A stretch of 64,000 nucleotides of DNA from Fidelibacterota bacterium (GCA_947475295.1 CANJLF010000002.1:120690-184689), one strand, 5' to 3'. Shown: positions 1 to 64,000, counted from the stretch's first letter. The notes: generated from the sequence alone by a model not told the origin. Made by a program: numbers and translations.

Positions 1-345
1 GAAGAATTCTGTGCCCAGATCGCGACGGGCGCGCGCGCCGCCGACATTCTCCGTGCACGCGGCGGTGACCGCCCGCGCATCTTCCATCCGATCGGCCCCG
101 CCGATCCCAAAGCTAAGTTTCAGTTCTCGAATCTATTTTCGTGGCCGAAATGCGCGCAGTGCGTGGGCATTGTCGCGGTCAACCAACCGGACGCACCGGC
201 CGAACCGACGTGCGGCGCCTTGCGCAAGCAAAGCCTTCCGCATCTGGCTTATTTTGTCGTCGACCGCACCACCAGCAAGGGCCATCGCTCGCTGGATGAA
301 AGTATCAGCGACTTTGAGCGCCTGTCCAAGACTCGCAAGCCCTAA
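1..345 (+). CDS. partial CDS (3' end; 5' end off-window), product not recognised
   Basis: Frame 1 is open from base 1 to TAA at 343-345 (hand translation EEFCAQIATGARAADILRARGG...WPKCAQCVGIVAVNQPD...DFERLSKTRKP). Third positions are GC-rich. The listed 163-345 ORF is its tail. No family recognised. Confidence 0.35.
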   Translation, partial: EEFCAQIATGARAADILRARGGDRPRIFHPIGPADPKAKFQFSNLFSWPKCAQCVGIVAVNQPDAPAEPTCGALRKQSLPHLAYFVVDRTTSKGHRSLDESISDFERLSKTRKP

Positions 346-1004
346 ATGCTGTTCCAGTCGACGACGGCGAGACCATGCGTCTGCGCGAGGCGCAGCAGCT
401 TGGCGTTCGGGTTCACGGCCATACCCTCGTCGGCCCAGCGCAGCAACTCGAAGTCGGAATGGTGGTCGGAATAAAAAACGCTGCGGGGCCGCGCGGGCAA
501 AGCCTCGAGAAAAGTTTTCACGGCTTTGACCTTGGCAGGCCCGTAGCAATTCTCGCCCCCCAAGGCTGCGCGCAGATGCCCGCTTTCATCCCAGACGCCG
601 GCCGTGGCGATGACATGATCGAAGCCCAGGCGCGCGGCAAAGACCGCAGCATAAAAATCGAAGCTGGCGGTGGCGAGGACCAGGGTGTGGCCCGCCGCGC
701 GATGCCGCGCGATGGCTTTGAGCGCGCCCGGGCGGAGGCGACAGCGGGCCGTGAACGTGTCGGCCCAAAGTCCCACCTGGGCGCGGGAGGCTCCGGCGAT
801 GAACAGCGCCAGCATGCGCGCTTTAAAGGCGCCCCGGCTGCTGAATCCGGCGACATAAGCCAAGGCCAGTACCACGCCGGTCAGGATCCGAACGACCGTC
901 AGCGGGCTCCTGGGCGCGCAATGGAGGAGGAAGGGCGTATAGGTGCCCGCCCGGGTCACGGTCCGGTCGAGATCGAAGATGGCGACGGTGGGCGCTGACG
1001 GCAT
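342..1004 (-). CDS. HAD-superfamily hydrolase (HAD-IB / phosphoserine-phosphatase-like)
   Basis: N-terminal DxD motif in VAIFDLDRTVT, later LVLATASFD, and C-terminal YSDHHSDFELL, all typical of HAD-IB. Confidence 0.7.
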   Translation of the reverse strand: MPSAPTVAIFDLDRTVTRAGTYTPFLLHCAPRSPLTVVRILTGVVLALAYVAGFSSRGAFKARMLALFIAGASRAQVGLWADTFTARCRLRPGALKAIARHRAAGHTLVLATASFDFYAAVFAARLGFDHVIATAGVWDESGHLRAALGGENCYGPAKVKAVKTFLEALPARPRSVFYSDHHSDFELLRWADEGMAVNPNAKLLRLAQTHGLAVVDWNSI

Positions 1005-1186
1005 AGAACCTCAATAGGACGGGGCTTAAGCCTGCTTTAGCCTAACTTGCTTTAGGGGGCGAACCCGTGTACATGACCGCCACCTTGCCACATGGCAGGG
1101 TGGGCGCCGGCACCCCTGGAGGCCGCGCCGGCATTTCCCGGACTTTAATGTAAGGGATATGCCATTGACTCTAAAGGAGAAAACCG

Positions 1187-1942
1187 ATGCCTAAGACCAG
1201 CAGCTTGCAGGTACAGGGGCGCGATCGGGCAGGTAAGGGGGCAGCTCGGGCCACACGTCGTGGGGGTTTAGTCCCCGGCGTGATTTATGGCGGCAACCAA
1301 GATGCCACGCTGATCGCCCTCGAGCCCAAGATCCTCACGTCCCTGATGCACGACCCCGCCTTCAAGACCAACATCTTCGAAGTCGAGATCGGCGGCAAAA
1401 AGCAGCGCACCATGGCCATGGATGTGCAGCTTCACCCCGTCAGCGACCAGCCGATCCACGCGGACTTCCGCCGGATCGAAAAAGACACCCTTGTGCGCGT
1501 GCCGATTCCCGTACGCTTCCACAATGAAGGCGCCTCGCCCGGCATTAAGGTGGGCGGCGTGCTCAACATCGTGCGCCATGAGGTCGAAGTCCGCGGCCGG
1601 CCCGATGACTTGCCCGACCACATCGATGTGGACCTGACGGGTCTGGAGATCGGCGATTCCGTGCACATCAACGCCGTCACCTTGCCCTCGGGCATTAAGC
1701 CGACCATCGCGCGTAACTTCACGATCTGCACGATCGCACCGCCGACGGTCATGACGGTGGAAGAAGAAACACCCGCCGCGACTGCCGCTACCGCCGAGGG
1801 CGCTACACCCGCCGAAGGTGCGGCCGCTGCTGGTGCTGCTCCCGGAGCCGCTGCTCCGGCCGCCGGCGCCAAGGGTGCTGCTCCCGCTGCCGGCGCCAAG
1901 GCTGCCGCGCCCGCCAAGGGCGGCAGCGACAAGAAGAAGTAA
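1187..1942 (+). CDS. rplY: 50S ribosomal protein L25 / general stress protein Ctc, with Ala/Pro/Lys-rich C-terminal tail
   Basis: RRGGLVPGVIYGG...ALEPKIL...FEVEIGGKK pattern, AAGGAGA Shine-Dalgarno upstream, and classic rplY-pth-ychF order. Confidence 0.9.
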   Translation: MPKTSSLQVQGRDRAGKGAARATRRGGLVPGVIYGGNQDATLIALEPKILTSLMHDPAFKTNIFEVEIGGKKQRTMAMDVQLHPVSDQPIHADFRRIEKDTLVRVPIPVRFHNEGASPGIKVGGVLNIVRHEVEVRGRPDDLPDHIDVDLTGLEIGDSVHINAVTLPSGIKPTIARNFTICTIAPPTVMTVEEETPAATAATAEGATPAEGAAAAGAAPGAAAPAAGAKGAAPAAGAKAAAPAKGGSDKKK

Positions 1943-2029
1943 GACGACACTTCCGCCCGCTCACCTGGCTCCGCCGGGTGAGCGGCGCGCGAAGTCTGCT
2001 CGCACGAAGTCTCCTGGGGAACTCCCGCC

Positions 2030-2671
2030 ATGCGGCTCCTGGTCGGTCTGGGAAATCCCGGCGTGGAATACGCCTTCAACCGTCACAACATCGGGTTTCT
2101 GGCCGTGGACGCCATCGCCGAGCACTATCGCTTTGCGCCGTGGCGCGCACGTTTCCAAGGCGTTATCGCCGAAGGCACCATCGGCGGCATTAAAGTGCTG
2201 GCCCTTAAGCCGGGCACCTATATGAACCTCTCCGGCGAGTCCGTCGGCGCGGCCATGCGCTTTTTCAAGATTCAGCCGGCCGATGTCATTGTCGTCTCCG
2301 ACGAGATTGAATTGGCGCCGGGCAAAGTGAAAGTCAAACAAGGCGGCGGCAGCGCCGGTCATAACGGCATCAAGAGCATCGACGCCCATATCGGCCCCGA
2401 CTACTGGCGCGTGCGCTTAGGCGTGGGCCGCCCCGACGGCAAATCCCAGGTCAAAGGCCATGTCCTGGAGAATTTCGCCAAAAGCGACATGGACTGGCTG
2501 GGCCCCTTGATGAACGCCCTGGCCGAAGCCGCGCCGCTGATGGTGGCCGGCGACGAAAACAAATTCATGAGCAAGGTGGCGTTGCTGACCAAGCCGCCCA
2601 CTGAAAAAAAATCGCCTGAGAAGAAGAAGCCCGAAGGTAAAGCGCCCTCGGAACCAACGGAGCCTAAGTAG
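2030..2671 (+). CDS. pth: peptidyl-tRNA hydrolase
   Basis: MRLLVGLGNPGVEYAFNRHNIGF... and GGSAGHNGIKSI motifs. Confidence 0.95.
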   Translation: MRLLVGLGNPGVEYAFNRHNIGFLAVDAIAEHYRFAPWRARFQGVIAEGTIGGIKVLALKPGTYMNLSGESVGAAMRFFKIQPADVIVVSDEIELAPGKVKVKQGGGSAGHNGIKSIDAHIGPDYWRVRLGVGRPDGKSQVKGHVLENFAKSDMDWLGPLMNALAEAAPLMVAGDENKFMSKVALLTKPPTEKKSPEKKKPEGKAPSEPTEPK

Positions 2672-3775
2672 ATGGGTTTTAATTGCGGTATTGTCGGATT
2701 GCCCAATGTCGGCAAGTCCACCTTGTTCAACGCGCTGACGGCCACCGCCGCCGCTCAAGCCGCCAACTTTCCGTTCTGCACCATCGAACCCAATGTCGGT
2801 CGCGTGGCTATGCCCGACGAGCGCCTCGACGTTCTCGCCGGCGTCGGCAAATCGGCCAAGATCATCCCGACCCAGTTGGAGTTCGTCGATATCGCCGGCC
2901 TGGTGCGCGGCGCCAGCAAGGGCGAGGGCCTCGGCAACAAGTTCCTGGCCAATATCCGCGAGGTCGATGCGGTTGTGCATGTGCTGCGCTGCTTCGAGGA
3001 CGGCAACGTCACCCACGTGGAAAACTCCATCGATCCGATCCGCGACGCCGAAACCGTCGAGACCGAGTTGATGCTCTCGGACTTGGAGAGCCTTGAGCGC
3101 CGTGCTGATCAAGCGCAGAAAAAAGCCAAGGGGGGCGACAAAGAAACCAAAGAACTGCTGGCGGTTATGGAGCCGGTGCTGGAAGCTTTACGCGCGGGCA
3201 AACCCGCCCGCAACGCCCGGCCTGACGATCCGGCGGCCCGCAAGATTTTCAACAGCCTGCAGCTCCTGACCGGCAAACCGGTTCTGTATGTGTGCAACGT
3301 CGAGGAAGGCAGCGCCGCCACGGGTAACGCGCTGTCGGCCAAGGTCGCCGCGCGCGCCAAGGCCGAAGGGGCCGGCATGGTGGTGATCTCCGCCGCCATC
3401 GAGGCGGAAGTCGCGCAGTTAACCGACCCGGCCGAACAGAAAGAGTTTTTGGCAAGCCTCGGCCTCAAGGAGACGGGGCTTACGCAGGTGATCCGCGCGG
3501 GCTACGCCCTGCTTGATCTCATCACCTATTTTACCGTCGGCCCCAAGGAAACCCGCGCCTGGACGATTAAGCGCGCGACCAAAGCCCCGCAAGCGGCTGC
3601 GGTCATTCACAACGACTTCGAGAAGGGCTTCATCCGCGCCGAGACTATCGCCTACAAGGACTTTGTAGCTTTCAACGGCGAACAGGGCGCCAAGGACAAC
3701 GGCAAGGCGCGCTCGGAAGGTAAGGACTACGTGGTGCAGGACGGTGACGTCATGCACTTCCTGTTTAACGTCTAG
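2672..3775 (+). CDS. ychF: redox-regulated ATPase YchF
   Basis: [19 protein letters not shown]-loop, and C-terminal TGS-like ...[19 protein letters not shown] abuts the pth stop. Confidence 0.95.
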
Positions 3776-4950
3776 AGCTCAATGGCGTCGATCTTCTGCT
3801 CGTGAGACAGGCGAAATATTGCGGTTTCGACAAAACGCCGCAAGGCATCGACATCAATCTTGAAGTCGGTGATTTCATTGACGCCAAAGAGGTTAGAGCG
3901 GACGGGGGACTCGACCGGCTCGCCCTCGATGCGTTCGTAGATCTGACGCAGAAAGAGGGCAGCCCCTAAGCCGCCCCAGGGTCCTGTGACCGCGCCCGGC
4001 GGCGCCAGAAGGAAAATCGTGCAGTGTTCGGGTGCAAAGTGCGTCAGCACGCCGCCCGCGCCCGCGGCTGTGACAACAAAATCAGCGCCGCTGATGATTT
4101 CGATCTGCTCGCGGGCGCTGAGCTTGGTGGCCTCGACAAATTCAAAGCCGTAGTCCTGCAAGACCTGCTTTACCGCGTCCTCATTGACGATTTTTCGCCA
4201 CCTCGCGCCGTCGCGTCCCAGATAGATACGCCGGTGTTTGTGAAGTTGCGGGCCGCCAATGCCGGCAAAGGCGCGGGCCCGCAACCAGTGCAGGCCGGCA
4301 CCCCAGAACCGGTAATTGCCGGCGGTGTCGCGATAGTGGCAGGACGAAGACATCCAGACTTTGCGGTATGCGGGCCCATCGACGATCGGCACGCGAATAA
4401 TGCGTTCCTTGGGAATACCCATAAGTTCCAGGAACCCAATCCATCGCTCGGGCATACGGTCATAGACGACGACGGGGAGTCCATTCAGGAGACCCAAGGG
4501 CTCGAAAATCGCCAAGCGATTGAGGAACTCGAATATGAAATGCCCGAAGTTCGGCGGCTCGACATCGTGCATCCAACCGTGAGGGTAGCGTTCGGTATAC
4601 ATGCCGCCGATAAAAATGCACTCGTCCTCAAGATAGGACGTGAAAAGGGACGATTTCTTCTCGTCGATGAACGTGGCGACGTTTTCGTCCAGGCCCCACG
4701 TCTTATAGGTCTGGCTGGACTGACAGTGGAAAACCACCTTGTCGTCCCGCGAATAGACAAACGTGCGGCCAAAGACGTGGACATCCTGCAGAAGCCCGCA
4801 GCAAACATAGGGGGCATAAATTTCGGGTAGGCCGATATCATTCAGCCGCCGGAGCGGGAGCTTTAAATCAGAGTTCCCGATCGACAGTTCATAAAAGGGG
4901 GTGCCGGCGGCAGCGCAGAGGGCTTTGATAGTCGTAAGCTGCTTGCTCAC
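3772..4950 (-). CDS. putative glycosyltransferase family 61 / DUF563-like protein
   Basis: PPNFGHFIFEFLNRLAIF resembles the N-x-[YF]-H-x3-E-x-L-x-[RK]-L motif of GT61/DUF563. Visibly lower GC than neighbours. Assignment is from memory only. Confidence 0.45.
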   Translation of the reverse strand: MSKQLTTIKALCAAAGTPFYELSIGNSDLKLPLRRLNDIGLPEIYAPYVCCGLLQDVHVFGRTFVYSRDDKVVFHCQSSQTYKTWGLDENVATFIDEKKSSLFTSYLEDECIFIGGMYTERYPHGWMHDVEPPNFGHFIFEFLNRLAIFEPLGLLNGLPVVVYDRMPERWIGFLELMGIPKERIIRVPIVDGPAYRKVWMSSSCHYRDTAGNYRFWGAGLHWLRARAFAGIGGPQLHKHRRIYLGRDGARWRKIVNEDAVKQVLQDYGFEFVEATKLSAREQIEIISGADFVVTAAGAGGVLTHFAPEHCTIFLLAPPGAVTGPWGGLGAALFLRQIYERIEGEPVESPVRSNLFGVNEITDFKIDVDALRRFVETAIFRLSHEQKIDAIEL

Positions 4951-4992
4951 GGCAAACTTCCTAACAAACGCCGCGCGTTACAGGCGCCGGCC

Positions 4993-5030
4993 ACAAAAAA
5001 CCGCCGGTTTTTGGACCGGCGGTTTTGTTT
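4993..5030 (-). terminator. rho-independent terminator downstream of petC (bidirectional-looking)
   Basis: AACCGCCGG-N8-CCGGCGGTT hairpin, flanked by an A-run on + (a T-run on -) and TTTGTTT on +. Confidence 0.6.
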
Positions 5031-5042
5031 GAACCTAACGTT

Positions 5043-5816
5043 CTAGTGAGGAATATTCTTCCATATGCGGCGTTTGGTCAGATAAGCCAGTACCGCGAAG
5101 ATCAGCGCGTACAAAGTCACGCGCAAGCCCGTGGAGTGGCGGGCTTCCAGCTTGGGCTCGGCGGCCCAATGCAGGAACGCGGTCACGTCCTTGGCGATAT
5201 GCGCGGCGTCGTTGGGCGATCCATCGGCGTAAGTCACCAGACCATCGCTGATCTGCTTGGCCATGGCGATCTGGTTTCCGGGGAAATATTTGTCGTAGCT
5301 CGAGCCCGGGTTCATGACGAAACCGGCCGGCGGCTCTTCGTAGCCGAGCAGCAGATTATAAATATAGTCGGGCCCGCCCACGCGCGCCTTGGTGATCAGC
5401 GAAAGATCGGGGGGCAACGCACCGCCGTTCGCCAAGCGCGCCATGGACTCGTTGGCGAAGGGCTTCGGAATATGGTCGGACGGTTTGGCTTTGCGCTTGA
5501 ACATGTCGCCGCTGTCGTCGGGACCGTCCTCGACTTCGTATTGCGCGGCCAGACTTTTAACCTGTTCTTCGCTGTAGCCGAGCGCCTCAAAATTACGGAA
5601 CGAGACGTAATTCAGCGAATGGCAAGCCGCACACACGTCCTTATAAACTTGGAACCCGCGCTGGAGCTGGGCGCGGTCGAAGCCGCCCAGAACGCCGTTA
5701 AAGCTCCAATTTTCCTTCGGAAGTTCGACGTGCTCGGCGGCCCGCAGAGAGGTGGGGAGCACCGAAGGGATCGCAAGGGCAACGACCGCGGCGGCGGCCA
5801 GAAGATACTTTTTCAT
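5043..5816 (-). CDS. petC: cytochrome c1 (ubiquinol-cytochrome c reductase)
   Basis: Signal peptide, CAACHS heme-binding motif, C-terminal TM anchor, and location downstream of cytochrome b. Confidence 0.9.
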   Translation of the reverse strand: MKKYLLAAAAVVALAIPSVLPTSLRAAEHVELPKENWSFNGVLGGFDRAQLQRGFQVYKDVCAACHSLNYVSFRNFEALGYSEEQVKSLAAQYEVEDGPDDSGDMFKRKAKPSDHIPKPFANESMARLANGGALPPDLSLITKARVGGPDYIYNLLLGYEEPPAGFVMNPGSSYDKYFPGNQIAMAKQISDGLVTYADGSPNDAAHIAKDVTAFLHWAAEPKLEARHSTGLRVTLYALIFAVLAYLTKRRIWKNIPH

Positions 5817-5820
5817 GGCT

Positions 5821-7059
5821 TTACTCCGCGGCCTGCAGAACGGGTTGGCTGATGCTCGCCGGCAGGGGCTTGGGTGTTTCCAGCCAGCCCACGACGGGCA
5901 AGATCACCGCGAAATGGATGAAATACCAAATCGTGCCGATCAAGCCGATGGTCGGGATAATCCCTTCCGGCGGCTGCGAGCCGACCCAGCCGAGGATGAG
6001 GACGTCGATGATCCAGGTGACGAAGAAGATGCGGAACACCGGGCGGAAGTTGCCCGAGCGCACGCGGCTGGTGTCGAGCCACGGCAGCGCGAACAGGATC
6101 AAGATCGAGCCGAACATAAGGATGACGCCCAGCAGCTTGTTCGGGATCGAGCGCAGGATGGCGTAGAACGGCAAGTAGTACCATTCCGGCACGATGTGCT
6201 CGGGCGTCTGCAGCGGATTAGCTTTGATGTAGTTGTCCGGCTCACCTAAGGCATTCGGGAACCAGAACACGGCGATGAAATAAATCACCACGAACACGCC
6301 GAGGCCGAAGACGTCCTTCATGACGTAGTAGGGGAAGAACGGGATCTTGTCGGCGGGTGCCGCGTCGATGCCGAGCGGGTTGTTGGCGCCCGGAACATGC
6401 AAAGCCCAGATGTGCAGGAAGATCAGGCCCACGATCACGAACGGCAGCAAGTAGTGCAGCGAGAAGAAGCGGTTCAGTGTCGGGTTGTCGACCGAGAAGC
6501 CGCCCCACAGCAGGGTGACGATCGATTGACCAATTCCCGGGATCGCCGAGAAGAAGTTGGTGATGACGGTCGCACCCCAGAAGCTCATCTGGCCCCAAGG
6601 CAGCACGTAGCCCAGGAAGGCGGTCGCCATCATGGCGAGGTAAATTAGAATGCCGATCCACCACAACACTTCGCGCGGCGACTTATAAGAGCCGTAGTAC
6701 ATGCCGCGCAGAATGTGGATGTAGACGACGATGAAGAAGAAGCTGGCGCCGTTGGCGTGCATATAGCGGATCAGCCAGCCGTAGTTCACATCGCGCATGA
6801 TGTGTTCGACGCTGTCGAAGGCGAGGCTGACATGCGGCGTATAGTTCATGGCCAGGAAAATGCCGGTGAAGATCATCACCGCCAGCATGAACATGGCCAG
6901 TGAGCCGAAGTTCCACCAGTAATTCAGGTTGCGTGGCACCGGGTACTTGGTGCCGAGGGAGTGATCGAGCCAGCTGACGATGGGAAGGCGAGCTTCGTGC
7001 CACTCGTAAGCTTTGCGCCAGGCGCTTTTTCCAGTCGGGCCGCTTTTTTCCGTGCTCAT
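5821..7059 (-). CDS. petB: cytochrome b
   Basis: WWNFGSL...[12 protein letters not shown]...[16 protein letters not shown] signature. Confidence 0.95.
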
Positions 7060-7072
7060 GGTGCTGCTCCCC

Positions 7073-7624
7073 TTAACCGATGCGCACAGTTGTATCGTTG
7101 ATATAGGTATGGGCCGGAACTTCGAGGTTCAACGGCGCAGGACCTCGGCGGATGCGGCCCGAGGTATCGTAGACCGAGCCATGGCAGGGACAGAACCAAC
7201 CGCCAAATTCGCCGCGCACTTCGGTCGACGCGGTGCCCTGTGGCACGCAGCCGAAGTGCGTACAGACGCCGACGACAATCAGGAACTCGGGCTTCTTCGC
7301 GCGGACTTGATCGGTCTGCGGATCGCGCAGTTCGGCGACGTTGACCTTGCGGGCTTCGTCGATTTCCTGGGCCGTGCGGTGACTGACGAACACCGGTTTG
7401 CCGCGCCACAGCGCTTTGATGCGCTGGCCCTCGGCGATGCCGGCGAGGCTAAGCTCGATGCTCGATAATGCCAGCGTGTCGGCGGCGGGGTTCATGCTGC
7501 TGATCAAGGGCCAGACCATCATGCCAGCGCCCACAACGCCCATCGCCGCCGTGGTGTGCAACAAAAAGTCGCGACGCGTTTCGTCCGCCGCATCGGCAGC
7601 ATGAGCGTGTGCGGTATTAGCCAT
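7073..7624 (-). CDS. petA: ubiquinol-cytochrome c reductase Rieske iron-sulfur subunit
   Basis: CTHFGCVP and CPCHGSVYD Rieske boxes. N-terminal RRDFL Tat motif. Confidence 0.95.
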
Positions 7625-7877
7625 GATGTAATCCCTCTAACTGTGACCCCGAAGGTCCGTCCCGCAACGCACAGCCAAAAGATGCTTTCGATTCGAGCGA
7701 TTCTTTAGAATTTCGCTCTCGGCAAAAGGGTCTAGCGAAGGGTGAACCTTTATCCTTATTACCCCGAAGACCGGCCCCAACCGGCGGAAGCATAAGGGTT
7801 TTCAGCGCCGCGGGTATAGAATAAAAAGCCCGCCTTGAAAAGACCTCGCGGCAGCGGCCCAGCCCACCCAAAAGTGC

Positions 7878-8354
7878 ATGATGCGTCTCGCCCTTTACCA
7901 GCCCGACATTCCCCAAAACACCGGCGCGGCGCTGCGGCTCGCGGCCTGCTTCAAGGTGCCTGTGGATATCATCGAACCGTGTGGATTTCCTTTTGATGAC
8001 AAGCGTTTACGCCGCAGCGCCATGGACTACGGCGGAGCGTGCGCGCTCGCCCGGCACGACTCCTGGGAGACATTCTTGAAGACCTTCCGGCAGGCCGGCG
8101 GGCAGCGGCTGATCTTGTTATCCACAGCCTCGGCGATCACCTTTACGGACTTCGAATTTCACCCCACGGACACACTGCTTTTGGGGCGGGAAAGCCACGG
8201 CGTGCCGGAAGCCGTCCATAACGCCGCCGACGCCCGGGTCCGCATCCCCATTGCGGCCGATATGCGATCCTTAAATGTCGTGGTCGCGGCGGCGATTGTG
8301 CTGGCCGAGGCCTTGCGCCAGCAGCATGTTTTTCAAGGCCGCACTTTTCTTTAA
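7878..8354 (+). CDS. trmL: tRNA (cytidine/uridine-2'-O-)-methyltransferase TrmL (SpoU family)
   Basis: LALYQPDIPQNTGAALRLAA...GRESHGVP...IPI..DMRSLNV, SPOUT pattern, ~158 aa. Confidence 0.85.
   Translation: MMRLALYQPDIPQNTGAALRLAACFKVPVDIIEPCGFPFDDKRLRRSAMDYGGACALARHDSWETFLKTFRQAGGQRLILLSTASAITFTDFEFHPTDTLLLGRESHGVPEAVHNAADARVRIPIAADMRSLNVVVAAAIVLAEALRQQHVFQGRTFL
8118..8126. promoter_or_regulatory. perfect DnaA-box 9-mer TTATCCACA inside trmL coding sequence
   Basis: Exact match read in the sequence (ctg atc ttg TTA TCC ACA gcc). Function unproven. Confidence 0.3.
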
Positions 8355-8515
8355 AGCGGGCTTTGAGAGGTGCACCCAACCTGGGCGGGTGACAAAAAAT
8401 TCATCCTCCAACCATCATTCTGTAAGGCTGGCGCGGCTAAAGTCCTCGGACGGTACGACGACCCAAAACATCCCCTCTGTAAGGTCGTCGACGGGCTCTG
8501 CACCCCTCAGGGCCC

Positions 8516-9814
8516 CTACAAAGCTAGCGGCTCCGGTCCCCCTCCGGAGCCGTCTTTGTTGTCAGCGCCGGCGCTTTGATCGACCAGATGCCGCAAATGA
8601 GCCAAGGTTTGCGCGCGGTCGGGCTCGAAGCCGGCGCCGATCCACCATTCCGCCGCCGCCGCCAAAAGCCGGCCAACGGCCGGACCGGCCGCAACGCCCA
8701 AGGCCAAGACATCGTCGCCGCTCACCGGCAAGGTCTTGGGAGTCCAGGCCGCCGACGCCGCCAGCAGCGCGCGCCAGGGCGCGGGACTGGGAACGTCTTG
8801 GCGCTGTGACCAGGCCAACAGAATCCGGTCGGTCACCGGCGCCGCCCCGAGATGAAACAGCGCGCGGCGCAGGTGCAAAGGATCGGTGTGATCGTCAAGA
8901 AACGGTCCAGCTTGTGTCAACGCCTTCAGCCGATCGCGGTCGACATTGGACAGCTTGAGCCGGTCGGCGACACTTCCCGATTCTCCGCTCGGCAACAAGG
9001 CCGCCAAACGGCGCAGCCAATCGCGTGCGCCAGAACCTGTTTGCGCTTCCAGCGTGACCAGCCGCGCGAAACTGGCCACGTCAAAACCGCCGGGCAGCAC
9101 TTGTTGCAAGATGCCGCACGCGGCCATGAGTGTGATCGCTTCCACCGGCGACGGCGCGGACAACAACTTCACCAACTCCTGTTGGATACGTTCGGCCGAC
9201 AGCCGCGACAAACCTGAGGCATGCGCACGGCAAGCAGCCAGCGTCGCCGGTTCCAGCGGCACACGGCCGTACCAGGCAAAGAACCGGAAGAGCCGCAAAA
9301 TGCGCAAGTAGTCTTCCTGAATGCGGTCCCCGGCATCGCCGACAAAGCGGACGCGCCCGGCTTTCGCATCGTCGAAACCGCCGTGGTCGTCGAACAGCGT
9401 GCCGTCGGGCCGCAGCGACAGCGCGTTCATGGTGAAGTCGCGCCGGCGCGCGTCCTCGTGCCAATCGGCGGTGAATTCCACGGCGGCGTGACGCCCGTCG
9501 CAGGCCGTATCGCGGCGCAAGGTTGTAATCTCGAACGTCGCGCCGTCGGTGATCGCCATGACCGTGCCGTGTTCAAGCCCCGTGGGCACGGCCTTGAGGC
9601 CCGCACCGGCAAGGCGCTCGATCACGCGCGCGGGCACGTCGGGCGTCGCCAGATCGATCTCGCCGACGTCCAAGCCCATAACAGTATTGCGCACCGCGCC
9701 GCCGACAAAGCGCACATCGACACTGCCGGCGTCCAACGCGCGCAGTACACGCACGAGCGGCGCGGCGGTCATCCACGACTGTATTCGCAGCTGATGTTGA
9801 GAACCGGACGTCAC
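8516..9814 (-). CDS. cca: CCA tRNA nucleotidyltransferase / poly(A) polymerase family protein
   Basis: RFVGGAVRNTVMGLDVGEIDLAT...TLRRD...DFTMNAL motifs. Confidence 0.8.
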   Translation of the reverse strand: MTSGSQHQLRIQSWMTAAPLVRVLRALDAGSVDVRFVGGAVRNTVMGLDVGEIDLATPDVPARVIERLAGAGLKAVPTGLEHGTVMAITDGATFEITTLRRDTACDGRHAAVEFTADWHEDARRRDFTMNALSLRPDGTLFDDHGGFDDAKAGRVRFVGDAGDRIQEDYLRILRLFRFFAWYGRVPLEPATLAACRAHASGLSRLSAERIQQELVKLLSAPSPVEAITLMAACGILQQVLPGGFDVASFARLVTLEAQTGSGARDWLRRLAALLPSGESGSVADRLKLSNVDRDRLKALTQAGPFLDDHTDPLHLRRALFHLGAAPVTDRILLAWSQRQDVPSPAPWRALLAASAAWTPKTLPVSGDDVLALGVAAGPAVGRLLAAAAEWWIGAGFEPDRAQTLAHLRHLVDQSAGADNKDGSGGGPEPLAL

Positions 9815-9824
9815 GGGCAGGTCC

Positions 9825-10115
9825 TTAAGGCTTCTTGGGTTCCATATGGCCCGGGATCATCTCGCCCTTATCGAGATGCGGCGGTACATAAGTGCCGTCG
9901 GGGGGGCCGCCGCGAAGGAGCGCCGTCGCCGACAACACCGCGAAGGCCAGCACCGCGCCCGAGAACAGAAGCAAGGGCCATGGGCCTTGCTCCAGCTTCG
10001 GCGCTTCACCGCCGTGACGCGCGACATAGCCCGTGCGGTACCACACCCAAGCGGCGTAGACCGCCGCGGGCAGCAGAAACGGCACGATGTAGGTGAACAC
10101 GATCCGCGACATCAC
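9825..10115 (-). CDS. small membrane protein (two predicted TM helices), conserved-hypothetical type
   Basis: Hydrophobic segments IVFTYIVPFLLPAAVYAAWVW and WPLLLFSGAVLAFAVLSATALL. Tightly packed between cca and the NUDIX gene. Confidence 0.5.
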   Translation of the reverse strand: MMSRIVFTYIVPFLLPAAVYAAWVWYRTGYVARHGGEAPKLEQGPWPLLLFSGAVLAFAVLSATALLRGGPPDGTYVPPHLDKGEMIPGHMEPKKP

Positions 10116-10123
10116 CCGTCCCC

Positions 10124-10822
10124 TTAAGCAGTCAAAACCTCGTAGAGATTGATCAGCATACCCGCGGTCGCGCCCCAGATATAGCGATCGCCATAGGGGA
10201 TGGCGTAATAGGCGCGAACCACACCGTCGCTGATGACGCGGCTATGGCGCTGGTGATTGGCGGGATTGAGAAAAAATGCCAGCGGCACTTCGAAAATGTC
10301 CGCGACCTCAACGGGGTCCGGCTTCAACGTGAATGGCGGCGTCACCGCGCCAACGACCGGTGTGACTTCATACCCCGTGACCGTTGCGTAGGCATCAAGG
10401 CGACCGAGAATTTCGATATGCGACGCATCGAGGCCGGTCTCCTCGGCGGTTTCACGCAAGGCGCCCGCGACGGCATCAGGGTCCGTGGGTTCAATGCGTC
10501 CGCCGGGAAAGGAGATTTGTCCGCCGTGGGATTTCAGATCGGCAGTGCGCTGGGTGAAAAGCACCGTGAACCCTTCGGCGCGTTCCACTAATGGAATCAG
10601 CACAGCCGCCGGAACCGGCGGGGTATCGCGGCCGGGCAGCGGCGTGCCCGGCATCACGACGGAGGCAAATTTCGCCGGGTTGAAGGCCTCGACCCCGCCG
10701 GCGTGGAGTAGCCGCGCAGCCGTGGCGTTATCACCGCGCGGAGCCACCCGGTGTGGCGCGGCAAGGCGGCGGCGCAGAAGCGCCCGGCTTAAATTCTGAT
10801 TTAGAGTAACGTTCGGATTCAT
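10124..10822 (-). CDS. CoA pyrophosphatase (NUDIX hydrolase)
   Basis: NUDIX box GGQISFPGGRIEPTDPDAVAGALRETAEETGL. Start moved to the ATG at 10822 (MNPNVTL), which forms an ATGA overlap with the upstream stop. Confidence 0.8.
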   Translation of the reverse strand: MNPNVTLNQNLSRALLRRRLAAPHRVAPRGDNATAARLLHAGGVEAFNPAKFASVVMPGTPLPGRDTPPVPAAVLIPLVERAEGFTVLFTQRTADLKSHGGQISFPGGRIEPTDPDAVAGALRETAEETGLDASHIEILGRLDAYATVTGYEVTPVVGAVTPPFTLKPDPVEVADIFEVPLAFFLNPANHQRHSRVISDGVVRAYYAIPYGDRYIWGATAGMLINLYEVLTA

Positions 10823-11409
10823 GCGGGCTGACCCCCACCTCGGCCATCCACCAACGACCCTAGCGAGAAGAACTGTCCACAGCTCCAAACACCAAAAGTA
10901 TCGCTGCTTTCGGCCATTTCTCCAATTTCTACTAGGTGGTAGTAGACCGCGCGGACCAACCGAGCCTCGAGGCCTTTTCTCACGTGTATATAGGGTCGGG
11001 GCTCGCCGCTGGCGGCATCATAGACCACACGTAGAGCGTGGGTGGCGTCCAAGGTTACAACGTCGTCGACATTGGTCCGGAAGCGAATAATTTGGTTGCG
11101 TCCTGCGCCCTCCGCTATAAGTTCCACGCCGATAAAGGGAGAGTCTTCGACCTCGATACGGCCGTTTTCCACGGGCGTCGTCAGCCAGTAGAGACCGTCC
11201 TGATCGCGGCGTAAAACCGTGGAGAACAGCTTAACAAGGGCGTGCCGACCGATAGGGGAACCCCGGTAATACCAGGTTCCGTTGCGATCGATGCGCATGC
11301 TAAAGTCGCAGCACATATCTGGAAACGGCACGGCCTTGCCCTCGCCGGCAGGCGTGGTTGGAGGATGCGCTTCCGCCTCTCCGATAGGTGTTCGACGTTC
11401 CATACTCAT
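10819..11409 (-). CDS. DUF1285 domain protein
   Basis: FSMRIDRNGTWYYRGSPIGRHALVKLFSTVLRRDQDGLYWLTTPVENGRIEVEDSPF matches my memory of DUF1285. Start placed at MSMERR to avoid overlap with the divergent moxR promoter. Confidence 0.7.
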   Translation of the reverse strand: MSMERRTPIGEAEAHPPTTPAGEGKAVPFPDMCCDFSMRIDRNGTWYYRGSPIGRHALVKLFSTVLRRDQDGLYWLTTPVENGRIEVEDSPFIGVELIAEGAGRNQIIRFRTNVDDVVTLDATHALRVVYDAASGEPRPYIHVRKGLEARLVRAVYYHLVEIGEMAESSDTFGVWSCGQFFSLGSLVDGRGGGQPA

Positions 11410-11456
11410 TGCAATGAAATGTCTAAGCCTTTGAAATCTATACGTGGAGCCATTCT

Positions 11457-12488
11457 GTGAGCGCAACGATAACACAATCGAGCGGCCTAGTGACCCGAGC
11501 AGCCCAGGACGGCGCCGTGGCGGATATGGAGCGTATCGCCGGGCTCATCAAGAACGCCAAGACCGAGGTCGAGCAGATCATCTACGGCCAAGGCCTTGTG
11601 GTCGAGGAATGCCTGATCACCATCCTGGCCGGCGGCCACGTGTTGCTGATCGGCGTGCCCGGTTTGGCCAAGACCAAGCTGGTGCAGGCGCTTGGCACGG
11701 TGCTGGGCATGGACGACAAGCGCGTCCAGTTCACGCCCGACCTCATGCCCGCCGACATTATCGGCTCGGAGGTCCTCGAAGAGGACGCCGAAGGCCGTCG
11801 GTTCTTCCGTTTCATCCAAGGCCCGGTGTTTTGTCAGTTGCTGATGGCCGACGAAATCAACCGCGCCAGCCCGCGCACGCAGTCCGCGCTCCTGCAGTCC
11901 ATGCAGGAGCATAGCGTTTCGGTCGCCGGCCAGCTGCATCCGCTGCCGCAGCCGTTCCACGTGCTCGCCACACAAAACCCGGTCGAGCAGGAAGGCACCT
12001 ATCCGTTGCCTGAAGCTCAGCTCGACCGCTTCTTGATGCAAGTCGACATTCATTATCCCGACTTCGAAGCCGAGCGTCAGATCGTGTTGCGCACCACCGG
12101 CGCGGATCAGCCGGTCGCGCGCCAAGTTCTGACCTCTGACGACTTGATCGCGGCGCAAAGATTGGTGCGTCAGGTTCCCGTCGGCGAGAGCGTTGTCACC
12201 GCCATCTTGAAACTGGTGCGTTCGGGCCGTCCCGAAACCACCGACCTGCAAGAAGTCAAAGACCGCGTCGCCTGGGGTCCCGGCCCCCGCGCCAGCCAAG
12301 CCTTGATGCAAGCCGCGCGCGCACGCGCGCTACTGCAAGGCCGCCTATCGCCGTCGATCGACGACGTGTTGGCCTTAGCCAAGCCGGTTCTACAGCACCG
12401 CATGGCATTGAACTTCGGCGCACGCGCCGATGGTCACACCGTGTCGGGCTTGATCGATCTTCTGTGTCAGCGCGTGAACGCCGGCTAA
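11457..12488 (+). CDS. MoxR-family AAA+ ATPase
   Basis: GHVLLIGVPGLAKTKLV Walker A, LLMADEINRASPRTQSALLQSMQE Walker B / sensor. GTG start. Confidence 0.9.
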   Translation: MSATITQSSGLVTRAAQDGAVADMERIAGLIKNAKTEVEQIIYGQGLVVEECLITILAGGHVLLIGVPGLAKTKLVQALGTVLGMDDKRVQFTPDLMPADIIGSEVLEEDAEGRRFFRFIQGPVFCQLLMADEINRASPRTQSALLQSMQEHSVSVAGQLHPLPQPFHVLATQNPVEQEGTYPLPEAQLDRFLMQVDIHYPDFEAERQIVLRTTGADQPVARQVLTSDDLIAAQRLVRQVPVGESVVTAILKLVRSGRPETTDLQEVKDRVAWGPGPRASQALMQAARARALLQGRLSPSIDDVLALAKPVLQHRMALNFGARADGHTVSGLIDLLCQRVNAG

Positions 12489-12517
12489 TCGGTTTTCTTC
12501 TTTAGCCGCCGAGGCGA

Positions 12518-13447
12518 TTGCCCATGAAAGTGGCCGATAAACGGGAAGAAAGTCATCGCCTGCGCGCGCAGGCCGATGCCATTTCCGCGACTCTGCCGTC
12601 GATCCTAATCGCTGCCAAACGCATCGCAGCGTCGGTGACCATGGGCAGCCACGGCCGCCGGCGCGCCGGTGTCGGCGATAGCTTCTGGCAGTTCCGTCCC
12701 TATTCCAAAGACGACTCGCCGCAGTCCATCGACTGGCGCCAATCGGGCAAGGTCGACATGGTTTTCGTGCGCGAGCGCGAGTGGGTCGCGGCGCAAACCG
12801 CCGCCCTGTGGTGCGACACCTCGCCATCCATGCGCTACCGCTCGTCGCCCAAGCTGCCGACAAAAGCCGAACGCGCGGCGGTGATGATGTTGACGACCGC
12901 CGAACTTTTGACCGACGCCGGCGAACGCATTTTACGCATTTCCGGCGATGGCCGTCCGCAACGCGCCGCTGCCGCGGGGCGTCTGGCCGTCGCCCAGATG
13001 GCCGACGCCCTCGCTGCCGAGCTGATTGCCGAGCCCCGCGCCGATGCGCCGGAGATACCGGCCTTCTCAAACGCCCTGCCGAAGCATTCCACCGTCGTTT
13101 TGTTCAGCGATTTTCTGGGGCCACTCGACGAGATCGCCGGTTCCGTGCGCGCGCTTTCGCGTCTCGGCATCAACGGGCACATGGTGCAGGTTCTTGATCC
13201 CGCTGAAGAGACGTTGCCGTTTTCCGGTCGCGTGCGCTTCGTCGGCATGGAAAGAGAGGGCGCGACCGTCATTGATCGCGCTGAGGAAGCCCGCGCAGGC
13301 TATGTCCGTAAACTCAATAGCCACCGCGACGGCTTGCGCGCCCTTGCCACCTCGATTGGCTGGAGCTTTGGTCTGCATCACACCGACCACTCGCCGCAGC
13401 CCGCCCTAGCGGCGTTGCATAACGCCATCACCGGCCATAGACGATGA
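12518..13447 (+). CDS. DUF58 domain protein (MoxR partner, vWA-like)
   Basis: GDSFWQFRPYSKDDSPQSIDWRQSGK motif. Position immediately after moxR. Confidence 0.8.
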   Translation: MPMKVADKREESHRLRAQADAISATLPSILIAAKRIAASVTMGSHGRRRAGVGDSFWQFRPYSKDDSPQSIDWRQSGKVDMVFVREREWVAAQTAALWCDTSPSMRYRSSPKLPTKAERAAVMMLTTAELLTDAGERILRISGDGRPQRAAAAGRLAVAQMADALAAELIAEPRADAPEIPAFSNALPKHSTVVLFSDFLGPLDEIAGSVRALSRLGINGHMVQVLDPAEETLPFSGRVRFVGMEREGATVIDRAEEARAGYVRKLNSHRDGLRALATSIGWSFGLHHTDHSPQPALAALHNAITGHRR

Positions 13448-13499
13448 ACAAGTTGGCGATGAGTGCGGGGGCGATGAACACGTTGGCGATGAACACAGC

Positions 13500-16325
13500 A
13501 TGTTGAGTCTTGGTTTCATTTCTTTTGCGACACCGTGGGCGCTGGCCGCTGCGGCCGCGCTGCCGTTGGTATGGCTGCTCTTGCGTCTGACGCCGCCGAC
13601 CGTGCGGCAGATCAATTTTCCGGCGATCCGCCTCTTATTCGGTCTCGACCCGACCAAACGCACGGCGGCGCACACGCCTCCCTGGCTTATGATTTTGCGC
13701 GTCTTGGTGCTGACGCTGGCGCTGCTGGGGCTGGCCGATCCCATCATGAACGTGAAGCAAACCGAAAGCGACGGTCCGCTGATTGTCGTGATGGATAACG
13801 GCTGGGCATCTGCAACGCAGTGGGATGAGCGGGTTGCCGCGGCGCGTGAAATACTTGAAGGCGCCGACCGGCGTAATCAGCCGGCTGTCCTTGTGACCAC
13901 CGCGCCTTTGGCCACACCTTCGACAATGCCCCTGCAGATGATGCCGGCGCGGGAAGTCCTTGCGCAGACCATGCTCACCGCGCCGCAACCCTGGCCCACC
14001 GACCGGACCACGGCAGCGCAGCGTTTGAAGGACTTAAAAGTTTCAGGCGCGAGCGCGACGTGGATCAGCGACGGCGTCGACAGCCCCGGCGCCAAAGAAC
14101 TCGCCGACGTCTTGCAGGGATTTGGGCGTCTGACGGTGATCGAGACAAGTGCCTTGGTGTCGCCGCTTGTGCAGCTTCCGCCCGAACGCACTTTTGGAAC
14201 CGGCACGTCAAAGGGCATCGGCGCCAGCACGAACAACGGCATCAATATAAAACTCGCGCGCGTCGCGACGACCACCAGTCCGCAAATCGCCCACACCGTG
14301 CGGGCCATGGATGCCGAAGGCCAAGTGCTGGCGCGTGCGCTGGTCAGCTTGCCCGCCGGCAGCGGCAGCGGCAACGCGGCCATGGGCGTGCCCTCCGAGC
14401 TTGCCAATCGCATCGCCCGCTTCGATGTGGAAGGTCTCGCCACGACGGCAACCACGGTACTGGCCGACGATCAGTGGCAGCGCCGCCCGGTCGGCATCGC
14501 CAGCGCCACTGCCACGGGCATCGCCGTGCCGTTGCTGGAAGACGCCTATTACTTGCGCGAAGCCCTTCAGCCCTTCGCCGATACGCGCAGCGGCGCACTC
14601 AATGATCTGCTGAGCCGGCCTTTGGCCGTGCTGATCATGGCCGGCGGCGGCAAGATCCTCGACGCCGAGCTGACCCAAGTTACAGCCTGGGTGGAGAACG
14701 GCGGCTTGCTGGTGCGCTTTGCCGGCCCGCGCCTGGACGCCAATGTCGATACGCTACTGCCGGTCAAGTTGCGGACCGGCGGGCGGGCGCTGGGCAGCAC
14801 CATGTCGTGGGAAGTGCCGGCGCAGCTGGCGCCCTTCCCCGAGACTTCGCCCTTCCGGGGCATGAACGTTCCCGACGACGTAACCGTGACGTCGCAAGTC
14901 CTGGCCGAACCGGCGGCCGATCTGATCTCCAAAACCTGGGCCCGCTTAAGTGATGGAACGCCTTTGGTGACCGCGCAACGACGCGGCCGCGGTTGGGTGG
15001 TGCTGTTTCACGTCACCGCCACGCCGGAGTGGTCGAAGCTGCCCTTGTCCGGGCTGTTCGTCGACATGCTGCGGCGGATCGTGGACGTGAGCCAAGGCGT
15101 GCCCGCCGACGGCTCCAACGAGGTCACCGGAGCCTTGGTACCGTTCGCAACGTTGGACGGACGTGGCCGCCTGAGTCCGCCTGCGCCAACCACCATCTCC
15201 ATTCCCGCGCCGGAGTTCGCTCAGACCTTCGTCGGACCCAAAACTCCGCCCGGCCTTTATGGTCCACCGGGCGCCACGCGCGCGTTGAACCTGGGGGCCC
15301 ATCTCGGAGAGCTGCAGCCGCTGGCCGACGTGCCGCTCAGCGCAACGCGCCTGACATTCAACGCCGTCTCGCGCGAACGTAGCTTCAAGCCCTGGCTGCT
15401 GACCGCGGCCTTGCTGTTGCTGTTGGCGGATCTTGTGGTCAGCTTCGCCCTGCGCCGCCTATTGCCGCAGGCTCTGCTGGGGAAAATCGGCGGTCTTTCC
15501 AACGCCGGCACCGCGACGATCTTAGTGTTGATGCTCGGTTACGGGATTCCTCACGCCCGCGCCGCTGACACGCTGGCGCCGCCGGCTGAAATTGACGCCA
15601 ACACGCGCGCGGCGGTGCTGGAAACGCGTCTGGCCTTCATCGCCACCGGCTCGACGGACGTCGACCGTGTCGCGACCTTGGGACTTACCGCGCTGACGCA
15701 ACTGCTCTCCGACCGGACGGCGGCGGAATTGCAGCCGCCGACACGTATCGATTTGGCCGCGCCGGCGCTCACCGCTGACGCGCTCATGGGCTATCCGCTG
15801 ATTTATTGGCGCGTGCTGCCGACACGGGATGTGCCCTCGCCGCGGGCGCTCTCGGCCGTGAACAGCTATCTGCATAGCGGCGGCATGGTGGTCTTCGACG
15901 CGCCGGATCAAGCCGGCGCCATCGGAAACCCCAGCGGCGGCGGCGCCAGGGCGCGCCTGGAAGAAATCCTCACCGGTCTCGACGTGCCGCAACTGACCGG
16001 CCTGTCCGAAGATCATACTCTGAACCGCAGCTTTTATTTGCTGCACGGCCTTCCCGGCCGTTACGCCAGCGGCCCGGTGCAAGTTGAGCGCGATGCCGCC
16101 GCCAACGACAGCGTGTCGTCGGTGGTCATCGGCAGCAACGATTGGATCGCCGCCTGGGCGAAGGATGCGCAAGGCGTGCCGCTGTATGCGGTCGTCCCCG
16201 GCGGTGAACAGCAGCGCGAGATGGCCTTTCGCGCCGGCGTCAACATGGTGATGTACGCGCTGACCGGAAATTACAAATCGGACCAAGTCCACGCGCCGGC
16301 CATCATGCAACGGTTGAACCCATGA
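13500..16325 (+). CDS. BatA-N-terminal double-TM / DUF4159 domain membrane protein
   Basis: N-terminus FATPWALAAAAALPLVWLLLRLTPP (aerotolerance-regulator N-terminal type). C-terminal ...GSNDWIAAWA...MAFRAGVNMVMYALTGNYKSDQVH typical of DUF4159. Confidence 0.7.
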   Translation: MLSLGFISFATPWALAAAAALPLVWLLLRLTPPTVRQINFPAIRLLFGLDPTKRTAAHTPPWLMILRVLVLTLALLGLADPIMNVKQTESDGPLIVVMDNGWASATQWDERVAAAREILEGADRRNQPAVLVTTAPLATPSTMPLQMMPAREVLAQTMLTAPQPWPTDRTTAAQRLKDLKVSGASATWISDGVDSPGAKELADVLQGFGRLTVIETSALVSPLVQLPPERTFGTGTSKGIGASTNNGINIKLARVATTTSPQIAHTVRAMDAEGQVLARALVSLPAGSGSGNAAMGVPSELANRIARFDVEGLATTATTVLADDQWQRRPVGIASATATGIAVPLLEDAYYLREALQPFADTRSGALNDLLSRPLAVLIMAGGGKILDAELTQVTAWVENGGLLVRFAGPRLDANVDTLLPVKLRTGGRALGSTMSWEVPAQLAPFPETSPFRGMNVPDDVTVTSQVLAEPAADLISKTWARLSDGTPLVTAQRRGRGWVVLFHVTATPEWSKLPLSGLFVDMLRRIVDVSQGVPADGSNEVTGALVPFATLDGRGRLSPPAPTTISIPAPEFAQTFVGPKTPPGLYGPPGATRALNLGAHLGELQPLADVPLSATRLTFNAVSRERSFKPWLLTAALLLLLADLVVSFALRRLLPQALLGKIGGLSNAGTATILVLMLGYGIPHARAADTLAPPAEIDANTRAAVLETRLAFIATGSTDVDRVATLGLTALTQLLSDRTAAELQPPTRIDLAAPALTADALMGYPLIYWRVLPTRDVPSPRALSAVNSYLHSGGMVVFDAPDQAGAIGNPSGGGARARLEEILTGLDVPQLTGLSEDHTLNRSFYLLHGLPGRYASGPVQVERDAAANDSVSSVVIGSNDWIAAWAKDAQGVPLYAVVPGGEQQREMAFRAGVNMVMYALTGNYKSDQVHAPAIMQRLNP

Positions 16326-16335
16326 GTTTAGTGTA

Positions 16336-18426
16336 ATGACCGGTCTAACCTACTCACCGCTGATCCCGGCGCCACTGCTGCTCTTGCTGTGCGCGCTGGC
16401 GGTCGGGCTGATCATTTACGGCCTCTGGCATCGCGCCAAAGGCGTTTTGCTGCGCGCCCTGCCCGTGGCCGCGCTGATCATCGCCATCGCCGACCCTCAG
16501 CTGATCCGCGAGAACCAGACCCCGCTCAAAGACGTGGCGGTCATCGTCGTCGACGAAAGCGCCAGCCAGAAGTTGGGACAGCGCGAGGGCCGCACGGCCA
16601 AGGCCGTCGAGAAGCTGACCGCCGATTTCGCGGCTGGCGGCGATTTGGAAGTGCGCACGGTGCGTACCGGACGCAACGATACCGCCGGCGGCGCCGGCGG
16701 GACGCGGCTGTTTGAAGCGCTGTCGAGCGCCATCAGCGATGTCCCGGCGCAGCGCCTTGCCGGCTCGGTCCTGATCACCGACGGTCAGGTACACGATGCG
16801 CTGCCGGCTGACCGCGCGACGATCAATCACGCCGCCTACATGAACGCGCCGGTACACCTGCTGATCACCGGCGAGCACAAGGAATTCGACCGCCGCATCC
16901 GCCTAGAAAGCGCGCCGGACTTCGGCCTGGTGGGCCAGCCCGCGATCGTGCGCCTAAGGGCCGAAGATACGCAGGCGGTAGCAGGCACGCCGATCCCCGT
17001 GAGCATCAAGCACAACGGCGGCTTGGCGCTGCATATTGAACTGCCCGCCGGCACGACCATGGACGTACCCATGGAGATCGAGAACAGCGGCGCCAATGTC
17101 TTTGAAGTCGAGATCGCCGCCGGCCAAGGCGAGATTTCCACCGCCAACAACAAGACGCTGGTGTCCATCAGCGGCGTACGCGACCGCATGCGCGTGCTGT
17201 TGGTCTCGGGCCAGCCGCACGTCGGCGAACGCGCCTGGCGCAATCTTTTGAAATCCGATCCCAATATCGACCTGGTGCATTTCACGATCTTGCGGCCCTT
17301 GACCAAGGACGACAGCACGCCGTTCAACGAATTGTCGCTGATCTCGTTTCCAATCCGTGAGCTGTTCGAAGAGCAACTGAAGCAATTCGACCTGATCATT
17401 TTCGACCGCTACAGCCAAAAGGGTCTGGTGCCCTTCCAGTACATGACCAATGTCGCCAACTATGTGCGCCAGGGCGGCGCGCTGATGCTGGCGGTGGGGC
17501 CGGAATACGCCGATAGCTTCGCGTTGTTCGGAGCGCCCCTGCAGAGCATTTTGCCCGCCGAGCCCACGGGGCGCGTCTACAACGGCGCCTTCCGTCCGCA
17601 CTTGAGCGACGTCGGCTTGCGGCATCCCGTGACGGCCCTGCTGGAAGGCGCGCAAAACAGCCGCTTCAAAGCCGGCGATCCCAGCTGGGGACGGTGGTTG
17701 CGGCAGATTCAGATCAGCAAGGCCGTCGGCGCGCCGGTGCTGCTGGGACAGGATAAGGACCCGCTTCTGGTGCTGAACCGCGTCGGCCAAGGCCGCGTGG
17801 CCTTGCTGCTCAGCGACACCGCCTGGCTGTGGGGCAAAGGCTTCGACGGCGGCGGCCCTCAGACTGAGCTGCTGCGCCGGGTCGCCCATTGGCTGATGAA
17901 AGAGCCGGAGCTGGAAGAAGAGTCCCTGACCGCCGAAGTGCGCGACGGCGGCCTGCAGGTCAACCGCCGCAGCTTATCCACCGAAGTCGTACCGGTAAAA
18001 GTCAAAGCCCCCAACGGCACCGAACAAACCGTGCTGCCTCAGCCTGCGGCTGCCGGCGTCTTCACCAGCCGCCTCGATATCACGGAACCCGGCCTCTACA
18101 GCCTGACCGACGGCAAAATCACGACTATTGCCGCTGTGGGAACGCCGAATCCGCTGGAAAGCTTTGACGTGGTGTCGATGGAGGCCAAGGTTGGTCCCCT
18201 GGCTGAAGCCACCGGCGGCGGGGTTTTCTGGCTGGAAGACACAACGCCAACCATGCGCCGCGTTGTGCCGGGCCGCGTCGCCCATGGCTCGACTTGGCTG
18301 GGCCTGAAGGCCAACAAGCAGGTCGCCGTGACGGGTGTCACCCAGACACCGCTGTCGCCGGTGGCCTTGATCTTGCTTTTGGTCATGGCCGGGGCAATGT
18401 TGGCGTGGTGGCGCGAAGGCAAGTAA
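16336..18426 (+). CDS. large membrane protein of the MoxR/DUF58 cluster (glutamine-amidotransferase-like fold suspected)
   Basis: N- and C-terminal TM segments. Fourth gene of the conserved cluster. No catalytic motif recognised. Confidence 0.55.
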   Translation: MTGLTYSPLIPAPLLLLLCALAVGLIIYGLWHRAKGVLLRALPVAALIIAIADPQLIRENQTPLKDVAVIVVDESASQKLGQREGRTAKAVEKLTADFAAGGDLEVRTVRTGRNDTAGGAGGTRLFEALSSAISDVPAQRLAGSVLITDGQVHDALPADRATINHAAYMNAPVHLLITGEHKEFDRRIRLESAPDFGLVGQPAIVRLRAEDTQAVAGTPIPVSIKHNGGLALHIELPAGTTMDVPMEIENSGANVFEVEIAAGQGEISTANNKTLVSISGVRDRMRVLLVSGQPHVGERAWRNLLKSDPNIDLVHFTILRPLTKDDSTPFNELSLISFPIRELFEEQLKQFDLIIFDRYSQKGLVPFQYMTNVANYVRQGGALMLAVGPEYADSFALFGAPLQSILPAEPTGRVYNGAFRPHLSDVGLRHPVTALLEGAQNSRFKAGDPSWGRWLRQIQISKAVGAPVLLGQDKDPLLVLNRVGQGRVALLLSDTAWLWGKGFDGGGPQTELLRRVAHWLMKEPELEEESLTAEVRDGGLQVNRRSLSTEVVPVKVKAPNGTEQTVLPQPAAAGVFTSRLDITEPGLYSLTDGKITTIAAVGTPNPLESFDVVSMEAKVGPLAEATGGGVFWLEDTTPTMRRVVPGRVAHGSTWLGLKANKQVAVTGVTQTPLSPVALILLLVMAGAMLAWWREGK

Positions 18427-18490
18427 CTTCGGCGGACCGCTTGCATTGCCCGCTTGCAATGCCCGCCCGCATTGATAGAGGAGCCGCATT

Positions 18491-19483
18491 TTGGTCCCGG
18501 CCGTTTCCACGTCTTCCGCTTCTGAGACCGCGCGCCTCGGCAAGCTCGTCGAATACCTGATCCTCGACACGCCGCCGGAAAGAGAATTCGACGAAATCGT
18601 TGAGGTGGCCGCGAAGTTGCTCGGCGCGCCGATTTCGCTGGTGTCGCTGATCGACCGCGACCGCCAGTGGTTCAAGGCGCGTTATGGCTTGGACGCGACG
18701 GAAACGCCGCGCGAACAGGCCTTTTGCGATCACGCCATCAAAGCCGACGATGTTTACGTCGTCGGGGATGCCACGAAGAATCCGCTGTTCGCGGAGAATC
18801 CGCTGGTGACCGGCAGTCCCAACATCCGCTTTTATGCCGGCGCGCCCTTGATTACGCCCGACAAATTCCGCCTCGGCACCTTGTGCGTCATCGATACCAA
18901 ACCGCGCGAACGTTTGTCCGAAGAACACGAGACCATCCTGACGTTGCTCGCCCGCATGGTCGTGAATGCCCTTGAGAGCCGCCGCCTGACCATGCGCGCG
19001 CATCACCAGGCACGCATGATGACGAAGCTGGCGGAAACCACCGTGGCCGTCTCGCAGGCCATGAGTCTCGCCGAAGTCGCCCGCACTTTGACCGAAGCAG
19101 CACGCAGCCTCGTGGTGGCAGATGTGGCTTATCTGCATGTCATTGCGGGCGGCGCGAGCGTAGCGTTCGATCATTTCGCGACGCGCAGCGGCGAGAAAAA
19201 CCAGCCGCCGCCGGTCCCCTGGCAAGCCTATGGGGACGCCCTGATCGCGCGCAAAGGCCTGGCCGCCGCAACACTCAAGGACTTGCCCGGTGCGGTCAAA
19301 ACGGCCCATCCCGTGAAAGGTTCGTGGATCGGTTTTCTAATCGGGCTCGACGCTGAAGAGCCCTTGGGGCACTTCCAGCTCTGGCGTCAGTACACGACGT
19401 CCTTCACCGACTTCGAAACGGCGATGGTGACCGACGTGGTGCGCGTAGCCTCGGCAGCCGCGGAGCGTCTCGTCGGGCGCTAA
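18491..19483 (+). CDS. GAF domain protein
   Basis: LILDTPPEREFDEIVEVAAKLLGAPISLVSLIDRDRQWFKARYGL...FCDHAI...FYAGAPL pattern. Start (TTG in the track) is uncertain. Confidence 0.6.
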   Translation: MVPAVSTSSASETARLGKLVEYLILDTPPEREFDEIVEVAAKLLGAPISLVSLIDRDRQWFKARYGLDATETPREQAFCDHAIKADDVYVVGDATKNPLFAENPLVTGSPNIRFYAGAPLITPDKFRLGTLCVIDTKPRERLSEEHETILTLLARMVVNALESRRLTMRAHHQARMMTKLAETTVAVSQAMSLAEVARTLTEAARSLVVADVAYLHVIAGGASVAFDHFATRSGEKNQPPPVPWQAYGDALIARKGLAAATLKDLPGAVKTAHPVKGSWIGFLIGLDAEEPLGHFQLWRQYTTSFTDFETAMVTDVVRVASAAAERLVGR

Positions 19484-19497
19484 CGTGGAGGCGCCGT

Positions 19498-20697
<1,200 letters not shown>

Positions 20698-20831
20698 TTA
20701 AATCCGAGGCTTCTTCCCTCCCCACCCCACAACCCTCGCGGCAAAGCCGGAGACGTTTGGGCTGGGACCCATATCCAGGACCCTTTTTTTTGAAGCGCCA
20801 TCCTCGGGACAGCGGGGTACCTGCTAAGGAA

Positions 20832-20928
20832 GAATCATAAGAATCAAAGCTTTACGATTGCTTAATGAGATACACAATGAGGTCTGTGGATAACACCACA
20901 TGTTGAGTCCCTATGACTCACGGGACTC
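20832..20928. promoter_or_regulatory. cluster of five GANTC (CcrM) sites upstream of ccrM
   Basis: GAATC at 20832 and 20841, GAGTC at 20905, GACTC at 20915 and 20924, read directly. Confidence 0.6.
20885..20893. promoter_or_regulatory. perfect DnaA box (TGTGGATAA) upstream of ccrM
   Basis: Exact 9-mer. It lies within a 14-mer GGTCTGTGGATAAC that recurs at 47991-48004. Confidence 0.45.
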
Positions 20929-20988
20929 CACCCCTAGCGACCGAGGGGTGGTGGCAAAAATTTTTCGAGGAACGTTTCTAGAAAAATG

Positions 20989-21648
20989 TCAGACCAGATC
21001 GATCTGACTCGCGGGCGGCTTGCCCACGAGACGCTCGCGCACCGGCGCGAAGGAGCGGCGGTGATGCCGCGTCGCTCCCAGTCGCACGAGAGCTTCACAG
21101 TGCTCAGCCGTGCCGTAGCCCATGTTGGTTTCCCAGCCGTAGCCGGGATGCTGGGCGGCGAGACTCCGCATGAGGCGATCGCGCGTGACCTTGGCGATGA
21201 CCGAGGCTGCGGCGATGGAAAGACTTTTGCCGTCGCCTTCGACGATGGTCTCGACCGCGCAGGAGAGCGGCGGCGCGCGGTTGCCGTCCACCAGCGCGAC
21301 GGTGACGCTACGCCCCAGGGCCGCGACGGCGCGCGCCATGGCGCGGAAGGTGGCGTTGAGAATGTTGAAGCTGTCGATCTCGTGGACGTCGGCCTGACCC
21401 ACGCCGGTCACGGCCGTGCCGCAGGCGCACAACAGACCGTAGAGTTCCTCGCGCCGCGCGGGCGAAAGTTTTTTGGAATCATCCAAGCCCAGCAGCAGCT
21501 CCTTCGGTGTCTTTTTGTAATCCAGGATCACGGCGGCCGCGACGACTGGACCGGCGAGCGGCCCGCGGCCGGCCTCATCGACGCCGGCAACCACCGCATC
21601 GGGTGAGCGCTTCAGAACAGCGCGTTCAAATTTGAAGCTCGGCGGCAC
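20989..21648 (-). CDS. rnhB: ribonuclease HII
   Basis: VAGVDEAGRGPLAGPVVAAAV and ...DSKKLS... motifs. Confidence 0.9.
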   Translation of the reverse strand: MPPSFKFERAVLKRSPDAVVAGVDEAGRGPLAGPVVAAAVILDYKKTPKELLLGLDDSKKLSPARREELYGLLCACGTAVTGVGQADVHEIDSFNILNATFRAMARAVAALGRSVTVALVDGNRAPPLSCAVETIVEGDGKSLSIAAASVIAKVTRDRLMRSLAAQHPGYGWETNMGYGTAEHCEALVRLGATRHHRRSFAPVRERLVGKPPASQIDLV

Positions 21649-21664
21649 GGCTATCCGTTCATCT

Positions 21665-22201
21665 TTATTTGTTTCCCTGGGCCGCGCGCCATTTTTTGAC
21701 GGCGGCCATGGTGTTGGCGACGTGCTTGTCGGGAGCGAGCGCGGTGTAGGAATAGATCACCTTACCATCGGGCGTGATGACATAGGACGTGCGGTTGGCA
21801 TAGGAGAATAGCAGCGCCGCATCGTAGGACTTGATGATCTTGCCGTCCTTGTCGGCGCCGACCGGAAACTTGCTCTGGCACTCGCTGACCGAGAACTTGT
21901 TTAGGGTGGCGATATCGTCGTTGGAGATGCCGATGACGCTGGCGCCCAGCGCCTTGAATTCATCGGTAGCGGCGGCGAAGTCGTGAGCTTCGACCGTGCA
22001 GCCCGAAGTGAAGGCCTTGGGGTAGAAGTAAAGCACGACCGGGCCGCTTTTCAGCGCATCGGCCAGCGTGAAGGTGAACTCCTTGCCGCCCAGCGAAGCC
22101 TGCGTCGTGAACATCGGCGCAAGCGCGCCGTCCTTCAGCGCGGCCTCGGCCGGCAGGCCAAGAATGCCGGCGAGCAATGCATATAGGAACCCCCGCTTCA
22201 C
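21665..22201 (-). CDS. secreted peroxiredoxin (AhpC/TSA, Bcp-like)
   Basis: Signal peptide MKRGFLYALLAGILGLPAEA. YFYPKAFTSGCTVEAHDF catalytic Cys motif. Confidence 0.85.
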   Translation of the reverse strand: MKRGFLYALLAGILGLPAEAALKDGALAPMFTTQASLGGKEFTFTLADALKSGPVVLYFYPKAFTSGCTVEAHDFAAATDEFKALGASVIGISNDDIATLNKFSVSECQSKFPVGADKDGKIIKSYDAALLFSYANRTSYVITPDGKVIYSYTALAPDKHVANTMAAVKKWRAAQGNK

Positions 22202-22202
22202 G

Positions 22203-22745
22203 TCAGGCGCCTTTCCTCAAATGTTCTTTCAGGCGCGGCATCAACTCGACGAAGTTACAGGGCTTGTGACGGCTGTCGAGCTGGTACTTGAGGATTTCAT
22301 CCCAGCCATCTTTGCACGCGCTGGGGGAGCCGGGCAGCGCGAAAAGATAGGTGCCGTTGGCCACACCGGCCGTGGCGCGCGATTGCACGGCGGATGTGCC
22401 GATGCTTTTCAGGCTGACCCAGCGGAATAGCTCGCCGAAGCCGGGGATTTCCTTCTCCCATACCTGCGCAAAGGCTTCGGGTGTCACATCGCGGCCCGTA
22501 ACCCCGGTACCGCCCGAGGTGATGATGCAATCGACCTTGGGGTCATCGATCCACTGCTTCAGTTTGGCGGCGATCAGACCGACATCGTCTTTGATGATCG
22601 CGCGTTCGGCGAGTTTATGTCCGGCGGAGGTGAAGCGTTCCACTAGCGCATCGCCGGACGTATCGTTGGCGGGCACGCGCGTATCGGACACCGTCATGAT
22701 GGCGATGTTGATTGGCAGGAATATTTTGTTTTGATCGATGCTCAT
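22203..22745 (-). CDS. moaB: molybdenum cofactor biosynthesis protein B
   Basis: [10 protein letters not shown]...[17 protein letters not shown] MoaB/Mog pattern. Confidence 0.8.
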
Positions 22746-23563
22746 GTCTCGTCCTTAGCCTCATCCAATTTCTGTTTGATCGCCAGCAGGTCGCGCCAGG
22801 CGAAACGTTTTTGCTGCGGCGAGCGCAGCAGATAAGCCGGGTGAAATAACGCCATGGACGGAACCGGACGCGGTAGGCCCGGACTTTCGTAGTCATACCA
22901 GTGGCCGCGCAGCTTAGTTATGCCGACCGGCTTGCCAAGCAGCGTTTTGGCCGAAAGGCCGCCGACAAAAACCAGAACGGCTGGGTCCACCAGTTCGATG
23001 TGACGCACGACAAACGGCAGGCAGGACGCAATCTCTTCATCCGTCGGCGCGCGGTTGCCGGGCGGCCGCCAGAACACGACGTTGGTGATATAGGCGTTGG
23101 TGGCGCGGTCGAGGCCCACAGAGGCCAACATGCGGTCGAGCAACTTTCCCGATACGCCGACAAAGGGCAGCCCTTGCCGATCCTCGTCGGCGCCGGGCGC
23201 TTCGCCGATGAACATGACACGCGCCTCCGGATTACCGTCGGCGAATACCGTGCGGCTCGCGAACTGCTTCAGCCCGCAGCCGGTATAGGCTTCGACCGCC
23301 GCCTTTAACTCCTCCACCGTGTGCGTCGCCTGGGCAAGATGCGTGGCACTTGCGTCACTGCTTTGGACAGGAGCGGGAGCGCGCACCGGAGATGCGGGTG
23401 TCGCATTTATTTGCGGTGCGGACGGCGCAACAACAGGAACAGACTGAGCGGTCTTGAAGCGATCGACCGCGTGATCACCGACGGCCTCGTCCACACCCGC
23501 GTCCGCATACCAGCGCAGCAAGGCGGCGGGGTCGGAGGACAGGGTGTCGGCGGAAGGGGTCAT
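22742..23563 (-). CDS. uracil-DNA glycosylase, family 4, with ~90-aa N-terminal extension
   Basis: [19 protein letters not shown] and ...HPAYLLR motifs. ATGA-type overlap with moaB. Confidence 0.8.
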
Positions 23564-23655
23564 GGCTCGCGTCGTCTCTCAAAACAGCCCGGCACGGACG
23601 CTAAAGTCTAGCGTGATGGAGCACCGAGGCGGAGAGATAAAGCGCAGGCTGGCGA

Positions 23656-23961
23656 TCAAACAGCGGTGGGTTTGGCGTGAGCGGCGGCTTCTTGCGCCGT
23701 CAGGATGCGTTCGGCGGCCAGGGCCTTGCGGTAGAACCAGAAGCTGAACCACAGCATGATCGGCACACTGAGTGCGCCTGCCAGCTGCATGAGAATGACC
23801 ACATTATTCTCGCCCCACCGGATCGGCAGGATGCCCAAAGCCTCGGCCATCTCTTCGAACAGGCGGATAACGCCGAAACCGGCGACGGCAATCAGCACGC
23901 CCAGGGTACTGGCGAAGAGCACGGTGGTCAGAAGCGCGATAACGACGGGGTTCTTGCTCAC
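23656..23961 (-). CDS. small membrane protein, function unknown
   Basis: Three hydrophobic helices (VVIALLTTVLFASTLGVLIAVAGF, VVILMQLAGALSVPIMLWFSFWF). Coding-like codon bias. Confidence 0.5.
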   Translation of the reverse strand: MSKNPVVIALLTTVLFASTLGVLIAVAGFGVIRLFEEMAEALGILPIRWGENNVVILMQLAGALSVPIMLWFSFWFYRKALAAERILTAQEAAAHAKPTAV

Positions 23962-24030
23962 AGTTCATCCTTAATGGGGCCGGGGCTCAACCGGCCCGTT
24001 TTTGCCCCAGACAGCCAGCCGAGGCAAGGG

Positions 24031-24199
24031 CTAGGGGGTCCGATTCTAACATTCGCATCCCAGTTCGGCGGGCTATCTTGCGAATGTTAGAATCAAAGGA
24101 CCCCTAGCAATCTATACGATCTCGTGGAGCTTAGGATTTGACATTCGCTTCAGGGTCTCGCCGTCGGGCTAGACGCGAATGTCAAATCCGCTCCACGAG
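24031..24199. repeat. 169-nt double-hairpin intergenic repeat element, copy 1 (hairpin A 24031-24107, hairpin B 24121-24199)
   Basis: A is CTAGGGGGTCCGATTCTAACATTCGCA...TGCGAATGTTAGAATCAAAGGACCCCTAG. B is CTCGTGGAGCTTAGGATTTGACATTCGC...GCGAATGTCAAATCCGCTCCACGAG. A reverse-complement copy lies at 51582-51749. Confidence 0.85.
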
Positions 24200-24327
24200 G
24201 GGCCCAAACCCATTGAAAGACTTGGAGAAGCCCGGGTGGCGGGGTATCCTAACCCCTTGCCACAATGATGGGATTGGCGTCGCGTGGGACGCCTTACCGG
24301 ACGGCCTAGCCGGCCAAGCAGGGTGGG

Positions 24328-25989
24328 ATGAGCGAACGCGAAGCAATGGAATTCGATGTGGTGGTGGTCGGCGCCGGCCCCGCCGGTCTATCCGCCGCGA
24401 TCCGCCTGAAGCAGTTGGCCGCCGCAGGCGACCACGACATCACGGTCTGTGTCATTGAAAAGGGCTCCGAGGTCGGCGCCCATATCCTATCGGGCGCGGT
24501 CATCGATCCTATCGCCCTCAATGAACTGATCCCCGATTGGAAAGACAAAGGCGCGCCGCTCAACACACCCGTCACCGACGACCACTTCCTGTATCTGACC
24601 GAGACCGGCTCGATCCGCTTTCCGAATTTTTTGATGCCGCCCTTGATGAACAATCACGGCAACTACGTTGTCAGCCTTGGCAACGTGTGCCGCTGGCTTG
24701 CGACCCAGGCCGAAGCCATGGGCATTGAAATCTATCCCGGCTTCGCGGCGGCGGAAGTGCTCTACGACGAAGCCGGCGCGGTGCGCGGCGTCGCCACCGG
24801 CGACATGGGCATCGGCCGTGATGGCGAGAAGACCGATCATTACGAGCCCGGCATCGAATTGCACGCCAAGTACACGCTGATTGCCGAAGGCGTGCGCGGA
24901 TCGCTGGCCAAAATGCTCATCGCCAAGTTCAACCTGGCCAAAAACAGCGACGTGCCGAAGTTCGGCATCGGCATCAAGGAACTTTGGGAAATCGAGCCTG
25001 CGAAGCACAAGCCGGGCCTGGTGACGCATACCATGGGCTGGCCCTTGGACAGTTCCACCGGCGGCGGCTCGTTCATGTATCACGCCGAGAACAACCAGGT
25101 CGCCATCGGCTTTGTGCTGCATCTGAACTACAAGAACCCTTATCTCTCGCCCTTCGACGAGTTCCAGCGCTTCAAACATCATCCCGCCATCAAGCCGACG
25201 CTGGAAGGCGGACGGCGCATCTCCTACGGCGCGCGCGCCATCACCGAAGGCGGATTCCAGTCGGTGCCGAAGCTGACGTTCCCCGGAGGTGCGTTGATCG
25301 GCTGTTCGGCGGGTTTTGTGAACGTGCCGCGCATCAAAGGCAGCCACAACGCCATGAAGACCGGCATGATGGCGGCCGAAGCGGCCTTCGCGGCGGTCAA
25401 GGCCGGACGTTCACGCGACGAGTTGACCGACTATCCGGCGGCTTACCGCAAGAGCTGGGTCTACAAAGACCTGAAGCGCGTGCGCAACGTGAAGCCCTTG
25501 TGGAGCAAACTGGGCTTGCACATGGGACTGATGGTCGGCGGCCTCGATATGTGGATGAACCAGCTGGGCATCGGACTGCCGTTCACACTCGGCCACGGTA
25601 AGGCCGATGATGCGACGCTGCTGCCGGCCGCCAAGGCCACGCCTATCGCCTATCCCAAGCCCGACGGGAAAATTTCCTTCGATAAACTGTCCTCGGTGTT
25701 CATCTCCAACACCAACCACGAGGAAAACCAGCCGATCCACCTGAAGCTCACCGACCCCGCCATCCCGATTGCCGTTAACCTGCCCCTGTGGGCGGAGCCC
25801 GCGCAGCGCTATTGCCCGGCGGGGGTCTATGAAGTCGTCGATATGGACGGCGGAGGCGGCGGAAAACGCTTTCAAATCAATGCCCAAAACTGCGTTCACT
25901 GCAAGACCTGCGATATCAAGGACCCCAGCCGCAACATCACCTGGACGGTGCCACAGGGCGGCGGCGGCCCGAACTATCCAAATATGTAA
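24328..25989 (+). CDS. electron-transfer flavoprotein:ubiquinone oxidoreductase
   Basis: FDVVVVGAGPAGLSAAIRL FAD fold. C-terminal 4Fe-4S region CPAGVYE...NCVHCKTCDIKDP...W..P.GGGGP.Y..M. Confidence 0.9.
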   Translation: MSEREAMEFDVVVVGAGPAGLSAAIRLKQLAAAGDHDITVCVIEKGSEVGAHILSGAVIDPIALNELIPDWKDKGAPLNTPVTDDHFLYLTETGSIRFPNFLMPPLMNNHGNYVVSLGNVCRWLATQAEAMGIEIYPGFAAAEVLYDEAGAVRGVATGDMGIGRDGEKTDHYEPGIELHAKYTLIAEGVRGSLAKMLIAKFNLAKNSDVPKFGIGIKELWEIEPAKHKPGLVTHTMGWPLDSSTGGGSFMYHAENNQVAIGFVLHLNYKNPYLSPFDEFQRFKHHPAIKPTLEGGRRISYGARAITEGGFQSVPKLTFPGGALIGCSAGFVNVPRIKGSHNAMKTGMMAAEAAFAAVKAGRSRDELTDYPAAYRKSWVYKDLKRVRNVKPLWSKLGLHMGLMVGGLDMWMNQLGIGLPFTLGHGKADDATLLPAAKATPIAYPKPDGKISFDKLSSVFISNTNHEENQPIHLKLTDPAIPIAVNLPLWAEPAQRYCPAGVYEVVDMDGGGGGKRFQINAQNCVHCKTCDIKDPSRNITWTVPQGGGGPNYPNM

Positions 25990-26121
25990 TCTGCCGAGGT
26001 CCCTTGATTACATGTCAGGGGTTTCCCGCGCGCGCCGGGGGCGGTTAAACTTGCGTCTTAATGACATAGGCCGCTTGGCGAATTTCGCGCGGTTATCTGC
26101 CCGAAGGGATATGATGGGACT

Positions 26122-27900
26122 ATGACTTTTGACAGCGCTCGTCTTGCGATCGAGACCGCCCTTAAACGGATCGGCTGGCCCCTGGGCCTCCTCATCGGAG
26201 CGGTGCTCGCGGTCGCCATCGGCGCGGCCATCGGCGCCGGAACCACGGCCATGGCCGTCAGCGGCGATGTGCAGCAAAAACTTCAAGCCGCCGCGCCTTC
26301 GCCCAAAGCCGCCGGGCTGGCCGCCGCTTATCTCGCCGGACGTCATGCGGAGTCCTCCGCCCAAGGCAATACGGCGGTGGATTTCTATAACCGCGTCAAC
26401 GAACTCGACCCTGAAAATCTGACGCTGCTGCAGAACACCTATTTTCTCGCCGCGCAAAGCGGCGATTTCGCGACCGCCATTCCGGCCGCGCGGAAAGCTT
26501 ATGAAGTTGCGCCAACCCGCGGCATGGCGCCGGTCATCGTCGGGATCGACCACTTCAAGAAGGGCGAATACGACCAAGCTTTGACCTACCTTGAAAAGAC
26601 CACCGCGCAGTCCATGAACGGCTTCGCCTTGCCGCTAATGCGCGTCTGGGCGCTGGCGCCGATCCGCCCGGTGGAAAAGACCATGCAAGAGTTGGAGTTG
26701 CTGAAGGCGTTCCCCGACACCAGCGACGCCTACTATCTCATGAGCGGATTGCTGAACGAGTTCTATGGCCGCACGGATCAGGCGGTTGCGAACTACGAGG
26801 CCCTTGCCGCCAATATCGACAAGCAGCGGTTCTCGGTTTTGCGCGTTGTCGCCGAAGGCCTGCACCGCCTCGGGCGCAACGACGAGATCAAGGGGCTCTT
26901 TGAGCGTTTCATGAAGACGCATGGGTCTTCGCCGACGCTCGACGCTTACGCCGCCTCCATTCCGACCATGCCGACGCGCAAGATCACAGCAGCCGAGGGC
27001 ATGTCGGAAGCGATGTTCACCGCGTCCGAAATGCTGCTCATGAACGATCCCAATGAACTGCGGGCGCAGGTGTCGACGGCTTATGCGCAGGCCGCGCTTT
27101 ACCTAAATCCGGATCTGGATATCGCGCGCCGCTTTGTCGGCAGCACCCTGGCTGCCCGTGGGCGCTTTGCCGAGTCCAACGCCGTGCTGGCGAATATCAA
27201 ACCGTCCGTGCCGGGCTATCTCGACGTACAAATGCAGCGCGCCGAGAACCTGTTGCGCCTGGACCGTACTGAAGAGGCGATTGCAACTTTGCGCGACATC
27301 CTGAAGCAAAAGCCGAATTGGGCCGAGGCGCACGTCGCCTTGGGTGATATTCTGCGCGGCGAAAAGAAATATCCCGAAGCGGTCGCCGCCTACGACAGCG
27401 CAATTAAAGCCTCGCCCGAGGCCGAAGGTAACTGGGCGATCCACTATTCGCGCGGCATCGCCCTGGAGCGCGGCAAAAATTGGGACGCCGCCGAAAAGGA
27501 TTTCAGAAAGGCCCTGGAGCTCAGGCCCGACGATCCCAGCGTCCTCAATTACCTGGGATACTCGTATCTGGATCGCGGCGTGAAACTGCCCGAGGCGCGC
27601 AAGCTGATCGAAGGCGCCTTCAAGCAGCGCCCCAACGACGGCTACATCATCGATAGCTTCGGCTGGGCGTTATTCAAGAACGGCCAATATCAAGAAGCGG
27701 TGGAAAATCTTGAAAAGGCCATCGAAGCCACGCCCGCGGACGGGACCATCAACGAACACCTAGGCGATGCCTACTGGAAAGTCGGGCGGCGCAACGAGGC
27801 GCGCTTTCAGTGGCAGCGGGCGCTGCTCAGCGTCGAGCTTGACGAATCGCAACGCACCGCCATCCGCACCAAGCTGGAGCGTGGTCTGGCGCAGCAGTAG
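26122..27900 (+). CDS. TPR-repeat protein with N-terminal membrane anchor
   Basis: N-terminal hydrophobic helix. Repeated A..Y..A/L..P TPR-like units (e.g. AHVALGDILRGEKKYPEAVAAYDSAIKASP, EKDFRKALELRPDDPSVLNYLGY). Confidence 0.7.
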   Translation: MTFDSARLAIETALKRIGWPLGLLIGAVLAVAIGAAIGAGTTAMAVSGDVQQKLQAAAPSPKAAGLAAAYLAGRHAESSAQGNTAVDFYNRVNELDPENLTLLQNTYFLAAQSGDFATAIPAARKAYEVAPTRGMAPVIVGIDHFKKGEYDQALTYLEKTTAQSMNGFALPLMRVWALAPIRPVEKTMQELELLKAFPDTSDAYYLMSGLLNEFYGRTDQAVANYEALAANIDKQRFSVLRVVAEGLHRLGRNDEIKGLFERFMKTHGSSPTLDAYAASIPTMPTRKITAAEGMSEAMFTASEMLLMNDPNELRAQVSTAYAQAALYLNPDLDIARRFVGSTLAARGRFAESNAVLANIKPSVPGYLDVQMQRAENLLRLDRTEEAIATLRDILKQKPNWAEAHVALGDILRGEKKYPEAVAAYDSAIKASPEAEGNWAIHYSRGIALERGKNWDAAEKDFRKALELRPDDPSVLNYLGYSYLDRGVKLPEARKLIEGAFKQRPNDGYIIDSFGWALFKNGQYQEAVENLEKAIEATPADGTINEHLGDAYWKVGRRNEARFQWQRALLSVELDESQRTAIRTKLERGLAQQ

Positions 27901-27914
27901 CGGCGGCTCTGACG

Positions 27915-28817
27915 ATGGCAGCATCGGCACAGGCCGCGATCACCGTAACGGCGCCAGCCAAGATCAACCTGACCCTGCACGTCTGCGGACAGCGGGCCGA
28001 TAACTACCACCTGCTGGACTCATTGGTGGTCTTCGCGGGCGTCGGCGACCGCATCACGGTCTCACCAGCAGACCATCTACAGCTGAAGATGACCGGACCT
28101 TTCGGCGGAGCGCTGGCCAATGAGCCCGACAATCTTGTCTTGCGCGCCGCAAGGCTTTTGGCCGCGACCCACAAGGTCACACGCGGCGCGAACATCACTC
28201 TTGAGAAGAACCTGCCGGTGGCATCGGGCATCGGCGGCGGCTCGGCCGACGCGGCGGCGACCCTGGTCGCCTGCGGGCGTTTGTGGAATACGGGTCCGCT
28301 GACGCTCAAAGACACAGACATCGCCGCGGCTCTGGGCGCGGACGTACCGGTATGCTTGCGCGGCGTTCCCGCCTTTATGAGCGGTATCGGCGAAATCATC
28401 GAAGCTGCGCCGACGCTGCCCGAGGCCTGGCTGGTCCTCGTTAATCCAGGCGAGCCCTTGGCGACCAAAGCGGTCTTCGCCGCTCTTGCCGGACGGTTCT
28501 CGCCCGCCATGGCTCGGGACGGCTTCAAGACTCTGGCCGACGCGAAAAGCCTCGCCGATGCCCTCAAGCTTTACACGAACGACCTGGCGCTTCCCGCCCT
28601 GGAAATTCTGCCTTCCATCGCGGCGGTGCTTACGGCGCTGGAGGAAACCCCCGGCTGTCTCCTGGCGCGGCTGTCGGGCAGCGGACCCACCTGTTTCGGC
28701 CTGTTCGGGAACGGCGCGGCGGCGGCCACGGCGGCGGCCCAGCTCGCGGCGGCTCATCCCCGCTGGTGGGCCGTGGCGGCGCCCGTGTTAAAGCCGGGCA
28801 AACCCTCGGAATTGTGA
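27915..28817 (+). CDS. ispE: 4-diphosphocytidyl-2-C-methyl-D-erythritol kinase
   Basis: APAKINLTLHV...LEKNLPVASGIGGGSADAAA GHMP-kinase motif. Confidence 0.9.
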   Translation: MAASAQAAITVTAPAKINLTLHVCGQRADNYHLLDSLVVFAGVGDRITVSPADHLQLKMTGPFGGALANEPDNLVLRAARLLAATHKVTRGANITLEKNLPVASGIGGGSADAAATLVACGRLWNTGPLTLKDTDIAAALGADVPVCLRGVPAFMSGIGEIIEAAPTLPEAWLVLVNPGEPLATKAVFAALAGRFSPAMARDGFKTLADAKSLADALKLYTNDLALPALEILPSIAAVLTALEETPGCLLARLSGSGPTCFGLFGNGAAAATAAAQLAAAHPRWWAVAAPVLKPGKPSEL

Positions 28818-28841
28818 GTTGATTCAGACCGGCGGTGGCCT

Positions 28842-30938
28842 ATGTTCGCGTCCATGAAATGCCTTACCCGCTTCTTTATGCTTTGCGGCGCGGTGACCCT
28901 GATGGGCCTTTACGGGTCCGCCAGGGCTGAGACCGTCGTGCAGACCGAACAGGTCCGCGCCGAGATGACCGCCGAGCAGCCCACCGTGGCGCCGGGTGAA
29001 AGCCTTTGGGTGGCGCTGTCGCTGACCATTAAGCCGGGCTGGCATACTTATTGGCAGACGCCGGGCGACGCCGGCGCGCCGCCGGATATTCGCTGGAACC
29101 TGCCCGAGGGCGTCACCGCCGGGCCGATTCAATGGCCCGCACCCCACCGCATCGCCACCGCCGACCTTATGAGCTTCGGCTACAGCGAACACATGACGAT
29201 GCTGACCGAGTTGAAGGTCGCCCCTAACGCAGCGCCTTCGGACATAACACTGCAAGCTGACTCGACCTGGTATGTTTGCGCCGACGTGTGCATTCCCGAA
29301 GACGGCAGCTTCGCGCTGCCGATCAAGATCACGCCTGCGAGCGCCCACGTGAGCACCGCCGCCGGCGCGGCCATCGCCGCCGCCCGCGCGGAATTGCCCA
29401 AGCCGGCGCCGTGGCCCGTCGCGCTCGCGCGCAGCGGCAAGACGCTGACGCTGATGGCGGGTCCCGATGTGGGCGCCGATAAATTTTCCGAAGTGGCGTT
29501 TTTCCCGGTGGAGGAAGGCGTCCTCGCCAATGCCGCGCCGCAAACCGCCGCGATTGAAAACCGCGCCTTGCGTCTGACCATGACGACGGGCGCTGCCGCA
29601 CCCGCCAATGTCTCGGGCCTCCTCGTGCTGCAGAACGGCGATGAGCGTGTCGGCTACACCGTCGCGGCCGCCATCACCGGTTCGGCCAGTGCCGTGAATA
29701 CGGAAGCTGCATCGGCCGTTGCCGTCATGCCGTTGGCTTTTGCGTTAGCGCTCGCATTCCTCGGCGGCATCATCCTCAACGTCATGCCGTGCGTGCTGCC
29801 GGTGCTGGTGATGAAAGCCATGAGCTTCATCTCGCGCGGGTCAGACGATGCCGCCGCCCTGCGCCGCGACGGTCTGGCTTATACGGCCGGCGTCATGGTC
29901 ACCTTCGGCGCGCTTGTGGGCTCACTGCTGGCATTGCGCGCCGCGGGCGATGCCATCGGCTGGGGCTTTCAGTTGCAGTCGCCGATTTTTGTCGCCGGAA
30001 TCGTTTACGTCATGCTGGCCTTGGGCCTCAACCTGTCGGGCGTGTTCAACGTTGGCGGCAGCGTCATGGGTGTCGGCCAGGAACTGACCTCAAAAGGCGG
30101 CGTGACCGGCGCGTTCTTTACCGGCTTGCTCGCGGTGGTGGTCGCGACGCCCTGCACCGCGCCCTTCATGGGCACGGCCATCGGCTTCGCCTTGACCCAA
30201 TCGCCGCTCGAAGCGATCCTGATCTTCGAAGCGCTCGCCCTCGGTCTCGCCGCGCCCTATCTCCTGATTACCTTTGTGCCTGACATGGCGCGTAAGTTGC
30301 CGCGCCCCGGCGTCTGGATGGATCGCGTCAAGCAGATCCTGGCCTTCCCGCTTTACGCCGCCGCCGCGTGGTTTCTGTGGGTGCTGGCGCAGCAGGTGGA
30401 CGCCATCATGCTCGCCAACGCGCTGGCCGCGCTCGTCCTCATTGGCTTTATCGCCTGGCTGTGGGGACTGTCGCAGAAAACGTCCGGCATGGCGCGCGGC
30501 TTTGCCCTGGGGACCGCCGCTGTGGCCTTCGCCGCAACCATTGCCCTCACGGCCCCCTTGAAGCCGATGGAAGCCCCCGCCGCCGGCGCTCAAGCCGGCG
30601 CCAACTTTGAGCCCTATTCGGAAGTCCGCCTCGCCGCCCTGCGCGCCGAAGGCCGGCCGGTCTTTATCAACTTCACCGCCGCCTGGTGCATCACCTGCAA
30701 GGTGAACGAGCGGATCGCCCTGTCCAAAACCGACGTGGAAAGCGCCTTTAAACGCGCCAATGTCGCGTACATGAAGGGCGACTGGACCAACCGCAATGCC
30801 GAGATCAGCGCGGCCCTGCGGGCCGTGGGACGCGACGGCGTGCCGCTCTATCTCTATTACGCGCCCGGCGCCACCGCGCCTGTCATCCTGCCGCAGGTAC
30901 TGACCCCGGGCATGGTCATTTCGGCCATCGGCGGCTGA
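28842..30938 (+). CDS. dsbD: DsbD-family thiol:disulfide interchange / protein-disulfide reductase
   Basis: Signal peptide. Periplasmic N-domain (IKPGWHTYW...WPAP). Multi-TM core with LNVMPCVLPVL and ATPCTAPFMG. C-terminal thioredoxin FINFTAAWCITCK. Confidence 0.8.
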   Translation: MFASMKCLTRFFMLCGAVTLMGLYGSARAETVVQTEQVRAEMTAEQPTVAPGESLWVALSLTIKPGWHTYWQTPGDAGAPPDIRWNLPEGVTAGPIQWPAPHRIATADLMSFGYSEHMTMLTELKVAPNAAPSDITLQADSTWYVCADVCIPEDGSFALPIKITPASAHVSTAAGAAIAAARAELPKPAPWPVALARSGKTLTLMAGPDVGADKFSEVAFFPVEEGVLANAAPQTAAIENRALRLTMTTGAAAPANVSGLLVLQNGDERVGYTVAAAITGSASAVNTEAASAVAVMPLAFALALAFLGGIILNVMPCVLPVLVMKAMSFISRGSDDAAALRRDGLAYTAGVMVTFGALVGSLLALRAAGDAIGWGFQLQSPIFVAGIVYVMLALGLNLSGVFNVGGSVMGVGQELTSKGGVTGAFFTGLLAVVVATPCTAPFMGTAIGFALTQSPLEAILIFEALALGLAAPYLLITFVPDMARKLPRPGVWMDRVKQILAFPLYAAAAWFLWVLAQQVDAIMLANALAALVLIGFIAWLWGLSQKTSGMARGFALGTAAVAFAATIALTAPLKPMEAPAAGAQAGANFEPYSEVRLAALRAEGRPVFINFTAAWCITCKVNERIALSKTDVESAFKRANVAYMKGDWTNRNAEISAALRAVGRDGVPLYLYYAPGATAPVILPQVLTPGMVISAIGG

Positions 30939-31021
30939 AAGGCCTATCCCCGGGCAAACTTTCTCCGTTGCGAGAACGGCCCAATTTCCCTAATGTCCCG
31001 CCGCTTCCCACGGGATGCAAT

Positions 31022-31095
31022 TGGGGCGTCGCCAAGCGGTAAGGCAGCGGTTTTTGGTACCGCCATCCTAGGTTCGATTCCTAGCGCCCCAGCCA
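31022..31095 (+). tRNA. tRNA-Gln (anticodon UUG), CCA encoded
   Basis: Hand-folded cloverleaf: acceptor TGGGGCG/CGCCCCA, D stem GCC/GGC, anticodon stem GCGGT/ACCGC with loop TTTTGGT, T arm CTAGG-TTCGATT-CCTAG, then discriminator G plus CCA. Confidence 0.9.
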
Positions 31096-31155
31096 TCCAA
31101 TCCAATTCCCCGGACCACCCTCCCCGGGTTGGTTCTCCGTCAGTGAACCGCGCGT

Positions 31156-32037
31156 TTAATTCACCCGGCTGCGTTCGCCCTTGGCCAAGGCAATCTCGAT
31201 GACATTCAGGCCATCTTTGTTGAGACGCGACGGGTACATGTCTTTCAACCGGTCCTCATGGACGGGGATAACGCGGCGCGTATCGTCGCCGACCAGACTC
31301 AACATGCGGTTGGTCGTCGCGATAAGATTGTAGTGGCTACCGGTGGCGAGACCGACTGGGATCGGCGCTCCGTCTCCACCGTCGAACCCGCGCAGGTTTT
31401 CCTGGCAGTAGACCAGATCGCCGGCAAAGACATAGCTGTCGGCGCTGTCGGCCTTTTTGCCGTCGTTGCGAACGCGGACGAACATGCAGCCCCATGTATG
31501 GCTGTCGAGTGCCGCATGAACATCAATCCCCGGCAGGACATCCTCGCGGTCGCCGTCGACGATCACGAGACGGCCACCCTTGGCCGAATTCACCATGCGA
31601 ATGATGTCGGCCGGGTCGATGGCGACTGTCAGAGCGTTGTATTTGCTCCCCAGCGATAGCGCCCAAATCCACTTGGAGAGTTCCTGTTCTTGGATGTAGT
31701 AGCGCGCATTGGGGAATTCGCCGGTGCCGCCGATGTGATCGAAGTGCGCATGGGTAATAAAAATATCGGTCACCTGTTCGGGCGTCACGTCGCACTGGGC
31801 CAGGATCTCGCGTGGTGAATGCCAGTTCTGGACGCCGTACGTGGAGGCGAAGGTGGCACCCATGTCCTTATTGTTGAATCCGACATCCACCATGGCCACG
31901 CGCCCCTTGCCCTTAATCAGGACATAACCATAGGGAAGCTTGCGATGACCTTGGTTGTGCGCGCCGTAGATGATGCCGCTCACAGGAAAATTAGGGACGT
32001 AGGCATATTCCAGAACCCAAATTGAATATTCGCTCAT
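31156..32037 (-). CDS. MBL-fold metallo-hydrolase (N-acyl-homoserine-lactonase-like family)
   Basis: ITHAHFDHIGG HxHxDH zinc motif. GGTGAGGAA Shine-Dalgarno upstream. Confidence 0.75.
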   Translation of the reverse strand: MSEYSIWVLEYAYVPNFPVSGIIYGAHNQGHRKLPYGYVLIKGKGRVAMVDVGFNNKDMGATFASTYGVQNWHSPREILAQCDVTPEQVTDIFITHAHFDHIGGTGEFPNARYYIQEQELSKWIWALSLGSKYNALTVAIDPADIIRMVNSAKGGRLVIVDGDREDVLPGIDVHAALDSHTWGCMFVRVRNDGKKADSADSYVFAGDLVYCQENLRGFDGGDGAPIPVGLATGSHYNLIATTNRMLSLVGDDTRRVIPVHEDRLKDMYPSRLNKDGLNVIEIALAKGERSRVN

Positions 32038-32059
32038 GATATTTCCTCACCCTTAAAAC

Positions 32060-32422
32060 TTAGTGCGGTGTGGCCCCATCGCGCGGCGCACAGCATGCTT
32101 GACTGACATCGACGATTTCGAAACCCGGCAACGCATGGCCCGCCCACCTGAGTTGTTGGTAGGCGGATTGCAGCGGCACAAGCACTGAGTCGACGCGCGC
32201 GCGCGCCATGGCGCTGAGATGTAAATCCTCTTGCGCCCGCCTGAGCGCCACGCCCATCGCCGCGAGCGCGGCGATCAGATGCTGATGGTGGTGTGTGGCG
32301 CGCGCGGTGGGGCGCACGCTGCGAATCCCGTCGCTGACGCGTTCGAAGGTCTGACGTGCCGTTGCAAACAGCGGATGGTCTTGCGTGACGGTCTTAGAGC
32401 CAGCGGCCGCGAGAACCAGCAT
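32060..32422 (-). CDS. hypothetical helical protein
   Basis: GC-rich third positions. Ends 22 nt upstream of the MBL gene start. No Shine-Dalgarno seen and no family recognised. Confidence 0.3.
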   Translation of the reverse strand: MLVLAAAGSKTVTQDHPLFATARQTFERVSDGIRSVRPTARATHHHQHLIAALAAMGVALRRAQEDLHLSAMARARVDSVLVPLQSAYQQLRWAGHALPGFEIVDVSQACCAPRDGATPH

Positions 32423-32467
32423 GCCGGCTATTTGCCCAACGGCGTGCTTTAAATCCTCGAAATGAGG

Positions 32468-32617
32468 CTAAGTCTTGAGCACATAGTCGATGGTGCTATC
32501 ATCGAGCGTATTGCCAAGCTTACTGGCAGTGGTGTTGTGGTCTTCGCAACCACAACCGCTTTCCGCCGCAGCGGCATCGAGGTGCAGTTCAGGCCGTAGG
32601 CCGTGATCGATCCGCAT
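32468..32617 (-). CDS. candidate 49-aa small ORF (MRIDHGLRPELHLDAAAAESGCGCEDHNTTASKLGNTLDDSTIDYVLKT)
   Basis: ATG preceded by GGGGGAGGGGACG (a GGAGG Shine-Dalgarno at ideal spacing). It is the only plausibly coding part of the listed 32468-32881 ORF. Confidence 0.3.
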   Translation of the reverse strand: MRIDHGLRPELHLDAAAAESGCGCEDHNTTASKLGNTLDDSTIDYVLKT

Positions 32618-32892
32618 CGTCCCCTCCCCCGCCGGCCCAGGCCATGGTTGCCGCACAGCCTGGCCGATTTCAAGCAAATTGTGACACCTGAAACTTATCG
32701 GGAAAGTATACAATTTAGCGCCCTTCTTGAATCGCCGTGAATCAGGCGCTTTCGCATTGAATGATCTCAAATTTGAGGTCGAGGCTGACCGATTTGGCAA
32801 CACCCGGAGAGACGATCGGGCAACATTCGGCTGACTTGACCAAGCAGCCGCCGCGATGCAACCTGCATAGGTGGCTCGCAAGGAGTGGTATA

Positions 32893-33693
32893 ATGCCCGA
32901 TCAGGCGGTCTATGAGATCTATGCGATCAAATACGCGCATTTGTTCCGCCACTCCCCTGCGAACTTCATTGGCGGCGACGAACACGACGTGCCGATGCCG
33001 CTCGATTATTTCGTCTGGGCGATCAAGGGCCGCGATCGGACGTTGATCCTTGATACCGGATTCTCCAAGGAAATGGGCGACAAACGCAAACGCCAACACC
33101 TGCGCTCGCCAGCGGTCGGACTGAAAGCGATCGGCGTCGAGCCCGATCAGGTCCGCGACGTCATTATTTCGCACATGCACTACGATCATTGCGGCAACTA
33201 CGACCTGTTTCCCAACGCCACCTTCCATCTGCAGGATAAGGAAATGGCCTATTGCACCGGCCGTTGCATGTGTCACGCCAATTTGCGCCACGCATACGAC
33301 GCCGACGATGTGACGGCCATGGTGCGGCGCATCTATGAAGGCCGCGCTATGTTCCATGACGGCACAAGCGAAATCGCACCCGGGATCACGGTGCATCATG
33401 TCGGCGGCCATACCAGCGGTCTGCAGATCGCGCGGGTGATGACACGACGCGGATGGATGGTGCTGGCCTCCGATGCCTCGCACTTCTACGCCAACTTCCA
33501 GCAGCAGCGCCCGTTCCCTGTCGTCGCGAACGTACCCGAGATGCTGGAAGGGTATCGCACCATGAACGCGCTGGCGTCGTCGCCGGATGCGATTATCCCC
33601 GGCCACGATCCCCTGGTGATGAAACAATATCCGGCCGCGGCTCCCGGCCTGGAAGATATCGTCGTCCGGTTGGACGCAGACCCGAAGGCGTAG
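32893..33693 (+). CDS. MBL-fold metallo-hydrolase (N-acyl-homoserine-lactonase-like family)
   Basis: ISHMHYDHCGN HxHxDH motif. Start moved to ATG 32893 (MPDQAVYEIYAIKY), which follows an AGGAG Shine-Dalgarno at 32881. Confidence 0.75.
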   Translation: MPDQAVYEIYAIKYAHLFRHSPANFIGGDEHDVPMPLDYFVWAIKGRDRTLILDTGFSKEMGDKRKRQHLRSPAVGLKAIGVEPDQVRDVIISHMHYDHCGNYDLFPNATFHLQDKEMAYCTGRCMCHANLRHAYDADDVTAMVRRIYEGRAMFHDGTSEIAPGITVHHVGGHTSGLQIARVMTRRGWMVLASDASHFYANFQQQRPFPVVANVPEMLEGYRTMNALASSPDAIIPGHDPLVMKQYPAAAPGLEDIVVRLDADPKA

Positions 33694-33750
33694 CGGCAAA
33701 TCGGTTTTTACTTTCGGACCTCGATAGCATGACCACGGAGTCACACAGCG

Positions 33751-35148
33751 ATGTCCCCTAGTAGCTATCATATGCGTAACTCTCACCCTTCCCTTGCTCG
33801 TCGGATGGCGCGGCGCATAACGGCGGTGCGTTACGAAGACTTCTCGCCCGACACCATCGTCCGACTCAAGCTGTGCCTCCTCGACCTCTTCGCCTGCGCC
33901 TTCGAAGCGCGCGATTTGCCGTGGAGCCGCCGCGCTGCTGCACTTGCCGCCACTGAAAGCGGGCCGGCAACAATTCTTGCCACCGGCCAATCAGCATCCA
34001 TGGCAGCCGCGGCCCTGGCCAACGGAGTCGCCGGGCATGGTCTCGTGCGTGAGGATATGCATGCGGGCAGCGTCAGCCATCTCGGCGTCGTGGTCTTGCC
34101 CGCGCTACTGGCGCTCGCCCAACGCAGGCCCGTTCATGGCCGCGACTTTATCGCCGCCGCGGTCACCGGTTACGAGGCGGGCGCACGTCTCGGCCGCGTC
34201 CTCATCACGCCGGACTTCGCGCGCTTCTTCCGGCCGACCGGATTCACCGGTCCGATCGCGGCGGCCAGTGCGGGCGCGCGGCTGCTTGGCTTCGATGAAG
34301 CGGCGTGCACCAGCGCCATTGCGCTTGCGGCCAATACAGCATCGGGATTGAACCAGTGGCCGCACGAAGGCAGTGAAGACATGTTTTTCCACCCCGGCTT
34401 TGCCGCACGCAGCGGCGTGACCGCGGCGCTGCTCGCCGAACTCGGGGCTGAAGGATCCGAGGGCGCGCTGGATGGGCCGGCCGGTCTCTTGACCGCCTAT
34501 CTCGCGGGCAAGCCTGTCCCCGACATTAAATTGTTCGACGGCCCTCCAGAACTGCTCGCGGTTTATAATAAGCCGGTGCCGGCGTGCAATTTCGCGCAGA
34601 CCCCATGCCAGGCAGCGCTTGCCGCCGTGCGCGGTCATGCCATCGCAACGGCCGACATCCGCTGGGTTCGCATCGCGGCTTCTTTTGCCGCGGTCAAATA
34701 TCCCGGCTGCGACTATGAAGGGCCGTATAGAACGCGCCTTCAGGCGAAAATGAGTATCCAGTTCAGCGTCGCGGCGGCGCTGCGCCGTGGCGTGATTGCC
34801 GAAGCAAACTATGAGCATCTCGACGATCCTGAAATCATGCGGCTGGTGCGGCTAGTGCATCTCGAAGCCGACAACGGATTCACCGCGGACTTCCCGGCGC
34901 GACAGGGATCGCGGATCGAAATCGAATTGGCCGATGGCCGGAAGCTCAGTGAAACGCTCGCCGATGTCGTGCCGGCGACCGAGACCGAGATCCGCGCCAG
35001 GTTCCGCGCCAGCGCTATCGAAACCTTGGGCGCCCCACGCGCGAGCGCAATCGAGCAGATGATCGACCGCCTGGAAACGGCGCCCTCGGCCGGCGATCTT
35101 CCGCGTCTTGCAGCGACTGCGCACAACGCCGCGACGTCAGCGGCCTAG
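33751..35148 (+). CDS. MmgE/PrpD family protein (2-methylcitrate-dehydratase-like)
   Basis: Length of ~465 aa, and N-terminal ...YEDFSPDTIVRLKLCLLDLFACAF... typical of the family. Confidence 0.8.
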   Translation: MSPSSYHMRNSHPSLARRMARRITAVRYEDFSPDTIVRLKLCLLDLFACAFEARDLPWSRRAAALAATESGPATILATGQSASMAAAALANGVAGHGLVREDMHAGSVSHLGVVVLPALLALAQRRPVHGRDFIAAAVTGYEAGARLGRVLITPDFARFFRPTGFTGPIAAASAGARLLGFDEAACTSAIALAANTASGLNQWPHEGSEDMFFHPGFAARSGVTAALLAELGAEGSEGALDGPAGLLTAYLAGKPVPDIKLFDGPPELLAVYNKPVPACNFAQTPCQAALAAVRGHAIATADIRWVRIAASFAAVKYPGCDYEGPYRTRLQAKMSIQFSVAAALRRGVIAEANYEHLDDPEIMRLVRLVHLEADNGFTADFPARQGSRIEIELADGRKLSETLADVVPATETEIRARFRASAIETLGAPRASAIEQMIDRLETAPSAGDLPRLAATAHNAATSAA

Positions 35149-35159
35149 AAACGCCTGCC

Positions 35160-35885
35160 TCAGTACATGACCATGCCGCCGTCGGCGACCAATGTGGCGC
35201 CATGAACGAAGGATGCCTTGGGCGACAACAACCACGCGATCCCTTCGGCGATCTCCTCCGCTGTGCCGAGACGGTTGAAGGAAGACAACCCCTCCATGCG
35301 TTGCCTGATCGCCGGATCGGCCATGGGCCCGGCGGCGAACGGGGTATCGATGACTCCCGGCGCTATGGTGTTCACGGCGATGCCTTGGGGCCCCAGCGTG
35401 CGGGCGGCGTTCTTGGTCAAGGCCAGGATCGCACCCTTACTGGTGGCATAGGAGATCGTTCCCATGAGGCCGCCGCCGCGCAAGCCCGCGACGCTCGAGA
35501 CGGTGCAGATACGCGCGCCGGAAGCCATCAACGGCACGGCTTCACGAATGCATACAAAGGTGCCGACCACGTTCACGTCGAGGATACGGCGGAAAGCATC
35601 GGCCGTCGTATCCATCAAGGTTGCTGTCTCAAAGATCCCGGCGCATGTAGCCAAAGCATCGAGGCCGCCCAATTTCATTTTGACTTCACGAAAAGCGGCG
35701 ACGACAGAGCTTTCATCCGCAACATCGACTGCGATCACCGGATGGCCGCCGGCGACTTTGCGCGCGGCATCCGCATTGCGGTCGAGGCATGCAACCGTCC
35801 AACCCTCGCGGATCAGAAGCGCCGCCGTCGCAGCACCGATGCCGCTGCCGGCCCCCGTGACCGCTACCCGCTTGCCCACGCCCAT
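35160..35885 (-). CDS. SDR-family oxidoreductase
   Basis: VAVTGAGSGIGAA Rossmann motif, YATSKGA catalytic YxxxK. Start placed at MGVGKR. Confidence 0.85.
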   Translation of the reverse strand: MGVGKRVAVTGAGSGIGAATAALLIREGWTVACLDRNADAARKVAGGHPVIAVDVADESSVVAAFREVKMKLGGLDALATCAGIFETATLMDTTADAFRRILDVNVVGTFVCIREAVPLMASGARICTVSSVAGLRGGGLMGTISYATSKGAILALTKNAARTLGPQGIAVNTIAPGVIDTPFAAGPMADPAIRQRMEGLSSFNRLGTAEEIAEGIAWLLSPKASFVHGATLVADGGMVMY

Positions 35886-36019
35886 CGTTTCGACCCTCTT
35901 CAATCTGATCCACCGCAATCGGCCGATCCTAACGCGCCGCCCCGCGTCTGGACTATACTCTCCCGCAGCATATCAGCTATAGAGTGCCAATCATCAACCG
36001 GGTGCCGGCGGAGAGAGTC

Positions 36020-36913
36020 ATGGCGAACAAAAAATTAGGTTTCATTGGCGTCGGACGGATGGGCGGCCGGATGGCTTCGCGGCTCATCGACGCCGGGCAT
36101 GAGCTCGTTGTCTGCGACCCCAGCGCCGAAGCGGTTGCCGCACTTGTGGCACGCGGTGCGCGCGGTGCGAAGAACGCCAAAGAGGTTGCTTCCGAGGCCG
36201 AGGTCGTCTTCGCCAGCCTGCCCACGCCGCCGGTCGTGGAAGCCACGGCGCTCGGCGCCGACGGCGTAATGCACGGCTCGAAGATCAAGGTTTTCATCGA
36301 CACCTCCACCACCGGACCGCGCGTCGCTGCGCGCGTCGCCGCCGGTCTTGCCGCCAAAAACATCGTTGCTGTCGACGCGCCGGTGAGCGGTGGGTTGGCC
36401 GGCGCGCAGAACGGCACATTGGCCATCATGGTATCGTGTCCCAAGGATACCTATACGGCGCTGGAACCCATTCTCAAGAATCTCGGCAAGCTGTTCTTCA
36501 TCGGTGAGAAGCCCGGTTCGGGCCAGGTGGTAAAGCTCGCCAACAATTTGATGGCTGCTTGTGCGCTGGCGATCACCTCCGAAGCGATGGTGATGGGCGC
36601 CAAAGCCGGCATCGACGCCCAGACAATGATCGATGTCTTCAATGTCAGCAGCGGACGCAACACGGCCACGGTCGACAAGTTTCCCAAGGCGGTTCTGACG
36701 CGAACCTTCGATTTCGGCTTTGCCACCGGCCTTTCCTATAAGGATGTCAGCCTGTGCATCGACGAAGCGGAGGCCATGGGCGTGCCGACCATCGTCGGCA
36801 GCGCCGTGCGGCAATTCTTGGGAATCACCAAATCACTCTTCGGCGCCGAATCGGACTTCACCTCGATGTGCAAGACCGTCGAGCAATGGGCCAAAGTCGA
36901 GGTTCGCGGCTAG
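36020..36913 (+). CDS. NAD(P)-dependent oxidoreductase, 3-hydroxyisobutyrate-dehydrogenase family
   Basis: LGFIGVGRMGGRMA dinucleotide fold and ...DAPVSGG...GTLAIMV... pattern. Start at ATG 36020. Confidence 0.85.
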   Translation: MANKKLGFIGVGRMGGRMASRLIDAGHELVVCDPSAEAVAALVARGARGAKNAKEVASEAEVVFASLPTPPVVEATALGADGVMHGSKIKVFIDTSTTGPRVAARVAAGLAAKNIVAVDAPVSGGLAGAQNGTLAIMVSCPKDTYTALEPILKNLGKLFFIGEKPGSGQVVKLANNLMAACALAITSEAMVMGAKAGIDAQTMIDVFNVSSGRNTATVDKFPKAVLTRTFDFGFATGLSYKDVSLCIDEAEAMGVPTIVGSAVRQFLGITKSLFGAESDFTSMCKTVEQWAKVEVRG

Positions 36914-36948
36914 CTACCTGCAGCCACACAAAAATAAGGGGAAGCACC

Positions 36949-37335
36949 ATGAGCAAAGACGTATACGACCGCGGATTGGAAATCCGTAAATCAGTCATCG
37001 GCAAAGAGTTCGTCGATAAGGCTTTTGCCACCGCCGACGATTTCAACCGGCCGCTTCAGGACCTCATAACCGAATATTGCTGGGGCGCCGTGTGGGGCCG
37101 TCCGGGCATTTCGAAGCAAACGCGCAGCATGCTCAATCTGGCAATGCTCAGCGCCCTCAATCGCCCCCAAGAATTAAAGACGCATGTGAAGGGCGCTTTG
37201 ACGAACGGCGTCACCAAGGACGAAATTCGCGAAGTGCTGATGCAGGTCGCGATCTATTGTGGCGTGCCTGCAGCCGTCGACTCATTCCGCATCGCTCGCG
37301 AAGCCTTCACCGAGATCGACGCGGCGCAAAAATAG
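36949..37335 (+). CDS. carboxymuconolactone decarboxylase family protein (PcaC-like)
   Basis: EYCWGAVWGRPGISKQTRSMLNLAMLSALNRPQELKTHV...EIREVLMQVAIYCGVPAA. Start at ATG 36949. Confidence 0.85.
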   Translation: MSKDVYDRGLEIRKSVIGKEFVDKAFATADDFNRPLQDLITEYCWGAVWGRPGISKQTRSMLNLAMLSALNRPQELKTHVKGALTNGVTKDEIREVLMQVAIYCGVPAAVDSFRIAREAFTEIDAAQK

Positions 37336-37351
37336 AGCGCGGCATCAGGTC

Positions 37352-38728
37352 TTAGAAATCCACGTCCCTCGTCTCTTCACCCATCGCCGCTCCGATCGTG
37401 GCGATGACCGCGCCGATAAAAAGCAGCACGGCCGGTGCCGCCTGTGGAGAGACGAGATTGCCGAGCCATCCCAGATAGACGGCGTAGAAAGACGGCAAAA
37501 CCACTGACAGACTAAAGCCGATACCAAAGCCCGTGGCCCGCACTTCCGTCGCGAACCGCTCATTGATGTAGGTGATGATTACACCCCACGGAGCGGTAAC
37601 CAGCACAGCAAGCATGCAGACCAGCAGAATGATCTGCGGCAAGGGAGCTCCTGCGCTATTGGCGAGCGTGTAGAGAAGGCCGACGCCAGCCGTCGCGATC
37701 AGTACGCCCAGGATGATGAAGGCGCGGCGACGGCCGATTTTCTGCCCGAGAATGCCGGCGCCGATATAGCTGAAGAACAGGATGCAATAGGTGATGATCA
37801 GCGTCGTCGTCAGTTCGAATTTCGACAGCTTCAGCGTCTGGGCCAGCAGCGCCGAGGGCATATAAATTGTGATGATGTTCTGCGTGGTCCAAAAGCCGGT
37901 CATCATGAGCAGGACCTGGGCCAGTTTGCGAACGTTCGATCCCCTGAAAAGCCGCGCGGCGGCAGGCTTCTTGATGCCTTCCTTGGTTTTGACTTGCCAG
38001 ACCTCTGATTCCGAGACCTTCTTCCAGTAGTAGTACGCCAGCCACCCGGCGAGAGCCGCCCCGATGATGAACGGAATGCGCCAGCCCCACACGGCGTAAG
38101 GCGAATCCATCCCATCGAGGGGAACGAGCGCAAACATGACCAGCGCTACCAGGCTGATCGCGACATAGGCGGCGGGGAAGGCCGCGATGATCAGACCGCC
38201 CACGAAGCCACGTTGGTCCTTGCGTGAATATTCCATGGCTAGAGGATGACTCGCCGTGTAGCCGCCGCCGAGACAAACGCCGTCCAGAAAACGGAGCAGC
38301 AAGAGCAGCAGATAAGATGAAATGCCGATCGTCTGGTAGCTCGGCAGGAGCGCAATCAGCAGGGTGAATATGCCAAAGCCCACCACTGAAATGATCGAGG
38401 ATTTGCGACGGCCGATGCGGTCGGCCATCCGGCCGAAGATCAGGGCGCCGACAGGACGACCGAGCAGCGTCGTAATAAAAATAAATGAGTTTAGAATCGC
38501 CGCCAGGCCGGGCTCGATCTCGGCGGGTTGGAAATAGCCGAGCACGGGGGTGAGGACCACCACGGGCAGATAGATATCGAACATGTCGACGAACTCGGTG
38601 AAAAACGCGCCTTTGATCGCAGTGCGCCTCTTTACCTCGATACCGTCATGCGAAGTGACTGTACCCACAGCCTGTTCATGTGCGGCCACGGCATTTTCCC
38701 CTAAGAGCGCCCGTGGTCCAACTTCCAC
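37352..38728 (-). CDS. MFS transporter (metabolite:H+ symporter-like)
   Basis: ~12 hydrophobic segments. FTEFVDMFDIYL and GRMADRIGRRK motifs of the MHS type. Exact start uncertain. Confidence 0.8.
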   Translation of the reverse strand: MEVGPRALLGENAVAAHEQAVGTVTSHDGIEVKRRTAIKGAFFTEFVDMFDIYLPVVVLTPVLGYFQPAEIEPGLAAILNSFIFITTLLGRPVGALIFGRMADRIGRRKSSIISVVGFGIFTLLIALLPSYQTIGISSYLLLLLLRFLDGVCLGGGYTASHPLAMEYSRKDQRGFVGGLIIAAFPAAYVAISLVALVMFALVPLDGMDSPYAVWGWRIPFIIGAALAGWLAYYYWKKVSESEVWQVKTKEGIKKPAAARLFRGSNVRKLAQVLLMMTGFWTTQNIITIYMPSALLAQTLKLSKFELTTTLIITYCILFFSYIGAGILGQKIGRRRAFIILGVLIATAGVGLLYTLANSAGAPLPQIILLVCMLAVLVTAPWGVIITYINERFATEVRATGFGIGFSLSVVLPSFYAVYLGWLGNLVSPQAAPAVLLFIGAVIATIGAAMGEETRDVDF

Positions 38729-38763
38729 AGGCGCCGATTTATTTTTGCGTTATCGCAATTTGG

Positions 38764-39432
38764 TTAGTTCTGGGCTTGCTCCCGAGGGGATTCCAGCATT
38801 TTCTGCTGGCTCTCGACCGCTTTCTGCTTCTGAGCCACCAAATCCTTCTCGCAGGTCTTGAGATCGGGGCAATAATTTTCAGGCATGCGGCCCGACACTG
38901 GGTTCTTATAGGAGAACCACATCGGCTTGATGTCCGGCCAGGAGATCATATCGCCGGGTGCGGAGCCATGATGGCGCAGCGGCATCGAGGTGCGCGGAAT
39001 GTCGGCGGGGAAATTGCGCAAAGGCTCGATGGCCTGCTTCACCGGCGCGCGCGCCGGCGCTTTGGGTTCATCGCGCGACCATCCCGATTTCCAGCTCGCG
39101 GAGGTGAGATAGGGTTGGTCCGGAGCCCCCACGTCCAGCTTGAAGACGCCGTCTTCCATCTTGATGACGTTGTTGGGGTACATGCCGTCGGAAATGCCCG
39201 CGCCATATTCAGAGCGGGTGTCGAAATGGAGCAGATAGTGACGGGCAGTGGCGGATTTGCCGTCTTCCGCCACGTCGATCACCGGCTGCATCATCCAGTG
39301 ACTGGCCGACGCCAAATTCGGCTTGGTAGCTGCCGCCGCAAACGCCGGCGAACTCACCATGGTCACGGTGGCCGCACTTGCCATAAGCCCAAGCGCGTCA
39401 CGGCGGTTTATGCCTTCAATCTTGTTGCTCAC
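38764..39432 (-). CDS. Tat-signal protein of unknown function
   Basis: GTG start after a GGGGAGG Shine-Dalgarno. N-terminus VSNKIEGINRRDALGLMASAATVTMVSSPAFAAA (RR motif, h-region, AxA). Upstream of and co-oriented with the MFS gene. Confidence 0.55.
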   Translation of the reverse strand: MSNKIEGINRRDALGLMASAATVTMVSSPAFAAAATKPNLASASHWMMQPVIDVAEDGKSATARHYLLHFDTRSEYGAGISDGMYPNNVIKMEDGVFKLDVGAPDQPYLTSASWKSGWSRDEPKAPARAPVKQAIEPLRNFPADIPRTSMPLRHHGSAPGDMISWPDIKPMWFSYKNPVSGRMPENYCPDLKTCEKDLVAQKQKAVESQQKMLESPREQAQN

Positions 39433-39699
39433 AATCAGCCTCCCCTTGTTGAAATTTTTGGTGACGTGCTCTGAACGGACATAAACGGTGTTCCCGCACT
39501 GGGTGGTTGGCAATAGTGAGCCCGACACAGTGATAACCATGTGTATTGTATGCAATCAGTCTCGTATTCTTCCGCGCTGCAGCTAAAGCGGTCAGCGCAC
39601 ATTTTCGTGCAGTTATGTTTTTGATGCGCCGCCTCGGATGCTAATATCTACTATCGCAATCCGGCATATCCCCAAGCCGGAGCACTCAGGGAGGAGACC

Positions 39700-40887
39700 A
39701 TGGATAAAGACACAAAACTGCCGCGGCGCCGACTTCTTCAGGCTGCGGCCATAGCCGGCGGTCTGCCGCTTCTTCAATCCGCATATTCATCCATGCCCGC
39801 AGCGGCGGCGGAGACCTCCGAGTTTACACCGTACCCCATTCGGAATGATCTCAAGCCCACAGGTACTGGCTCCGCAAAAACGACCATCGGCTCAGGCCCT
39901 GTGCGTATTGCGGTTCTCGACGACCCGATGCGGTTGGTTGCAAAACTTTCTGATTGGGCGCCTGTGACTGGCCGCGCCACGGTCGATATCTACCACGATC
40001 ATATTTACAACCAGGATGCCCTCGCCCGCCGGCTGGCGCCCTACGACATCATCGTCATGGAGCGCTACCGTACGCCCATCAGGGCGGAGGTGATCGCCAA
40101 ACTGCCCAAACTGAAATTTGTTGTCGCCACAGGTGCTGATTTCTCCGAATTCCTCGACCTGCCCCAATGTAAAAAGCAGAACATCCAGGTCTCCTCGGCC
40201 GGCGGCGGCGGCGTTCCCGGCGGCGGCGGTGTCGAAGAAGTTGCGTGGGCACTTACCATGGATCTCGCCCGCCAAGTGACCTGGCACAACAACGATATGC
40301 ACGCAGGCAAGTGGCAGATCAGGCCCAGCAACGGACTGGGGGGAAAGACCGTCGGCTGTGTCGGCTTGGGGAACCAAGGCCTCAAGATGGTCCAGTTCGC
40401 TAAAGCCTTCAGAATGAAGACCGTGGCCTGGAGCATGAACATGACGGACAAACAGGCCACAGACGGTGGCAGTACGCGCGTTGAGTTCAAAGACCTTTTG
40501 GCGCAAAGCGACTTCGTAATCATTAATTATCGGTACGGCGAGCGCTCGCACCACCTCTTTAAAGCCGAGCACTTCGCGCAGATGAAACCCACCGCCTATC
40601 TGGTCAACACTTCACGCGGACCGGTTGTGGACGAAACCGCCATGCTGGCGGCGCTGAAGTCGAAGCGCATCGCCGGCGCTGGCCTCGATGTGTTCGGCGT
40701 TGAGCCCCTGCCCACCAACCATCCGTTCGTCGGCATGGACAACGTGATCATGACGCCGCATATCGGCTACCCGACTGTCGAAAGCGTGCAGGTTATGTAT
40801 GCCCGTGCCGTGGAAAGCCTTGTCGCCTATCTGGACGGCAAGCCGATACGTCTGTTGGACCTGGACAAGAAGTATGGAGAAACCTGA
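39700..40887 (+). CDS. D-isomer-specific 2-hydroxyacid dehydrogenase family protein with N-terminal Tat-type signal
   Basis: GKTVGCVGLGNQGLKM NAD fold, NTSRGPVVDE and MTPHIGY catalytic region. N-terminus MDKDTKLPRRRLLQAAAIAGGLPLLQSAYSSMPAAAAE. Confidence 0.8.
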   Translation: MDKDTKLPRRRLLQAAAIAGGLPLLQSAYSSMPAAAAETSEFTPYPIRNDLKPTGTGSAKTTIGSGPVRIAVLDDPMRLVAKLSDWAPVTGRATVDIYHDHIYNQDALARRLAPYDIIVMERYRTPIRAEVIAKLPKLKFVVATGADFSEFLDLPQCKKQNIQVSSAGGGGVPGGGGVEEVAWALTMDLARQVTWHNNDMHAGKWQIRPSNGLGGKTVGCVGLGNQGLKMVQFAKAFRMKTVAWSMNMTDKQATDGGSTRVEFKDLLAQSDFVIINYRYGERSHHLFKAEHFAQMKPTAYLVNTSRGPVVDETAMLAALKSKRIAGAGLDVFGVEPLPTNHPFVGMDNVIMTPHIGYPTVESVQVMYARAVESLVAYLDGKPIRLLDLDKKYGET

Positions 40888-41296
40888 GCAACTCACGAGA
40901 GGAGAGATTCACGCGACAAGCGACTTCGTGTCGGTGCATTATCGCCTCGGCGAGCGCTCACGCCACCTGATCGGCGGCGAGCACTTCGCGAAGATGAAAC
41001 CCACCGCCTATTTGATCAACACCTCGCGCGGCGAGATTTTGCGCGAAAACGAGCTGATCGCGGCATTGGAGAAAAAGCAGCTCGCCGGCGCGGGCCTGGA
41101 CGTCTTCGCAGAAGAGCCCCTGGCCAAAGACCATCCGTTCCGCAAAATGGAAAACGTGGTCATTACGCCGCATATCGGCTACGTGACGACCGAATACCTG
41201 ACGAATGCGTATCGCCAGACCATGGAAGATATTGTCGCCTTCATGGACGGCAAGCCGATTCGGATACAGCCGTACCGCACCGTGAATATCGACTAA
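40874..41296 (+). pseudogene. C-terminal fragment of a paralogous 2-hydroxyacid dehydrogenase (lacks the NAD-binding half)
   Basis: SDFVSVHYRLGERSRHLIGGEHFAKMKPTAYLINTSRGEILRE...ITPHIGY aligns with residues ~265-395 of the upstream gene. No GxGxxG region. It begins in a different frame right at the upstream stop. Confidence 0.6.
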
Positions 41297-41323
41297 CAGA
41301 ACACAAGACTACGCCATGAAAAT

Positions 41324-41358
41324 GGGCCGGCCCCGCGAGGGACCGGCCCACTTTTTTT
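41324..41358. terminator. bidirectional rho-independent terminator
   Basis: GGGCCGGCCCC-GCGA-GGGACCGGCCC hairpin, with TTTTTTT after it on + and a TTTT equivalent on -. It sits between convergent genes. Confidence 0.65.
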
Positions 41359-41376
41359 GACGCTTATCGGCTTATC

Positions 41377-42417
41377 TTAAAGGCCGGTCGCCAGATAAGG
41401 CTTGAGCTGGGCAAAACGGAGTTCGATTTCGGCCTTTTCTACCGGCAACTGGGCAACTTCCACGACGGTGTAGTTTTTCCCGGCCGCGCCGGCGCCAGCT
41501 CTACGCGCCATCAAGCTCTTGAACACGCCGCGCTTGTGGAAGACATAGCGCTGCGTGCCGGGAATGAAGGTCTCGCAGTTCATCATCAGCAACATCTTGG
41601 AGAAGATCTCCGCGGCGAGGTCCTTCTTGCCGGCTCTGTAAGCCTTCAATATGGCCACGCTGAGGTCGGCGTAAGCCCCTTGCGCGGTGGCTTGTCCGTC
41701 AACGCCGAGGGCGAGGTCGTAAAGGTAGCTGGGACCGCCTCCCGTGCTGAGGACCATTCTTAAGCCCGGCTTGGCGGCGATATCGGCGCGGATATGCGCG
41801 GGGATCGGGTTGCCCTCTTCTTTAACATAACCGAAGTTTGGGAATTCCTTGGCCAGGCGCAGATTGGTCGCGAGGCTGGGAAACCCCTGCGGGTTATTCG
41901 TCATGATGATCGGCCGCTTGGTGATCTTGGCCACGGGCGCAAAATAGTTATAGGCCTCGTCATCGGTAAAGGGCTTGTTCGCAGGCGGTTGCACCGCGAT
42001 GCCATCCGGGTTCAGGCTTTCGGCTTTGGTGACATACTCCAGCATCGTGGCTTGGTCAGCACCCTGGCAGGACAGCACTGACGCCATCTTGAGCGGCCGG
42101 CAGGCATTCGCAATCGTTTCAAAGCCTTTCATGCGCTCTTCTTTGCTGAGCAAGGGCGCATCGCCGCCGCCCAGAGGCCACAGCGAGCCATTCGCGCCGC
42201 AGCTCTCGTAGAACTTCATCGTCTTGGCCAGATCTTCGTGGTCGATTTCGCCCGTCGCGGTATAGGGCGTCGTCGACACCGGCATGATGCCGCCGATGGG
42301 CTTGGTGGCTTGCGCCGCCCGCGCCGGCGCTCCCGTCATCAGGATGGCCCCGCCGGCTGCCATCAGTCCAAGCGCCTCGCGGCGCACCATGCCTTGAATT
42401 CTGTTACGATCCGTCAT
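41377..42417 (-). CDS. dihydrodipicolinate synthase / N-acetylneuraminate lyase family aldolase with N-terminal Tat-type signal
   Basis: GGIMPVSTTPYTATGEIDHEDL...LSKEER...GYVKEEG (Schiff-base Lys context). N-terminus MTDRNRIQGMVRREALGLMAAGGAILMTGAPARAA. Confidence 0.7.
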   Translation of the reverse strand: MTDRNRIQGMVRREALGLMAAGGAILMTGAPARAAQATKPIGGIMPVSTTPYTATGEIDHEDLAKTMKFYESCGANGSLWPLGGGDAPLLSKEERMKGFETIANACRPLKMASVLSCQGADQATMLEYVTKAESLNPDGIAVQPPANKPFTDDEAYNYFAPVAKITKRPIIMTNNPQGFPSLATNLRLAKEFPNFGYVKEEGNPIPAHIRADIAAKPGLRMVLSTGGGPSYLYDLALGVDGQATAQGAYADLSVAILKAYRAGKKDLAAEIFSKMLLMMNCETFIPGTQRYVFHKRGVFKSLMARRAGAGAAGKNYTVVEVAQLPVEKAEIELRFAQLKPYLATGL

Positions 42418-42833
42418 TTCAGCCCCCGCTATTTTTGATTGGAATGGCTATGCACGGTAAATGATCGCGGACGGTGTTCCCGCGCATAACGCTTGTCAAT
42501 AGCAGTACCGCAGGACTTGCTCCGAGCGGCTGGTATGCCCTAGGCAATCCCATCTATGCCAGCCTGCCCGAAAATTAAAAAAACCCATGGAAATTCAATA
42601 TTTTAGTTCCGCACGCGGCTCTGGCCTCGCGGTGGGAAAAAATTGAATCGGGGTCTTGAAGCTTCAAAAACCACACTTACGTCGTCCTTGGTTCTCCTTT
42701 CACGGGAGGCCGCTTCACGTCTTTGAAACTGAAACCGTCATTTGCTTACGGGAGGGATGACCGCGTCATGACGAACGTTGCTAATGGAGTTCCTGTTATG
42801 GGAACGCAAAAGAGAAGGGAATGGAGAGGAACG

Positions 42834-43322
42834 ATGCCAACATCGAGAAAAATCGCCGCGGTAATCGTCGCTCAACTGGCTTTGACGCCAGTAGCCCATG
42901 CGGCTTGCAACGACACACAACCCGACACGCGTTACGCGCTGAACGGCGCTGAAGTTTATGATTCGAAAACCAACCTCACATGGCAGCGTTGCAGCCTCGG
43001 GCAAACCTGGAGCGAGAATAAGTGCACCGGATCGGTTACAGGAATGACCTGGGATCAGGCGAACAAGGCAGCACAGTCGGCTAAATCAGGCTGGCGCCTG
43101 CCGACCCGGCAGGAATTACAGAGTGTACTGCAAAACACATGCGGCCTGTCGCCCGGCGACAAGCTGGTCTTCCCGGATTTGGATATCATGTACTCCACGT
43201 ATTGGAGCGCGACTACGAGCGAACCGGCGCTTGCCTGGCTCGTAGGTTTTAACAACGCTTCCACCTTCAACGGATTCCGGACGGCGCCTAACGCCGTGAG
43301 ATTGGTGCGTACGGGAAAATAG
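42834..43322 (+). CDS. DUF1566 (Lcl C-terminal-like) secreted protein
   Basis: Signal peptide MPTSRKIAAVIVAQLALTPVAHA. TNLTWQRC...MTWDQA...GWRLPTRQEL...YWSATT motifs. Start at ATG 42834 after a GGAGAGGA Shine-Dalgarno. AT-richer DNA. Confidence 0.75.
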   Translation: MPTSRKIAAVIVAQLALTPVAHAACNDTQPDTRYALNGAEVYDSKTNLTWQRCSLGQTWSENKCTGSVTGMTWDQANKAAQSAKSGWRLPTRQELQSVLQNTCGLSPGDKLVFPDLDIMYSTYWSATTSEPALAWLVGFNNASTFNGFRTAPNAVRLVRTGK

Positions 43323-43342
43323 TCGGATCGAATTCGCCTTAG

Positions 43343-43374
43343 AAAGCCCCACCGGTTTTGGTGGGGCTTTTTTT
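43343..43374 (+). terminator. rho-independent terminator
   Basis: AAAGCCCCACC-GGTTT-TGGTGGGGCTTT hairpin followed by a T-run. Confidence 0.8.
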
Positions 43375-43611
43375 ACGGCATATGGCAGGGTCGCGTCCGG
43401 CCTTTTCAGCACATGATGCATGCATGAAATTGTATTGCGCTGCGGGATTAAAGGCCCTAGCATTTCTGGCCTATAGTTAACTTTATGATGCGTTGCGATA
43501 GATTCTTTCAACGCCCACAAATGAGGAACAATGCTTGCGATGAAGTGATTTGGGGAGGCAACGGGAGCGCCAGGCACGCAGTGGATCGAGTCCTATATAA
43601 GGAGACTTGCC

Positions 43612-44034
43612 ATGACCGATACAGATGCCACGCTGTTTTCGCATGTCAAACCAAAGGACACCCCATATCGCTCCGATGGCTTACGCGACTTCTTCCTTTA
43701 TCGCGATCTGGGCATTGCCAAGGCTACCCACGGCAAAGTCATCGCCCACCTCGTCAAAGCCAATCATCCGCCGACCAACGGCACCGGCTGGCACCGGCAT
43801 GTGGCCGATTTCCAGATCGTCATCATGATGAAGGGCTGGGCTAAATTCATGTACGGCGACAACGTGACCTTGGTTGAAGCCGGTGACTGCGTGCATCAGA
43901 GACCGGGGTTGGTGCATTATCTTTTCGACTATTCGCCGGACATGGAATATCTGGAGATCGTCTCGCCGGCCGATTTTGGAACGGTGGACGCGGAGGCGCC
44001 TTGCGCGGTGCCGCCGGTCACCCCGTGGACTTAA
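43612..44034 (+). CDS. cupin domain protein
   Basis: GWHRH...V.MMKGWAKF...G.....AGD...Q.PG..H cupin motifs. AAGGAGA Shine-Dalgarno. Confidence 0.7.
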   Translation: MTDTDATLFSHVKPKDTPYRSDGLRDFFLYRDLGIAKATHGKVIAHLVKANHPPTNGTGWHRHVADFQIVIMMKGWAKFMYGDNVTLVEAGDCVHQRPGLVHYLFDYSPDMEYLEIVSPADFGTVDAEAPCAVPPVTPWT

Positions 44035-44051
44035 ACGCAAGGCACTAGAGC

Positions 44052-46223
44052 GTGATGAATTGGATTCCCTCCGGCGGCCTTAAAGTCGCCAAGCCGCTTT
44101 ACGAATTCATCACCGACGAGGTTCTGCCCGGAACCGGCATTGCCGCGGCGGCATTCTGGACCGGGCTGGACGAAATTCTGCACGAACTTGCGCCGCGCAA
44201 CCGCGCCCTGCTGACTGAGCGCGATATACTGCAAGCCAAGATCGACGCTTGGCTGAAGGCCCGGCGCGGCCGCGATTTCGATGCGCCTACATATAAGGCG
44301 TTTCTCAAAGATATCGGCTATCTGAAAACCGAAGGGCCCGACTTTACGGTCGACACCGCCCATGTTGACCCGGAGATCAGCCGTGTCGCCGGCCCGCAGT
44401 TGGTGGTTCCCGTCGCCAACGCCCGCTATGCCCTCAATGCCGCCAACGCCCGCTGGGGAAGTCTTTACGACGCGCTTTACGGCACCGACGCTATTGCGGG
44501 CAAGCCGTCGTCGCCGGGTTACGATCCTGCACGCGGCCGCGAGGTCGTTGTCTTCGCCAAGCAATTCTTGGATCAAGCCGCGCCCTTGGCAACGGGCTCC
44601 CACGCCGATGCGACGGGATACCTGATCGAGGGCGTTGCGCTTAAAGTAAAGCTCGGCACCGGCACCGTCGTCGGTCTGGCACAGCCGGAGAAATTCATCG
44701 CTTCGCGCGGTGAAGCGTCCACCCCGTCGGTTATTCTTCTGGCCAACCACGGCCTTCACATCGAAATTCACGTCGACCGTCAGCATCGCATTGGCTCAGG
44801 TGACACCGCCGGCGTCAGCGATGTCGTGCTCGAATCCGCCGTGACCACGATCCAGGATTTTGAAGACTCCATCGCCGCCGTCGACGCGGAAGACAAAGTA
44901 GCTGCCTATCGCCATTGGCTGGGGCTGATGAAGGGCACTTTGTCCGCCAGCTTCCAGAAGGGGAAGGCTACCGTCGAACGTCATCTCAACCCAGATCGCA
45001 CATATACCACTGCGGATGGCGGCACACTCACGCTGCCCGGGCGAAGCCTTATGTTGGTCCGCAATGTCGGACATCTCATGACCCTCGATGCCGTACGGCT
45101 TAAAGACGGCACCGCCGCACCCGAAGGCATTTTGGACGCCATGATTACGGTGCTGATCGCGCTTCACGACATCAAGCGCAGCGGACCTTTGCGCAACAGC
45201 CGCGAGGGATCGGTCTATATCGTCAAGCCCAAGATGCATGGGCCGGACGAAGTCGCCTTCACCGAAACAATCTTCACGCGCGTTGAAGACGTCCTGGGGC
45301 TACCGCGCAATACCGTCAAGATCGGCATTATGGACGAAGAGCGGCGCACCACGGTCAACTTGAAAGAATGCATCCGCGCTGCCCAGCACCGCATTGTCTT
45401 TATAAACACTGGGTTCTTGGACCGCACCGGCGACGAGATGCATACCTCTATGGAAGCGGGCCCCATGATCCGCAAGAACGATATGCGCTCCGCCGCTTGG
45501 ATTAAGGCCTATGAAGACTGGAACGTCGATATCGGATTGGCTTGCGGGCTTCCCGGCCACGCGCAGATCGGCAAAGGCATGTGGGCCATGCCCGACCGCA
45601 TGGGCGATATGCTGGCCACCAAAATGGGTCATCCGAAAGCGGGCGCTAGCGCGGCGTGGGTGCCCTCGCCCACGGCGGCAACGCTTCATGCGATGCACTA
45701 CCATCAAGTCGATGTCGCGGAGCGCCAGCAGGAATTGAAGACACGCGCCCGCGCCAGCCTGGACGACATTCTCACGATACCGCTCGCCGACCGCCCCAAC
45801 TGGTCGGCCGAGGTGATTCAGCAGGAGCTCGACAACAATGCCCAGGGCGTTCTGGGCTATGTCGTGCGTTGGATCGACCACGGCGTTGGGTGCTCCAAAG
45901 TGCCCGACATTAATGGTGTCGGGTTGATGGAAGATCGCGCGACCTTGAGAATTTCAAGCCAGCATATGGCGAATTGGCTTTATCACGGCGTTTGCAGCGA
46001 AGATCAGGTCCGCGAGACCATGAAACGCATGGCGGCCGTGGTCGATGGACAAAACGCCGGCGATGCCGATTACCGGCCCATGGCGCCCCACTTTGAAAGC
46101 AATATTGCCTTTCAAGCGGCCTGCGACCTGGTTTTCAAAGGCCGCGCACAACCCAATGGCTATACGGAACCGCTCCTGCACCAGCGGCGCCTGGAGCTGA
46201 AGGCCCGCGAAAAGGCTCATTAA
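44052..46223 (+). CDS. glcB: malate synthase G
   Basis: 723 aa. [22 protein letters not shown]-terminus and central ...[14 protein letters not shown]...IMDEERRTT... pattern. Confidence 0.95.
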
Positions 46224-46255
46224 GCCCGCGCGGTCTTATGCTATGACGGCACTCC

Positions 46256-47938
46256 ATGCCGCCCGTTGTTCAGATCGACAATCTGTCATTGGTTTTTGCC
46301 GGAGCCAATGAAACCCACGCAGCACTGCGTGGGATTTCGCTGCATATGGACGCCGGCGAAATCGTCGGCCTCGTGGGTGAGTCCGGCTCGGGCAAGTCCG
46401 TCACGGCCATGAGCATCCTGCGGCTGCTTCCCACAGCAAAATTTCCCGAAGGCCGCATTACGGTTCTGGACCACGACGTACTCGGCGCATCGGCGCGGCA
46501 GCTGCAGGACATGCGTGGCGGCGAAGTGGCGATGATTTTTCAAGAACCCATGACCGCGCTCAATCCGGTTTTGCGCGTGCGTGAGCAAATCACCGACGTC
46601 ATCCTGCGTCACCGCACCATGACCCAGGCCGAGGCCACGACCCTCGCCTTAGATTTGTTGCGCGATCTGCGCATCGCCGATCCGGAACGCACACTTAACG
46701 CCTATCCCCACGAACTTTCGGGCGGCATGCGTCAGCGGGTGATGATCGCCATGGCGTTTTCCTGCCACCCTAAATTGATCATCGCCGACGAACCGACGAC
46801 CGCCTTAGACGTCACCGTGCAGGCCCAAATCCTCAGTCTCTTGAAAGAGCGGGCCACGGCCACCGGCACCGCCGTGCTGTTGATCTCCCATGATTTGGCG
46901 GTGATCGCCCAACTCTGCGATCGCGTTTACGTCATGTATCAGGGCGAAATCGTTGAACACGGGAGTACGCGCGCCGTCATCGGCGATCCGCAGCATGCTT
47001 ATACCCGGGCGCTGCTGAACGCCCTTCCCGAAGGCAAGCCGGCTAAATCGCGGCTGGAGACGGTGGCCGCGGTTATGCGCGGCGAAACCGCGCTGACCTC
47101 CGAACCAATTATAAAATCGACCATTCCGCGCAGCGGGCCTTTACTGGAGGCCGTGGATGCAACCGTGCGTTATCCGCGCCGCTACGACATACTGGGGCGC
47201 GCCGCCGGTCTCGCCACTGTCGTCGACGGCGTATCGCTGACCATTGCCGAAGGCGAGACGTTCAGCCTGGTCGGTGAATCGGGCAGCGGAAAAACATCCT
47301 TCGCCAATACGCTGGTGGGCTTGGCGCCCTTGGCCGCCGGCACACTGAGATACAAGGGACGCGATCTGAAAGACCTTTCGCCTGCCGCGCGGCGCGAAAT
47401 TCAAATCGTGTTCCAGGACCCGCAAAGCTCGCTGGACCCACGTTGGCCGGCGTGGCGCATCATGACCGAACCTTTAAGCCTCACCGCAGGCATAAACCGT
47501 GCCGATTTACGTGCCCAAGCCGTCATGCTGTGCGGCCTGGTTGGCCTTGATCCCGCCTCCATAGACCGCCTGCCGCATGCATTTTCCGGCGGCCAGCGGC
47601 AACGTCTCGCCATCGCCCGCGCACTGTCGGTGGAGCCGCGCCTGCTGGTTCTGGACGAACCGACCTCGGCGCTCGACGTCTCGGTGCAGGCGCAGATTTT
47701 GAATCTGCTGCTGGACCTGCAGGAGCGGCGCGGCCTCAGCTATCTCTTCATCTCCCACAACGTCAGCGTCGTCCGGCATATTTCCGACCACGTGGCGGTG
47801 ATGTATCAGGGCCGCATCGTCGAACAGGGCCCGGCCGAGGCGATTTTAAATCACCCGTCGCACCCCTATACCCGCGGTCTCATGGACGCCGTGCCGACTT
47901 TGGCGGGTCGCCAGGCGTCCTCCTCGCTCTTGCGCTAG
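46256..47938 (+). CDS. fused double ABC ATPase (oligopeptide/dipeptide DppD-DppF type)
   Basis: Two Walker A sites ([16 protein letters not shown]), two LSGG(M/Q)RQR signatures, two Walker B sites ([22 protein letters not shown]). Confidence 0.85.
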
Positions 47939-47944
47939 CGTCAG

Positions 47945-47970
47945 AAACCCCGATTACACGGGGGTTTTTT
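47945..47970 (+). terminator. rho-independent terminator
   Basis: AACCCCG-ATTACA-CGGGGTT hairpin followed by TTTTT. Confidence 0.7.
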
Positions 47971-47994
47971 GCTGCGCCGCAATGTAAACCGGTC

Positions 47995-48003
47995 TGTGGA
48001 TAA
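47995..48003. promoter_or_regulatory. perfect DnaA box TGTGGATAA
   Basis: Exact 9-mer, embedded in GGTCTGTGGATAAC (identical 14-mer at 20881-20894). Confidence 0.45.
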
Positions 48004-48086
48004 CGTCGCCGCAGCGGACTCACGCGCCCGCGAATTCACGATTCAATTCAACGGTTTATGAATCGCTTTCGGCGGGCGCGGCGATT

Positions 48087-48095
48087 TTATCCACA
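48087..48095. promoter_or_regulatory. perfect DnaA box TTATCCACA (inverted relative to 47995)
   Basis: Exact 9-mer, 84 bp from the previous box, in the 380-bp intergenic region upstream of the HU gene. Confidence 0.45.
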
Positions 48096-48319
48096 GGTGC
48101 GCGGTCGATGACGCAACCCGCGACACGCAGAATCAGCCCGCAAACCGGGCCTTTGTTCACCCTCCCAGAACCGCGCCAAAACCGCCGGATGCAAGATGTA
48201 TCGAAGATCAGCGCATTAAATGCATTATTCGGTATTGCGACACTTGCATAACACGAGCGGGTGTGATTCTCTCCCGAGCGCAGTTGAACACTTCATATCT
48301 TCGAAAAAGGATCGATAAA

Positions 48320-48619
48320 ATGGCCACTACAGCCCCCAAACAAGCGGTCGTCACCCTCAAGCACCTCGCCGCCGAACTCGGCGAAAAGCATGAGCTGTCC
48401 AAGAAAGTCGCCGCGGAGATCCTGACGGATCTGGTAGGCCTGATCGCCAAGAACCTCAAGAAGGGCAACAAGCTGCGCCTCACGGGTCTCGGCATTCTCC
48501 AGGTCCGCAAGCGCCCGGCGCGCATGGGTCGCAATCCCGCCACCGGCGAAGCGATCAAGATCAAAGCCAGCAAGAAAGTTGCCTTCCGGGCCGCGAAAGA
48601 CCTGAAGGAAGCCGTCTAA
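48320..48619 (+). CDS. hup: HU-family DNA-binding protein
   Basis: GLGILQVRKRPARMGRNPATGEAIKIKASKKVAFRAAKDLKEAV HU arm motif. Start at ATG 48320. Confidence 0.9.
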   Translation: MATTAPKQAVVTLKHLAAELGEKHELSKKVAAEILTDLVGLIAKNLKKGNKLRLTGLGILQVRKRPARMGRNPATGEAIKIKASKKVAFRAAKDLKEAV

Positions 48620-48718
48620 TTTATTAGACAAGCGCCGGGGGGTGTTGCCTTAAGGCCGTCTTAGGCCTCGCCGCGTCCCCCGGCGACGATTTTGATGCGG
48701 CAGTTGATGTGCTGCCGC

Positions 48719-48748
48719 GCGGTCCGGTGTTGCCGACCGCTTTTTTTT
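48719..48748 (+). terminator. rho-independent terminator of the HU gene
   Basis: GCGGTC-N10-GACCGC hairpin followed by TTTTTTTT. It is preceded by a second hairpin, GCGGCAG-N7-CTGCCGC. Confidence 0.75.
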
Positions 48749-48756
48749 GCCAGATT

Positions 48757-49539
48757 TTATTGCATAAACCAGCCGTGACTCACGACCATTGATTGGCCGG
48801 TGAGCGCGTTGGATTCGAACGACGCGAAAAACAGCGTCGCGGCGGCCACATCCTCGATGGTCGTGAATTCGCCGTCCACGGTCTGCTTCAGCATGACGTT
48901 CTTGATGACTTCGGCTTCGGTGATGCCGAGGTCCTGGGCCTGTTCAGGGATCTGTTTATCGACCAGAGGGGTCCGCACAAAGCCCGGACAGATGACATTG
49001 GCGCGCACGCCGTGGGCGGCGCCTTCTTTGGCGACGACCTTGGCCAGCCCGATCAGGCCGTGTTTGGCGGTGACATAAGGCGCCTTCAGCACCGACGCCT
49101 CCTTGGAATGCACCGAGCCCATGTAGATGATGCTGCCGCCGCGGCCGTGTTTGTACATGTTGCGCAAGGCCGCGCGCGTGGTCAGGAAGGCGCCGTCCAG
49201 GTGAATGGCGAGCATTTTTTTCCACTGGGCGAATTCGAATTGATCAAGCGGCGCGATGATCTGGACGCCTGCGTTGGAGACTAGAATGTCGATGCCGCCG
49301 AAGACCTCGATGGCTTTGGCCATTCCGGAATCGACTTGGGCCTCGTTGGTCACATCTATGCCGACGCCCAAAGCCAATTTGCCCGAGGGATCCAGTTCTT
49401 TGGCTGTGGCTTCGGCGCCTGCGACGTTGAGATCAGCAATGACAACCTTGGCACCGGCGCGCAAAAACGCTACGGCGATGCCCTTGCCGATGCCGCTGGC
49501 GGAACCGGTGACGACGGCAACTTTGTCTTTCACGCTCAC
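48757..49539 (-). CDS. bdhA: 3-hydroxybutyrate dehydrogenase (SDR)
   Basis: KVAVVTGSASGIGKGIA, YVTAKHG catalytic motif, C-terminal ...VSHGWFMQ. Lies next to phaZ. Confidence 0.75.
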   Translation of the reverse strand: MSVKDKVAVVTGSASGIGKGIAVAFLRAGAKVVIADLNVAGAEATAKELDPSGKLALGVGIDVTNEAQVDSGMAKAIEVFGGIDILVSNAGVQIIAPLDQFEFAQWKKMLAIHLDGAFLTTRAALRNMYKHGRGGSIIYMGSVHSKEASVLKAPYVTAKHGLIGLAKVVAKEGAAHGVRANVICPGFVRTPLVDKQIPEQAQDLGITEAEVIKNVMLKQTVDGEFTTIEDVAAATLFFASFESNALTGQSMVVSHGWFMQ

Positions 49540-49553
49540 AGGCAGTCCCCTTC

Positions 49554-50210
49554 TTAGAACTCGGCGTCGACTTCCTCGAGCTCGTCGACCTCAAGTTTCG
49601 CAGCCTCAATCCATTCAGCCATGGCGGGCCATTTCATGATGACCTTGCAATAGCCGGCGCTGACATCGTCGGTCATGACGCCGTAGGTCAGGAACCGGGT
49701 ACACACCGGCGCATACATGGCGTCGGCCATGCAGAGCTTATCGCCAAACAGATAGGGCCCGCCGTAAGCGTGCAGGCAATCCTGCCAAATGGCAAAAACC
49801 CGGGCGATATCGGGTTTGGCCCCGGCCCAGGTCTTGAAGTCGTGATATTGCGCCTTGAGATTCATCGGCAAGGCGGAACGCAGATTATAGAACCCGGAAT
49901 GCATCTCGCCGCAGATCGACCGGCAATGAGCGCGAATCACCCGGTCCTCGGGCAGAAGCCCGGCTTTGGGAAAGGTCTCGGCTAGATATTCGGCGATCGA
50001 CAGGGTGTCCCAGATCCGGGCGCCCTTATGCTCCAGGCGGGGAACCAGGACCGAGGGCGACAAAAGCAGCAGTTCGGCGCGGTTGGTGGGATCGTCGATG
50101 GAGACGGTTTTTACGGCGATATCTAGCCCCGCCATCTTGCATAGAAGCCATGCCCGAAGAGACCAGGAGGAGTAGTTCCTGCTCGAAATCGTCAATGTGG
50201 CCGCGGCCAT
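49554..50210 (-). CDS. glutathione S-transferase family protein
   Basis: TISSRNYSSWSLRAWLLCKMAGL thioredoxin-like N-domain. Start moved to MAAATL (ATG 50210). Confidence 0.7.
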   Translation of the reverse strand: MAAATLTISSRNYSSWSLRAWLLCKMAGLDIAVKTVSIDDPTNRAELLLLSPSVLVPRLEHKGARIWDTLSIAEYLAETFPKAGLLPEDRVIRAHCRSICGEMHSGFYNLRSALPMNLKAQYHDFKTWAGAKPDIARVFAIWQDCLHAYGGPYLFGDKLCMADAMYAPVCTRFLTYGVMTDDVSAGYCKVIMKWPAMAEWIEAAKLEVDELEEVDAEF

Positions 50211-50354
50211 AGCCTTGCCCCTTCCGGCAATTAACCAGGGGGCCCGGGTAGCCCGCCCAGGGGGGCCGCCAGAGCCTTGCCAAAGGATCATCTCGCAATG
50301 CAGCATAAATTGCACTAGGCTTTATGAAGTGGCCTTCGATTTACTGGAGTAAGG

Positions 50355-51569
50355 GTGCTGTATACCGCCTACCAATGGCAGTCCGACCTGATGGCGCCGC
50401 TGCGCAAAGCGGCAGTCCAGGCCCAGGCCGTGCTGAAGCCGCTGCGCGGATTGCCCGGATTTGGGGGCGTGGCCTATATCAACGCGGTCTGGGAGTTCAT
50501 TGCCCGGGCGGGGCTTAGCCACCATCGGCCCCATTACGGCATCAACAAGGTCCTGGTCGGCGAGCGCGAGGGCAAGGTCACCGAGGAAAGTGTGCGCGTG
50601 ACACCCTTTGCGACCCTGCTGCATTTCCGCAAAGACGTCGACGTGCCCCAGCCGCGTGTACTGGTGGTGGCGCCGCTGTCGGGACATTTCGCCACCCTTT
50701 TGCGTGGGACTGTCGAGACCCTGCTCGTCGACCACGACGTCTATATGACCGACTGGCACAACGCCCGCGACATTCCCATCACCGACGGCCGCTTCGGTTT
50801 TGACGAATACGTCGAACACATCATCACCTTCCTGGAAGCCATTGGTCCCGGAGGTCATATGATCGCCGTGTGCCAGCCTTGCGTTCATGCGCTGGCGGCC
50901 GTGGCGATCATGGCCGAGGACAACAATCCCGCTCAGCCGCGCAGCATGACATTGATGGCGGGCCCCGTGGATACCCGCGTCAATCCGACCAAAGTGAACT
51001 GCCTCGCCAACGAAAAAACCATCGGCTGGTTCGAGCACAATCTGATTTCCACCGTGCCGCCGTGCCACAAGGGCGGCGGGCGGCGGGTTTATCCGGGCTT
51101 TATCCAGCTGGCCGCATTCATGTCCATGAACGCCGCGCGGCATAGGAAGGCCCATCAAGATCTGTTCATGCATATGGTCAACGGCGAGACCGAAAAAGCC
51201 GAAGCCATCAAAGAATTTTACGACGAATATTTTGCCGTGCTTGATCTGCCGGCCGAGTTCTATCTGGAAACCGTCGCCAAAGTGTTCCAGGACGCGCAGC
51301 TGGCCAAGGGCGAGTTGACATACAAGGGAAGACTGGTGAACCCCGCCGCCATCCGGCGCACGGCGCTTCTGACGGTCGAGGGCGAGCGCGACGATATCTG
51401 CGCGCCCGGACAAACGGTCGCCGCTCATGACCTGTGTACGGGACTAAAGCCCTATATGAAGCGCCATCACTTGCAGCCCGGCGTCGGCCACTACGGCGTC
51501 TTCAGCGGGCGGCGCTGGGAGAACCAGATCTATCCCATGGTCCGGAATTTGATGCTCTCCATGGCCTAA
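50355..51569 (+). CDS. phaZ: intracellular polyhydroxyalkanoate depolymerase
   Basis: MLYTAYQWQSDLMAPLR N-terminus, ...VVAPLSGHFATLLR...DWHNARD...CQPC... pattern, ~404 aa. Confidence 0.85.
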   Translation: MLYTAYQWQSDLMAPLRKAAVQAQAVLKPLRGLPGFGGVAYINAVWEFIARAGLSHHRPHYGINKVLVGEREGKVTEESVRVTPFATLLHFRKDVDVPQPRVLVVAPLSGHFATLLRGTVETLLVDHDVYMTDWHNARDIPITDGRFGFDEYVEHIITFLEAIGPGGHMIAVCQPCVHALAAVAIMAEDNNPAQPRSMTLMAGPVDTRVNPTKVNCLANEKTIGWFEHNLISTVPPCHKGGGRRVYPGFIQLAAFMSMNAARHRKAHQDLFMHMVNGETEKAEAIKEFYDEYFAVLDLPAEFYLETVAKVFQDAQLAKGELTYKGRLVNPAAIRRTALLTVEGERDDICAPGQTVAAHDLCTGLKPYMKRHHLQPGVGHYGVFSGRRWENQIYPMVRNLMLSMA

Positions 51570-51581
51570 GCGGCTATACCG

Positions 51582-51749
51582 CTAGTGGAGCGGATTTGAC
51601 ATTCGCTAACCGACCTCGCCGTGAGACCACGAAGCGAATGTCAAATCCTAAGCTCCACTAGATTCTATAATTTCTAGTGGTCCTTTGATTCTAACATTCG
51701 CAAGATAGCTCCCTGAACCGGGATGCGAATGTTAGAATCGGACCACTAG
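51582..51749. repeat. double-hairpin intergenic repeat element, copy 2 (reverse orientation; hairpin B' 51582-51661, hairpin A' 51674-51749)
   Basis: CTAGTGGAGCGGATTTGACATTCGC...GCGAATGTCAAATCCTAAGCTCCACTAG and CTAGTGGTCCTTTGATTCTAACATTCGCA...TGCGAATGTTAGAATCGGACCACTAG. The stems match the reverse complement of 24031-24199. The loops differ. Confidence 0.85.
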
Positions 51750-51751
51750 CC

Positions 51752-52522
51752 ATGAGACCCTTGCGCGCAAAACACCCAATGGACACCAAAGCCGCCGTGG
51801 TCGCGGCCTTCAGCGCCGCCGCCGACACCTATGAGGACGGCGCCGAATTGCAGCGCGATGTCGCCGCGCGGCTGGCCCGGCGCATCGCGGTGCTTTCCCT
51901 GCCCGAGCGTCCGCGCATTCTGGAAATCGGCTGCGGCACCGGTTTTTTGAGCCGCGCGCTACTCGCGATGATTCCCTCCGAACTGATGCTGACGGATGTC
52001 TCGGAAGCGATGCTAAATCGCTGCCGGGAGACCTTGGGGCCAATAGCCACTGCGCGCTATCTCGCCATGGATGGCGAGCGGCCCACGTTGGCACCCGGCT
52101 TCGACCTAATCTGTTCGAGCCTAGCGTTCCAATGGTTCGACGATTTACCCGCCGCGCTGCCGCGTCTGGCTACGCTGCTAAATCCCGGCGGCCATCTGGC
52201 CTTCTCTACGCTTGGCAGCGGCAGCTTCGAGAGCTGGAAGCAGGCCTTCGCCGATCTCAACATGCCGTCGGGGATGCGTGCCTATCCCAGCCGCGCCGCC
52301 CTCGCGGCGCTGCTGTCACCGCAGCTAGAAGTCGACGAACAGCACTTAACCCGGCGCTATGCTAACGGTCACGCCTTTCTGGACGAGCTAAAGTTGATCG
52401 GCGCCCACGCGCCGGAAGACAATCATCGGCCAGCACCCGGCCCTTTGCGCCGCGTTTTGCGCGGATTTGAAGGCGGCATCGACGTGACCTATCACGCCCT
52501 TTACGGGATTTGGCGTGCTTAG
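51752..52522 (+). CDS. bioC: malonyl-ACP O-methyltransferase
   Basis: SAM-MTase motif ILEIGCGTGFLS and ...FDLICSSLAFQW.... Within the bio cluster. Start could be the ATG at 51779. Confidence 0.75.
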   Translation: MRPLRAKHPMDTKAAVVAAFSAAADTYEDGAELQRDVAARLARRIAVLSLPERPRILEIGCGTGFLSRALLAMIPSELMLTDVSEAMLNRCRETLGPIATARYLAMDGERPTLAPGFDLICSSLAFQWFDDLPAALPRLATLLNPGGHLAFSTLGSGSFESWKQAFADLNMPSGMRAYPSRAALAALLSPQLEVDEQHLTRRYANGHAFLDELKLIGAHAPEDNHRPAPGPLRRVLRGFEGGIDVTYHALYGIWRA

Positions 52523-53781
52523 GGCTTGCGCAGCACGTCGACGATGGCAGCCGTCAGGGTGTTCAGATCCTCGTCGCTTATGGTCAGCGCGGGTGTGAGA
52601 TAAACAATATTGTTGAAGGGCCTCACCCAGACGCCGGCTTCGACAAAGCGATTTTTCAGGGCATTCAAGTCATCGATCCTATCGAGCTCGACGACACCGA
52701 TGGCGCCTTTGACGCGTACATCTTTGACGCCCGCGATATCACGGCATGGGGCGAGCCCCGCTTCCAACCCTTCCGAGATATCCATGGCTTGCGCAAGCCG
52801 CGGCTCCAGATCGAACAGATCGAGCGAGGCATTGGCCGCGGCGCAGGCCAGCGGATTAGCCATGAATGTGGGCCCATGCATCAGCGCGTGTTTGGGATCG
52901 TCGGACCAAAAGGCATCGAAAATTTTGCCGCGCGCAACAGTCGCGGCGAGCGCCATGGTGCCGCCGGTCAGTGCTTTGGAAAGCGTGATGATATCAGGCA
53001 CGATACCTGCGGAGTCGCAGGCAAACATACTGCCGGTGCGCCCGAAGCCCGTGAAAATCTCGTCGGCGATCAGCAGCAGCATGTAGCGGTCCGCCGCCGC
53101 GCGGATGCGCTGCAAAACTTCCTGACCGTGGAACAGCATTCCTCCGGCGCCTTGCACCAAAGGCTCTACGATGATGCCCGCCAATTCACCGGCGTGCTCT
53201 TTCAGAAATTTATCGAAAGCCGCGATGGTTTTCTCGTCGCTCGGCAGATCGATGACAAAGTGTTTGGGAAGCAACCCATCGAACAGCTTGTGCATACCCT
53301 CTGCGGGATCGCTCACGGACATGGCGGCAATCGTGTCGCCGTGATAACCGCCCTTAAAAGCGAGGAAGGTACTGCGCTTGCGTACATTTTTGTTCAGCCA
53401 ATACTGCGTCGCCATCTTCAGCGCCACTTCGACCGCGACTGAGCCGGAATCGCTGAAGAACACCCGATCCAAATCACCCGGCAGCATCTTCACCAACCGT
53501 TCCGCCAGCCTCAGGGCCGGCTTGTGTGTCAAACCACCGAACATCACATGCGGCATGAGATCGAGCTGGCTGGAGACGGCGGCGCGGATATGCGGATGGT
53601 TATAGCCGTGGCAAGCCGTCCACCAGGACGCAATGCCGTCGATAAGCTCGCGCCCATCGGCGAGCCCAATGCGCGTGCCGTGGGTATGGGACACCGCCAG
53701 CGGCGGCATCACGGTTTTCATCTGCGTATAGGGCAGCCAAATATGCGGAAAGCCGGACGTGTACCAATCAGGCGCGGTCAC
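52519..53781 (-). CDS. bioA: adenosylmethionine-8-amino-7-oxononanoate aminotransferase
   Basis: WLPYTQMK...SWW...HGYNHP..., and PLP Lys context ...DIITLSKALTGG.... Confidence 0.9.
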   Translation of the reverse strand: MTAPDWYTSGFPHIWLPYTQMKTVMPPLAVSHTHGTRIGLADGRELIDGIASWWTACHGYNHPHIRAAVSSQLDLMPHVMFGGLTHKPALRLAERLVKMLPGDLDRVFFSDSGSVAVEVALKMATQYWLNKNVRKRSTFLAFKGGYHGDTIAAMSVSDPAEGMHKLFDGLLPKHFVIDLPSDEKTIAAFDKFLKEHAGELAGIIVEPLVQGAGGMLFHGQEVLQRIRAAADRYMLLLIADEIFTGFGRTGSMFACDSAGIVPDIITLSKALTGGTMALAATVARGKIFDAFWSDDPKHALMHGPTFMANPLACAAANASLDLFDLEPRLAQAMDISEGLEAGLAPCRDIAGVKDVRVKGAIGVVELDRIDDLNALKNRFVEAGVWVRPFNNIVYLTPALTISDEDLNTLTAAIVDVLRKP

Positions 53782-53793
53782 TGGGCGCGCTCC

Positions 53794-54825
53794 TTACGCC
53801 GGCATCGGCACCATGCCGAGCCGCGCGAACAGCGCGGTGTCGTGATCCTCGCCCGGGTTCGGCGTGGTCAGCAATTTGGCGCCGTAGAAGATCGAATTTG
53901 CGCCGGCGAGGAAACACAGCGCCTGGATTTCGTCGGACATTTCTTCGCGGCCCGCCGACAGGCGCACCATGGAGCGCGGCATGGTGATACGGGCCACCGC
54001 GATGGTGCGCACGAAATCGAATTGGTCGAGTTTAGCGGCGCCTTTCAGCGGTGTGCCTTCCACCTGCACCAGCATATTGATGGGCACGCTTTCGGGATGG
54101 GCGGGTAGGGTCGCCAGCGTCGTGATCATGCCGACGCGGTCCTCGGCTTCCTCGCCCATGCCGACAATACCGCCGCAGCACACATTGATGCCGGCGTCGC
54201 GCACATGGGCCAGGGTGTTGAGGCGGTCGGCATAAGTGCGCGTTGTGATAATGCTGCCGTAGAATTCCGCCGAGGTGTCGAGGTTGTGGTTGTAGTAATC
54301 GAGGCCGGAGCATTTCAGGCGGATGGCCTGTTCCGGTGTGAGCATGCCGAGCGTCGCGCAGGATTCGAGGCCCAGGGCCTTCACACCTTCGACCATGGCG
54401 CAGACGGCGTCGAGATCGCGGTCCTTGGGCGAACGCCAGGCGGCACCCATGCAGAAGCGTGTGGCGCCGGCGGCTTTGGCGGAGCGGGCTTCGGCCAGCA
54501 CCTTCTCGACTTCCATGAGCTTGGAGGCCGGCAGGCCGGTGTCATGGTGGGAGCTTTGCGGGCAGTAGCCGCAGTCTTCCGGGCAGCCGCCGGTCTTGAT
54601 GGACAAAAGCGTCGAGACCTGAACCTCGCGCGGATCGAAATTCATGCGGTGGACCGTCTGGGCCTGGAACATCAGCTCGGGGAACGGCAGGGCGAACAGC
54701 GCCCGGACCTCGTCCTTCGTCCAATCGTGCCGGACGCTTCCTAATTTAGGTCCCAATTCATGTACTTTTGTGAAAGCTTTGGAAGCAACTACTTTGGAAG
54801 CAATGGCCTCGACCATCGTAGACAT
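53794..54825 (-). CDS. bioB: biotin synthase
   Basis: Radical-SAM [11 protein letters not shown], and ...YNHNLDTS...[10 protein letters not shown].... Confidence 0.95.
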
Positions 54826-54909
54826 ATTCAGTATGCCTTTCTAAGAACCAATTCCGTCAGGATTGGGTAAAGATACACCCCTGCCTCGTCAATCCCAAGC
54901 AGAGCAGTT

Positions 54910-56070
54910 ATGAGCAGCCTCGATACCTTTGCCGCACAAAAGCTCGCCAGTCTGGACGCCAAGCATTTGCGCCGGACGCTGGTCGATACGGCGCGGGAAG
55001 ACGGCATCTGGCTGGTGCGGGGCGGTCGGCGGCTTTTGTCCTTTTCCTGCAACGACTATCTGAACTTCACGCAAAATTCGGCCGTACAGGAAGCTGCCAT
55101 CGCGGCGATCCGCGCCCATGGCGTCGGCGCAGGCGCTTCGCGCCTTGTGACCGGCAATCACCCGCTGTTCGCCGTACTTGAGACAAAGCTGGCAAAGCTG
55201 AAAGATACGGAGGCGGCCTGTGTTTTCGGTTCAGGCTATCTCGCCAACCTCGGGATTGTCTCGGGCCTCGTGGGCCGCAACGACCTGGTGCTGGTGGACG
55301 AGCTTTCCCATTCCTGCATCTTGGCGGGCGCGGCCTTGAGCGGCGGAAAGCTGCTCGCCTTCCGGCACAACGATGTGGCCCACGCCGAGGAACTGCTGAA
55401 AGCCCATCGCGGCAGTCATCGTCACGTCCTGATCGCCACCGACGGCGTGTTCTCCATGGACGGAGACTTGGCGCCCTTGCACGAATTGGCGGCGTTAGCC
55501 CGCGCGTACGATGCCTGGCTGCTGTCCGACGACGCCCACGGTATCGGCGTGGTCGGCGGCGGGCGCGGGTCGAGCTTTGTGCAAGGCCGCAAAGCCGACG
55601 TTGACTTGCAGATGGGCACGCTGTCCAAAGCCATCGGCGGCTGCGGTGGATATCTGTGCGCGTCTCAGCCGGTCATCGATCTCATTAAAACCCGTGCCCG
55701 CACCTTGGTCTATTCGACCGGGCTGCCGCCAGCCAGCGTCGCCGGTGCGATTGCGGCGATTGATCTGATCGAACGCGATCCCAATCACGCTGCCAAACCC
55801 TTGCGCAAGGCCAAAGGCTTCACGGCACGGCTGGGCCTGCCCGAGGCGCAAAGCCCCATCGTGCCGATCATCATCGGCGACACCGAGGAAACCTTGAAAG
55901 CCTCGCGCATGCTGGAGGACGAAGGGTTCCTGGTGGCCGCCATCCGTCCGCCGACGGTAGCGCCCGGCACGTCGCGGCTGCGCATTACGTTCACCGCGGC
56001 TCATCCCGATGCCGAGATCGAACGCCTGGCGTCGATCATCGGCGAACGCATTTTGAAACGGCCACTTTAG
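54910..56070 (+). CDS. bioF: 8-amino-7-oxononanoate synthase
   Basis: SCNDYLNF...GAGASRLVTGN...DDAHGIGV...GTLSKA PLP-Lys motif. Confidence 0.9.
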   Translation: MSSLDTFAAQKLASLDAKHLRRTLVDTAREDGIWLVRGGRRLLSFSCNDYLNFTQNSAVQEAAIAAIRAHGVGAGASRLVTGNHPLFAVLETKLAKLKDTEAACVFGSGYLANLGIVSGLVGRNDLVLVDELSHSCILAGAALSGGKLLAFRHNDVAHAEELLKAHRGSHRHVLIATDGVFSMDGDLAPLHELAALARAYDAWLLSDDAHGIGVVGGGRGSSFVQGRKADVDLQMGTLSKAIGGCGGYLCASQPVIDLIKTRARTLVYSTGLPPASVAGAIAAIDLIERDPNHAAKPLRKAKGFTARLGLPEAQSPIVPIIIGDTEETLKASRMLEDEGFLVAAIRPPTVAPGTSRLRITFTAAHPDAEIERLASIIGERILKRPL

Positions 56071-56081
56071 AAAAGCATCTC

Positions 56082-56756
56082 ATGCCCGCATTTTTTGTCA
56101 CCGCCACCGGCACCGATATCGGCAAGACCTTCGTTGCCGCGGGCCTCGTTAAAATACTGAAGCAGCGCGGTCAGGCCGTCGCAGCCATCAAGCCCGTGGC
56201 CAGCGGCTACAACGACGAGGACGCCGCGCAAAGCGACGCGGGCCGGCTACTGACGGCGATGGAGCAGCCTGTCACGGCGGAAAACATCGCGGCGATTTGC
56301 CCTTGGCGTTTTGCCGCGGCCCTTTCGCCCCATATGGCGGCGGCCCGCGAGGGCAAGAAAATTGATTATGCGGGCCTTCTCGGCTTCACGCGCAAAGCCG
56401 TCGCCCAGACCGAAGGCATTCTACTGATCGAAGGCATCGGCGGCGTCATGGTGCCTCTGGACACCAAACACACCACGCTCGACTGGATGGCGGAGGTGAA
56501 GCTGCCGCTGATCCTGGTGGTGGGCAGTTACCTCGGCACCATCAGTCACACCCTGACGGCGGTGGAGGCCCTGACGGCGCGGGGCTTAAGACTTGTCACC
56601 CTGGTGGTGAATGAGTCGCCGGGCAGCAGCGTCGCCCACGCCGAGACCGCCCAAACCCTCGCCGCCCGCGTCAATACGCCGGTGGTGACATTGCCGCGCG
56701 ACGCGATGACGAGCAACGCCGGCTTCGTGGCCCTTGAGGCTTTGGTCTCCGGATAA
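56082..56756 (+). CDS. bioD: dethiobiotin synthase
   Basis: FFVTATGTDIGKTFV P-loop and ...IEGIGGVMVPL.... Confidence 0.85.
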   Translation: MPAFFVTATGTDIGKTFVAAGLVKILKQRGQAVAAIKPVASGYNDEDAAQSDAGRLLTAMEQPVTAENIAAICPWRFAAALSPHMAAAREGKKIDYAGLLGFTRKAVAQTEGILLIEGIGGVMVPLDTKHTTLDWMAEVKLPLILVVGSYLGTISHTLTAVEALTARGLRLVTLVVNESPGSSVAHAETAQTLAARVNTPVVTLPRDAMTSNAGFVALEALVSG

Positions 56757-57161
56757 CTACTCCGCATCCTCGCAGGAAAATCCCAGCTCGCTCAAGCCCT
56801 CTTCCAGCTCGTCGGCCAGGAGCGGCTGGCTGAGCAGATAGCGCGCAACGCGCTTGGGGTGCTCCTCCAGGGCGACCTCGACCGCTTCATCCCAATCGTC
56901 GGCGGTATAGGTGCCGCGTCCGACCCAGGTGAGCGCCACGAGATTGGACTGTTCGTCTTCGTTGAGGCTGTCGATAAACGCCTTGAGATCGTCGAGCTCG
57001 GGATTTCCGGCGTCGCCGCCATCGTCGTCTTCCGGCAGCTCATCGCGCATTGTGTCATCGCCGGCGTGGTGGCCTGGCTCGTCGTCGAGGGGGTCCAGAT
57101 CGGCCAACACCTCGCGCGCGCGGTTGATAACGTAGCAAACGGTCTCGACAGCGATATCCAT
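56757..57161 (-). CDS. acidic protein, DUF3775-like
   Basis: ...SNLVALTWVGRGTYTADDWDEAV... resembles my memory of DUF3775. Very acidic. Confidence 0.55.
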   Translation of the reverse strand: MDIAVETVCYVINRAREVLADLDPLDDEPGHHAGDDTMRDELPEDDDGGDAGNPELDDLKAFIDSLNEDEQSNLVALTWVGRGTYTADDWDEAVEVALEEHPKRVARYLLSQPLLADELEEGLSELGFSCEDAE

Positions 57162-57184
57162 AGTGCCGGTTGACCTCCGAAAAA

Positions 57185-58216
57185 CTAGCGCGTCATTGGA
57201 CAGGATTCGCCGAAGGCTTTCAACGCCAGATCGGGGGTGTCGGTGAACAGCCCATCAACGCCCAAGCCGGCGAATTGGCAATATTCTCGCGCGGCACTGC
57301 CGCCGTAACTCGCGGGTAAAAATTGCGCCTCGGGCCGGAAGGTATAGGGGTGCACAAGAAGCCCGGCGCGGTGGGCGCGCGTCACCAGATCGGTGGGCGT
57401 GCCCGCCTGGCCGGCGGCATTGACCGGCACAATCATGGTCTTGGCCGGGCCAATACCCTTGGCATAGCTGGCTACGGCTTTCAGCCCAGCGTCGGTCGTA
57501 AAGGGACCGGCTGCCTCTAAAAGGAGAATATTCGGCAAGGTCGTGAGGGCGGAAAAGCGTTTGACGCTGTCGGCATCGAAAGATTCGAGGAAGATCGGCG
57601 AGCCGGGCCGGTCCAGCGCCCAGGCCTTCAGGATCGACACCAAGGGCTCCTCCAGGGGCCGATTGATGGACCTGAAGTAGGCCGGGTTCTTGACCTCGAT
57701 ATAAACGCCGATGGTGCGCCCGGTCTCGCGCGCCTTGGTAGCCCGCAAGACCAGGATATTGGCGATGGTCGGGATCACGAACCGTCCGTTGTAAGTCTGG
57801 CTGCGGAAGGGCACACGCTCCACGGCGCGCACGGTGGAAAGCTCGTCGAGGGTGAAGTCCTCGGTGAACCAGCCTTCGACGCTTTTGCCGTTGATGACCT
57901 TGGTGGTCTTGCGGTCGGGGAAGCGGCGGGCGACGTCGGTGGTGTCGGCGATGTTGTTCTCATGGCGCGCCACCAGATAGCCGTCCCTGGTGGCCACCAG
58001 ATCGGCCTCGATGTAGTCGGCGCCCTGCTCGATGGCCAGCGCATAGCTCTCGATGGTGTGCTCGGGCAGATAGCCGCTGGCGCCGCGATGGCCGATGACC
58101 AGCGGGCGTTTTTGGGCTGCCTGGGGGGCGGTCGCGGGCTCTGCCGCGAGGGCGGGCAAAACAAAACCGACGACGCATGAGATCAAGAGCAGGCGCAGCA
58201 AGGGGGGTGCCTCCAA
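57185..58216 (-). CDS. glpQ: periplasmic glycerophosphodiester phosphodiesterase
   Basis: Signal peptide, then VIGHRGASGYLPEHT...YIEADLV...HENN... GDPD motifs. Confidence 0.85.
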   Translation of the reverse strand: MEAPPLLRLLLISCVVGFVLPALAAEPATAPQAAQKRPLVIGHRGASGYLPEHTIESYALAIEQGADYIEADLVATRDGYLVARHENNIADTTDVARRFPDRKTTKVINGKSVEGWFTEDFTLDELSTVRAVERVPFRSQTYNGRFVIPTIANILVLRATKARETGRTIGVYIEVKNPAYFRSINRPLEEPLVSILKAWALDRPGSPIFLESFDADSVKRFSALTTLPNILLLEAAGPFTTDAGLKAVASYAKGIGPAKTMIVPVNAAGQAGTPTDLVTRAHRAGLLVHPYTFRPEAQFLPASYGGSAAREYCQFAGLGVDGLFTDTPDLALKAFGESCPMTR

Positions 58217-58317
58217 AATGGCCCTGAATACACCGGCAGTTTGGCACAGTTCTGACAGCGCCGAAACCGGCGAGGCGTAGAAAAAGCCGGATGAGCGGGG
58301 ATAACCTTGTTAGGGCA

Positions 58318-58535
58318 GTTGCATCGCGCGCGCGGAAAAATCTAAACCGGGATGATCGGCGGGAATGAACCCGCCTCGTCATTTTGGAGACCTCAATGCC
58401 GAAACTTTTCCGAAACAACAGTCCCGGCACCCTCACCCGCAAACAAGCCACCGCCTTGATGAAAGAGCGCATCGGCGCACAGAGCGGCGGCGGCGCGGGC
58501 CACGACGTCTCCAACGAACCGCGTGTGCCGAAGGG
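58318..58535 (+). repeat. direct repeat copy 1: shared 5' module (upstream DNA, UTR hairpin, Shine-Dalgarno, first 46 codons)
   Basis: Aligns by eye with 59965-60178, e.g. CTAAACC.G.ATGATCGGCGGGAATGAACCCGCCTCGTCATTTTGGAGACC...ATGCC.... Confidence 0.85.
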
Positions 58536-58707
58536 CAGCGGGGATGAGAGCGGGCAGTGGACTCGGGTAGGATCGGCAGCCGACCTTGGGCCGCAGGCAA
58601 CGCTGCACCCCAAAACGGTCGTCACATGTCGAGTGTGGTGCTCACCATGCTTAAGAAGCGGGAGGGGTATCGCGCTGAGCCTTACGACGACGGCTATGGA
58701 AACATGA
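58396..58707 (+). CDS. N-terminal-module ORF of cassette 1. Either a 103-aa product or the 5' part of a frameshifted module-lysozyme fusion.
   Basis: GGAGA Shine-Dalgarno 5 nt before the ATG. MPKLFRNNSPGTLTRKQATALMKERIGAQSGGGAGHDVSNEPRVPKGSGDESGQWT is shared with cassette 2. The last ~45 aa overlap the lysozyme frame and look like out-of-frame sequence. Confidence 0.4.
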   Translation: MPKLFRNNSPGTLTRKQATALMKERIGAQSGGGAGHDVSNEPRVPKGSGDESGQWTRVGSAADLGPQATLHPKTVVTCRVWCSPCLRSGRGIALSLTTTAMET

Positions 58708-59057
58708 CCTCCGGCTATGGCCATACAGGCCCCTCAACGGGCTCAGCTGAGGAAGACTTTGACGCCGATGTCGCAAAGGCCGATGGGTACGTTCACCACT
58801 ATATCAAAGTGCCCTTAACCCAATATCAGCACGACGCGTTAAGTTCTATTATGTTTAATATGGGACCTGGCAATTTCAGGGAAACATCCCTTCCCAGCTT
58901 GCTGAATGCCGGAAAATTTGATGAGGCTGCCGACACCATTCTTCAATTGAACAAAGCGGAGAATAAGAAAACTGGAAAGATGGAATTTAGCCGAGGCTTG
59001 GCAGACCGCGGAAAACAGGAGTGGCTGTTATTCGTCGGCAAACTTACAAAGCCTTGA
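58626..59057 (+). CDS. GH24 (T4/lambda-type) lysozyme domain protein
   Basis: LKKREGYRAEPYDDGYGNMTSGYGHTG...LTQYQHDALSSIMFNMGPGNF.... The frame is open from 58548. No convincing Shine-Dalgarno before ATG 58626. Confidence 0.7.
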   Translation: MSSVVLTMLKKREGYRAEPYDDGYGNMTSGYGHTGPSTGSAEEDFDADVAKADGYVHHYIKVPLTQYQHDALSSIMFNMGPGNFRETSLPSLLNAGKFDEAADTILQLNKAENKKTGKMEFSRGLADRGKQEWLLFVGKLTKP

Positions 59058-59136
59058 AGCCGAAGTCCCCGACCGGCAAGACAGGCGCCGAAAAATCTGG
59101 CATAATTTTGACCCTTAACAATCGCGAGCTTCGACT

Positions 59137-59928
59137 ATGAAAACCGCGACTTTATATACGCTCGTATTCGGCTTTGCGGTCACTCTCTGCGCATCTGTGC
59201 ATTCGGAAGAGCTCCCCGAAGACAAGCTGATCGCGCTCGCGCGCGAAAGTCAGGAGGCGCCCTCCGTGCCTGGCGTTGACTCTGAGATCGAGCGTCGCGC
59301 GCTCGAGGCAGCCGGTAATTTTGCTTTTCGCAACGGGCATCAGCTTGTACTTGCCCTCGACGAACGCACACGCGTCTACACCGACAATCCGGAGTGCAAG
59401 GAAGAGGAAGAGGACCAGTACGGGAATAGGTCCTACCAAAATTGCGGTAGTTACAAATTGATTGTCTACGCGAAGAGCCGCGACCTCTTCGTCCTGCAAC
59501 GCTTGTGGAACGGCGCCGTTGACTACGTCGTGGTGGAGCGGGGAATGAGACATGAGACTCTGTTCGCGGATTTGCCCCATCTCTCACCCACCGGAGATTT
59601 TGCGGTCGGCACCAATTTGTCTCAGGTCGGTTCAGGAGAGGAAAAGCAATACCCTGAGCCCCATTTGGAGATCTCAATGCGGGGATCGACGTATCACGTG
59701 GACTGGGATGGGGCTCCGCACTATCCGAAAAAAGGCATAGCGCGCTATATCGTTGACGGCTGGCGGAACGACGACCCCGCCATTGAATCCAGCGAGCGCG
59801 CGGTGGAGTTGTTGGCGCACCTTGAGGTGGACGGAAAAGTTAGAGCACGATTCAAAGTGCGCAAAATTCCGCTTCATAAGATGAACGACAATGACGACTT
59901 CTACAAAGTGATCGACATCCGGCGATAG
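59137..59928 (+). CDS. secreted protein of unknown function (candidate immunity partner of the lysozyme)
   Basis: Sec-type signal MKTATLYTLVFGFAVTLCASVHS. AT-rich codon usage like the rest of the islet. No family recognised. Confidence 0.55.
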   Translation: MKTATLYTLVFGFAVTLCASVHSEELPEDKLIALARESQEAPSVPGVDSEIERRALEAAGNFAFRNGHQLVLALDERTRVYTDNPECKEEEEDQYGNRSYQNCGSYKLIVYAKSRDLFVLQRLWNGAVDYVVVERGMRHETLFADLPHLSPTGDFAVGTNLSQVGSGEEKQYPEPHLEISMRGSTYHVDWDGAPHYPKKGIARYIVDGWRNDDPAIESSERAVELLAHLEVDGKVRARFKVRKIPLHKMNDNDDFYKVIDIRR

Positions 59929-59964
59929 AAAAGCAGGATTAGCGGGAACAAGCGCCGCCGCGGC

Positions 59965-60178
59965 CATTGCATTGAGCGCGCCGAAGACTAAACCAGAATG
60001 ATCGGCGGGAATGAACCCGCCTCGTCATTTTGGAGACCCAAATGCCGCCTCTTTTCCGTAACAACAGTCCCGGCGCCCTCACCCGCAAACAAGCCACCGC
60101 CTTGATGAAGGAGCGCCTTAGCGCCCAGAACGGCGGCGGTGCGGGCCACGACGTCTCCAACGAACCGCGCGTGCCGAA
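59965..60178 (+). repeat. direct repeat copy 2 of the shared 5' module
   Basis: See 58318-58535. 41 of 46 N-terminal codons encode identical residues. Confidence 0.85.
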
Positions 60179-60688
60179 AATGAGAGCGGCCAATGGACGA
60201 CGGCTGGATCGTCGTCGGCGCCTCAGCCGCGGGCCAAAGGCCGTGCTTCGGCGAGCGGCGATACTATAACGATTACGGGCTCCGACGGCTCGACCGAGGT
60301 TCGGCAGGGCGGTGACCTGCCGTGGCGAGCCTATAATCCGCACAGTGTCATGGACGGCTCTTTTGCGCGGAGACATGGCGCAATCGGACAGATGAAGGGT
60401 GGACTGGCGATTTTCCCGGACGAAGCGACCGGAGAGGCCGCCGGGGAAGCCCTGTTAAATGGGCCAACTTACTCGTCGCTCACCATTGACAAGGCGATTG
60501 AGAAACGCAGTTCCAAAGAAGCAGGCAATGATCCCGAGAATATAAAACAGCAAGTTCATCAGTTCTCCGGGTTGCCGGGAGATGCTATCATCAAGGACCT
60601 TACACCCGAGGAAAAGCAAAGGCTTTACGCCGCAATTAGGCGCACCGAAGGCCAAAAACCGGGTGTCATAAAACGCAGCGGTCCATGA
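60042..60688 (+). pseudogene. cassette 2: N-terminal module joined out of frame (-1) to an unrecognised ~165-aa C-terminal domain
   Basis: Frame 0 gives MPPLFRNN...EPRVPK, then Arg-rich nonsense to a stop at 60269. The -1 frame reads NESGQWTTAGSSS...DLPWRAYNPHSVMDGSF...KRSGP, open through 60688 (hand-translated, no stops). It is 10 nt shorter than cassette 1 at the junction. Confidence 0.5.
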
Positions 60689-61128
60689 AGCACATCGCTT
60701 TTACAGCGGCAGCAACAACCATAGTTCTAGCGTGCGCTTTTGTATCGAACGCCGCAGAAAGCGCCTGTTTGGAATATGAGCCGGCAATCGTTTCGATGAC
60801 CGGCAAGGTTACGACTCATCTGGAATATGGATCTCCTGGCTTTGGCGAAGATCCGGCTCACGATACGAAAGAGAACTATTGGTATCTCGACCTGGATAAA
60901 CCGATATGCACGAACGGCAAGGACGAGGACTCACCCGATATGGAGGGCGAGGTAAATATTAAACGTCTGCAGATTGTCTTTCTCGATGGCTATCCAAAAA
61001 AACGTTGGGTGGGCCTTCGGGCAGCCATAACCGGGAGGCTGTTTCACGCCGAAACTGGGCACCATCACACGCGTGTTTTGATATTGCCCGAAAGCATAAC
61101 AGAGGACAGTGCGCACCGCGCACCATGA
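60685..61128 (+). CDS. secreted protein of unknown function (candidate immunity partner of cassette 2)
   Basis: Signal MKHIAFTAAATTIVLACAFVSNA. Its ATG overlaps the upstream TGA (ATGA coupling). Confidence 0.55.
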   Translation: MKHIAFTAAATTIVLACAFVSNAAESACLEYEPAIVSMTGKVTTHLEYGSPGFGEDPAHDTKENYWYLDLDKPICTNGKDEDSPDMEGEVNIKRLQIVFLDGYPKKRWVGLRAAITGRLFHAETGHHHTRVLILPESITEDSAHRAP

Positions 61129-61137
61129 AGTAAACGC

Positions 61138-61171
61138 AAAAAAAAGGCCGCTCCCGTCCCCGAAAGCGGCC
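61138..61171 (-). terminator. rho-independent terminator (bidirectional-looking) after the nrdAB-orf unit
   Basis: GGCCGCT-N12-AGCGGCC hairpin with an 8-nt A-run on +, which is TTTTTTTT on -. Confidence 0.75.
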
Positions 61172-61181
61172 CTTCCCCCAG

Positions 61182-61850
61182 TCATTTGATTAGATGCCAT
61201 ACCGCCGCAGCGCCAAAGGGCGAACAGGCGGCCCCTTTTGGAGCTAACATCAAGTCCTCGGACCGTCGCGCGCGCTCGATAGCGTCAACTGGACCGATAA
61301 AGAAAGCATCCCAAAAAGCTATTAGATTTTGCGCCACGTCATGGAACCGATACCGGTTCTTAGTCCGGGGATCGATAACTTTTGCTCTATAAACTAAACG
61401 CATTTCGCCAATTACAATACTTGCCGACGCAAGGATGCAGCTTGTCGCACTAGCAGTAGCTTCTATGAGAACCTCTCCTCGTTGAGCCCTATGTTTTGCG
61501 GTATTGGCGAGTTGTCGCGCAAGAGCAAACGCCAGCACGTTCCGAGAGAGCATGTTCGCGAAGTGGTCAACCTGCGCGACCACATCCCCATTCCGTTGAA
61601 ATTTTTCTGCCAGTTCTTTTCGAATAGGATCAGACAATTCTGGAAACACCCAAGCGCAAACATCATACGCGGTGCTTACTGCGTTAAGCTCTTGATCACG
61701 TCGATTGTCGAAATCCACTAGATCAACTTCGCCAGCTCGCATCAAATCCCGTTTCGCTCGCGCGAGCGCATCTTTCGCGGTCTCGAGATTGACTGCAGCT
61801 AATGGGTATTTGAGCGAAAGGTCGACCAAGTGACTATTCCGCAGCGACAC
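61182..61850 (-). CDS. hypothetical protein (222 aa), AT-richer than neighbours
   Basis: Long ORF co-oriented with nrdB, overlapping its stop by 17 nt and followed by a strong terminator. No family recognised. Confidence 0.45.
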   Translation of the reverse strand: MSLRNSHLVDLSLKYPLAAVNLETAKDALARAKRDLMRAGEVDLVDFDNRRDQELNAVSTAYDVCAWVFPELSDPIRKELAEKFQRNGDVVAQVDHFANMLSRNVLAFALARQLANTAKHRAQRGEVLIEATASATSCILASASIVIGEMRLVYRAKVIDPRTKNRYRFHDVAQNLIAFWDAFFIGPVDAIERARRSEDLMLAPKGAACSPFGAAAVWHLIK

Positions 61851-62889
61851 CTTCGGCAGATGCCGTGGCCTTGCGGGTCGTCATCATCTTGTCGAAGTGC
61901 GACCACACGCCTTCGACCCCGTGCCATTGGCCGCGCGTCGCGGCTTTGGAGTATTCGGTGGAGCGGGTTTCAAAGAAGTTGGCGTGTTCGACGCCGTTCA
62001 GGATCTGCTGCAGCCAGGGCAGCGGGTGTTCCTTGATGTTGTACACCGCCGGCAAGCCCAGCTGGCCCAGGCGCCAGTCGGCAACATAACGAATGTAGGA
62101 CTGGATGTCCTTGGGCGTCATGCCGTTGACCTCGCCGACTTCGAAGGCGAGGTCGATGAATTTGTCCTCTAACCCGACCACGGTCTTGCAGCAATCGACG
62201 ATGTCGTCCTTCACGCCCTGGGTCAGGCAGCCGGTCTCGTGGGCAAAGGTATGGAACAGCTTGACGATCGCCTCGCAGTGCAGGGACTCGTCGCGCACCG
62301 ACCAGGACACGATCTGGCCCATGCCCTTCATCTTGTTCTGGCGCGGGAAGTTGAGCAGCATGGCGAAGGAGGCGAACAGCTGCAGGCCTTCGGTGAAGCC
62401 GCCGAACATGGCCAGCGTACGCGCGATGTCGGCCGGCGTGTCGATGCCGAACTTCTGCATGTAGCTGTGTTTGTCGGCCATCTCCTTGTACTGCATGAAG
62501 GCGCCGAATTCAGTCTCGGGCATGCCGATGGTCTCAAGCAGCAGGGCATAAGCCGCGATATGGATGGTTTCCATATTGGAGAAGGCCGCGAGCATCATTT
62601 TAATTTCGGTCGGTTTGAAGACGCGGGCGTAGCGCTCCATGTAGTTATCGTTCACCTCAATGTCCGATTGTGTGAAGAAGCGGAAAATCTGGCTCAGCAG
62701 ATTGCGTTCGGAATCCGTAAGCCGCGTCGCCCAATCCTTGCAGTCCTCGCCCAGCGGCACCTCCTCGGGCATCCAATGGATCTGCTGCTGGCGCTTCCAA
62801 TAGTCATGGGCCCACGGATAGCGGAACGGCTTATAGCCATGGCTGGCGGTCATGAGACCGGGAAGATTTTTTGGCGCGATAAGATTCAT
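61834..62889 (-). CDS. nrdB: ribonucleotide-diphosphate reductase beta subunit (class Ia)
   Basis: ...FRYPWAHDYWKRQQQIHWMPEEV...ESLHCE...FFETRSTEY.... Start moved to MNLIAPK (ATG 62889). Confidence 0.95.
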   Translation of the reverse strand: MNLIAPKNLPGLMTASHGYKPFRYPWAHDYWKRQQQIHWMPEEVPLGEDCKDWATRLTDSERNLLSQIFRFFTQSDIEVNDNYMERYARVFKPTEIKMMLAAFSNMETIHIAAYALLLETIGMPETEFGAFMQYKEMADKHSYMQKFGIDTPADIARTLAMFGGFTEGLQLFASFAMLLNFPRQNKMKGMGQIVSWSVRDESLHCEAIVKLFHTFAHETGCLTQGVKDDIVDCCKTVVGLEDKFIDLAFEVGEVNGMTPKDIQSYIRYVADWRLGQLGLPAVYNIKEHPLPWLQQILNGVEHANFFETRSTEYSKAATRGQWHGVEGVWSHFDKMMTTRKATASAEGVAAE

Positions 62890-62932
62890 GGGCGTCGTCC
62901 TAGTGAGGTGATCTCTTGCCGCAGCTAACGCG

Positions 62933-64000
62933 CTACTGGCAGGCCAAGCATTCTTCGTAGTCGGTGCGGTTGCCGCCCAGGGGCTTTTCCGGCCACTGAC
63001 GGGTGTTGTCTGCTTCGACGCCGGCAAAGGCGGCACGCTGCACCGACTTAGAGCGAAGATAATAGAGGCTTTTTACGCCAGACTCCCAAGCGCGCCAATG
63101 CAGCATCATCAAATCCCACTTATCGACGTCGGACGGGATGAACAGATTGATGGACTGGCCTTGGCAAATGTAGGGCGAGCGGTCGGCGGAGAGTTCCACC
63201 ACCCAGCGCTGGTCGATTTCAAAAGCGGTCTTGAAGGTGTCCTTCTCGGCGGCGGTGAGGCCGTTCAGATGCTGGACGGAGCCTTCATGTTCCAGGATCG
63301 AGTTCCAGGTCGCGGAATTGTCGAGGCCCTTCTCGGCCAGAACTTTGGTCAGGTACGGGTTCTTGACGGTGAACGAGCCGGACAGCGTTTTGTGCGTGTA
63401 AATGTTCGCCGGGATCGGCTCGACGCACGGCGATGTGCCGCCGCAGATGATGCTGATGGACGCCGTGGGCGCGATGGCGAGCTTGTGCGAGAAGCGCGCC
63501 ATGACGCCGCTTTCGGCCGCATCGGGGCAAGCCCCGCGCTCCTCGGCCAGCAGCACCGAAGCCGCATCGGCGGCGCGGCGGATATGCTTGAACATCTTGA
63601 TGTTCCACGACTTGGCCATGGCGGACTCGAACGGCACGCCTTTGGCTTGCAGGAACGAGTGGTAGCCCATAATGCCGAGGCCGACGGAACGCTCGCGGAT
63701 CGCCGAGTACTTGGCGCGGTCCATGGACGACGGCGCGCGGTCGATGAAATCCTGCAGCACGTTATCGAGGAAGCGCATGACATCGGGGATGAACTGCTCG
63801 TCGGCGTTCCACTCGTCCCAGGTCTCGACGTTCAAGGACGACAGGCAGCACACGGCGGTGCGGTCGATGCCCAAGTGATCGGGGCCGGTATGCAGCATGA
63901 TCTCGGAGCAGAGGTTCGACGTGGTGACCTTGAGGCCCAGGTCGCGCTGATGCTTGGGCATCTGGCGGTTGACGGTGTCGGCGAAGATCAAATAGGGCTC
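62933..64000 (-). CDS. nrdA: ribonucleotide-diphosphate reductase alpha subunit, C-terminal part (5' end off-window)
   Basis: ...NLCSEI...APTASIS...SPYICQGQSINL...YYLRS...CLACQ. The ORF runs to the window edge. Confidence 0.9.
   Translation of the reverse strand, partial: EPYLIFADTVNRQMPKHQRDLGLKVTTSNLCSEIMLHTGPDHLGIDRTAVCCLSSLNVETWDEWNADEQFIPDVMRFLDNVLQDFIDRAPSSMDRAKYSAIRERSVGLGIMGYHSFLQAKGVPFESAMAKSWNIKMFKHIRRAADAASVLLAEERGACPDAAESGVMARFSHKLAIAPTASISIICGGTSPCVEPIPANIYTHKTLSGSFTVKNPYLTKVLAEKGLDNSATWNSILEHEGSVQHLNGLTAAEKDTFKTAFEIDQRWVVELSADRSPYICQGQSINLFIPSDVDKWDLMMLHWRAWESGVKSLYYLRSKSVQRAAFAGVEADNTRQWPEKPLGGNRTDYEECLACQ

Follow-up and report, generated by a model that had tools for sequence, protein, structure and literature searches.

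Do three neighbouring genes that begin with twin-arginine (RR) leaders, two of them encoding normally cytoplasmic enzyme types, form a pathway in the periplasm? The genes, here named g1, g2 and g3, lie in a 64,000-nucleotide stretch of DNA from a Fidelibacterota bacterium, which was analysed as a whole and is called the window, and the original prediction was of a possible periplasmic module for processing hydroxy acids or keto-deoxy acids. We arrive at a different reading, with a probability of roughly 70%: the stretch is a recombination patchwork, in an island that is specific to the strain and sits at a tRNA-Gln hot spot, and not an evolved three-gene pathway, with g2 and g3 being Tat-exported and g1 a fusion. 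The features on which the argument draws are the following.

31022-31095, plus strand: tRNA-Gln (UUG), left island border (ARAGORN)
31096-46255, no strand: strain-specific island of 15.2 kb with all genes discussed here, the MFS gene, glcB and others (tblastx synteny)
37352-38728, minus strand: MFS transporter, metabolite:H+ symporter type (Pfam MFS_1, 3.5e-30)
38764-39318, minus strand: g1 tail, final ~180 codons of a gene for a secreted triple-SnoaL_4 protein (BLASTP against P0272)
39319-39432, minus strand: g1 head, GTG and 38-codon RR leader from a DHDPS-like gene (tblastn against the g3 leader)
39485-39516, minus strand: upstream motif copy 1, CTATTGCCAA-N9-GCGGGAACACCGT, 52 nt before the g1 start
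39700-40887, plus strand: g2, D-isomer 2-hydroxyacid dehydrogenase with leader and linker (Pfam, NCBIfam, PDB 1wwk)
39700-39813, plus strand: g2 RR leader, residues 1-38, with conserved LPRRxLLQAAAxAGGLP
40889-41296, plus strand: g2b, orphan fragment of a second Tat-clade 2-hydroxyacid dehydrogenase, C-terminal ~135 codons
41323-41358, plus strand: hairpin and U-run, intrinsic terminator that the g2b remnant has retained (RNA fold)
41377-42417, minus strand: g3, DHDPS/NAL-superfamily TIM barrel with RR leader (Pfam, AF2, Foldseek, family alignment)
about 42316-42417, minus strand: g3 leader
42471-42502, minus strand: second copy of the upstream motif, 53 nt 5' of the g3 start

A strain-specific island and the question of a module

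The island spans from tRNA-Gln to an ABC ATPase gene, a pair that lies 0.4-7 kb apart in congeners (about 0.4 kb in G015, 2 kb in G003 and 7.3 kb in G023). When three congener loci (L028, L029 and L030) were compared with the window by tblastx, 28.9-31.1 kb and the region from 46.26 kb onward were collinear, while no match to these congeners was obtained between 31.1 and 46.26 kb. The block thus shows the marks of a tRNA-linked island, namely a position beside a tRNA gene, absence from the syntenic site of relatives and variable content at that site, and it carries at least three rearrangement scars. The fragment g2b matches profile positions 83-178 only of the Pfam 2-Hacid_dh_C model, is closest to the Tat-clade protein P0008 (69%, against 57% to g2), and has a terminator hairpin of -25.2 kcal/mol (z = -4.3) that is convergent with the end of g3. 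For g2 itself, 89% DNA identity to the locus L001 begins 66 nt 5' of the ATG and ends precisely with the stop codon, the L001 orthologue being 92% identical as a protein. There, a Rossmann gene with an RR leader follows 23 nt after the g2 orthologue; this partner, 246 aa long in close relatives, accompanies g2 in the congener G023 as well, and its orthologue in the genome studied here (86% DNA identity) lies on another contig, C23, and not beside g2. Tat-clade g2 occurs in three of 26 congeners, each time in a different context.

That the three leader genes work together with the MFS transporter as a periplasmic module for a hydroxy or keto-deoxy acid, the product of which is imported by the MFS protein, we consider unlikely, although several observations speak for it. 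The genes are tightly adjacent. A common motif precedes both g1-MFS and g3: in a pattern search of the window it was found in two copies only, with 0 expected, and it recurs upstream of the g3 orthologue in L002 (9941-9972). Copy 1 sits between the divergently transcribed g1 and g2, so that this shared region could co-regulate all three transcription units, which would favour a functional link. In at least five loci of other lineages, moreover, a g3-family gene adjoins a sugar-acid dehydratase also bearing an RR leader, an arrangement that fits periplasmic keto-deoxy-acid chemistry and lends some support to this part of the original idea for the DHDPS-like family.

Against a module stands that the arrangement was seen nowhere else in the genomes and loci examined, that g1 is a truncated fusion, that g2 is parted from the partner which it has in L001 and G023, and that the orphan fragment g2b lies in mid-block. 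Nor did the genes co-occur elsewhere: g3 was found in none of 60 relatives, and in a neighbourhood survey of 80 g3-family loci with 10-kb flanks neither the Tat-clade dehydrogenase nor the Rossmann partner nor a SnoaL protein was found at any locus. Any 2-hydroxyacid dehydrogenase was present at three of the 80 loci (30-34% identity), and no neighbour family was common to more than six. Furthermore, the leaders of g1 and g3 are paralogous copies and not independent occurrences, so the clustering of RR genes is partly a product of local duplication and fusion.

A fusion gene upstream of the MFS transporter

g1 had been described as an unknown protein of ~220 aa with a GTG start and a strong Shine-Dalgarno sequence. 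The start (GTG at 39432, preceded by AAGGGGAGG) stands, whereas the product is a truncated fusion and not an intact protein. Its leader, MSNKIEGINRRDALGLMASAATVTMVSSPAFAAAATKP, matches that of g3 with 55.6% identity over 36 aa (tblastn, E 2e-6), the DNA of the two heads gives a 107-nt local alignment with a score of 62 against 19.4 +/- 2.6 for shuffles, and a three-way alignment with the L002 orthologue of g3 shows all three heads to be homologous. Residues 31-204 correspond instead to residues 527-699 of the full-length, 702-aa P0272 (61% identity, E 3e-77, BLASTP). Proteins of the P0272 type, which are uncharacterised, consist of a Sec signal and three SnoaL_4 domains in ~700 aa; g1 shares this 61% identity with their last 174 residues, but has neither the Sec signal nor the linkers, two and a half of the SnoaL domains are missing, and a different gene has supplied its N-terminus. 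The tail sets in halfway through the third SnoaL domain, with the Pfam SnoaL_4 match being partial (profile positions 52-110 of 126). The SnoaL family is absent from the 60 relatives, and the genome itself holds only the g1 piece.

By these homologies, g1 is a chimera in which the promoter motif, Shine-Dalgarno sequence and leader of a DHDPS-like gene are fused to the tail of a triple-SnoaL gene. The 5' part, start codon included, stems from a second DHDPS-like gene and was joined near codon 38 to the SnoaL tail. Without the first half of its SnoaL domain the product is probably not a working enzyme, and the captured 5' region may now drive transcription of the downstream MFS gene. The latter follows g1 directly, as originally noted, at a distance of 35 nt and in the same orientation, with no terminator-like site found between the two on the minus strand; it also matches TIGR00883 (6.4e-59), under the cut-off of that model.

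Quite unlikely in our view is that g1 encodes a new, functional small exported protein that acts together with the MFS transporter and consists of a half-SnoaL sheet and a conserved C-terminal tail. The frame is intact, the Shine-Dalgarno sequence strong and the leader still signal-like, and the C-terminal part (WPDIKPMWFSYKNPVSGR...CPDLKTCE) is the family's most conserved part as well as the sole region predicted with a pLDDT above 60. Yet the protein begins in mid-domain, no other member of ~220 aa was found, all other homologues being pieces of longer genes, and the overall confidence of the AF2 model is low (pLDDT 43, from an alignment of 13 sequences only). It also speaks against our reading that the g1 leader retains its hydrophobic, AxA-ended shape despite ~30% DNA divergence, as it could still be under selection.

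The leaders and the two enzymes behind them

The coordinates and sequences originally given for the three genes were confirmed. In the N-termini of g1, g2 and g3 an RR pair is followed by a stretch of moderate hydrophobicity and by an AxA-like site, and a good Shine-Dalgarno sequence precedes each gene. g2 starts with an ATG at 39700, has GGGAGGAG upstream and the leader MDKDTKLPRRRLLQAAAIAGGLPLLQSAYSSMPAAAAE; g3 starts with an ATG at 42417 and has the leader MTDRNRIQGMVRREALGLMAAGGAILMTGAPARAA. RR is found at residues 10-11 (g1), 9-11 (g2) and 12-13 (g3), within about the first 35 residues, and is followed by uncharged stretches of 24, 26 and 18 aa with mean Kyte-Doolittle values of 1.35, 1.03 and 1.48, respectively, all three h-regions being only moderately hydrophobic. 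The leaders end in AAA, AAAA and ARA, which is the small-x-small form of a cleavage site, and g3 has an Arg in its c-region. In a profile search all three stayed below cut-off for PF10518 and TIGR01409 (S/T-R-R-x-F-L-K consensus), the best score being that of TIGR01409 on g1 (10.3 bits against a cut-off of 16.7), and three of 89 g3-family members matched PF10518 at E <= 0.05; both models are short and insensitive, and a miss lowers certainty and does not exclude Tat targeting. We recognise the leaders as putative Tat signals by their conservation, not by a trained predictor.

g2 is, as originally assigned, a D-2-hydroxyacid dehydrogenase with an intact GxGxxG (GLGNQG, residues 222-227) and an N-terminal extension of ~65 aa, the core beginning at about residue 68. 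It matches 2-Hacid_dh_C (PF02826, 5.9e-54), PF00389 (3.4e-9) and PDB 1wwk (8e-46), and alignment to 1wwk and the family places the catalytic Arg-Glu-His at R306, E335 and H354. Both Pfam domains, GxGxxG and this triad are shared with the cytoplasmic D-2-hydroxyacid dehydrogenase or PGDH-like proteins 1wwk, 4s1v and 3gg9. Its own clade is rare (14 clusters of 359-397 aa, covering 96-99% of the query); the leader is kept in 13 of the 14 clusters, with RR in all 13 and the leader motif conserved in P0001-P0011, P0013 and P0014, and the exception, P0012, is an aberrant product with a sulfatase domain (PF00884) at its N-terminus in place of the leader. The cytoplasmic sister group, annotated as 'D-2-hydroxyacid dehydrogenase family protein' (315-335 aa, 43-47% identity across the catalytic core and not above 47%), has no leader and begins at the core. 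Compared with this PGDH-like subfamily, g2 has an extra 38-aa RR leader and a linker of ~30 aa and, near the substrate loop, a clade-specific ERYRTP and a Gly-rich insertion of 3-4 residues (GGGGVPGGGG). Common to the whole subfamily, cytoplasmic members included, is a Ser (Ser245 in g2, AWS) where NAD-specific members such as 1wwk (YDP) bind the adenosine ribose with an Asp at the end of beta-B. The Ser suggests NADP or dual specificity; the Asp is a mark of the NAD-specific subgroup and not a criterion for the superfamily.

For g3, called a DHDPS/NAL-family aldolase in the original prediction, the superfamily fold and the Schiff-base lysine stand and the canonical catalytic Tyr does not. The Pfam DHDPS match is weak (5e-14), while the AF2 model (pLDDT 91.6) predicts a (beta/alpha)8 barrel with a C-terminal helical domain, for which Foldseek returned YagE, L-2-keto-3-deoxyarabonate (L-KDA) dehydratase, NanA and DapA at TM 0.80-0.87 (E 1e-16 to 1e-14). 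K199 (YVKEE) aligns with the YagE lysine (GIKDT), is invariant in the family and lies in the same strand as in the YagE/YjhH, NanA and DapA group. Identity to YagE/YjhH, the L-2-keto-3-deoxyarabonate dehydratase, NanA and DapA is only 17-23%, however, and the family departs from YagE/YjhH, NanA and DapA by its invariant RR leader, by what replaces the catalytic Tyr of YN(V/I)P (Gln in 113 of 116 family members, Thr173 in g3), and by WPQxxS[DE] (WPLGGGD in g3) in place of the carboxylate-binding GxxGE. Since Tyr and GxxGE are absent and the NCBIfam equivalog scores all fall far under their cut-offs, g3 is filed at superfamily level only, and DapA, NanA and KDG aldolase proper were rejected as assignments. 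KDG-type aldolases neighbour sugar-acid dehydratases, as do some g3-family members. The family's clade is spread over many phyla (538 loci in species genomes); in the literature searched we found no characterised member and no paper describing either exported family.

Probable export and the cofactor

Across 89 homologues (36-83% identity), R12 and R13 of g3 never vary, just as K199 does not, and RR lies within the first 45 aa in 110 of 116 homologues. Orthologues thus keep the leader, and their comparison places the true starts of g2 and g3 upstream of RR, as the original prediction would have it. The same genome encodes TatC (PF00902, 245.7 bits) on contig C14. Since RR is invariant, the true starts lie upstream of it and TatC is present, g2 and g3 are very likely Tat-exported, periplasmic versions of normally cytoplasmic enzyme types.

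It is very doubtful that the RR stretches are instead an anchor, assembly tag or hitch-hiker contact of cytoplasmic or inner-membrane-anchored proteins, as the sub-threshold Tat profiles, an Ala or Leu and not Phe at +2 after RR in g1 and g3, and a periplasm without a free NAD(P) pool might suggest, given that RR stays fixed while the rest of the g3-family leader drifts, that textbook [ST]RRxFL leaders occur in more distant family members and canonical [ST]RRx[FL]L leaders in members from Acidobacteriota, Verrucomicrobiota, Planctomycetota and Gammaproteobacteria, that the leaders suit Tat signals in the length and moderate hydrophobicity of the h-region, in the AxA-like site and in the c-region Arg, that the family members are surrounded overwhelmingly by signal-bearing proteins, and that glucose-fructose oxidoreductase (Gfo), as published, is a known solution to the cofactor problem.

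For Tat export of g2, this enzyme is the closest parallel. NADP-loaded Gfo of Zymomonas mobilis is described in PMC8121099 and PMC13673990, both citing Halbig 1999, as Tat-exported and periplasmic, with a non-dissociable NADP that it picks up in the cytoplasm and takes along on export, and with catalysis that is redox-neutral between two substrates. As portrayed there, Gfo resembles g2 in being a dinucleotide-dependent dehydrogenase with a twin-arginine leader, although its type is otherwise cytoplasmic. It belongs, however, to the Gfo/Idh/MocA fold family, whereas g2 is a D-isomer 2-hydroxyacid dehydrogenase, and it is not paired with a second RR-leader Rossmann protein as g2 is in relatives; the tight cofactor binding described for Gfo would hold for g2 by analogy.

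Judged from the alignments, the RR leader is ancestral and conserved in the lineages of both g2 and g3. Both proteins most probably cross the membrane folded, via Tat. g2 would carry its nicotinamide cofactor along as Gfo does and would then work by a two-substrate ping-pong reaction or with a periplasmic redox partner; the substrate of g3 may be a 2-oxo acid, for instance a 2-keto-3-deoxy sugar acid.

Leader peptides and predicted export

The stretch holds four coding pieces, here called g1, g2, g2b and g3.

Coding pieces and terminator, window positions
38764-39432, minus strand: g1, 222 aa, GTG start preceded by AAGGGGAGG
39700-40887, plus strand: g2, 2-hydroxyacid dehydrogenase, 395 aa, ATG start preceded by GGGAGGAG
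40889-41296, plus strand: g2b, last ~135 codons of a second 2-hydroxyacid dehydrogenase, N-terminal part absent
41323-41358, plus strand: strong terminator hairpin 3' of g2b, its own
41377-42417, minus strand: g3, DHDPS-like, 346 aa, weak Pfam DHDPS match (5e-14)

A gene for an MFS metabolite:H+ symporter follows 35 nt after g1. Just upstream of g3, on the opposite strand, 42723-43322 encodes a 199-aa protein that contains an Lcl_C domain (9.5e-21) and whose N-terminus is signal-like.

The original prediction ascribed twin-arginine (RR) leaders to g1, g2 and g3, and the three N-termini agree with the sequences it gave. The RR motif is followed by 24 (g1), 26 (g2) and 18 (g3) uncharged residues of moderate hydrophobicity with a small-x-small end, and an arginine is present in the c-region of the g3 leader. 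Curated Tat-signal profiles from Pfam and NCBIfam returned no match up to cut-off on the isolated leaders and gave no usable discrimination on 89 members of the g3 family. Our own rule (RR, h-region and AxA) flagged 126 of 2248 ORFs across the genome, many of them membrane proteins, and is too loose for a chance estimate; synonymous and non-synonymous changes in the leaders were too few to be informative.

Support for the leaders comes from comparison of homologues. Both arginines, like the catalytic lysine, are invariant across 89 g3 homologues (36-83 % identity), while the remaining leader drifts. RR lies within the first 45 residues in 110 of 116 homologues, the other six being truncated calls, and textbook [ST]RRx[FL]L leaders occur in distant family members from Acidobacteriota, Verrucomicrobiota, Planctomycetota and Pseudohongiella. 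For g2, the best 14 clusters (48-92 % identity, 359-397 aa) span the whole query, and all of them have LPRRxLLQAAAxAGGLP in common except the aberrant P0012, which carries an N-terminal sulfatase domain; the next relatives (at most 47 % identity, 315-335 aa) start exactly at the catalytic core. In both groups the comparison places the true starts upstream of RR. Judged by this conservation, the leaders of g2 and g3 are selected features and Tat export of both proteins is likely; the organism's own genome encodes TatC. The proposed export stands as likely for these two proteins; g1 is a fusion remnant.

A lipoprotein signal was considered for the g2 clade and rejected: five homologues have a cysteine after the h-region, yet Glu, Gln or Gly occupies position -3, and other leader-bearing homologues have Tyr, Ala, Glu or Arg at the cysteine position (Tyr in g2).

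A probable patchwork next to tRNA-Gln

Listed as an unknown ~220-aa protein in the original prediction, g1 is, by its alignments, a fusion remnant with a DHDPS-like head and a SnoaL tail. Homologues of the tail are pieces of P0272, a full-length 702-aa protein that combines a Sec-type signal with three SnoaL_4 domains and of which g1 matches residues 527-699 only (61 % identity), so that g1 begins midway through the third SnoaL domain. Homology to the g3 leader covers codons 1-38 of g1 (tblastn E 2e-6), and a 107-nt DNA alignment of the two heads scores 62 versus 19.4 +/- 2.6 for shuffles. This homology extends upstream past the Shine-Dalgarno sequence to a 32-nt motif, CTATTGMCAA-N9-GCGGGAACACCGT, which has only two copies in the window, at equal distance from the g1 and g3 starts. 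The g1 head resembles that of the g3 orthologue on metagenome contig L002, with which it has the 32-nt motif, AACAAGGGGAGGC and SN-IEG in common, even more closely than that of g3 itself. The junction falls between ...ATKP and NLASASHW, at about 39318/39319. AF2 models g1 poorly (pLDDT 43, shallow alignment). None of 60 relatives encodes a member of the triple-SnoaL family, and the own genome has the g1 piece only. At two other loci, L027 5721-8782 and L007 5783-8891, an Amidohydro_2 gene that codes for an RR-leader protein (MIGRRTFVKSASMMAIAS...) lies upstream of the full-length triple-SnoaL gene and shares 4 nt with it. This pair is conserved; on L007, a nanopore contig, the triple-SnoaL gene is frameshifted.

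A second scar lies behind g2. The g2b fragment is 69 % identical to P0008, one of the RR-leader 2-hydroxyacid dehydrogenases (Tat clade), and 57 % identical to g2; being closer to other Tat-clade enzymes than to g2, it points to a different Tat-clade gene formerly at this site. Next to the closest g2 orthologue (L001, 92 % protein identity), 23 nt on, lies a gene for a 246-aa Rossmann protein (F420_oxidored/NAD_binding_2) that has an RR leader too, and the same pair is found in congener G023. Between the window and L001, DNA homology sets in 66 nt before the g2 start and ends exactly at the g2 stop. The own-genome orthologue of this Rossmann gene (86 % DNA and 87 % amino acid identity) stands alone on contig C23 at 27502-28239. 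It has a paralogue at 9745-10470 of the same contig; both products are ~245-aa F420_oxidored/NAD_binding_2 proteins with RR leaders.

In three congeners, tRNA-Gln and its upstream gene are followed by a double ABC ATPase gene after ~0.4, 2 and 7.3 kb, respectively, while 15.2 kb (31096-46255) separate tRNA-Gln from the ATPase gene in the window. The 15.2-kb block is absent from the syntenic site of these congeners, which have other DNA there, and glcB, which lies at the island's right end, is found on other contigs in congeners. The stretch from g1 to g3 is best read as a recombination patchwork in a strain-specific island. As a caution from this window, adjoining leader genes in a tRNA-linked island may be recombination debris and not a pathway.

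The three genes had been proposed to form a periplasmic hydroxy-acid or keto-deoxy-acid module, for which co-occurrence gave no support. None of 60 relatives has g3, and the neighbors of its closest orthologue are unrelated. A Tat-clade g2 occurs in 3 of 26 congeners in contexts that all differ (DoxX upstream, Rossmann upstream, other); in one of the congeners (L003 7546-9092) the dehydrogenase gene overlaps that of the upstream DoxX-family membrane protein by 4 nt. Of 80 g3-family loci, taken from named genomes with 10-kb flanks, three contain some 2-hydroxyacid dehydrogenase (30-34 % identity) and none a Rossmann partner or SnoaL protein. Clustering of the neighbors found no family in more than six of these loci, with a crude ORF caller that mis-called frames in high-GC loci.

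Enzyme types and a possible periplasmic role

Both 2-hydroxyacid dehydrogenase domains are present in g2 (PF02826, 5.9e-54), together with GLGNQG at 222-227, R306, E335 and H354. Throughout its subfamily, Ser replaces the Asp of NAD-specific enzymes, which suggests that g2 uses NADP. In glucose-fructose oxidoreductase (Gfo), according to two reports, the cofactor is loaded ahead of Tat export (PMC8121099, PMC13673990). The Gfo way is the sole described means of running such a dehydrogenase in the periplasm and would serve for g2 as an analogy, not as evidence.

The AF2 model of g3 is confident (pLDDT 91.6) and resembles YagE, L-KDA dehydratase, NanA and DapA about equally (TM 0.80-0.87, 17-23 % identity), with K199 aligned to the Schiff-base lysine. 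As the canonical Tyr is replaced, by Gln in the family and Thr in g3, and as g3 and its two closest relatives deviate from the family at three further near-invariant positions, g3 is placed at the superfamily level only. The family comprises 538 loci in species genomes; of 1.84 billion cluster representatives, 22 match at E <= 1e-30. At least five of its loci, from three lineages, adjoin ManD-like or gluconate/galactonate-dehydratase-like enzymes with RR leaders of their own.

RR-leader enolase-superfamily dehydratases (ManD-like, gluconate/galactonate-dehydratase-like) beside g3-family members
L012, 398-1720
L013, 4284-5606
L057, 11112-12383
L070, 5943-7214
L092, 8573-9955

Genes for exported aldose dehydrogenase, mutarotase and lactonase lie near these loci, and L012 and L013 also have genes for a Sec-signal aldose epimerase, a PQQ-type glucose/sorbosone dehydrogenase and a phosphodiesterase alongside. 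With these neighbors, periplasmic action on 2-keto-3-deoxy sugar acids would fit part of the g3 family only. In a Rhizomicrobium-type subclade (L008 7001-12950, L010 7001-11864, also L031-L036) the DHDPS-like gene is the first of a conserved row that continues with an RR-leader SMP-30/gluconolactonase-like protein, a Sec-signal FmdA/AmdA-like amidase and a TPR protein, often preceded by a TonB-dependent receptor.

A joint reading, to which we tentatively assign a probability of about 0.3, is that the g3 family represents undescribed, phylum-spanning periplasmic Schiff-base lyases in which Gln replaces the canonical Tyr, while g2 and the Rossmann protein form a periplasmic cofactor-recycling pair. 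The lyases would fill in the carbon-carbon cleavage (or dehydratase) step that is missing from a non-phosphorylative sugar-acid route outside the cytoplasm, whose other steps might be taken by PQQ-type or other exported sugar dehydrogenases, RR-leader lactonases and the RR-leader ManD/DgoD-like dehydratases beside some members. The g2 clade and its RR-leader Rossmann partner, both NAD(P)-loaded, would recycle each other's bound cofactor.

In the open-access literature, we found no paper that describes export of a DHDPS-type enzyme or of a D-2-hydroxyacid dehydrogenase. Should g2 and g3 indeed be periplasmic, they would represent exported clades of two classic cytoplasmic folds, the D-2-hydroxyacid dehydrogenases and the DHDPS/NAL lyases, which annotation pipelines now label the same as their cytoplasmic cousins. 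With g2, a second fold family after Gfo/Idh/MocA would carry a nicotinamide cofactor through Tat. The g3 clade, whose members are widespread among soil and water phyla (Acidobacteriota, the Planctomycetota-Verrucomicrobiota-Lentisphaerota group, Alpha- and Gammaproteobacteria), would then add to an emerging view in which sugar-acid catabolism takes place partly outside the cytoplasm.

Follow-up and report, generated by a model that had tools for sequence, protein, structure and literature searches.

Polymorphic toxins, as exemplified by CdiA-CT/CdiI with the VENN motif and by Rhs-CT/RhsI (Zhang et al., 2012, PMC3482391), combine a conserved N-terminal part with a motif that marks the breakpoint, and they are further characterised by unrelated C-terminal toxins, a downstream immunity gene that tracks the toxin, cassettes that occur in tandem or as orphans, and decay that is frequent. 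Cell-wall hydrolases without a Sec signal, encoded beside a periplasmic or lipoprotein immunity protein, are found in the T6SS pairs Tse1/Tsi1 and Tge/Tgi and in the Xanthomonadales T4SS pairs X-Tfe/X-Tfi. Toxins that travel as cargo of phage heads are represented by MuF capsid toxins (Jamet et al., 2017, PMC5576092) and polyvalent proteins (Iyer et al., 2017, PMC5512222). Regarding the enzymes, GH24 lysozymes (PF00959) include the GTA endolysin BgtA and SpmX, and the Enc34 endolysin (PDB 7Q47, PHA02564 family) has muralytic activity (PMC8943055); an Enc34-like fold (7Q47) has also been mentioned in connection with a candidate T6SS effector (PMC13340143).

The locus described here resembles the polymorphic toxins in each of the respects just listed, and the hydrolase-immunity pairs in their arrangement. 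It lies in a stretch of 64,000 nucleotides from a Fidelibacterota bacterium (GCA_947475295.1 CANJLF010000002.1:120690-184689), called the window below. We consider it probable (about 75%) that the site between the bio operon/GDPD and nrdFE is a chromosomal hot spot and carries two tandem polymorphic toxin-immunity cassettes, their toxins now inactivated and their immunity candidates open. A polymorphic effector-immunity locus had been proposed by the first-pass annotation; variable C-terminal domains, co-varying partner genes and a breakpoint in the motif agree with this proposal, but the continuous effector ORFs it assumed have not been borne out. Both cassettes are frameshifted ahead of the C-terminal domain, and no intact toxin ORF has been found in the window genome. 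The features are:

58319 to 58395, plus strand: 5' leader copy 1, from repeat alignments, with an extended hairpin (58347-58387), its GC core (58358-58375) and then a T-rich tail
58396 to 58707, plus strand: cassette-1 N-module ORF, 103 aa: leader MPKLFRNNSPGTLTRKQATALMKE..., junction motif, then ~47 residues out of frame up to the stop at 58705-58707
58501 to 58563, plus strand: junction ('pre-toxin') motif HDVSNEPRVPKGSGDESGQWT, from motif alignment and a pattern match at 58507-58560 (chance expectation 0)
58552 to 61834, no strand: variable islet, with 47-59% GC where the flanks have ~63%
58567 to 58604, plus strand: cassette-1 frameshift interval (0 to -1), from comparison with relatives, located to within this interval
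58605 to 59057, plus strand: GH24 (phage-type) lysozyme domain, -1 frame relative to the N-module (PF00959, E=1.5e-23)
59137 to 59928, plus strand: immunity candidate 1, 263 aa, N-terminal Sec signal, from ORF and signal prediction
59967 to 60041, plus strand: 5' leader copy 2, from repeat alignments, with the same hairpin (59993-60033) and GC core (60004-60021)
60042 to 60269, plus strand: cassette-2 N-module ORF, 75 aa, with the leader and HDVSNEPRVPK, then out of frame
60179 to 60688, plus strand: Enc34-endolysin-type (PHA02564) putative muralytic domain, -1 frame, starting NESGQWT, from homology, profile and fold
60685 to 61128, plus strand: immunity candidate 2, DUF4431 protein of 147 aa with a signal peptide (PF14485, E=7.2e-9)
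61137 to 61180, no strand: likely terminator, a GC-rich hairpin (A-run on the plus strand, T-run on the minus strand) that separates the cassette-2 operon from the convergent ORF
61182 to 61850, minus strand: 222-aa ORF inside the low-GC islet, from the ORF call

Both cassettes begin with the same 5' module. A gap-free direct repeat of 203 nt (58330-58532 and 59976-60178, 89% identity) is stretched by blastn to 58319-58532 and 59967-60178 (89.3%, 21 mismatches, ~210 bp), close to the ~215 bp at high-80s percent identity that had been estimated by eye, and a weaker alignment extends from ~58280/59926 and, past a 10-bp indel, as far as ~58566/60199. The hairpin GGCGGG-AATGAA-CCCGCC (58358-58375 and 60004-60021), the Shine-Dalgarno GGAGA (58386-58390 in cassette 1) and the 41/46 identical codons at the start of the two ORFs (ATGs at 58396 and 60042) have all been located as described earlier. 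The copy-1 hairpin overlaps with its 3' arm the first bases of the Shine-Dalgarno and has shown a terminator-like match (dG -26 kcal/mol, z -2.7); copy 2 folds with a dG of -24.7 kcal/mol and a z of -3.45, and no Rfam family has been found for the leader hairpin.

The continuation of cassette 1 into GH24, as annotated at first, is correct with respect to the lysozyme, which matches PF00959 over its full length (83.9 bits against a cut-off of 22.3, profile positions 1-125/125), but not with respect to a continuous frame, as the N-module ORF stops at 58707. The 0 frame agrees with relatives through GQWT..GSA and the -1 frame from AAG..PQNGRHMS on, the latter being open from 58548 to 59057. The lysozyme shares 55-57% identity with P0018 and L020, in both of which the fusion is in frame, and no Shine-Dalgarno is evident for its internal ATGs (58626 and 58647). 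A protein identical to the N-module ORF (P0001) has been found on 16-21 contigs.

In cassette 2, the conserved junction motif has lost 10 bp after ~60178 when compared with cassette 1; this deletion takes out 'GSGD' and shifts the C-terminal domain into the -1 frame. ESGQWT, reported to follow 46 codons in both copies, does so in frame in cassette 1, where the N-module ORF includes it before the stop, but belongs to the -1 frame in cassette 2. This frame, with ESGQWT and the whole C-terminal domain, is open from 60122 to 60688 and has no start codon before 60350. The N-module ORF itself is matched by an identical protein (P0002) on 15 contigs. The C-terminal domain of ~165 aa, previously left as unrecognised, is by homology an Enc34/PHA02564-type enzyme with predicted muralytic activity. 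Its homologues reach 55% identity over 99% of the query, the domain profile (hmmsearch against the PDB) hits 7q47 (E=4.9e-8) and 9vvp Gp29 (E=6.8e-11), and an AF2 model (pLDDT 76) finds 7q47 as its best Foldseek match (probability 1.0, TM ~0.5). The conserved Glu of the family (E157 of A3, in 'RRTEG') is kept and corresponds in the alignment to the last E of the Enc34 'RHE' segment; the family WRNNNPGNI has become WRAYNPHSV, and EGW has become EGQ. In contrast to the Enc34 endolysin, the domain has neither a C-terminal transmembrane domain nor a lysis-cassette context and possesses an extra N-terminal beta-strand region, and the Enc34 aromatics Trp79 and Tyr95 are, in an alignment by eye, apparently not conserved in this subfamily.

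Each toxin is followed by a signal-peptide gene, as had been noted together with the ATGA coupling of the second, whose DUF4431 ATG overlaps the stop of the cassette-2 C-domain frame. Proteins encoded downstream of the toxins bear Sec or lipoprotein signals, and the hydrolases have no signal peptides. Taking into account position, signal peptides and co-variation, the two products are candidate cognate periplasmic immunity proteins. The downstream gene tracks the toxin across genomes, a check suggested at the outset: Enc34-type domains occur with DUF4431 (window, L001/L002), GH24 with the 263-aa family (window, L020) and 3D with a 186-aa gene (P0016 slot), with two lineages per pairing and the GH24/263-aa pairing coming from a close relative only. 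At loci L001 and L002, of unrelated chromosomal context, the toxin gene P0007 is intact and is overlapped at its 3' end by a DUF4431 homologue (60% identical); the Enc34-type domain of P0007 is 55% identical to that of the window, and in L020 a homologue of the 263-aa gene lies 3' of the GH24 cassette. The 263-aa protein has no significant match in Pfam, NCBIfam, PHROG or the PDB and belongs to no known family, and neither candidate resembles a known lysozyme inhibitor in PDB and family searches. A single-sequence AF2 model of the DUF4431 protein has been unusable (pLDDT 33).

Relatives in other genomes carry the module with different C-termini, as anticipated. The leader MxxLFRNxSPG plus motif stands before GH24 (window cassette 1, L020, P0018), Enc34-type (window cassette 2, P0005, P0007, P0008) and 3D domains (P0016), so that several unrelated C-terminal toxins have the same N-module in front of them. 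In-frame fusions comprise GH24 (P0018; PF00959, 1e-19), Enc34-type (P0005-P0011, P0021) and 3D (P0016; PF06725, 1.3e-10), with GH73-like (P0017) and M74-like (P0025) as weaker cases. The motif HDVSNEPRVPKGxGxxSGxWT is common to the leader-type relatives, and the junction motif, taken by itself, stands ahead of at least 33 clusters of C-terminal domains (141 environmental ORFs); it is found 5' of nucleases and other cytoplasmic toxins with Imm52-type neighbours, at the C-terminus of Mu-type and HK97-type phage portal proteins (portal fusions L045/L078, L050 and L109) and in an ART-PolyVal protein, directly followed by a variable C-terminal domain, in agreement with the likeness to polyvalent-protein motifs noted earlier. 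Some motif-bearing toxins sit between g13 and g14 of RcGTA-like tail modules, and toxins with other N-domains lie in or near head or tail genes (L031, L034, L037, L039, L044, L053, L094, L126); this is not so in the window, L001, L003, L020 and the P0016 contig. When the repaired window fusions, P0008, P0016, P0018, P0024 and others were scanned with Pfam and NCBIfam, the C-terminal enzymes alone were matched. No model in Pfam, NCBIfam or PHROG covers either leader or motif, and the N-terminal part is unmatched by the trafficking and pre-toxin models PAAR, Rhs, MIX/FIX, LXG/WXG, VENN, PT-TG, PT-HINT, MuF and DUF4157. On sequence comparison, the shared front end belongs to a large, undescribed family of putative toxins.

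The surroundings are those of a chromosome: the neighbours are GDPD, DUF3775, bioBFD and nrdFE, and housekeeping genes account for the ten largest window ORFs; the loci L001, L003 and L020 likewise have housekeeping neighbours. Against the sister strain L020, identity is 90.6% in the left flank until 58551 and 93.2% from 61835. Homology thus ends inside the motif, at the conserved/variable junction, where the repeat within the window likewise stops. In between, the lysozymes are just 57% identical and the immunity candidates 46-56%. The sister-strain locus (L020/L021) holds a single GH24 cassette in frame, with TAA in place of the Glu codon of the motif, and a frameshifted homologue of the 263-aa gene; the 222-aa ORF is absent from L020 and has no significant family match. 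In a related organism, the syntenic slot reads bioA-bioB-bioF-bioD-DUF3775-[P0016]-[186 aa]-nrdF-nrdE, with a different C-terminal domain (3D) and a different downstream gene.

We propose that each cassette was once a single gene for a short non-Sec leader (MPxLFRNxSPGxLTxxQA...), a ~20-residue motif and a C-terminal peptidoglycan glycosidase, GH24 in cassette 1 and Enc34/PHA02564-type in cassette 2, whose product would have been exported and toxic, and that the signal-peptide gene 3' of it would encode the cognate periplasmic immunity protein. Recombination at the conserved 5' module, breaking at the motif, would bring in new toxin/immunity ends, and this would account for an 89% repeat beside unrelated 3' parts. 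The toxins would then have been lost in the window population through an indel in 58567-58604 and the 10-bp deletion after 60178.

Both toxin genes look like pseudogenes, and the immunity candidates appear intact. A very small change would restore each gene, and the first reading indeed took both as whole; nevertheless, it is hardly credible that the frameshifts are sequencing or assembly artefacts and that the true genome has two intact effector genes. The split sequence is 99.98-100% identical on contigs of at least four different samples or assemblies and is therefore not the error of one assembly, the split products of 75, 103 and 112 aa each occur on 15-21 contigs, the cassette-2 lesion is a 10-bp deletion and not a homopolymer miscall, and the neighbouring housekeeping genes are intact. 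The fixation across contigs from several samples would also suit cassettes that work as they are, by a programmed -1 frameshift at low frequency or with leader and hydrolase as separate coupled products. Recoding keeps a slim chance, since both window cassettes and L017 alike require a -1 shift; the frames downstream contain no extra stops and retain the invariant family residues, and in L017 the stop of the leader ORF overlaps an ATG of the hydrolase frame. Such a design is unlikely, however, as no canonical X_XXY_YYZ slippery heptamer has been seen by eye at either site and the cassette-2 deletion also removes conserved motif residues. The cassette-2 -1 frame runs for 76 codons without a start, and consequently its domain is not independently translatable with its conserved N-terminal strands. 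The lesions differ in kind (small indel, 10-bp deletion, L020 nonsense codon, L017 -1 shift, L014 1-bp insertion), the nonsense codon and the +1 lesion arguing against recoding. Elsewhere, 107/121 complete motif ORFs (~88%) are single long ORFs, which points to decay rather than design in the split state. Since both C-domain frames have stayed open with their invariant residues, the inactivation may be recent, or some expression may persist from the internal lysozyme ATGs.

A remnant prophage lysis module, with endolysins and accessory lysis proteins in place of interbacterial toxins, could be suspected from the phage-endolysin type of both catalytic domains, the endolysin-family PHROG matches among relatives and the low GC of the islet. 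We regard it as very improbable. Holin, spanin, terminase, capsid and tail genes are missing from the neighbouring ORFs, the ten largest window ORFs and the window tblastn, and also from L001, L003, L020 and the P0016 contig, so that the locus is not flanked by phage genes, a point which had been named as decisive beforehand; GTA and phage neighbour proteins have no tblastn homologues in the window, and tblastn of the leader region against 50,697 phage genomes gave no match. Moreover, the conserved non-membrane leader spans different hydrolase types, with which the downstream genes co-vary. Equally improbable are tandemly duplicated housekeeping enzymes of cell-wall remodelling with periplasmic regulators, despite a housekeeping context and leader-type C-terminal domains that are all peptidoglycan hydrolases: signal peptides are present in the partners and absent from the enzymes, one chromosomal slot holds different enzyme/partner pairs in related organisms and shows turnover of its gene content, the same motif precedes cytoplasmic toxins including nucleases, and repeated pseudogenisation speaks against an essential role.

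Compared with CdiA and Rhs, the window has no large filamentous, Rhs or PAAR carrier, and its conserved part measures just ~35-130 aa; the junction motif, [ND][EQ]PRVP.G.G..SG.WT, differs from VENN, PT-TG and PT-HINT, from which it is separated because it has no Pfam match. No T5SS, T6SS or T7SS genes have been seen in association with the cassettes, and vgrG, hcp, PAAR, MIX, FIX and XVIPCD are missing from the proteins, the examined window ORFs and the examined homologous loci. The secretion signals of X-Tfe are C-terminal, whereas the conserved part of the window cassettes is N-terminal. Unlike other GH24 lysozymes, the domain in these relatives stands behind leader and motif and is followed by a signal-peptide partner gene. 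With MuF and polyvalent proteins the motif shares the logic of head carrier and toxin cargo, by way of portal proteins and ART-PolyVal, but the window proteins have no MuF, portal or polyvalent domains, lie outside a prophage and comprise toxins which, by homology, would attack the cell wall and whose partners are periplasmic immunity candidates.

Tentatively, and with considerable doubt, one may postulate that the motif [YF]x[P][DN][QE]PRVP[AK]GxGxxSGxWT marks an undescribed polymorphic-toxin superfamily which uses a phage-derived particle (RcGTA-like or prophage) as carrier and no classical secretion system. The motif would serve for docking or processing and link exchangeable cargo to an N-terminal part associated with the particle, which may be the C-terminus of a portal, a helical domain of ~145 aa encoded between the tail genes g13 and g14, or a short leader as in the window. 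If true, stand-alone chromosomal cassettes such as these two would act as satellites that supply cargo and immunity genes to a particle whose own genes lie at another site of the genome, and cell-wall hydrolases would be delivered into the recipient periplasm. For the islet itself, read as two toxin-immunity cassettes with inactivated toxins and open immunity candidates, it follows that it is most likely an immunity-retaining relic, if it works at all, and as such it may protect against relatives that still fire such toxins.

Between the biotin operon side and nrdFE, the window carries two tandem toxin/immunity-type cassettes, which we read as two recently inactivated toxins whose immunity candidates have been kept. 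The features on which this reading is built are as follows.

56757-57161, minus strand: DUF3775 gene at the slot boundary
57185-58216, minus strand: gene of a secreted GDPD-family phosphodiesterase at the slot boundary
58347-58387: extended leader hairpin of cassette 1, GC core GGCGGG-AATGAA-CCCGCC followed by a T-rich tail
58396: ATG of the cassette-1 N-module
58567-58604: interval holding the indel of cassette 1
59137-59928: signal-peptide ORF 1, 263 aa, candidate immunity gene
59993-60033: extended leader hairpin of cassette 2, with the same core and tail
60042: ATG of the cassette-2 N-module
60685-61128: signal-peptide ORF 2, 147 aa, DUF4431 (E=7.2e-9), candidate immunity gene, ATGA overlap with the upstream stop
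61137-61180: strong hairpin between cassette 2 and the next ORF
61182-61850, minus strand: 222-aa ORF within the low-GC islet that runs convergently to cassette 2

The direct repeat of ~215 bp described in the first-pass annotation has been recovered as a gap-free match of 89% over 203 nt (58330-58532 versus 59976-60178), the start of which is pushed out to 58319/59967 by blastn and beyond which a 10-bp indel is followed by ~20 more matching bases. Both copies carry the hairpin, the GGAGA Shine-Dalgarno site and the 46 shared first codons (41/46 identical) as had been claimed, and in each the 3' arm of the hairpin overlaps, by pairing, the first bases of the GGAGA site. Folding energies of -26 kcal/mol (z -2.7) for the hairpin at 58347-58387 and -24.7 kcal/mol (z -3.45) for that at 59993-60033 have been obtained, and the three available copies, two in the window and one in the sister strain (locus L020, 1932-1972), vary by G<->A exchanges opposite U with pairing kept. 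The hairpin resembles an intrinsic terminator or an attenuator, and it may restrain toxin expression at the level of translation or transcription. It has found no match among the known RNA families of Rfam, and no conservation has been found outside the window's lineage or in more distant cassettes.

The two effectors had been described as single ORFs, a view which the reading frames contradict, as the C-domains of both cassettes lie in the -1 frame. The N-module ORF of cassette 1 continues through ...EPRVPKGSGDESGQWT to a stop at 58705-58707 (103 aa), and the GH24 lysozyme (PF00959, E=1.5e-23) sits in the -1 frame. Relative to cassette 1, cassette 2 has a 10-bp deletion inside the motif that takes out the GSGD codons and shifts NESGQWT together with the entire C-domain into the -1 frame, which comprises 76 open codons with no start codon before 60350. 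The split products (P0001, P0002 and P0004) have each been found on 15-21 contigs, and contigs of four different samples match the window at 99.98-100% identity, so that the lesions are real in the natural population and not assembly errors. One added A in the AAAA runs at 58607-58610 and 60175-60178, as would arise from slippage or homopolymer error, would mend both frames and has been rejected as their explanation: cassette 1 shows homology in the -1 frame even upstream of the run (PQNGRHMS versus RPNNHHMS and RNRNRMS in homologues), which places the lesion within 58567-58604, and in cassette 2 the lesion is the 10-bp deletion.

The C-domain of cassette 2, which had been called unrecognised, has been assigned to the Enc34 type. 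[quoted passage not shown] The sole confident Foldseek match of its AlphaFold model (pLDDT 76) is 7Q47, the Enc34 endolysin. The Enc34 domain (family PHA02564) is muralytic by experiment, with Glu131 as the catalytic residue (PMC8943055), and the Glu that is invariant in our family alignment is retained in cassette 2 within RRTEG.

Both signal-peptide genes and the ATGA coupling of the second have been verified. The 263-aa protein matched no known family in Pfam, NCBIfam, PHROG or PDB, neither immunity candidate matched a PDB sequence, and the single-sequence AF2 model of the DUF4431 protein is unusable (pLDDT 33). In the homologue P0007, an intact Enc34-type toxin in an unrelated housekeeping context, the gene that overlaps next encodes a DUF4431 protein 60% identical to that of the window; if our reading of the locus is true, it would give DUF4431 a provisional role as immunity to Enc34-type muramidases. 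Literature searches on 9VVP and DUF4431 returned nothing. The 222-aa ORF is not present at the sister-strain locus L020, and its status as a real gene is uncertain because a gene caller placed a plus-strand ORF at this site on the identical contig L005 instead.

Disruptive lesions have also been observed at homologous loci, and their kind varies from locus to locus.

L020, sister strain, 1981-3430: GH24 toxin in frame save a TAA for the Glu of the motif; 263-aa homologue frameshifted
L017, 6001-6632: GH73-like cassette in which the frame shifts by -1 past the motif and ahead of the domain
L014, labelled Methylocella sp. MAG, 6001-6500: 1-bp insertion directly after GQWT

Programmed recoding, by which leader-hydrolase products would be made from the window despite the split frames, might be considered in view of both window shifts being -1 and of the downstream frames remaining clean; in L017, the stop of the leader ORF overlaps an ATG of the hydrolase frame. 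The differing lesion kinds speak against such recoding, as does the unbiased DNA-pattern set of 141 listed motif ORFs, in which 107 of the 121 complete ORFs (88%) are uninterrupted, and we regard it as very improbable. The same two observations are the ground for reading the window as decayed. That splitting might be a rule of the family had been suggested by proteins of <115 aa only, the sole yield of the short-query protein homology search, which is thereby enriched in truncated ORFs; the idea has been dropped given the 88% of complete ORFs that are intact. At L020, toxin and immunity candidate are both decaying.

The cargo of the module is exchangeable. In-frame fusions of the leader MxxLFRNxSPGxLT and the motif HDVSNEPRVPKGxGxxSGxWT to three clearly different hydrolases have been found, and other short leaders carry the motif ahead of further domains.

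P0018: leader and motif with GH24
P0005, P0007, P0008: leader and motif with the Enc34-type domain
P0016: leader and motif with a 3D domain (PF06725, 1.3e-10)
P0017: other short leader and motif with a GH73-like domain
P0025: other short leader and motif with an M74-like domain (weak)
P0020: other short leader and motif with an unknown domain

Each computable observation that was to speak against a polymorphic effector-immunity locus has been sought, and none has been made: the module is joined to GH24, Enc34-type and 3D domains and not always to one C-domain, the Enc34-type toxin of P0007 pairs with DUF4431 where a lack of co-variation might have appeared, and in place of a prophage lysis cassette the flanks are housekeeping. 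Neither a lysis cassette nor a secretion system has been found around the locus, whose flanking genes are GDPD, DUF3775, bio and nrd genes; housekeeping functions also account for the ten largest ORFs in the window, and tblastn of phage and GTA proteins against the window gave no match. The slot of P0016 is syntenic with the window (bioA-bioB-bioF-bioD-DUF3775-[toxin]-[186 aa]-nrdF-nrdE), and the closer strain (L020/L021) holds one GH24 cassette in the same slot. Between window and L020 the homology breakpoint falls within the motif: identity is 90.6% until 58551 and 93.2% from 61835 on; in between, the lysozymes are 57% and the 263-aa homologues 46-56% identical. The GDPD gene at the boundary occurs in this lineage only, and as the toxin directly follows DUF3775 in the P0016 organism, it too belongs to the variable content of the hot spot.

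With a degenerate motif pattern, at least 31 contigs of IMG/VR and over 120 of metagenomes have been retrieved, chiefly from peat, bog and soil. Strong conservation extends to positions which the pattern left free, namely Y/F at -3, P at -1 and the S of SG.W. Among the matches listed, 83/91 N-terminal regions fall into one family of ~145 aa, for which no Pfam or NCBIfam model exists, and the C-terminal regions form at least 33 clusters; neighbours of motif genes include a Tox-REase-5 toxin and Imm52 proteins. This subfamily and that of the window are linked by P0024 (locus L093), in which the 145-aa domain is joined to the motif in its window-type form, HDVSNEPRVPKG. Two motif ORFs, both distant, bear a Methylocella sp. 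MAG label. Tandem sets of two or three motif-toxin genes within 3-10 kb occur at L141 (3061-10823), L098, L115, L121 and L164, and at L141, L042 and L087 motif toxins are interspersed with a pair of 495-aa and 273-aa ORFs, the sizes of which suggest a possible IS21-type element. An extra domain of ~90 aa lies between leader and motif in P0005, P0007, P0008 and P0018 (e.g., L001, 7962-8260), with the consensus …GRGxDTE[VI]AHVxxGExVxP…INPxTGxPEF; it has no match in Pfam, PHROG or NCBIfam, nor by tblastn in 50,697 phage genomes. Neither the GDTE-domain leader nor the 145-aa N-domain has a tblastn match among INPHARED phages or PLSDB plasmids.

In other carriers (L045, L078, L050, L109 and L041) the motif stands at the C-terminal end, each time directly ahead of a variable tail; the last entry below gives the gene order at L039, where a motif toxin lies among tail genes.

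L045, 6-1634, and L078, 715-2937, minus strand: Mu-type portal (PF06074, 1e-31)
L050, 548-2503, and L109, 8567-11446, minus strand: HK97-type portal (L050, TIGR01537, 3e-66)
L041: ART-PolyVal polyvalent protein
L039, 2599-14773: GTA_TIM+DUF2460, g13 hub, toxin/immunity insert, g14 NlpC peptidase, g15

The portal extensions consist of the junction motif and a variable domain of ~130-200 aa. At L109, the full portal gene is followed by a 229-aa ORF and a duplicated portal 3' fragment bearing the motif, an arrangement that resembles a displaced cassette left as an orphan. The L039 insert between g13 and g14 holds genes of a motif toxin and of a Tox-REase-5 toxin, with a 300-aa ORF between them, followed by two Imm52 genes; the same slot has been identified by tblastn at L034/L134, L037 and L044, where g13-like and g14/g15-like genes flank the motif gene, and the partial contigs L031, L053 and L094 agree with it. 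On L126, a 180-kb metagenome contig, a 200-aa motif ORF (7354-7953, minus strand) lies directly upstream of g12 (DUF2460)-g15, which is where RcGTA-like clusters normally have their tape-measure gene. No published description of toxin/immunity cassettes between g13 and g14/g15 has been found, and a literature search combining gene transfer agent and polymorphic toxin gave no relevant paper. By our own count, about 3 of the ~23 long loci from metagenomes have GTA- or phage-type neighbours, which makes the particle association real and partial. None of the loci with such neighbours is of the leader type seen in the window; particle-mediated delivery of its cassettes is a lead and not a finding, and we consider it rather doubtful.

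As a concept, toxin/immunity cassettes of the polymorphic kind that carry cell-wall hydrolases are well known. The ~20-residue junction motif and the several exchangeable N-terminal modules that define the present family have no model in Pfam, NCBIfam or PHROGs, and the searched libraries and literature hold no description of the leader, the motif, the 145-aa N-domain or the DUF4431/Enc34-type pairing. Within this one genome the result is modest, since both toxins appear dead; on our reading it documents cassette decay at a chromosomal hot spot, in which the toxins go first and the immunity stays. If the reading is true, the locus would open the way to a large family of polymorphic toxins, as yet unannotated and abundant in metagenomes of peat and soil. 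The occurrence of the motif on portals and in RcGTA-like tail modules makes it a testable question whether GTA-like or phage particles carry protein toxins between bacteria, and the wider interest of the family would rise if this particle link proves general.
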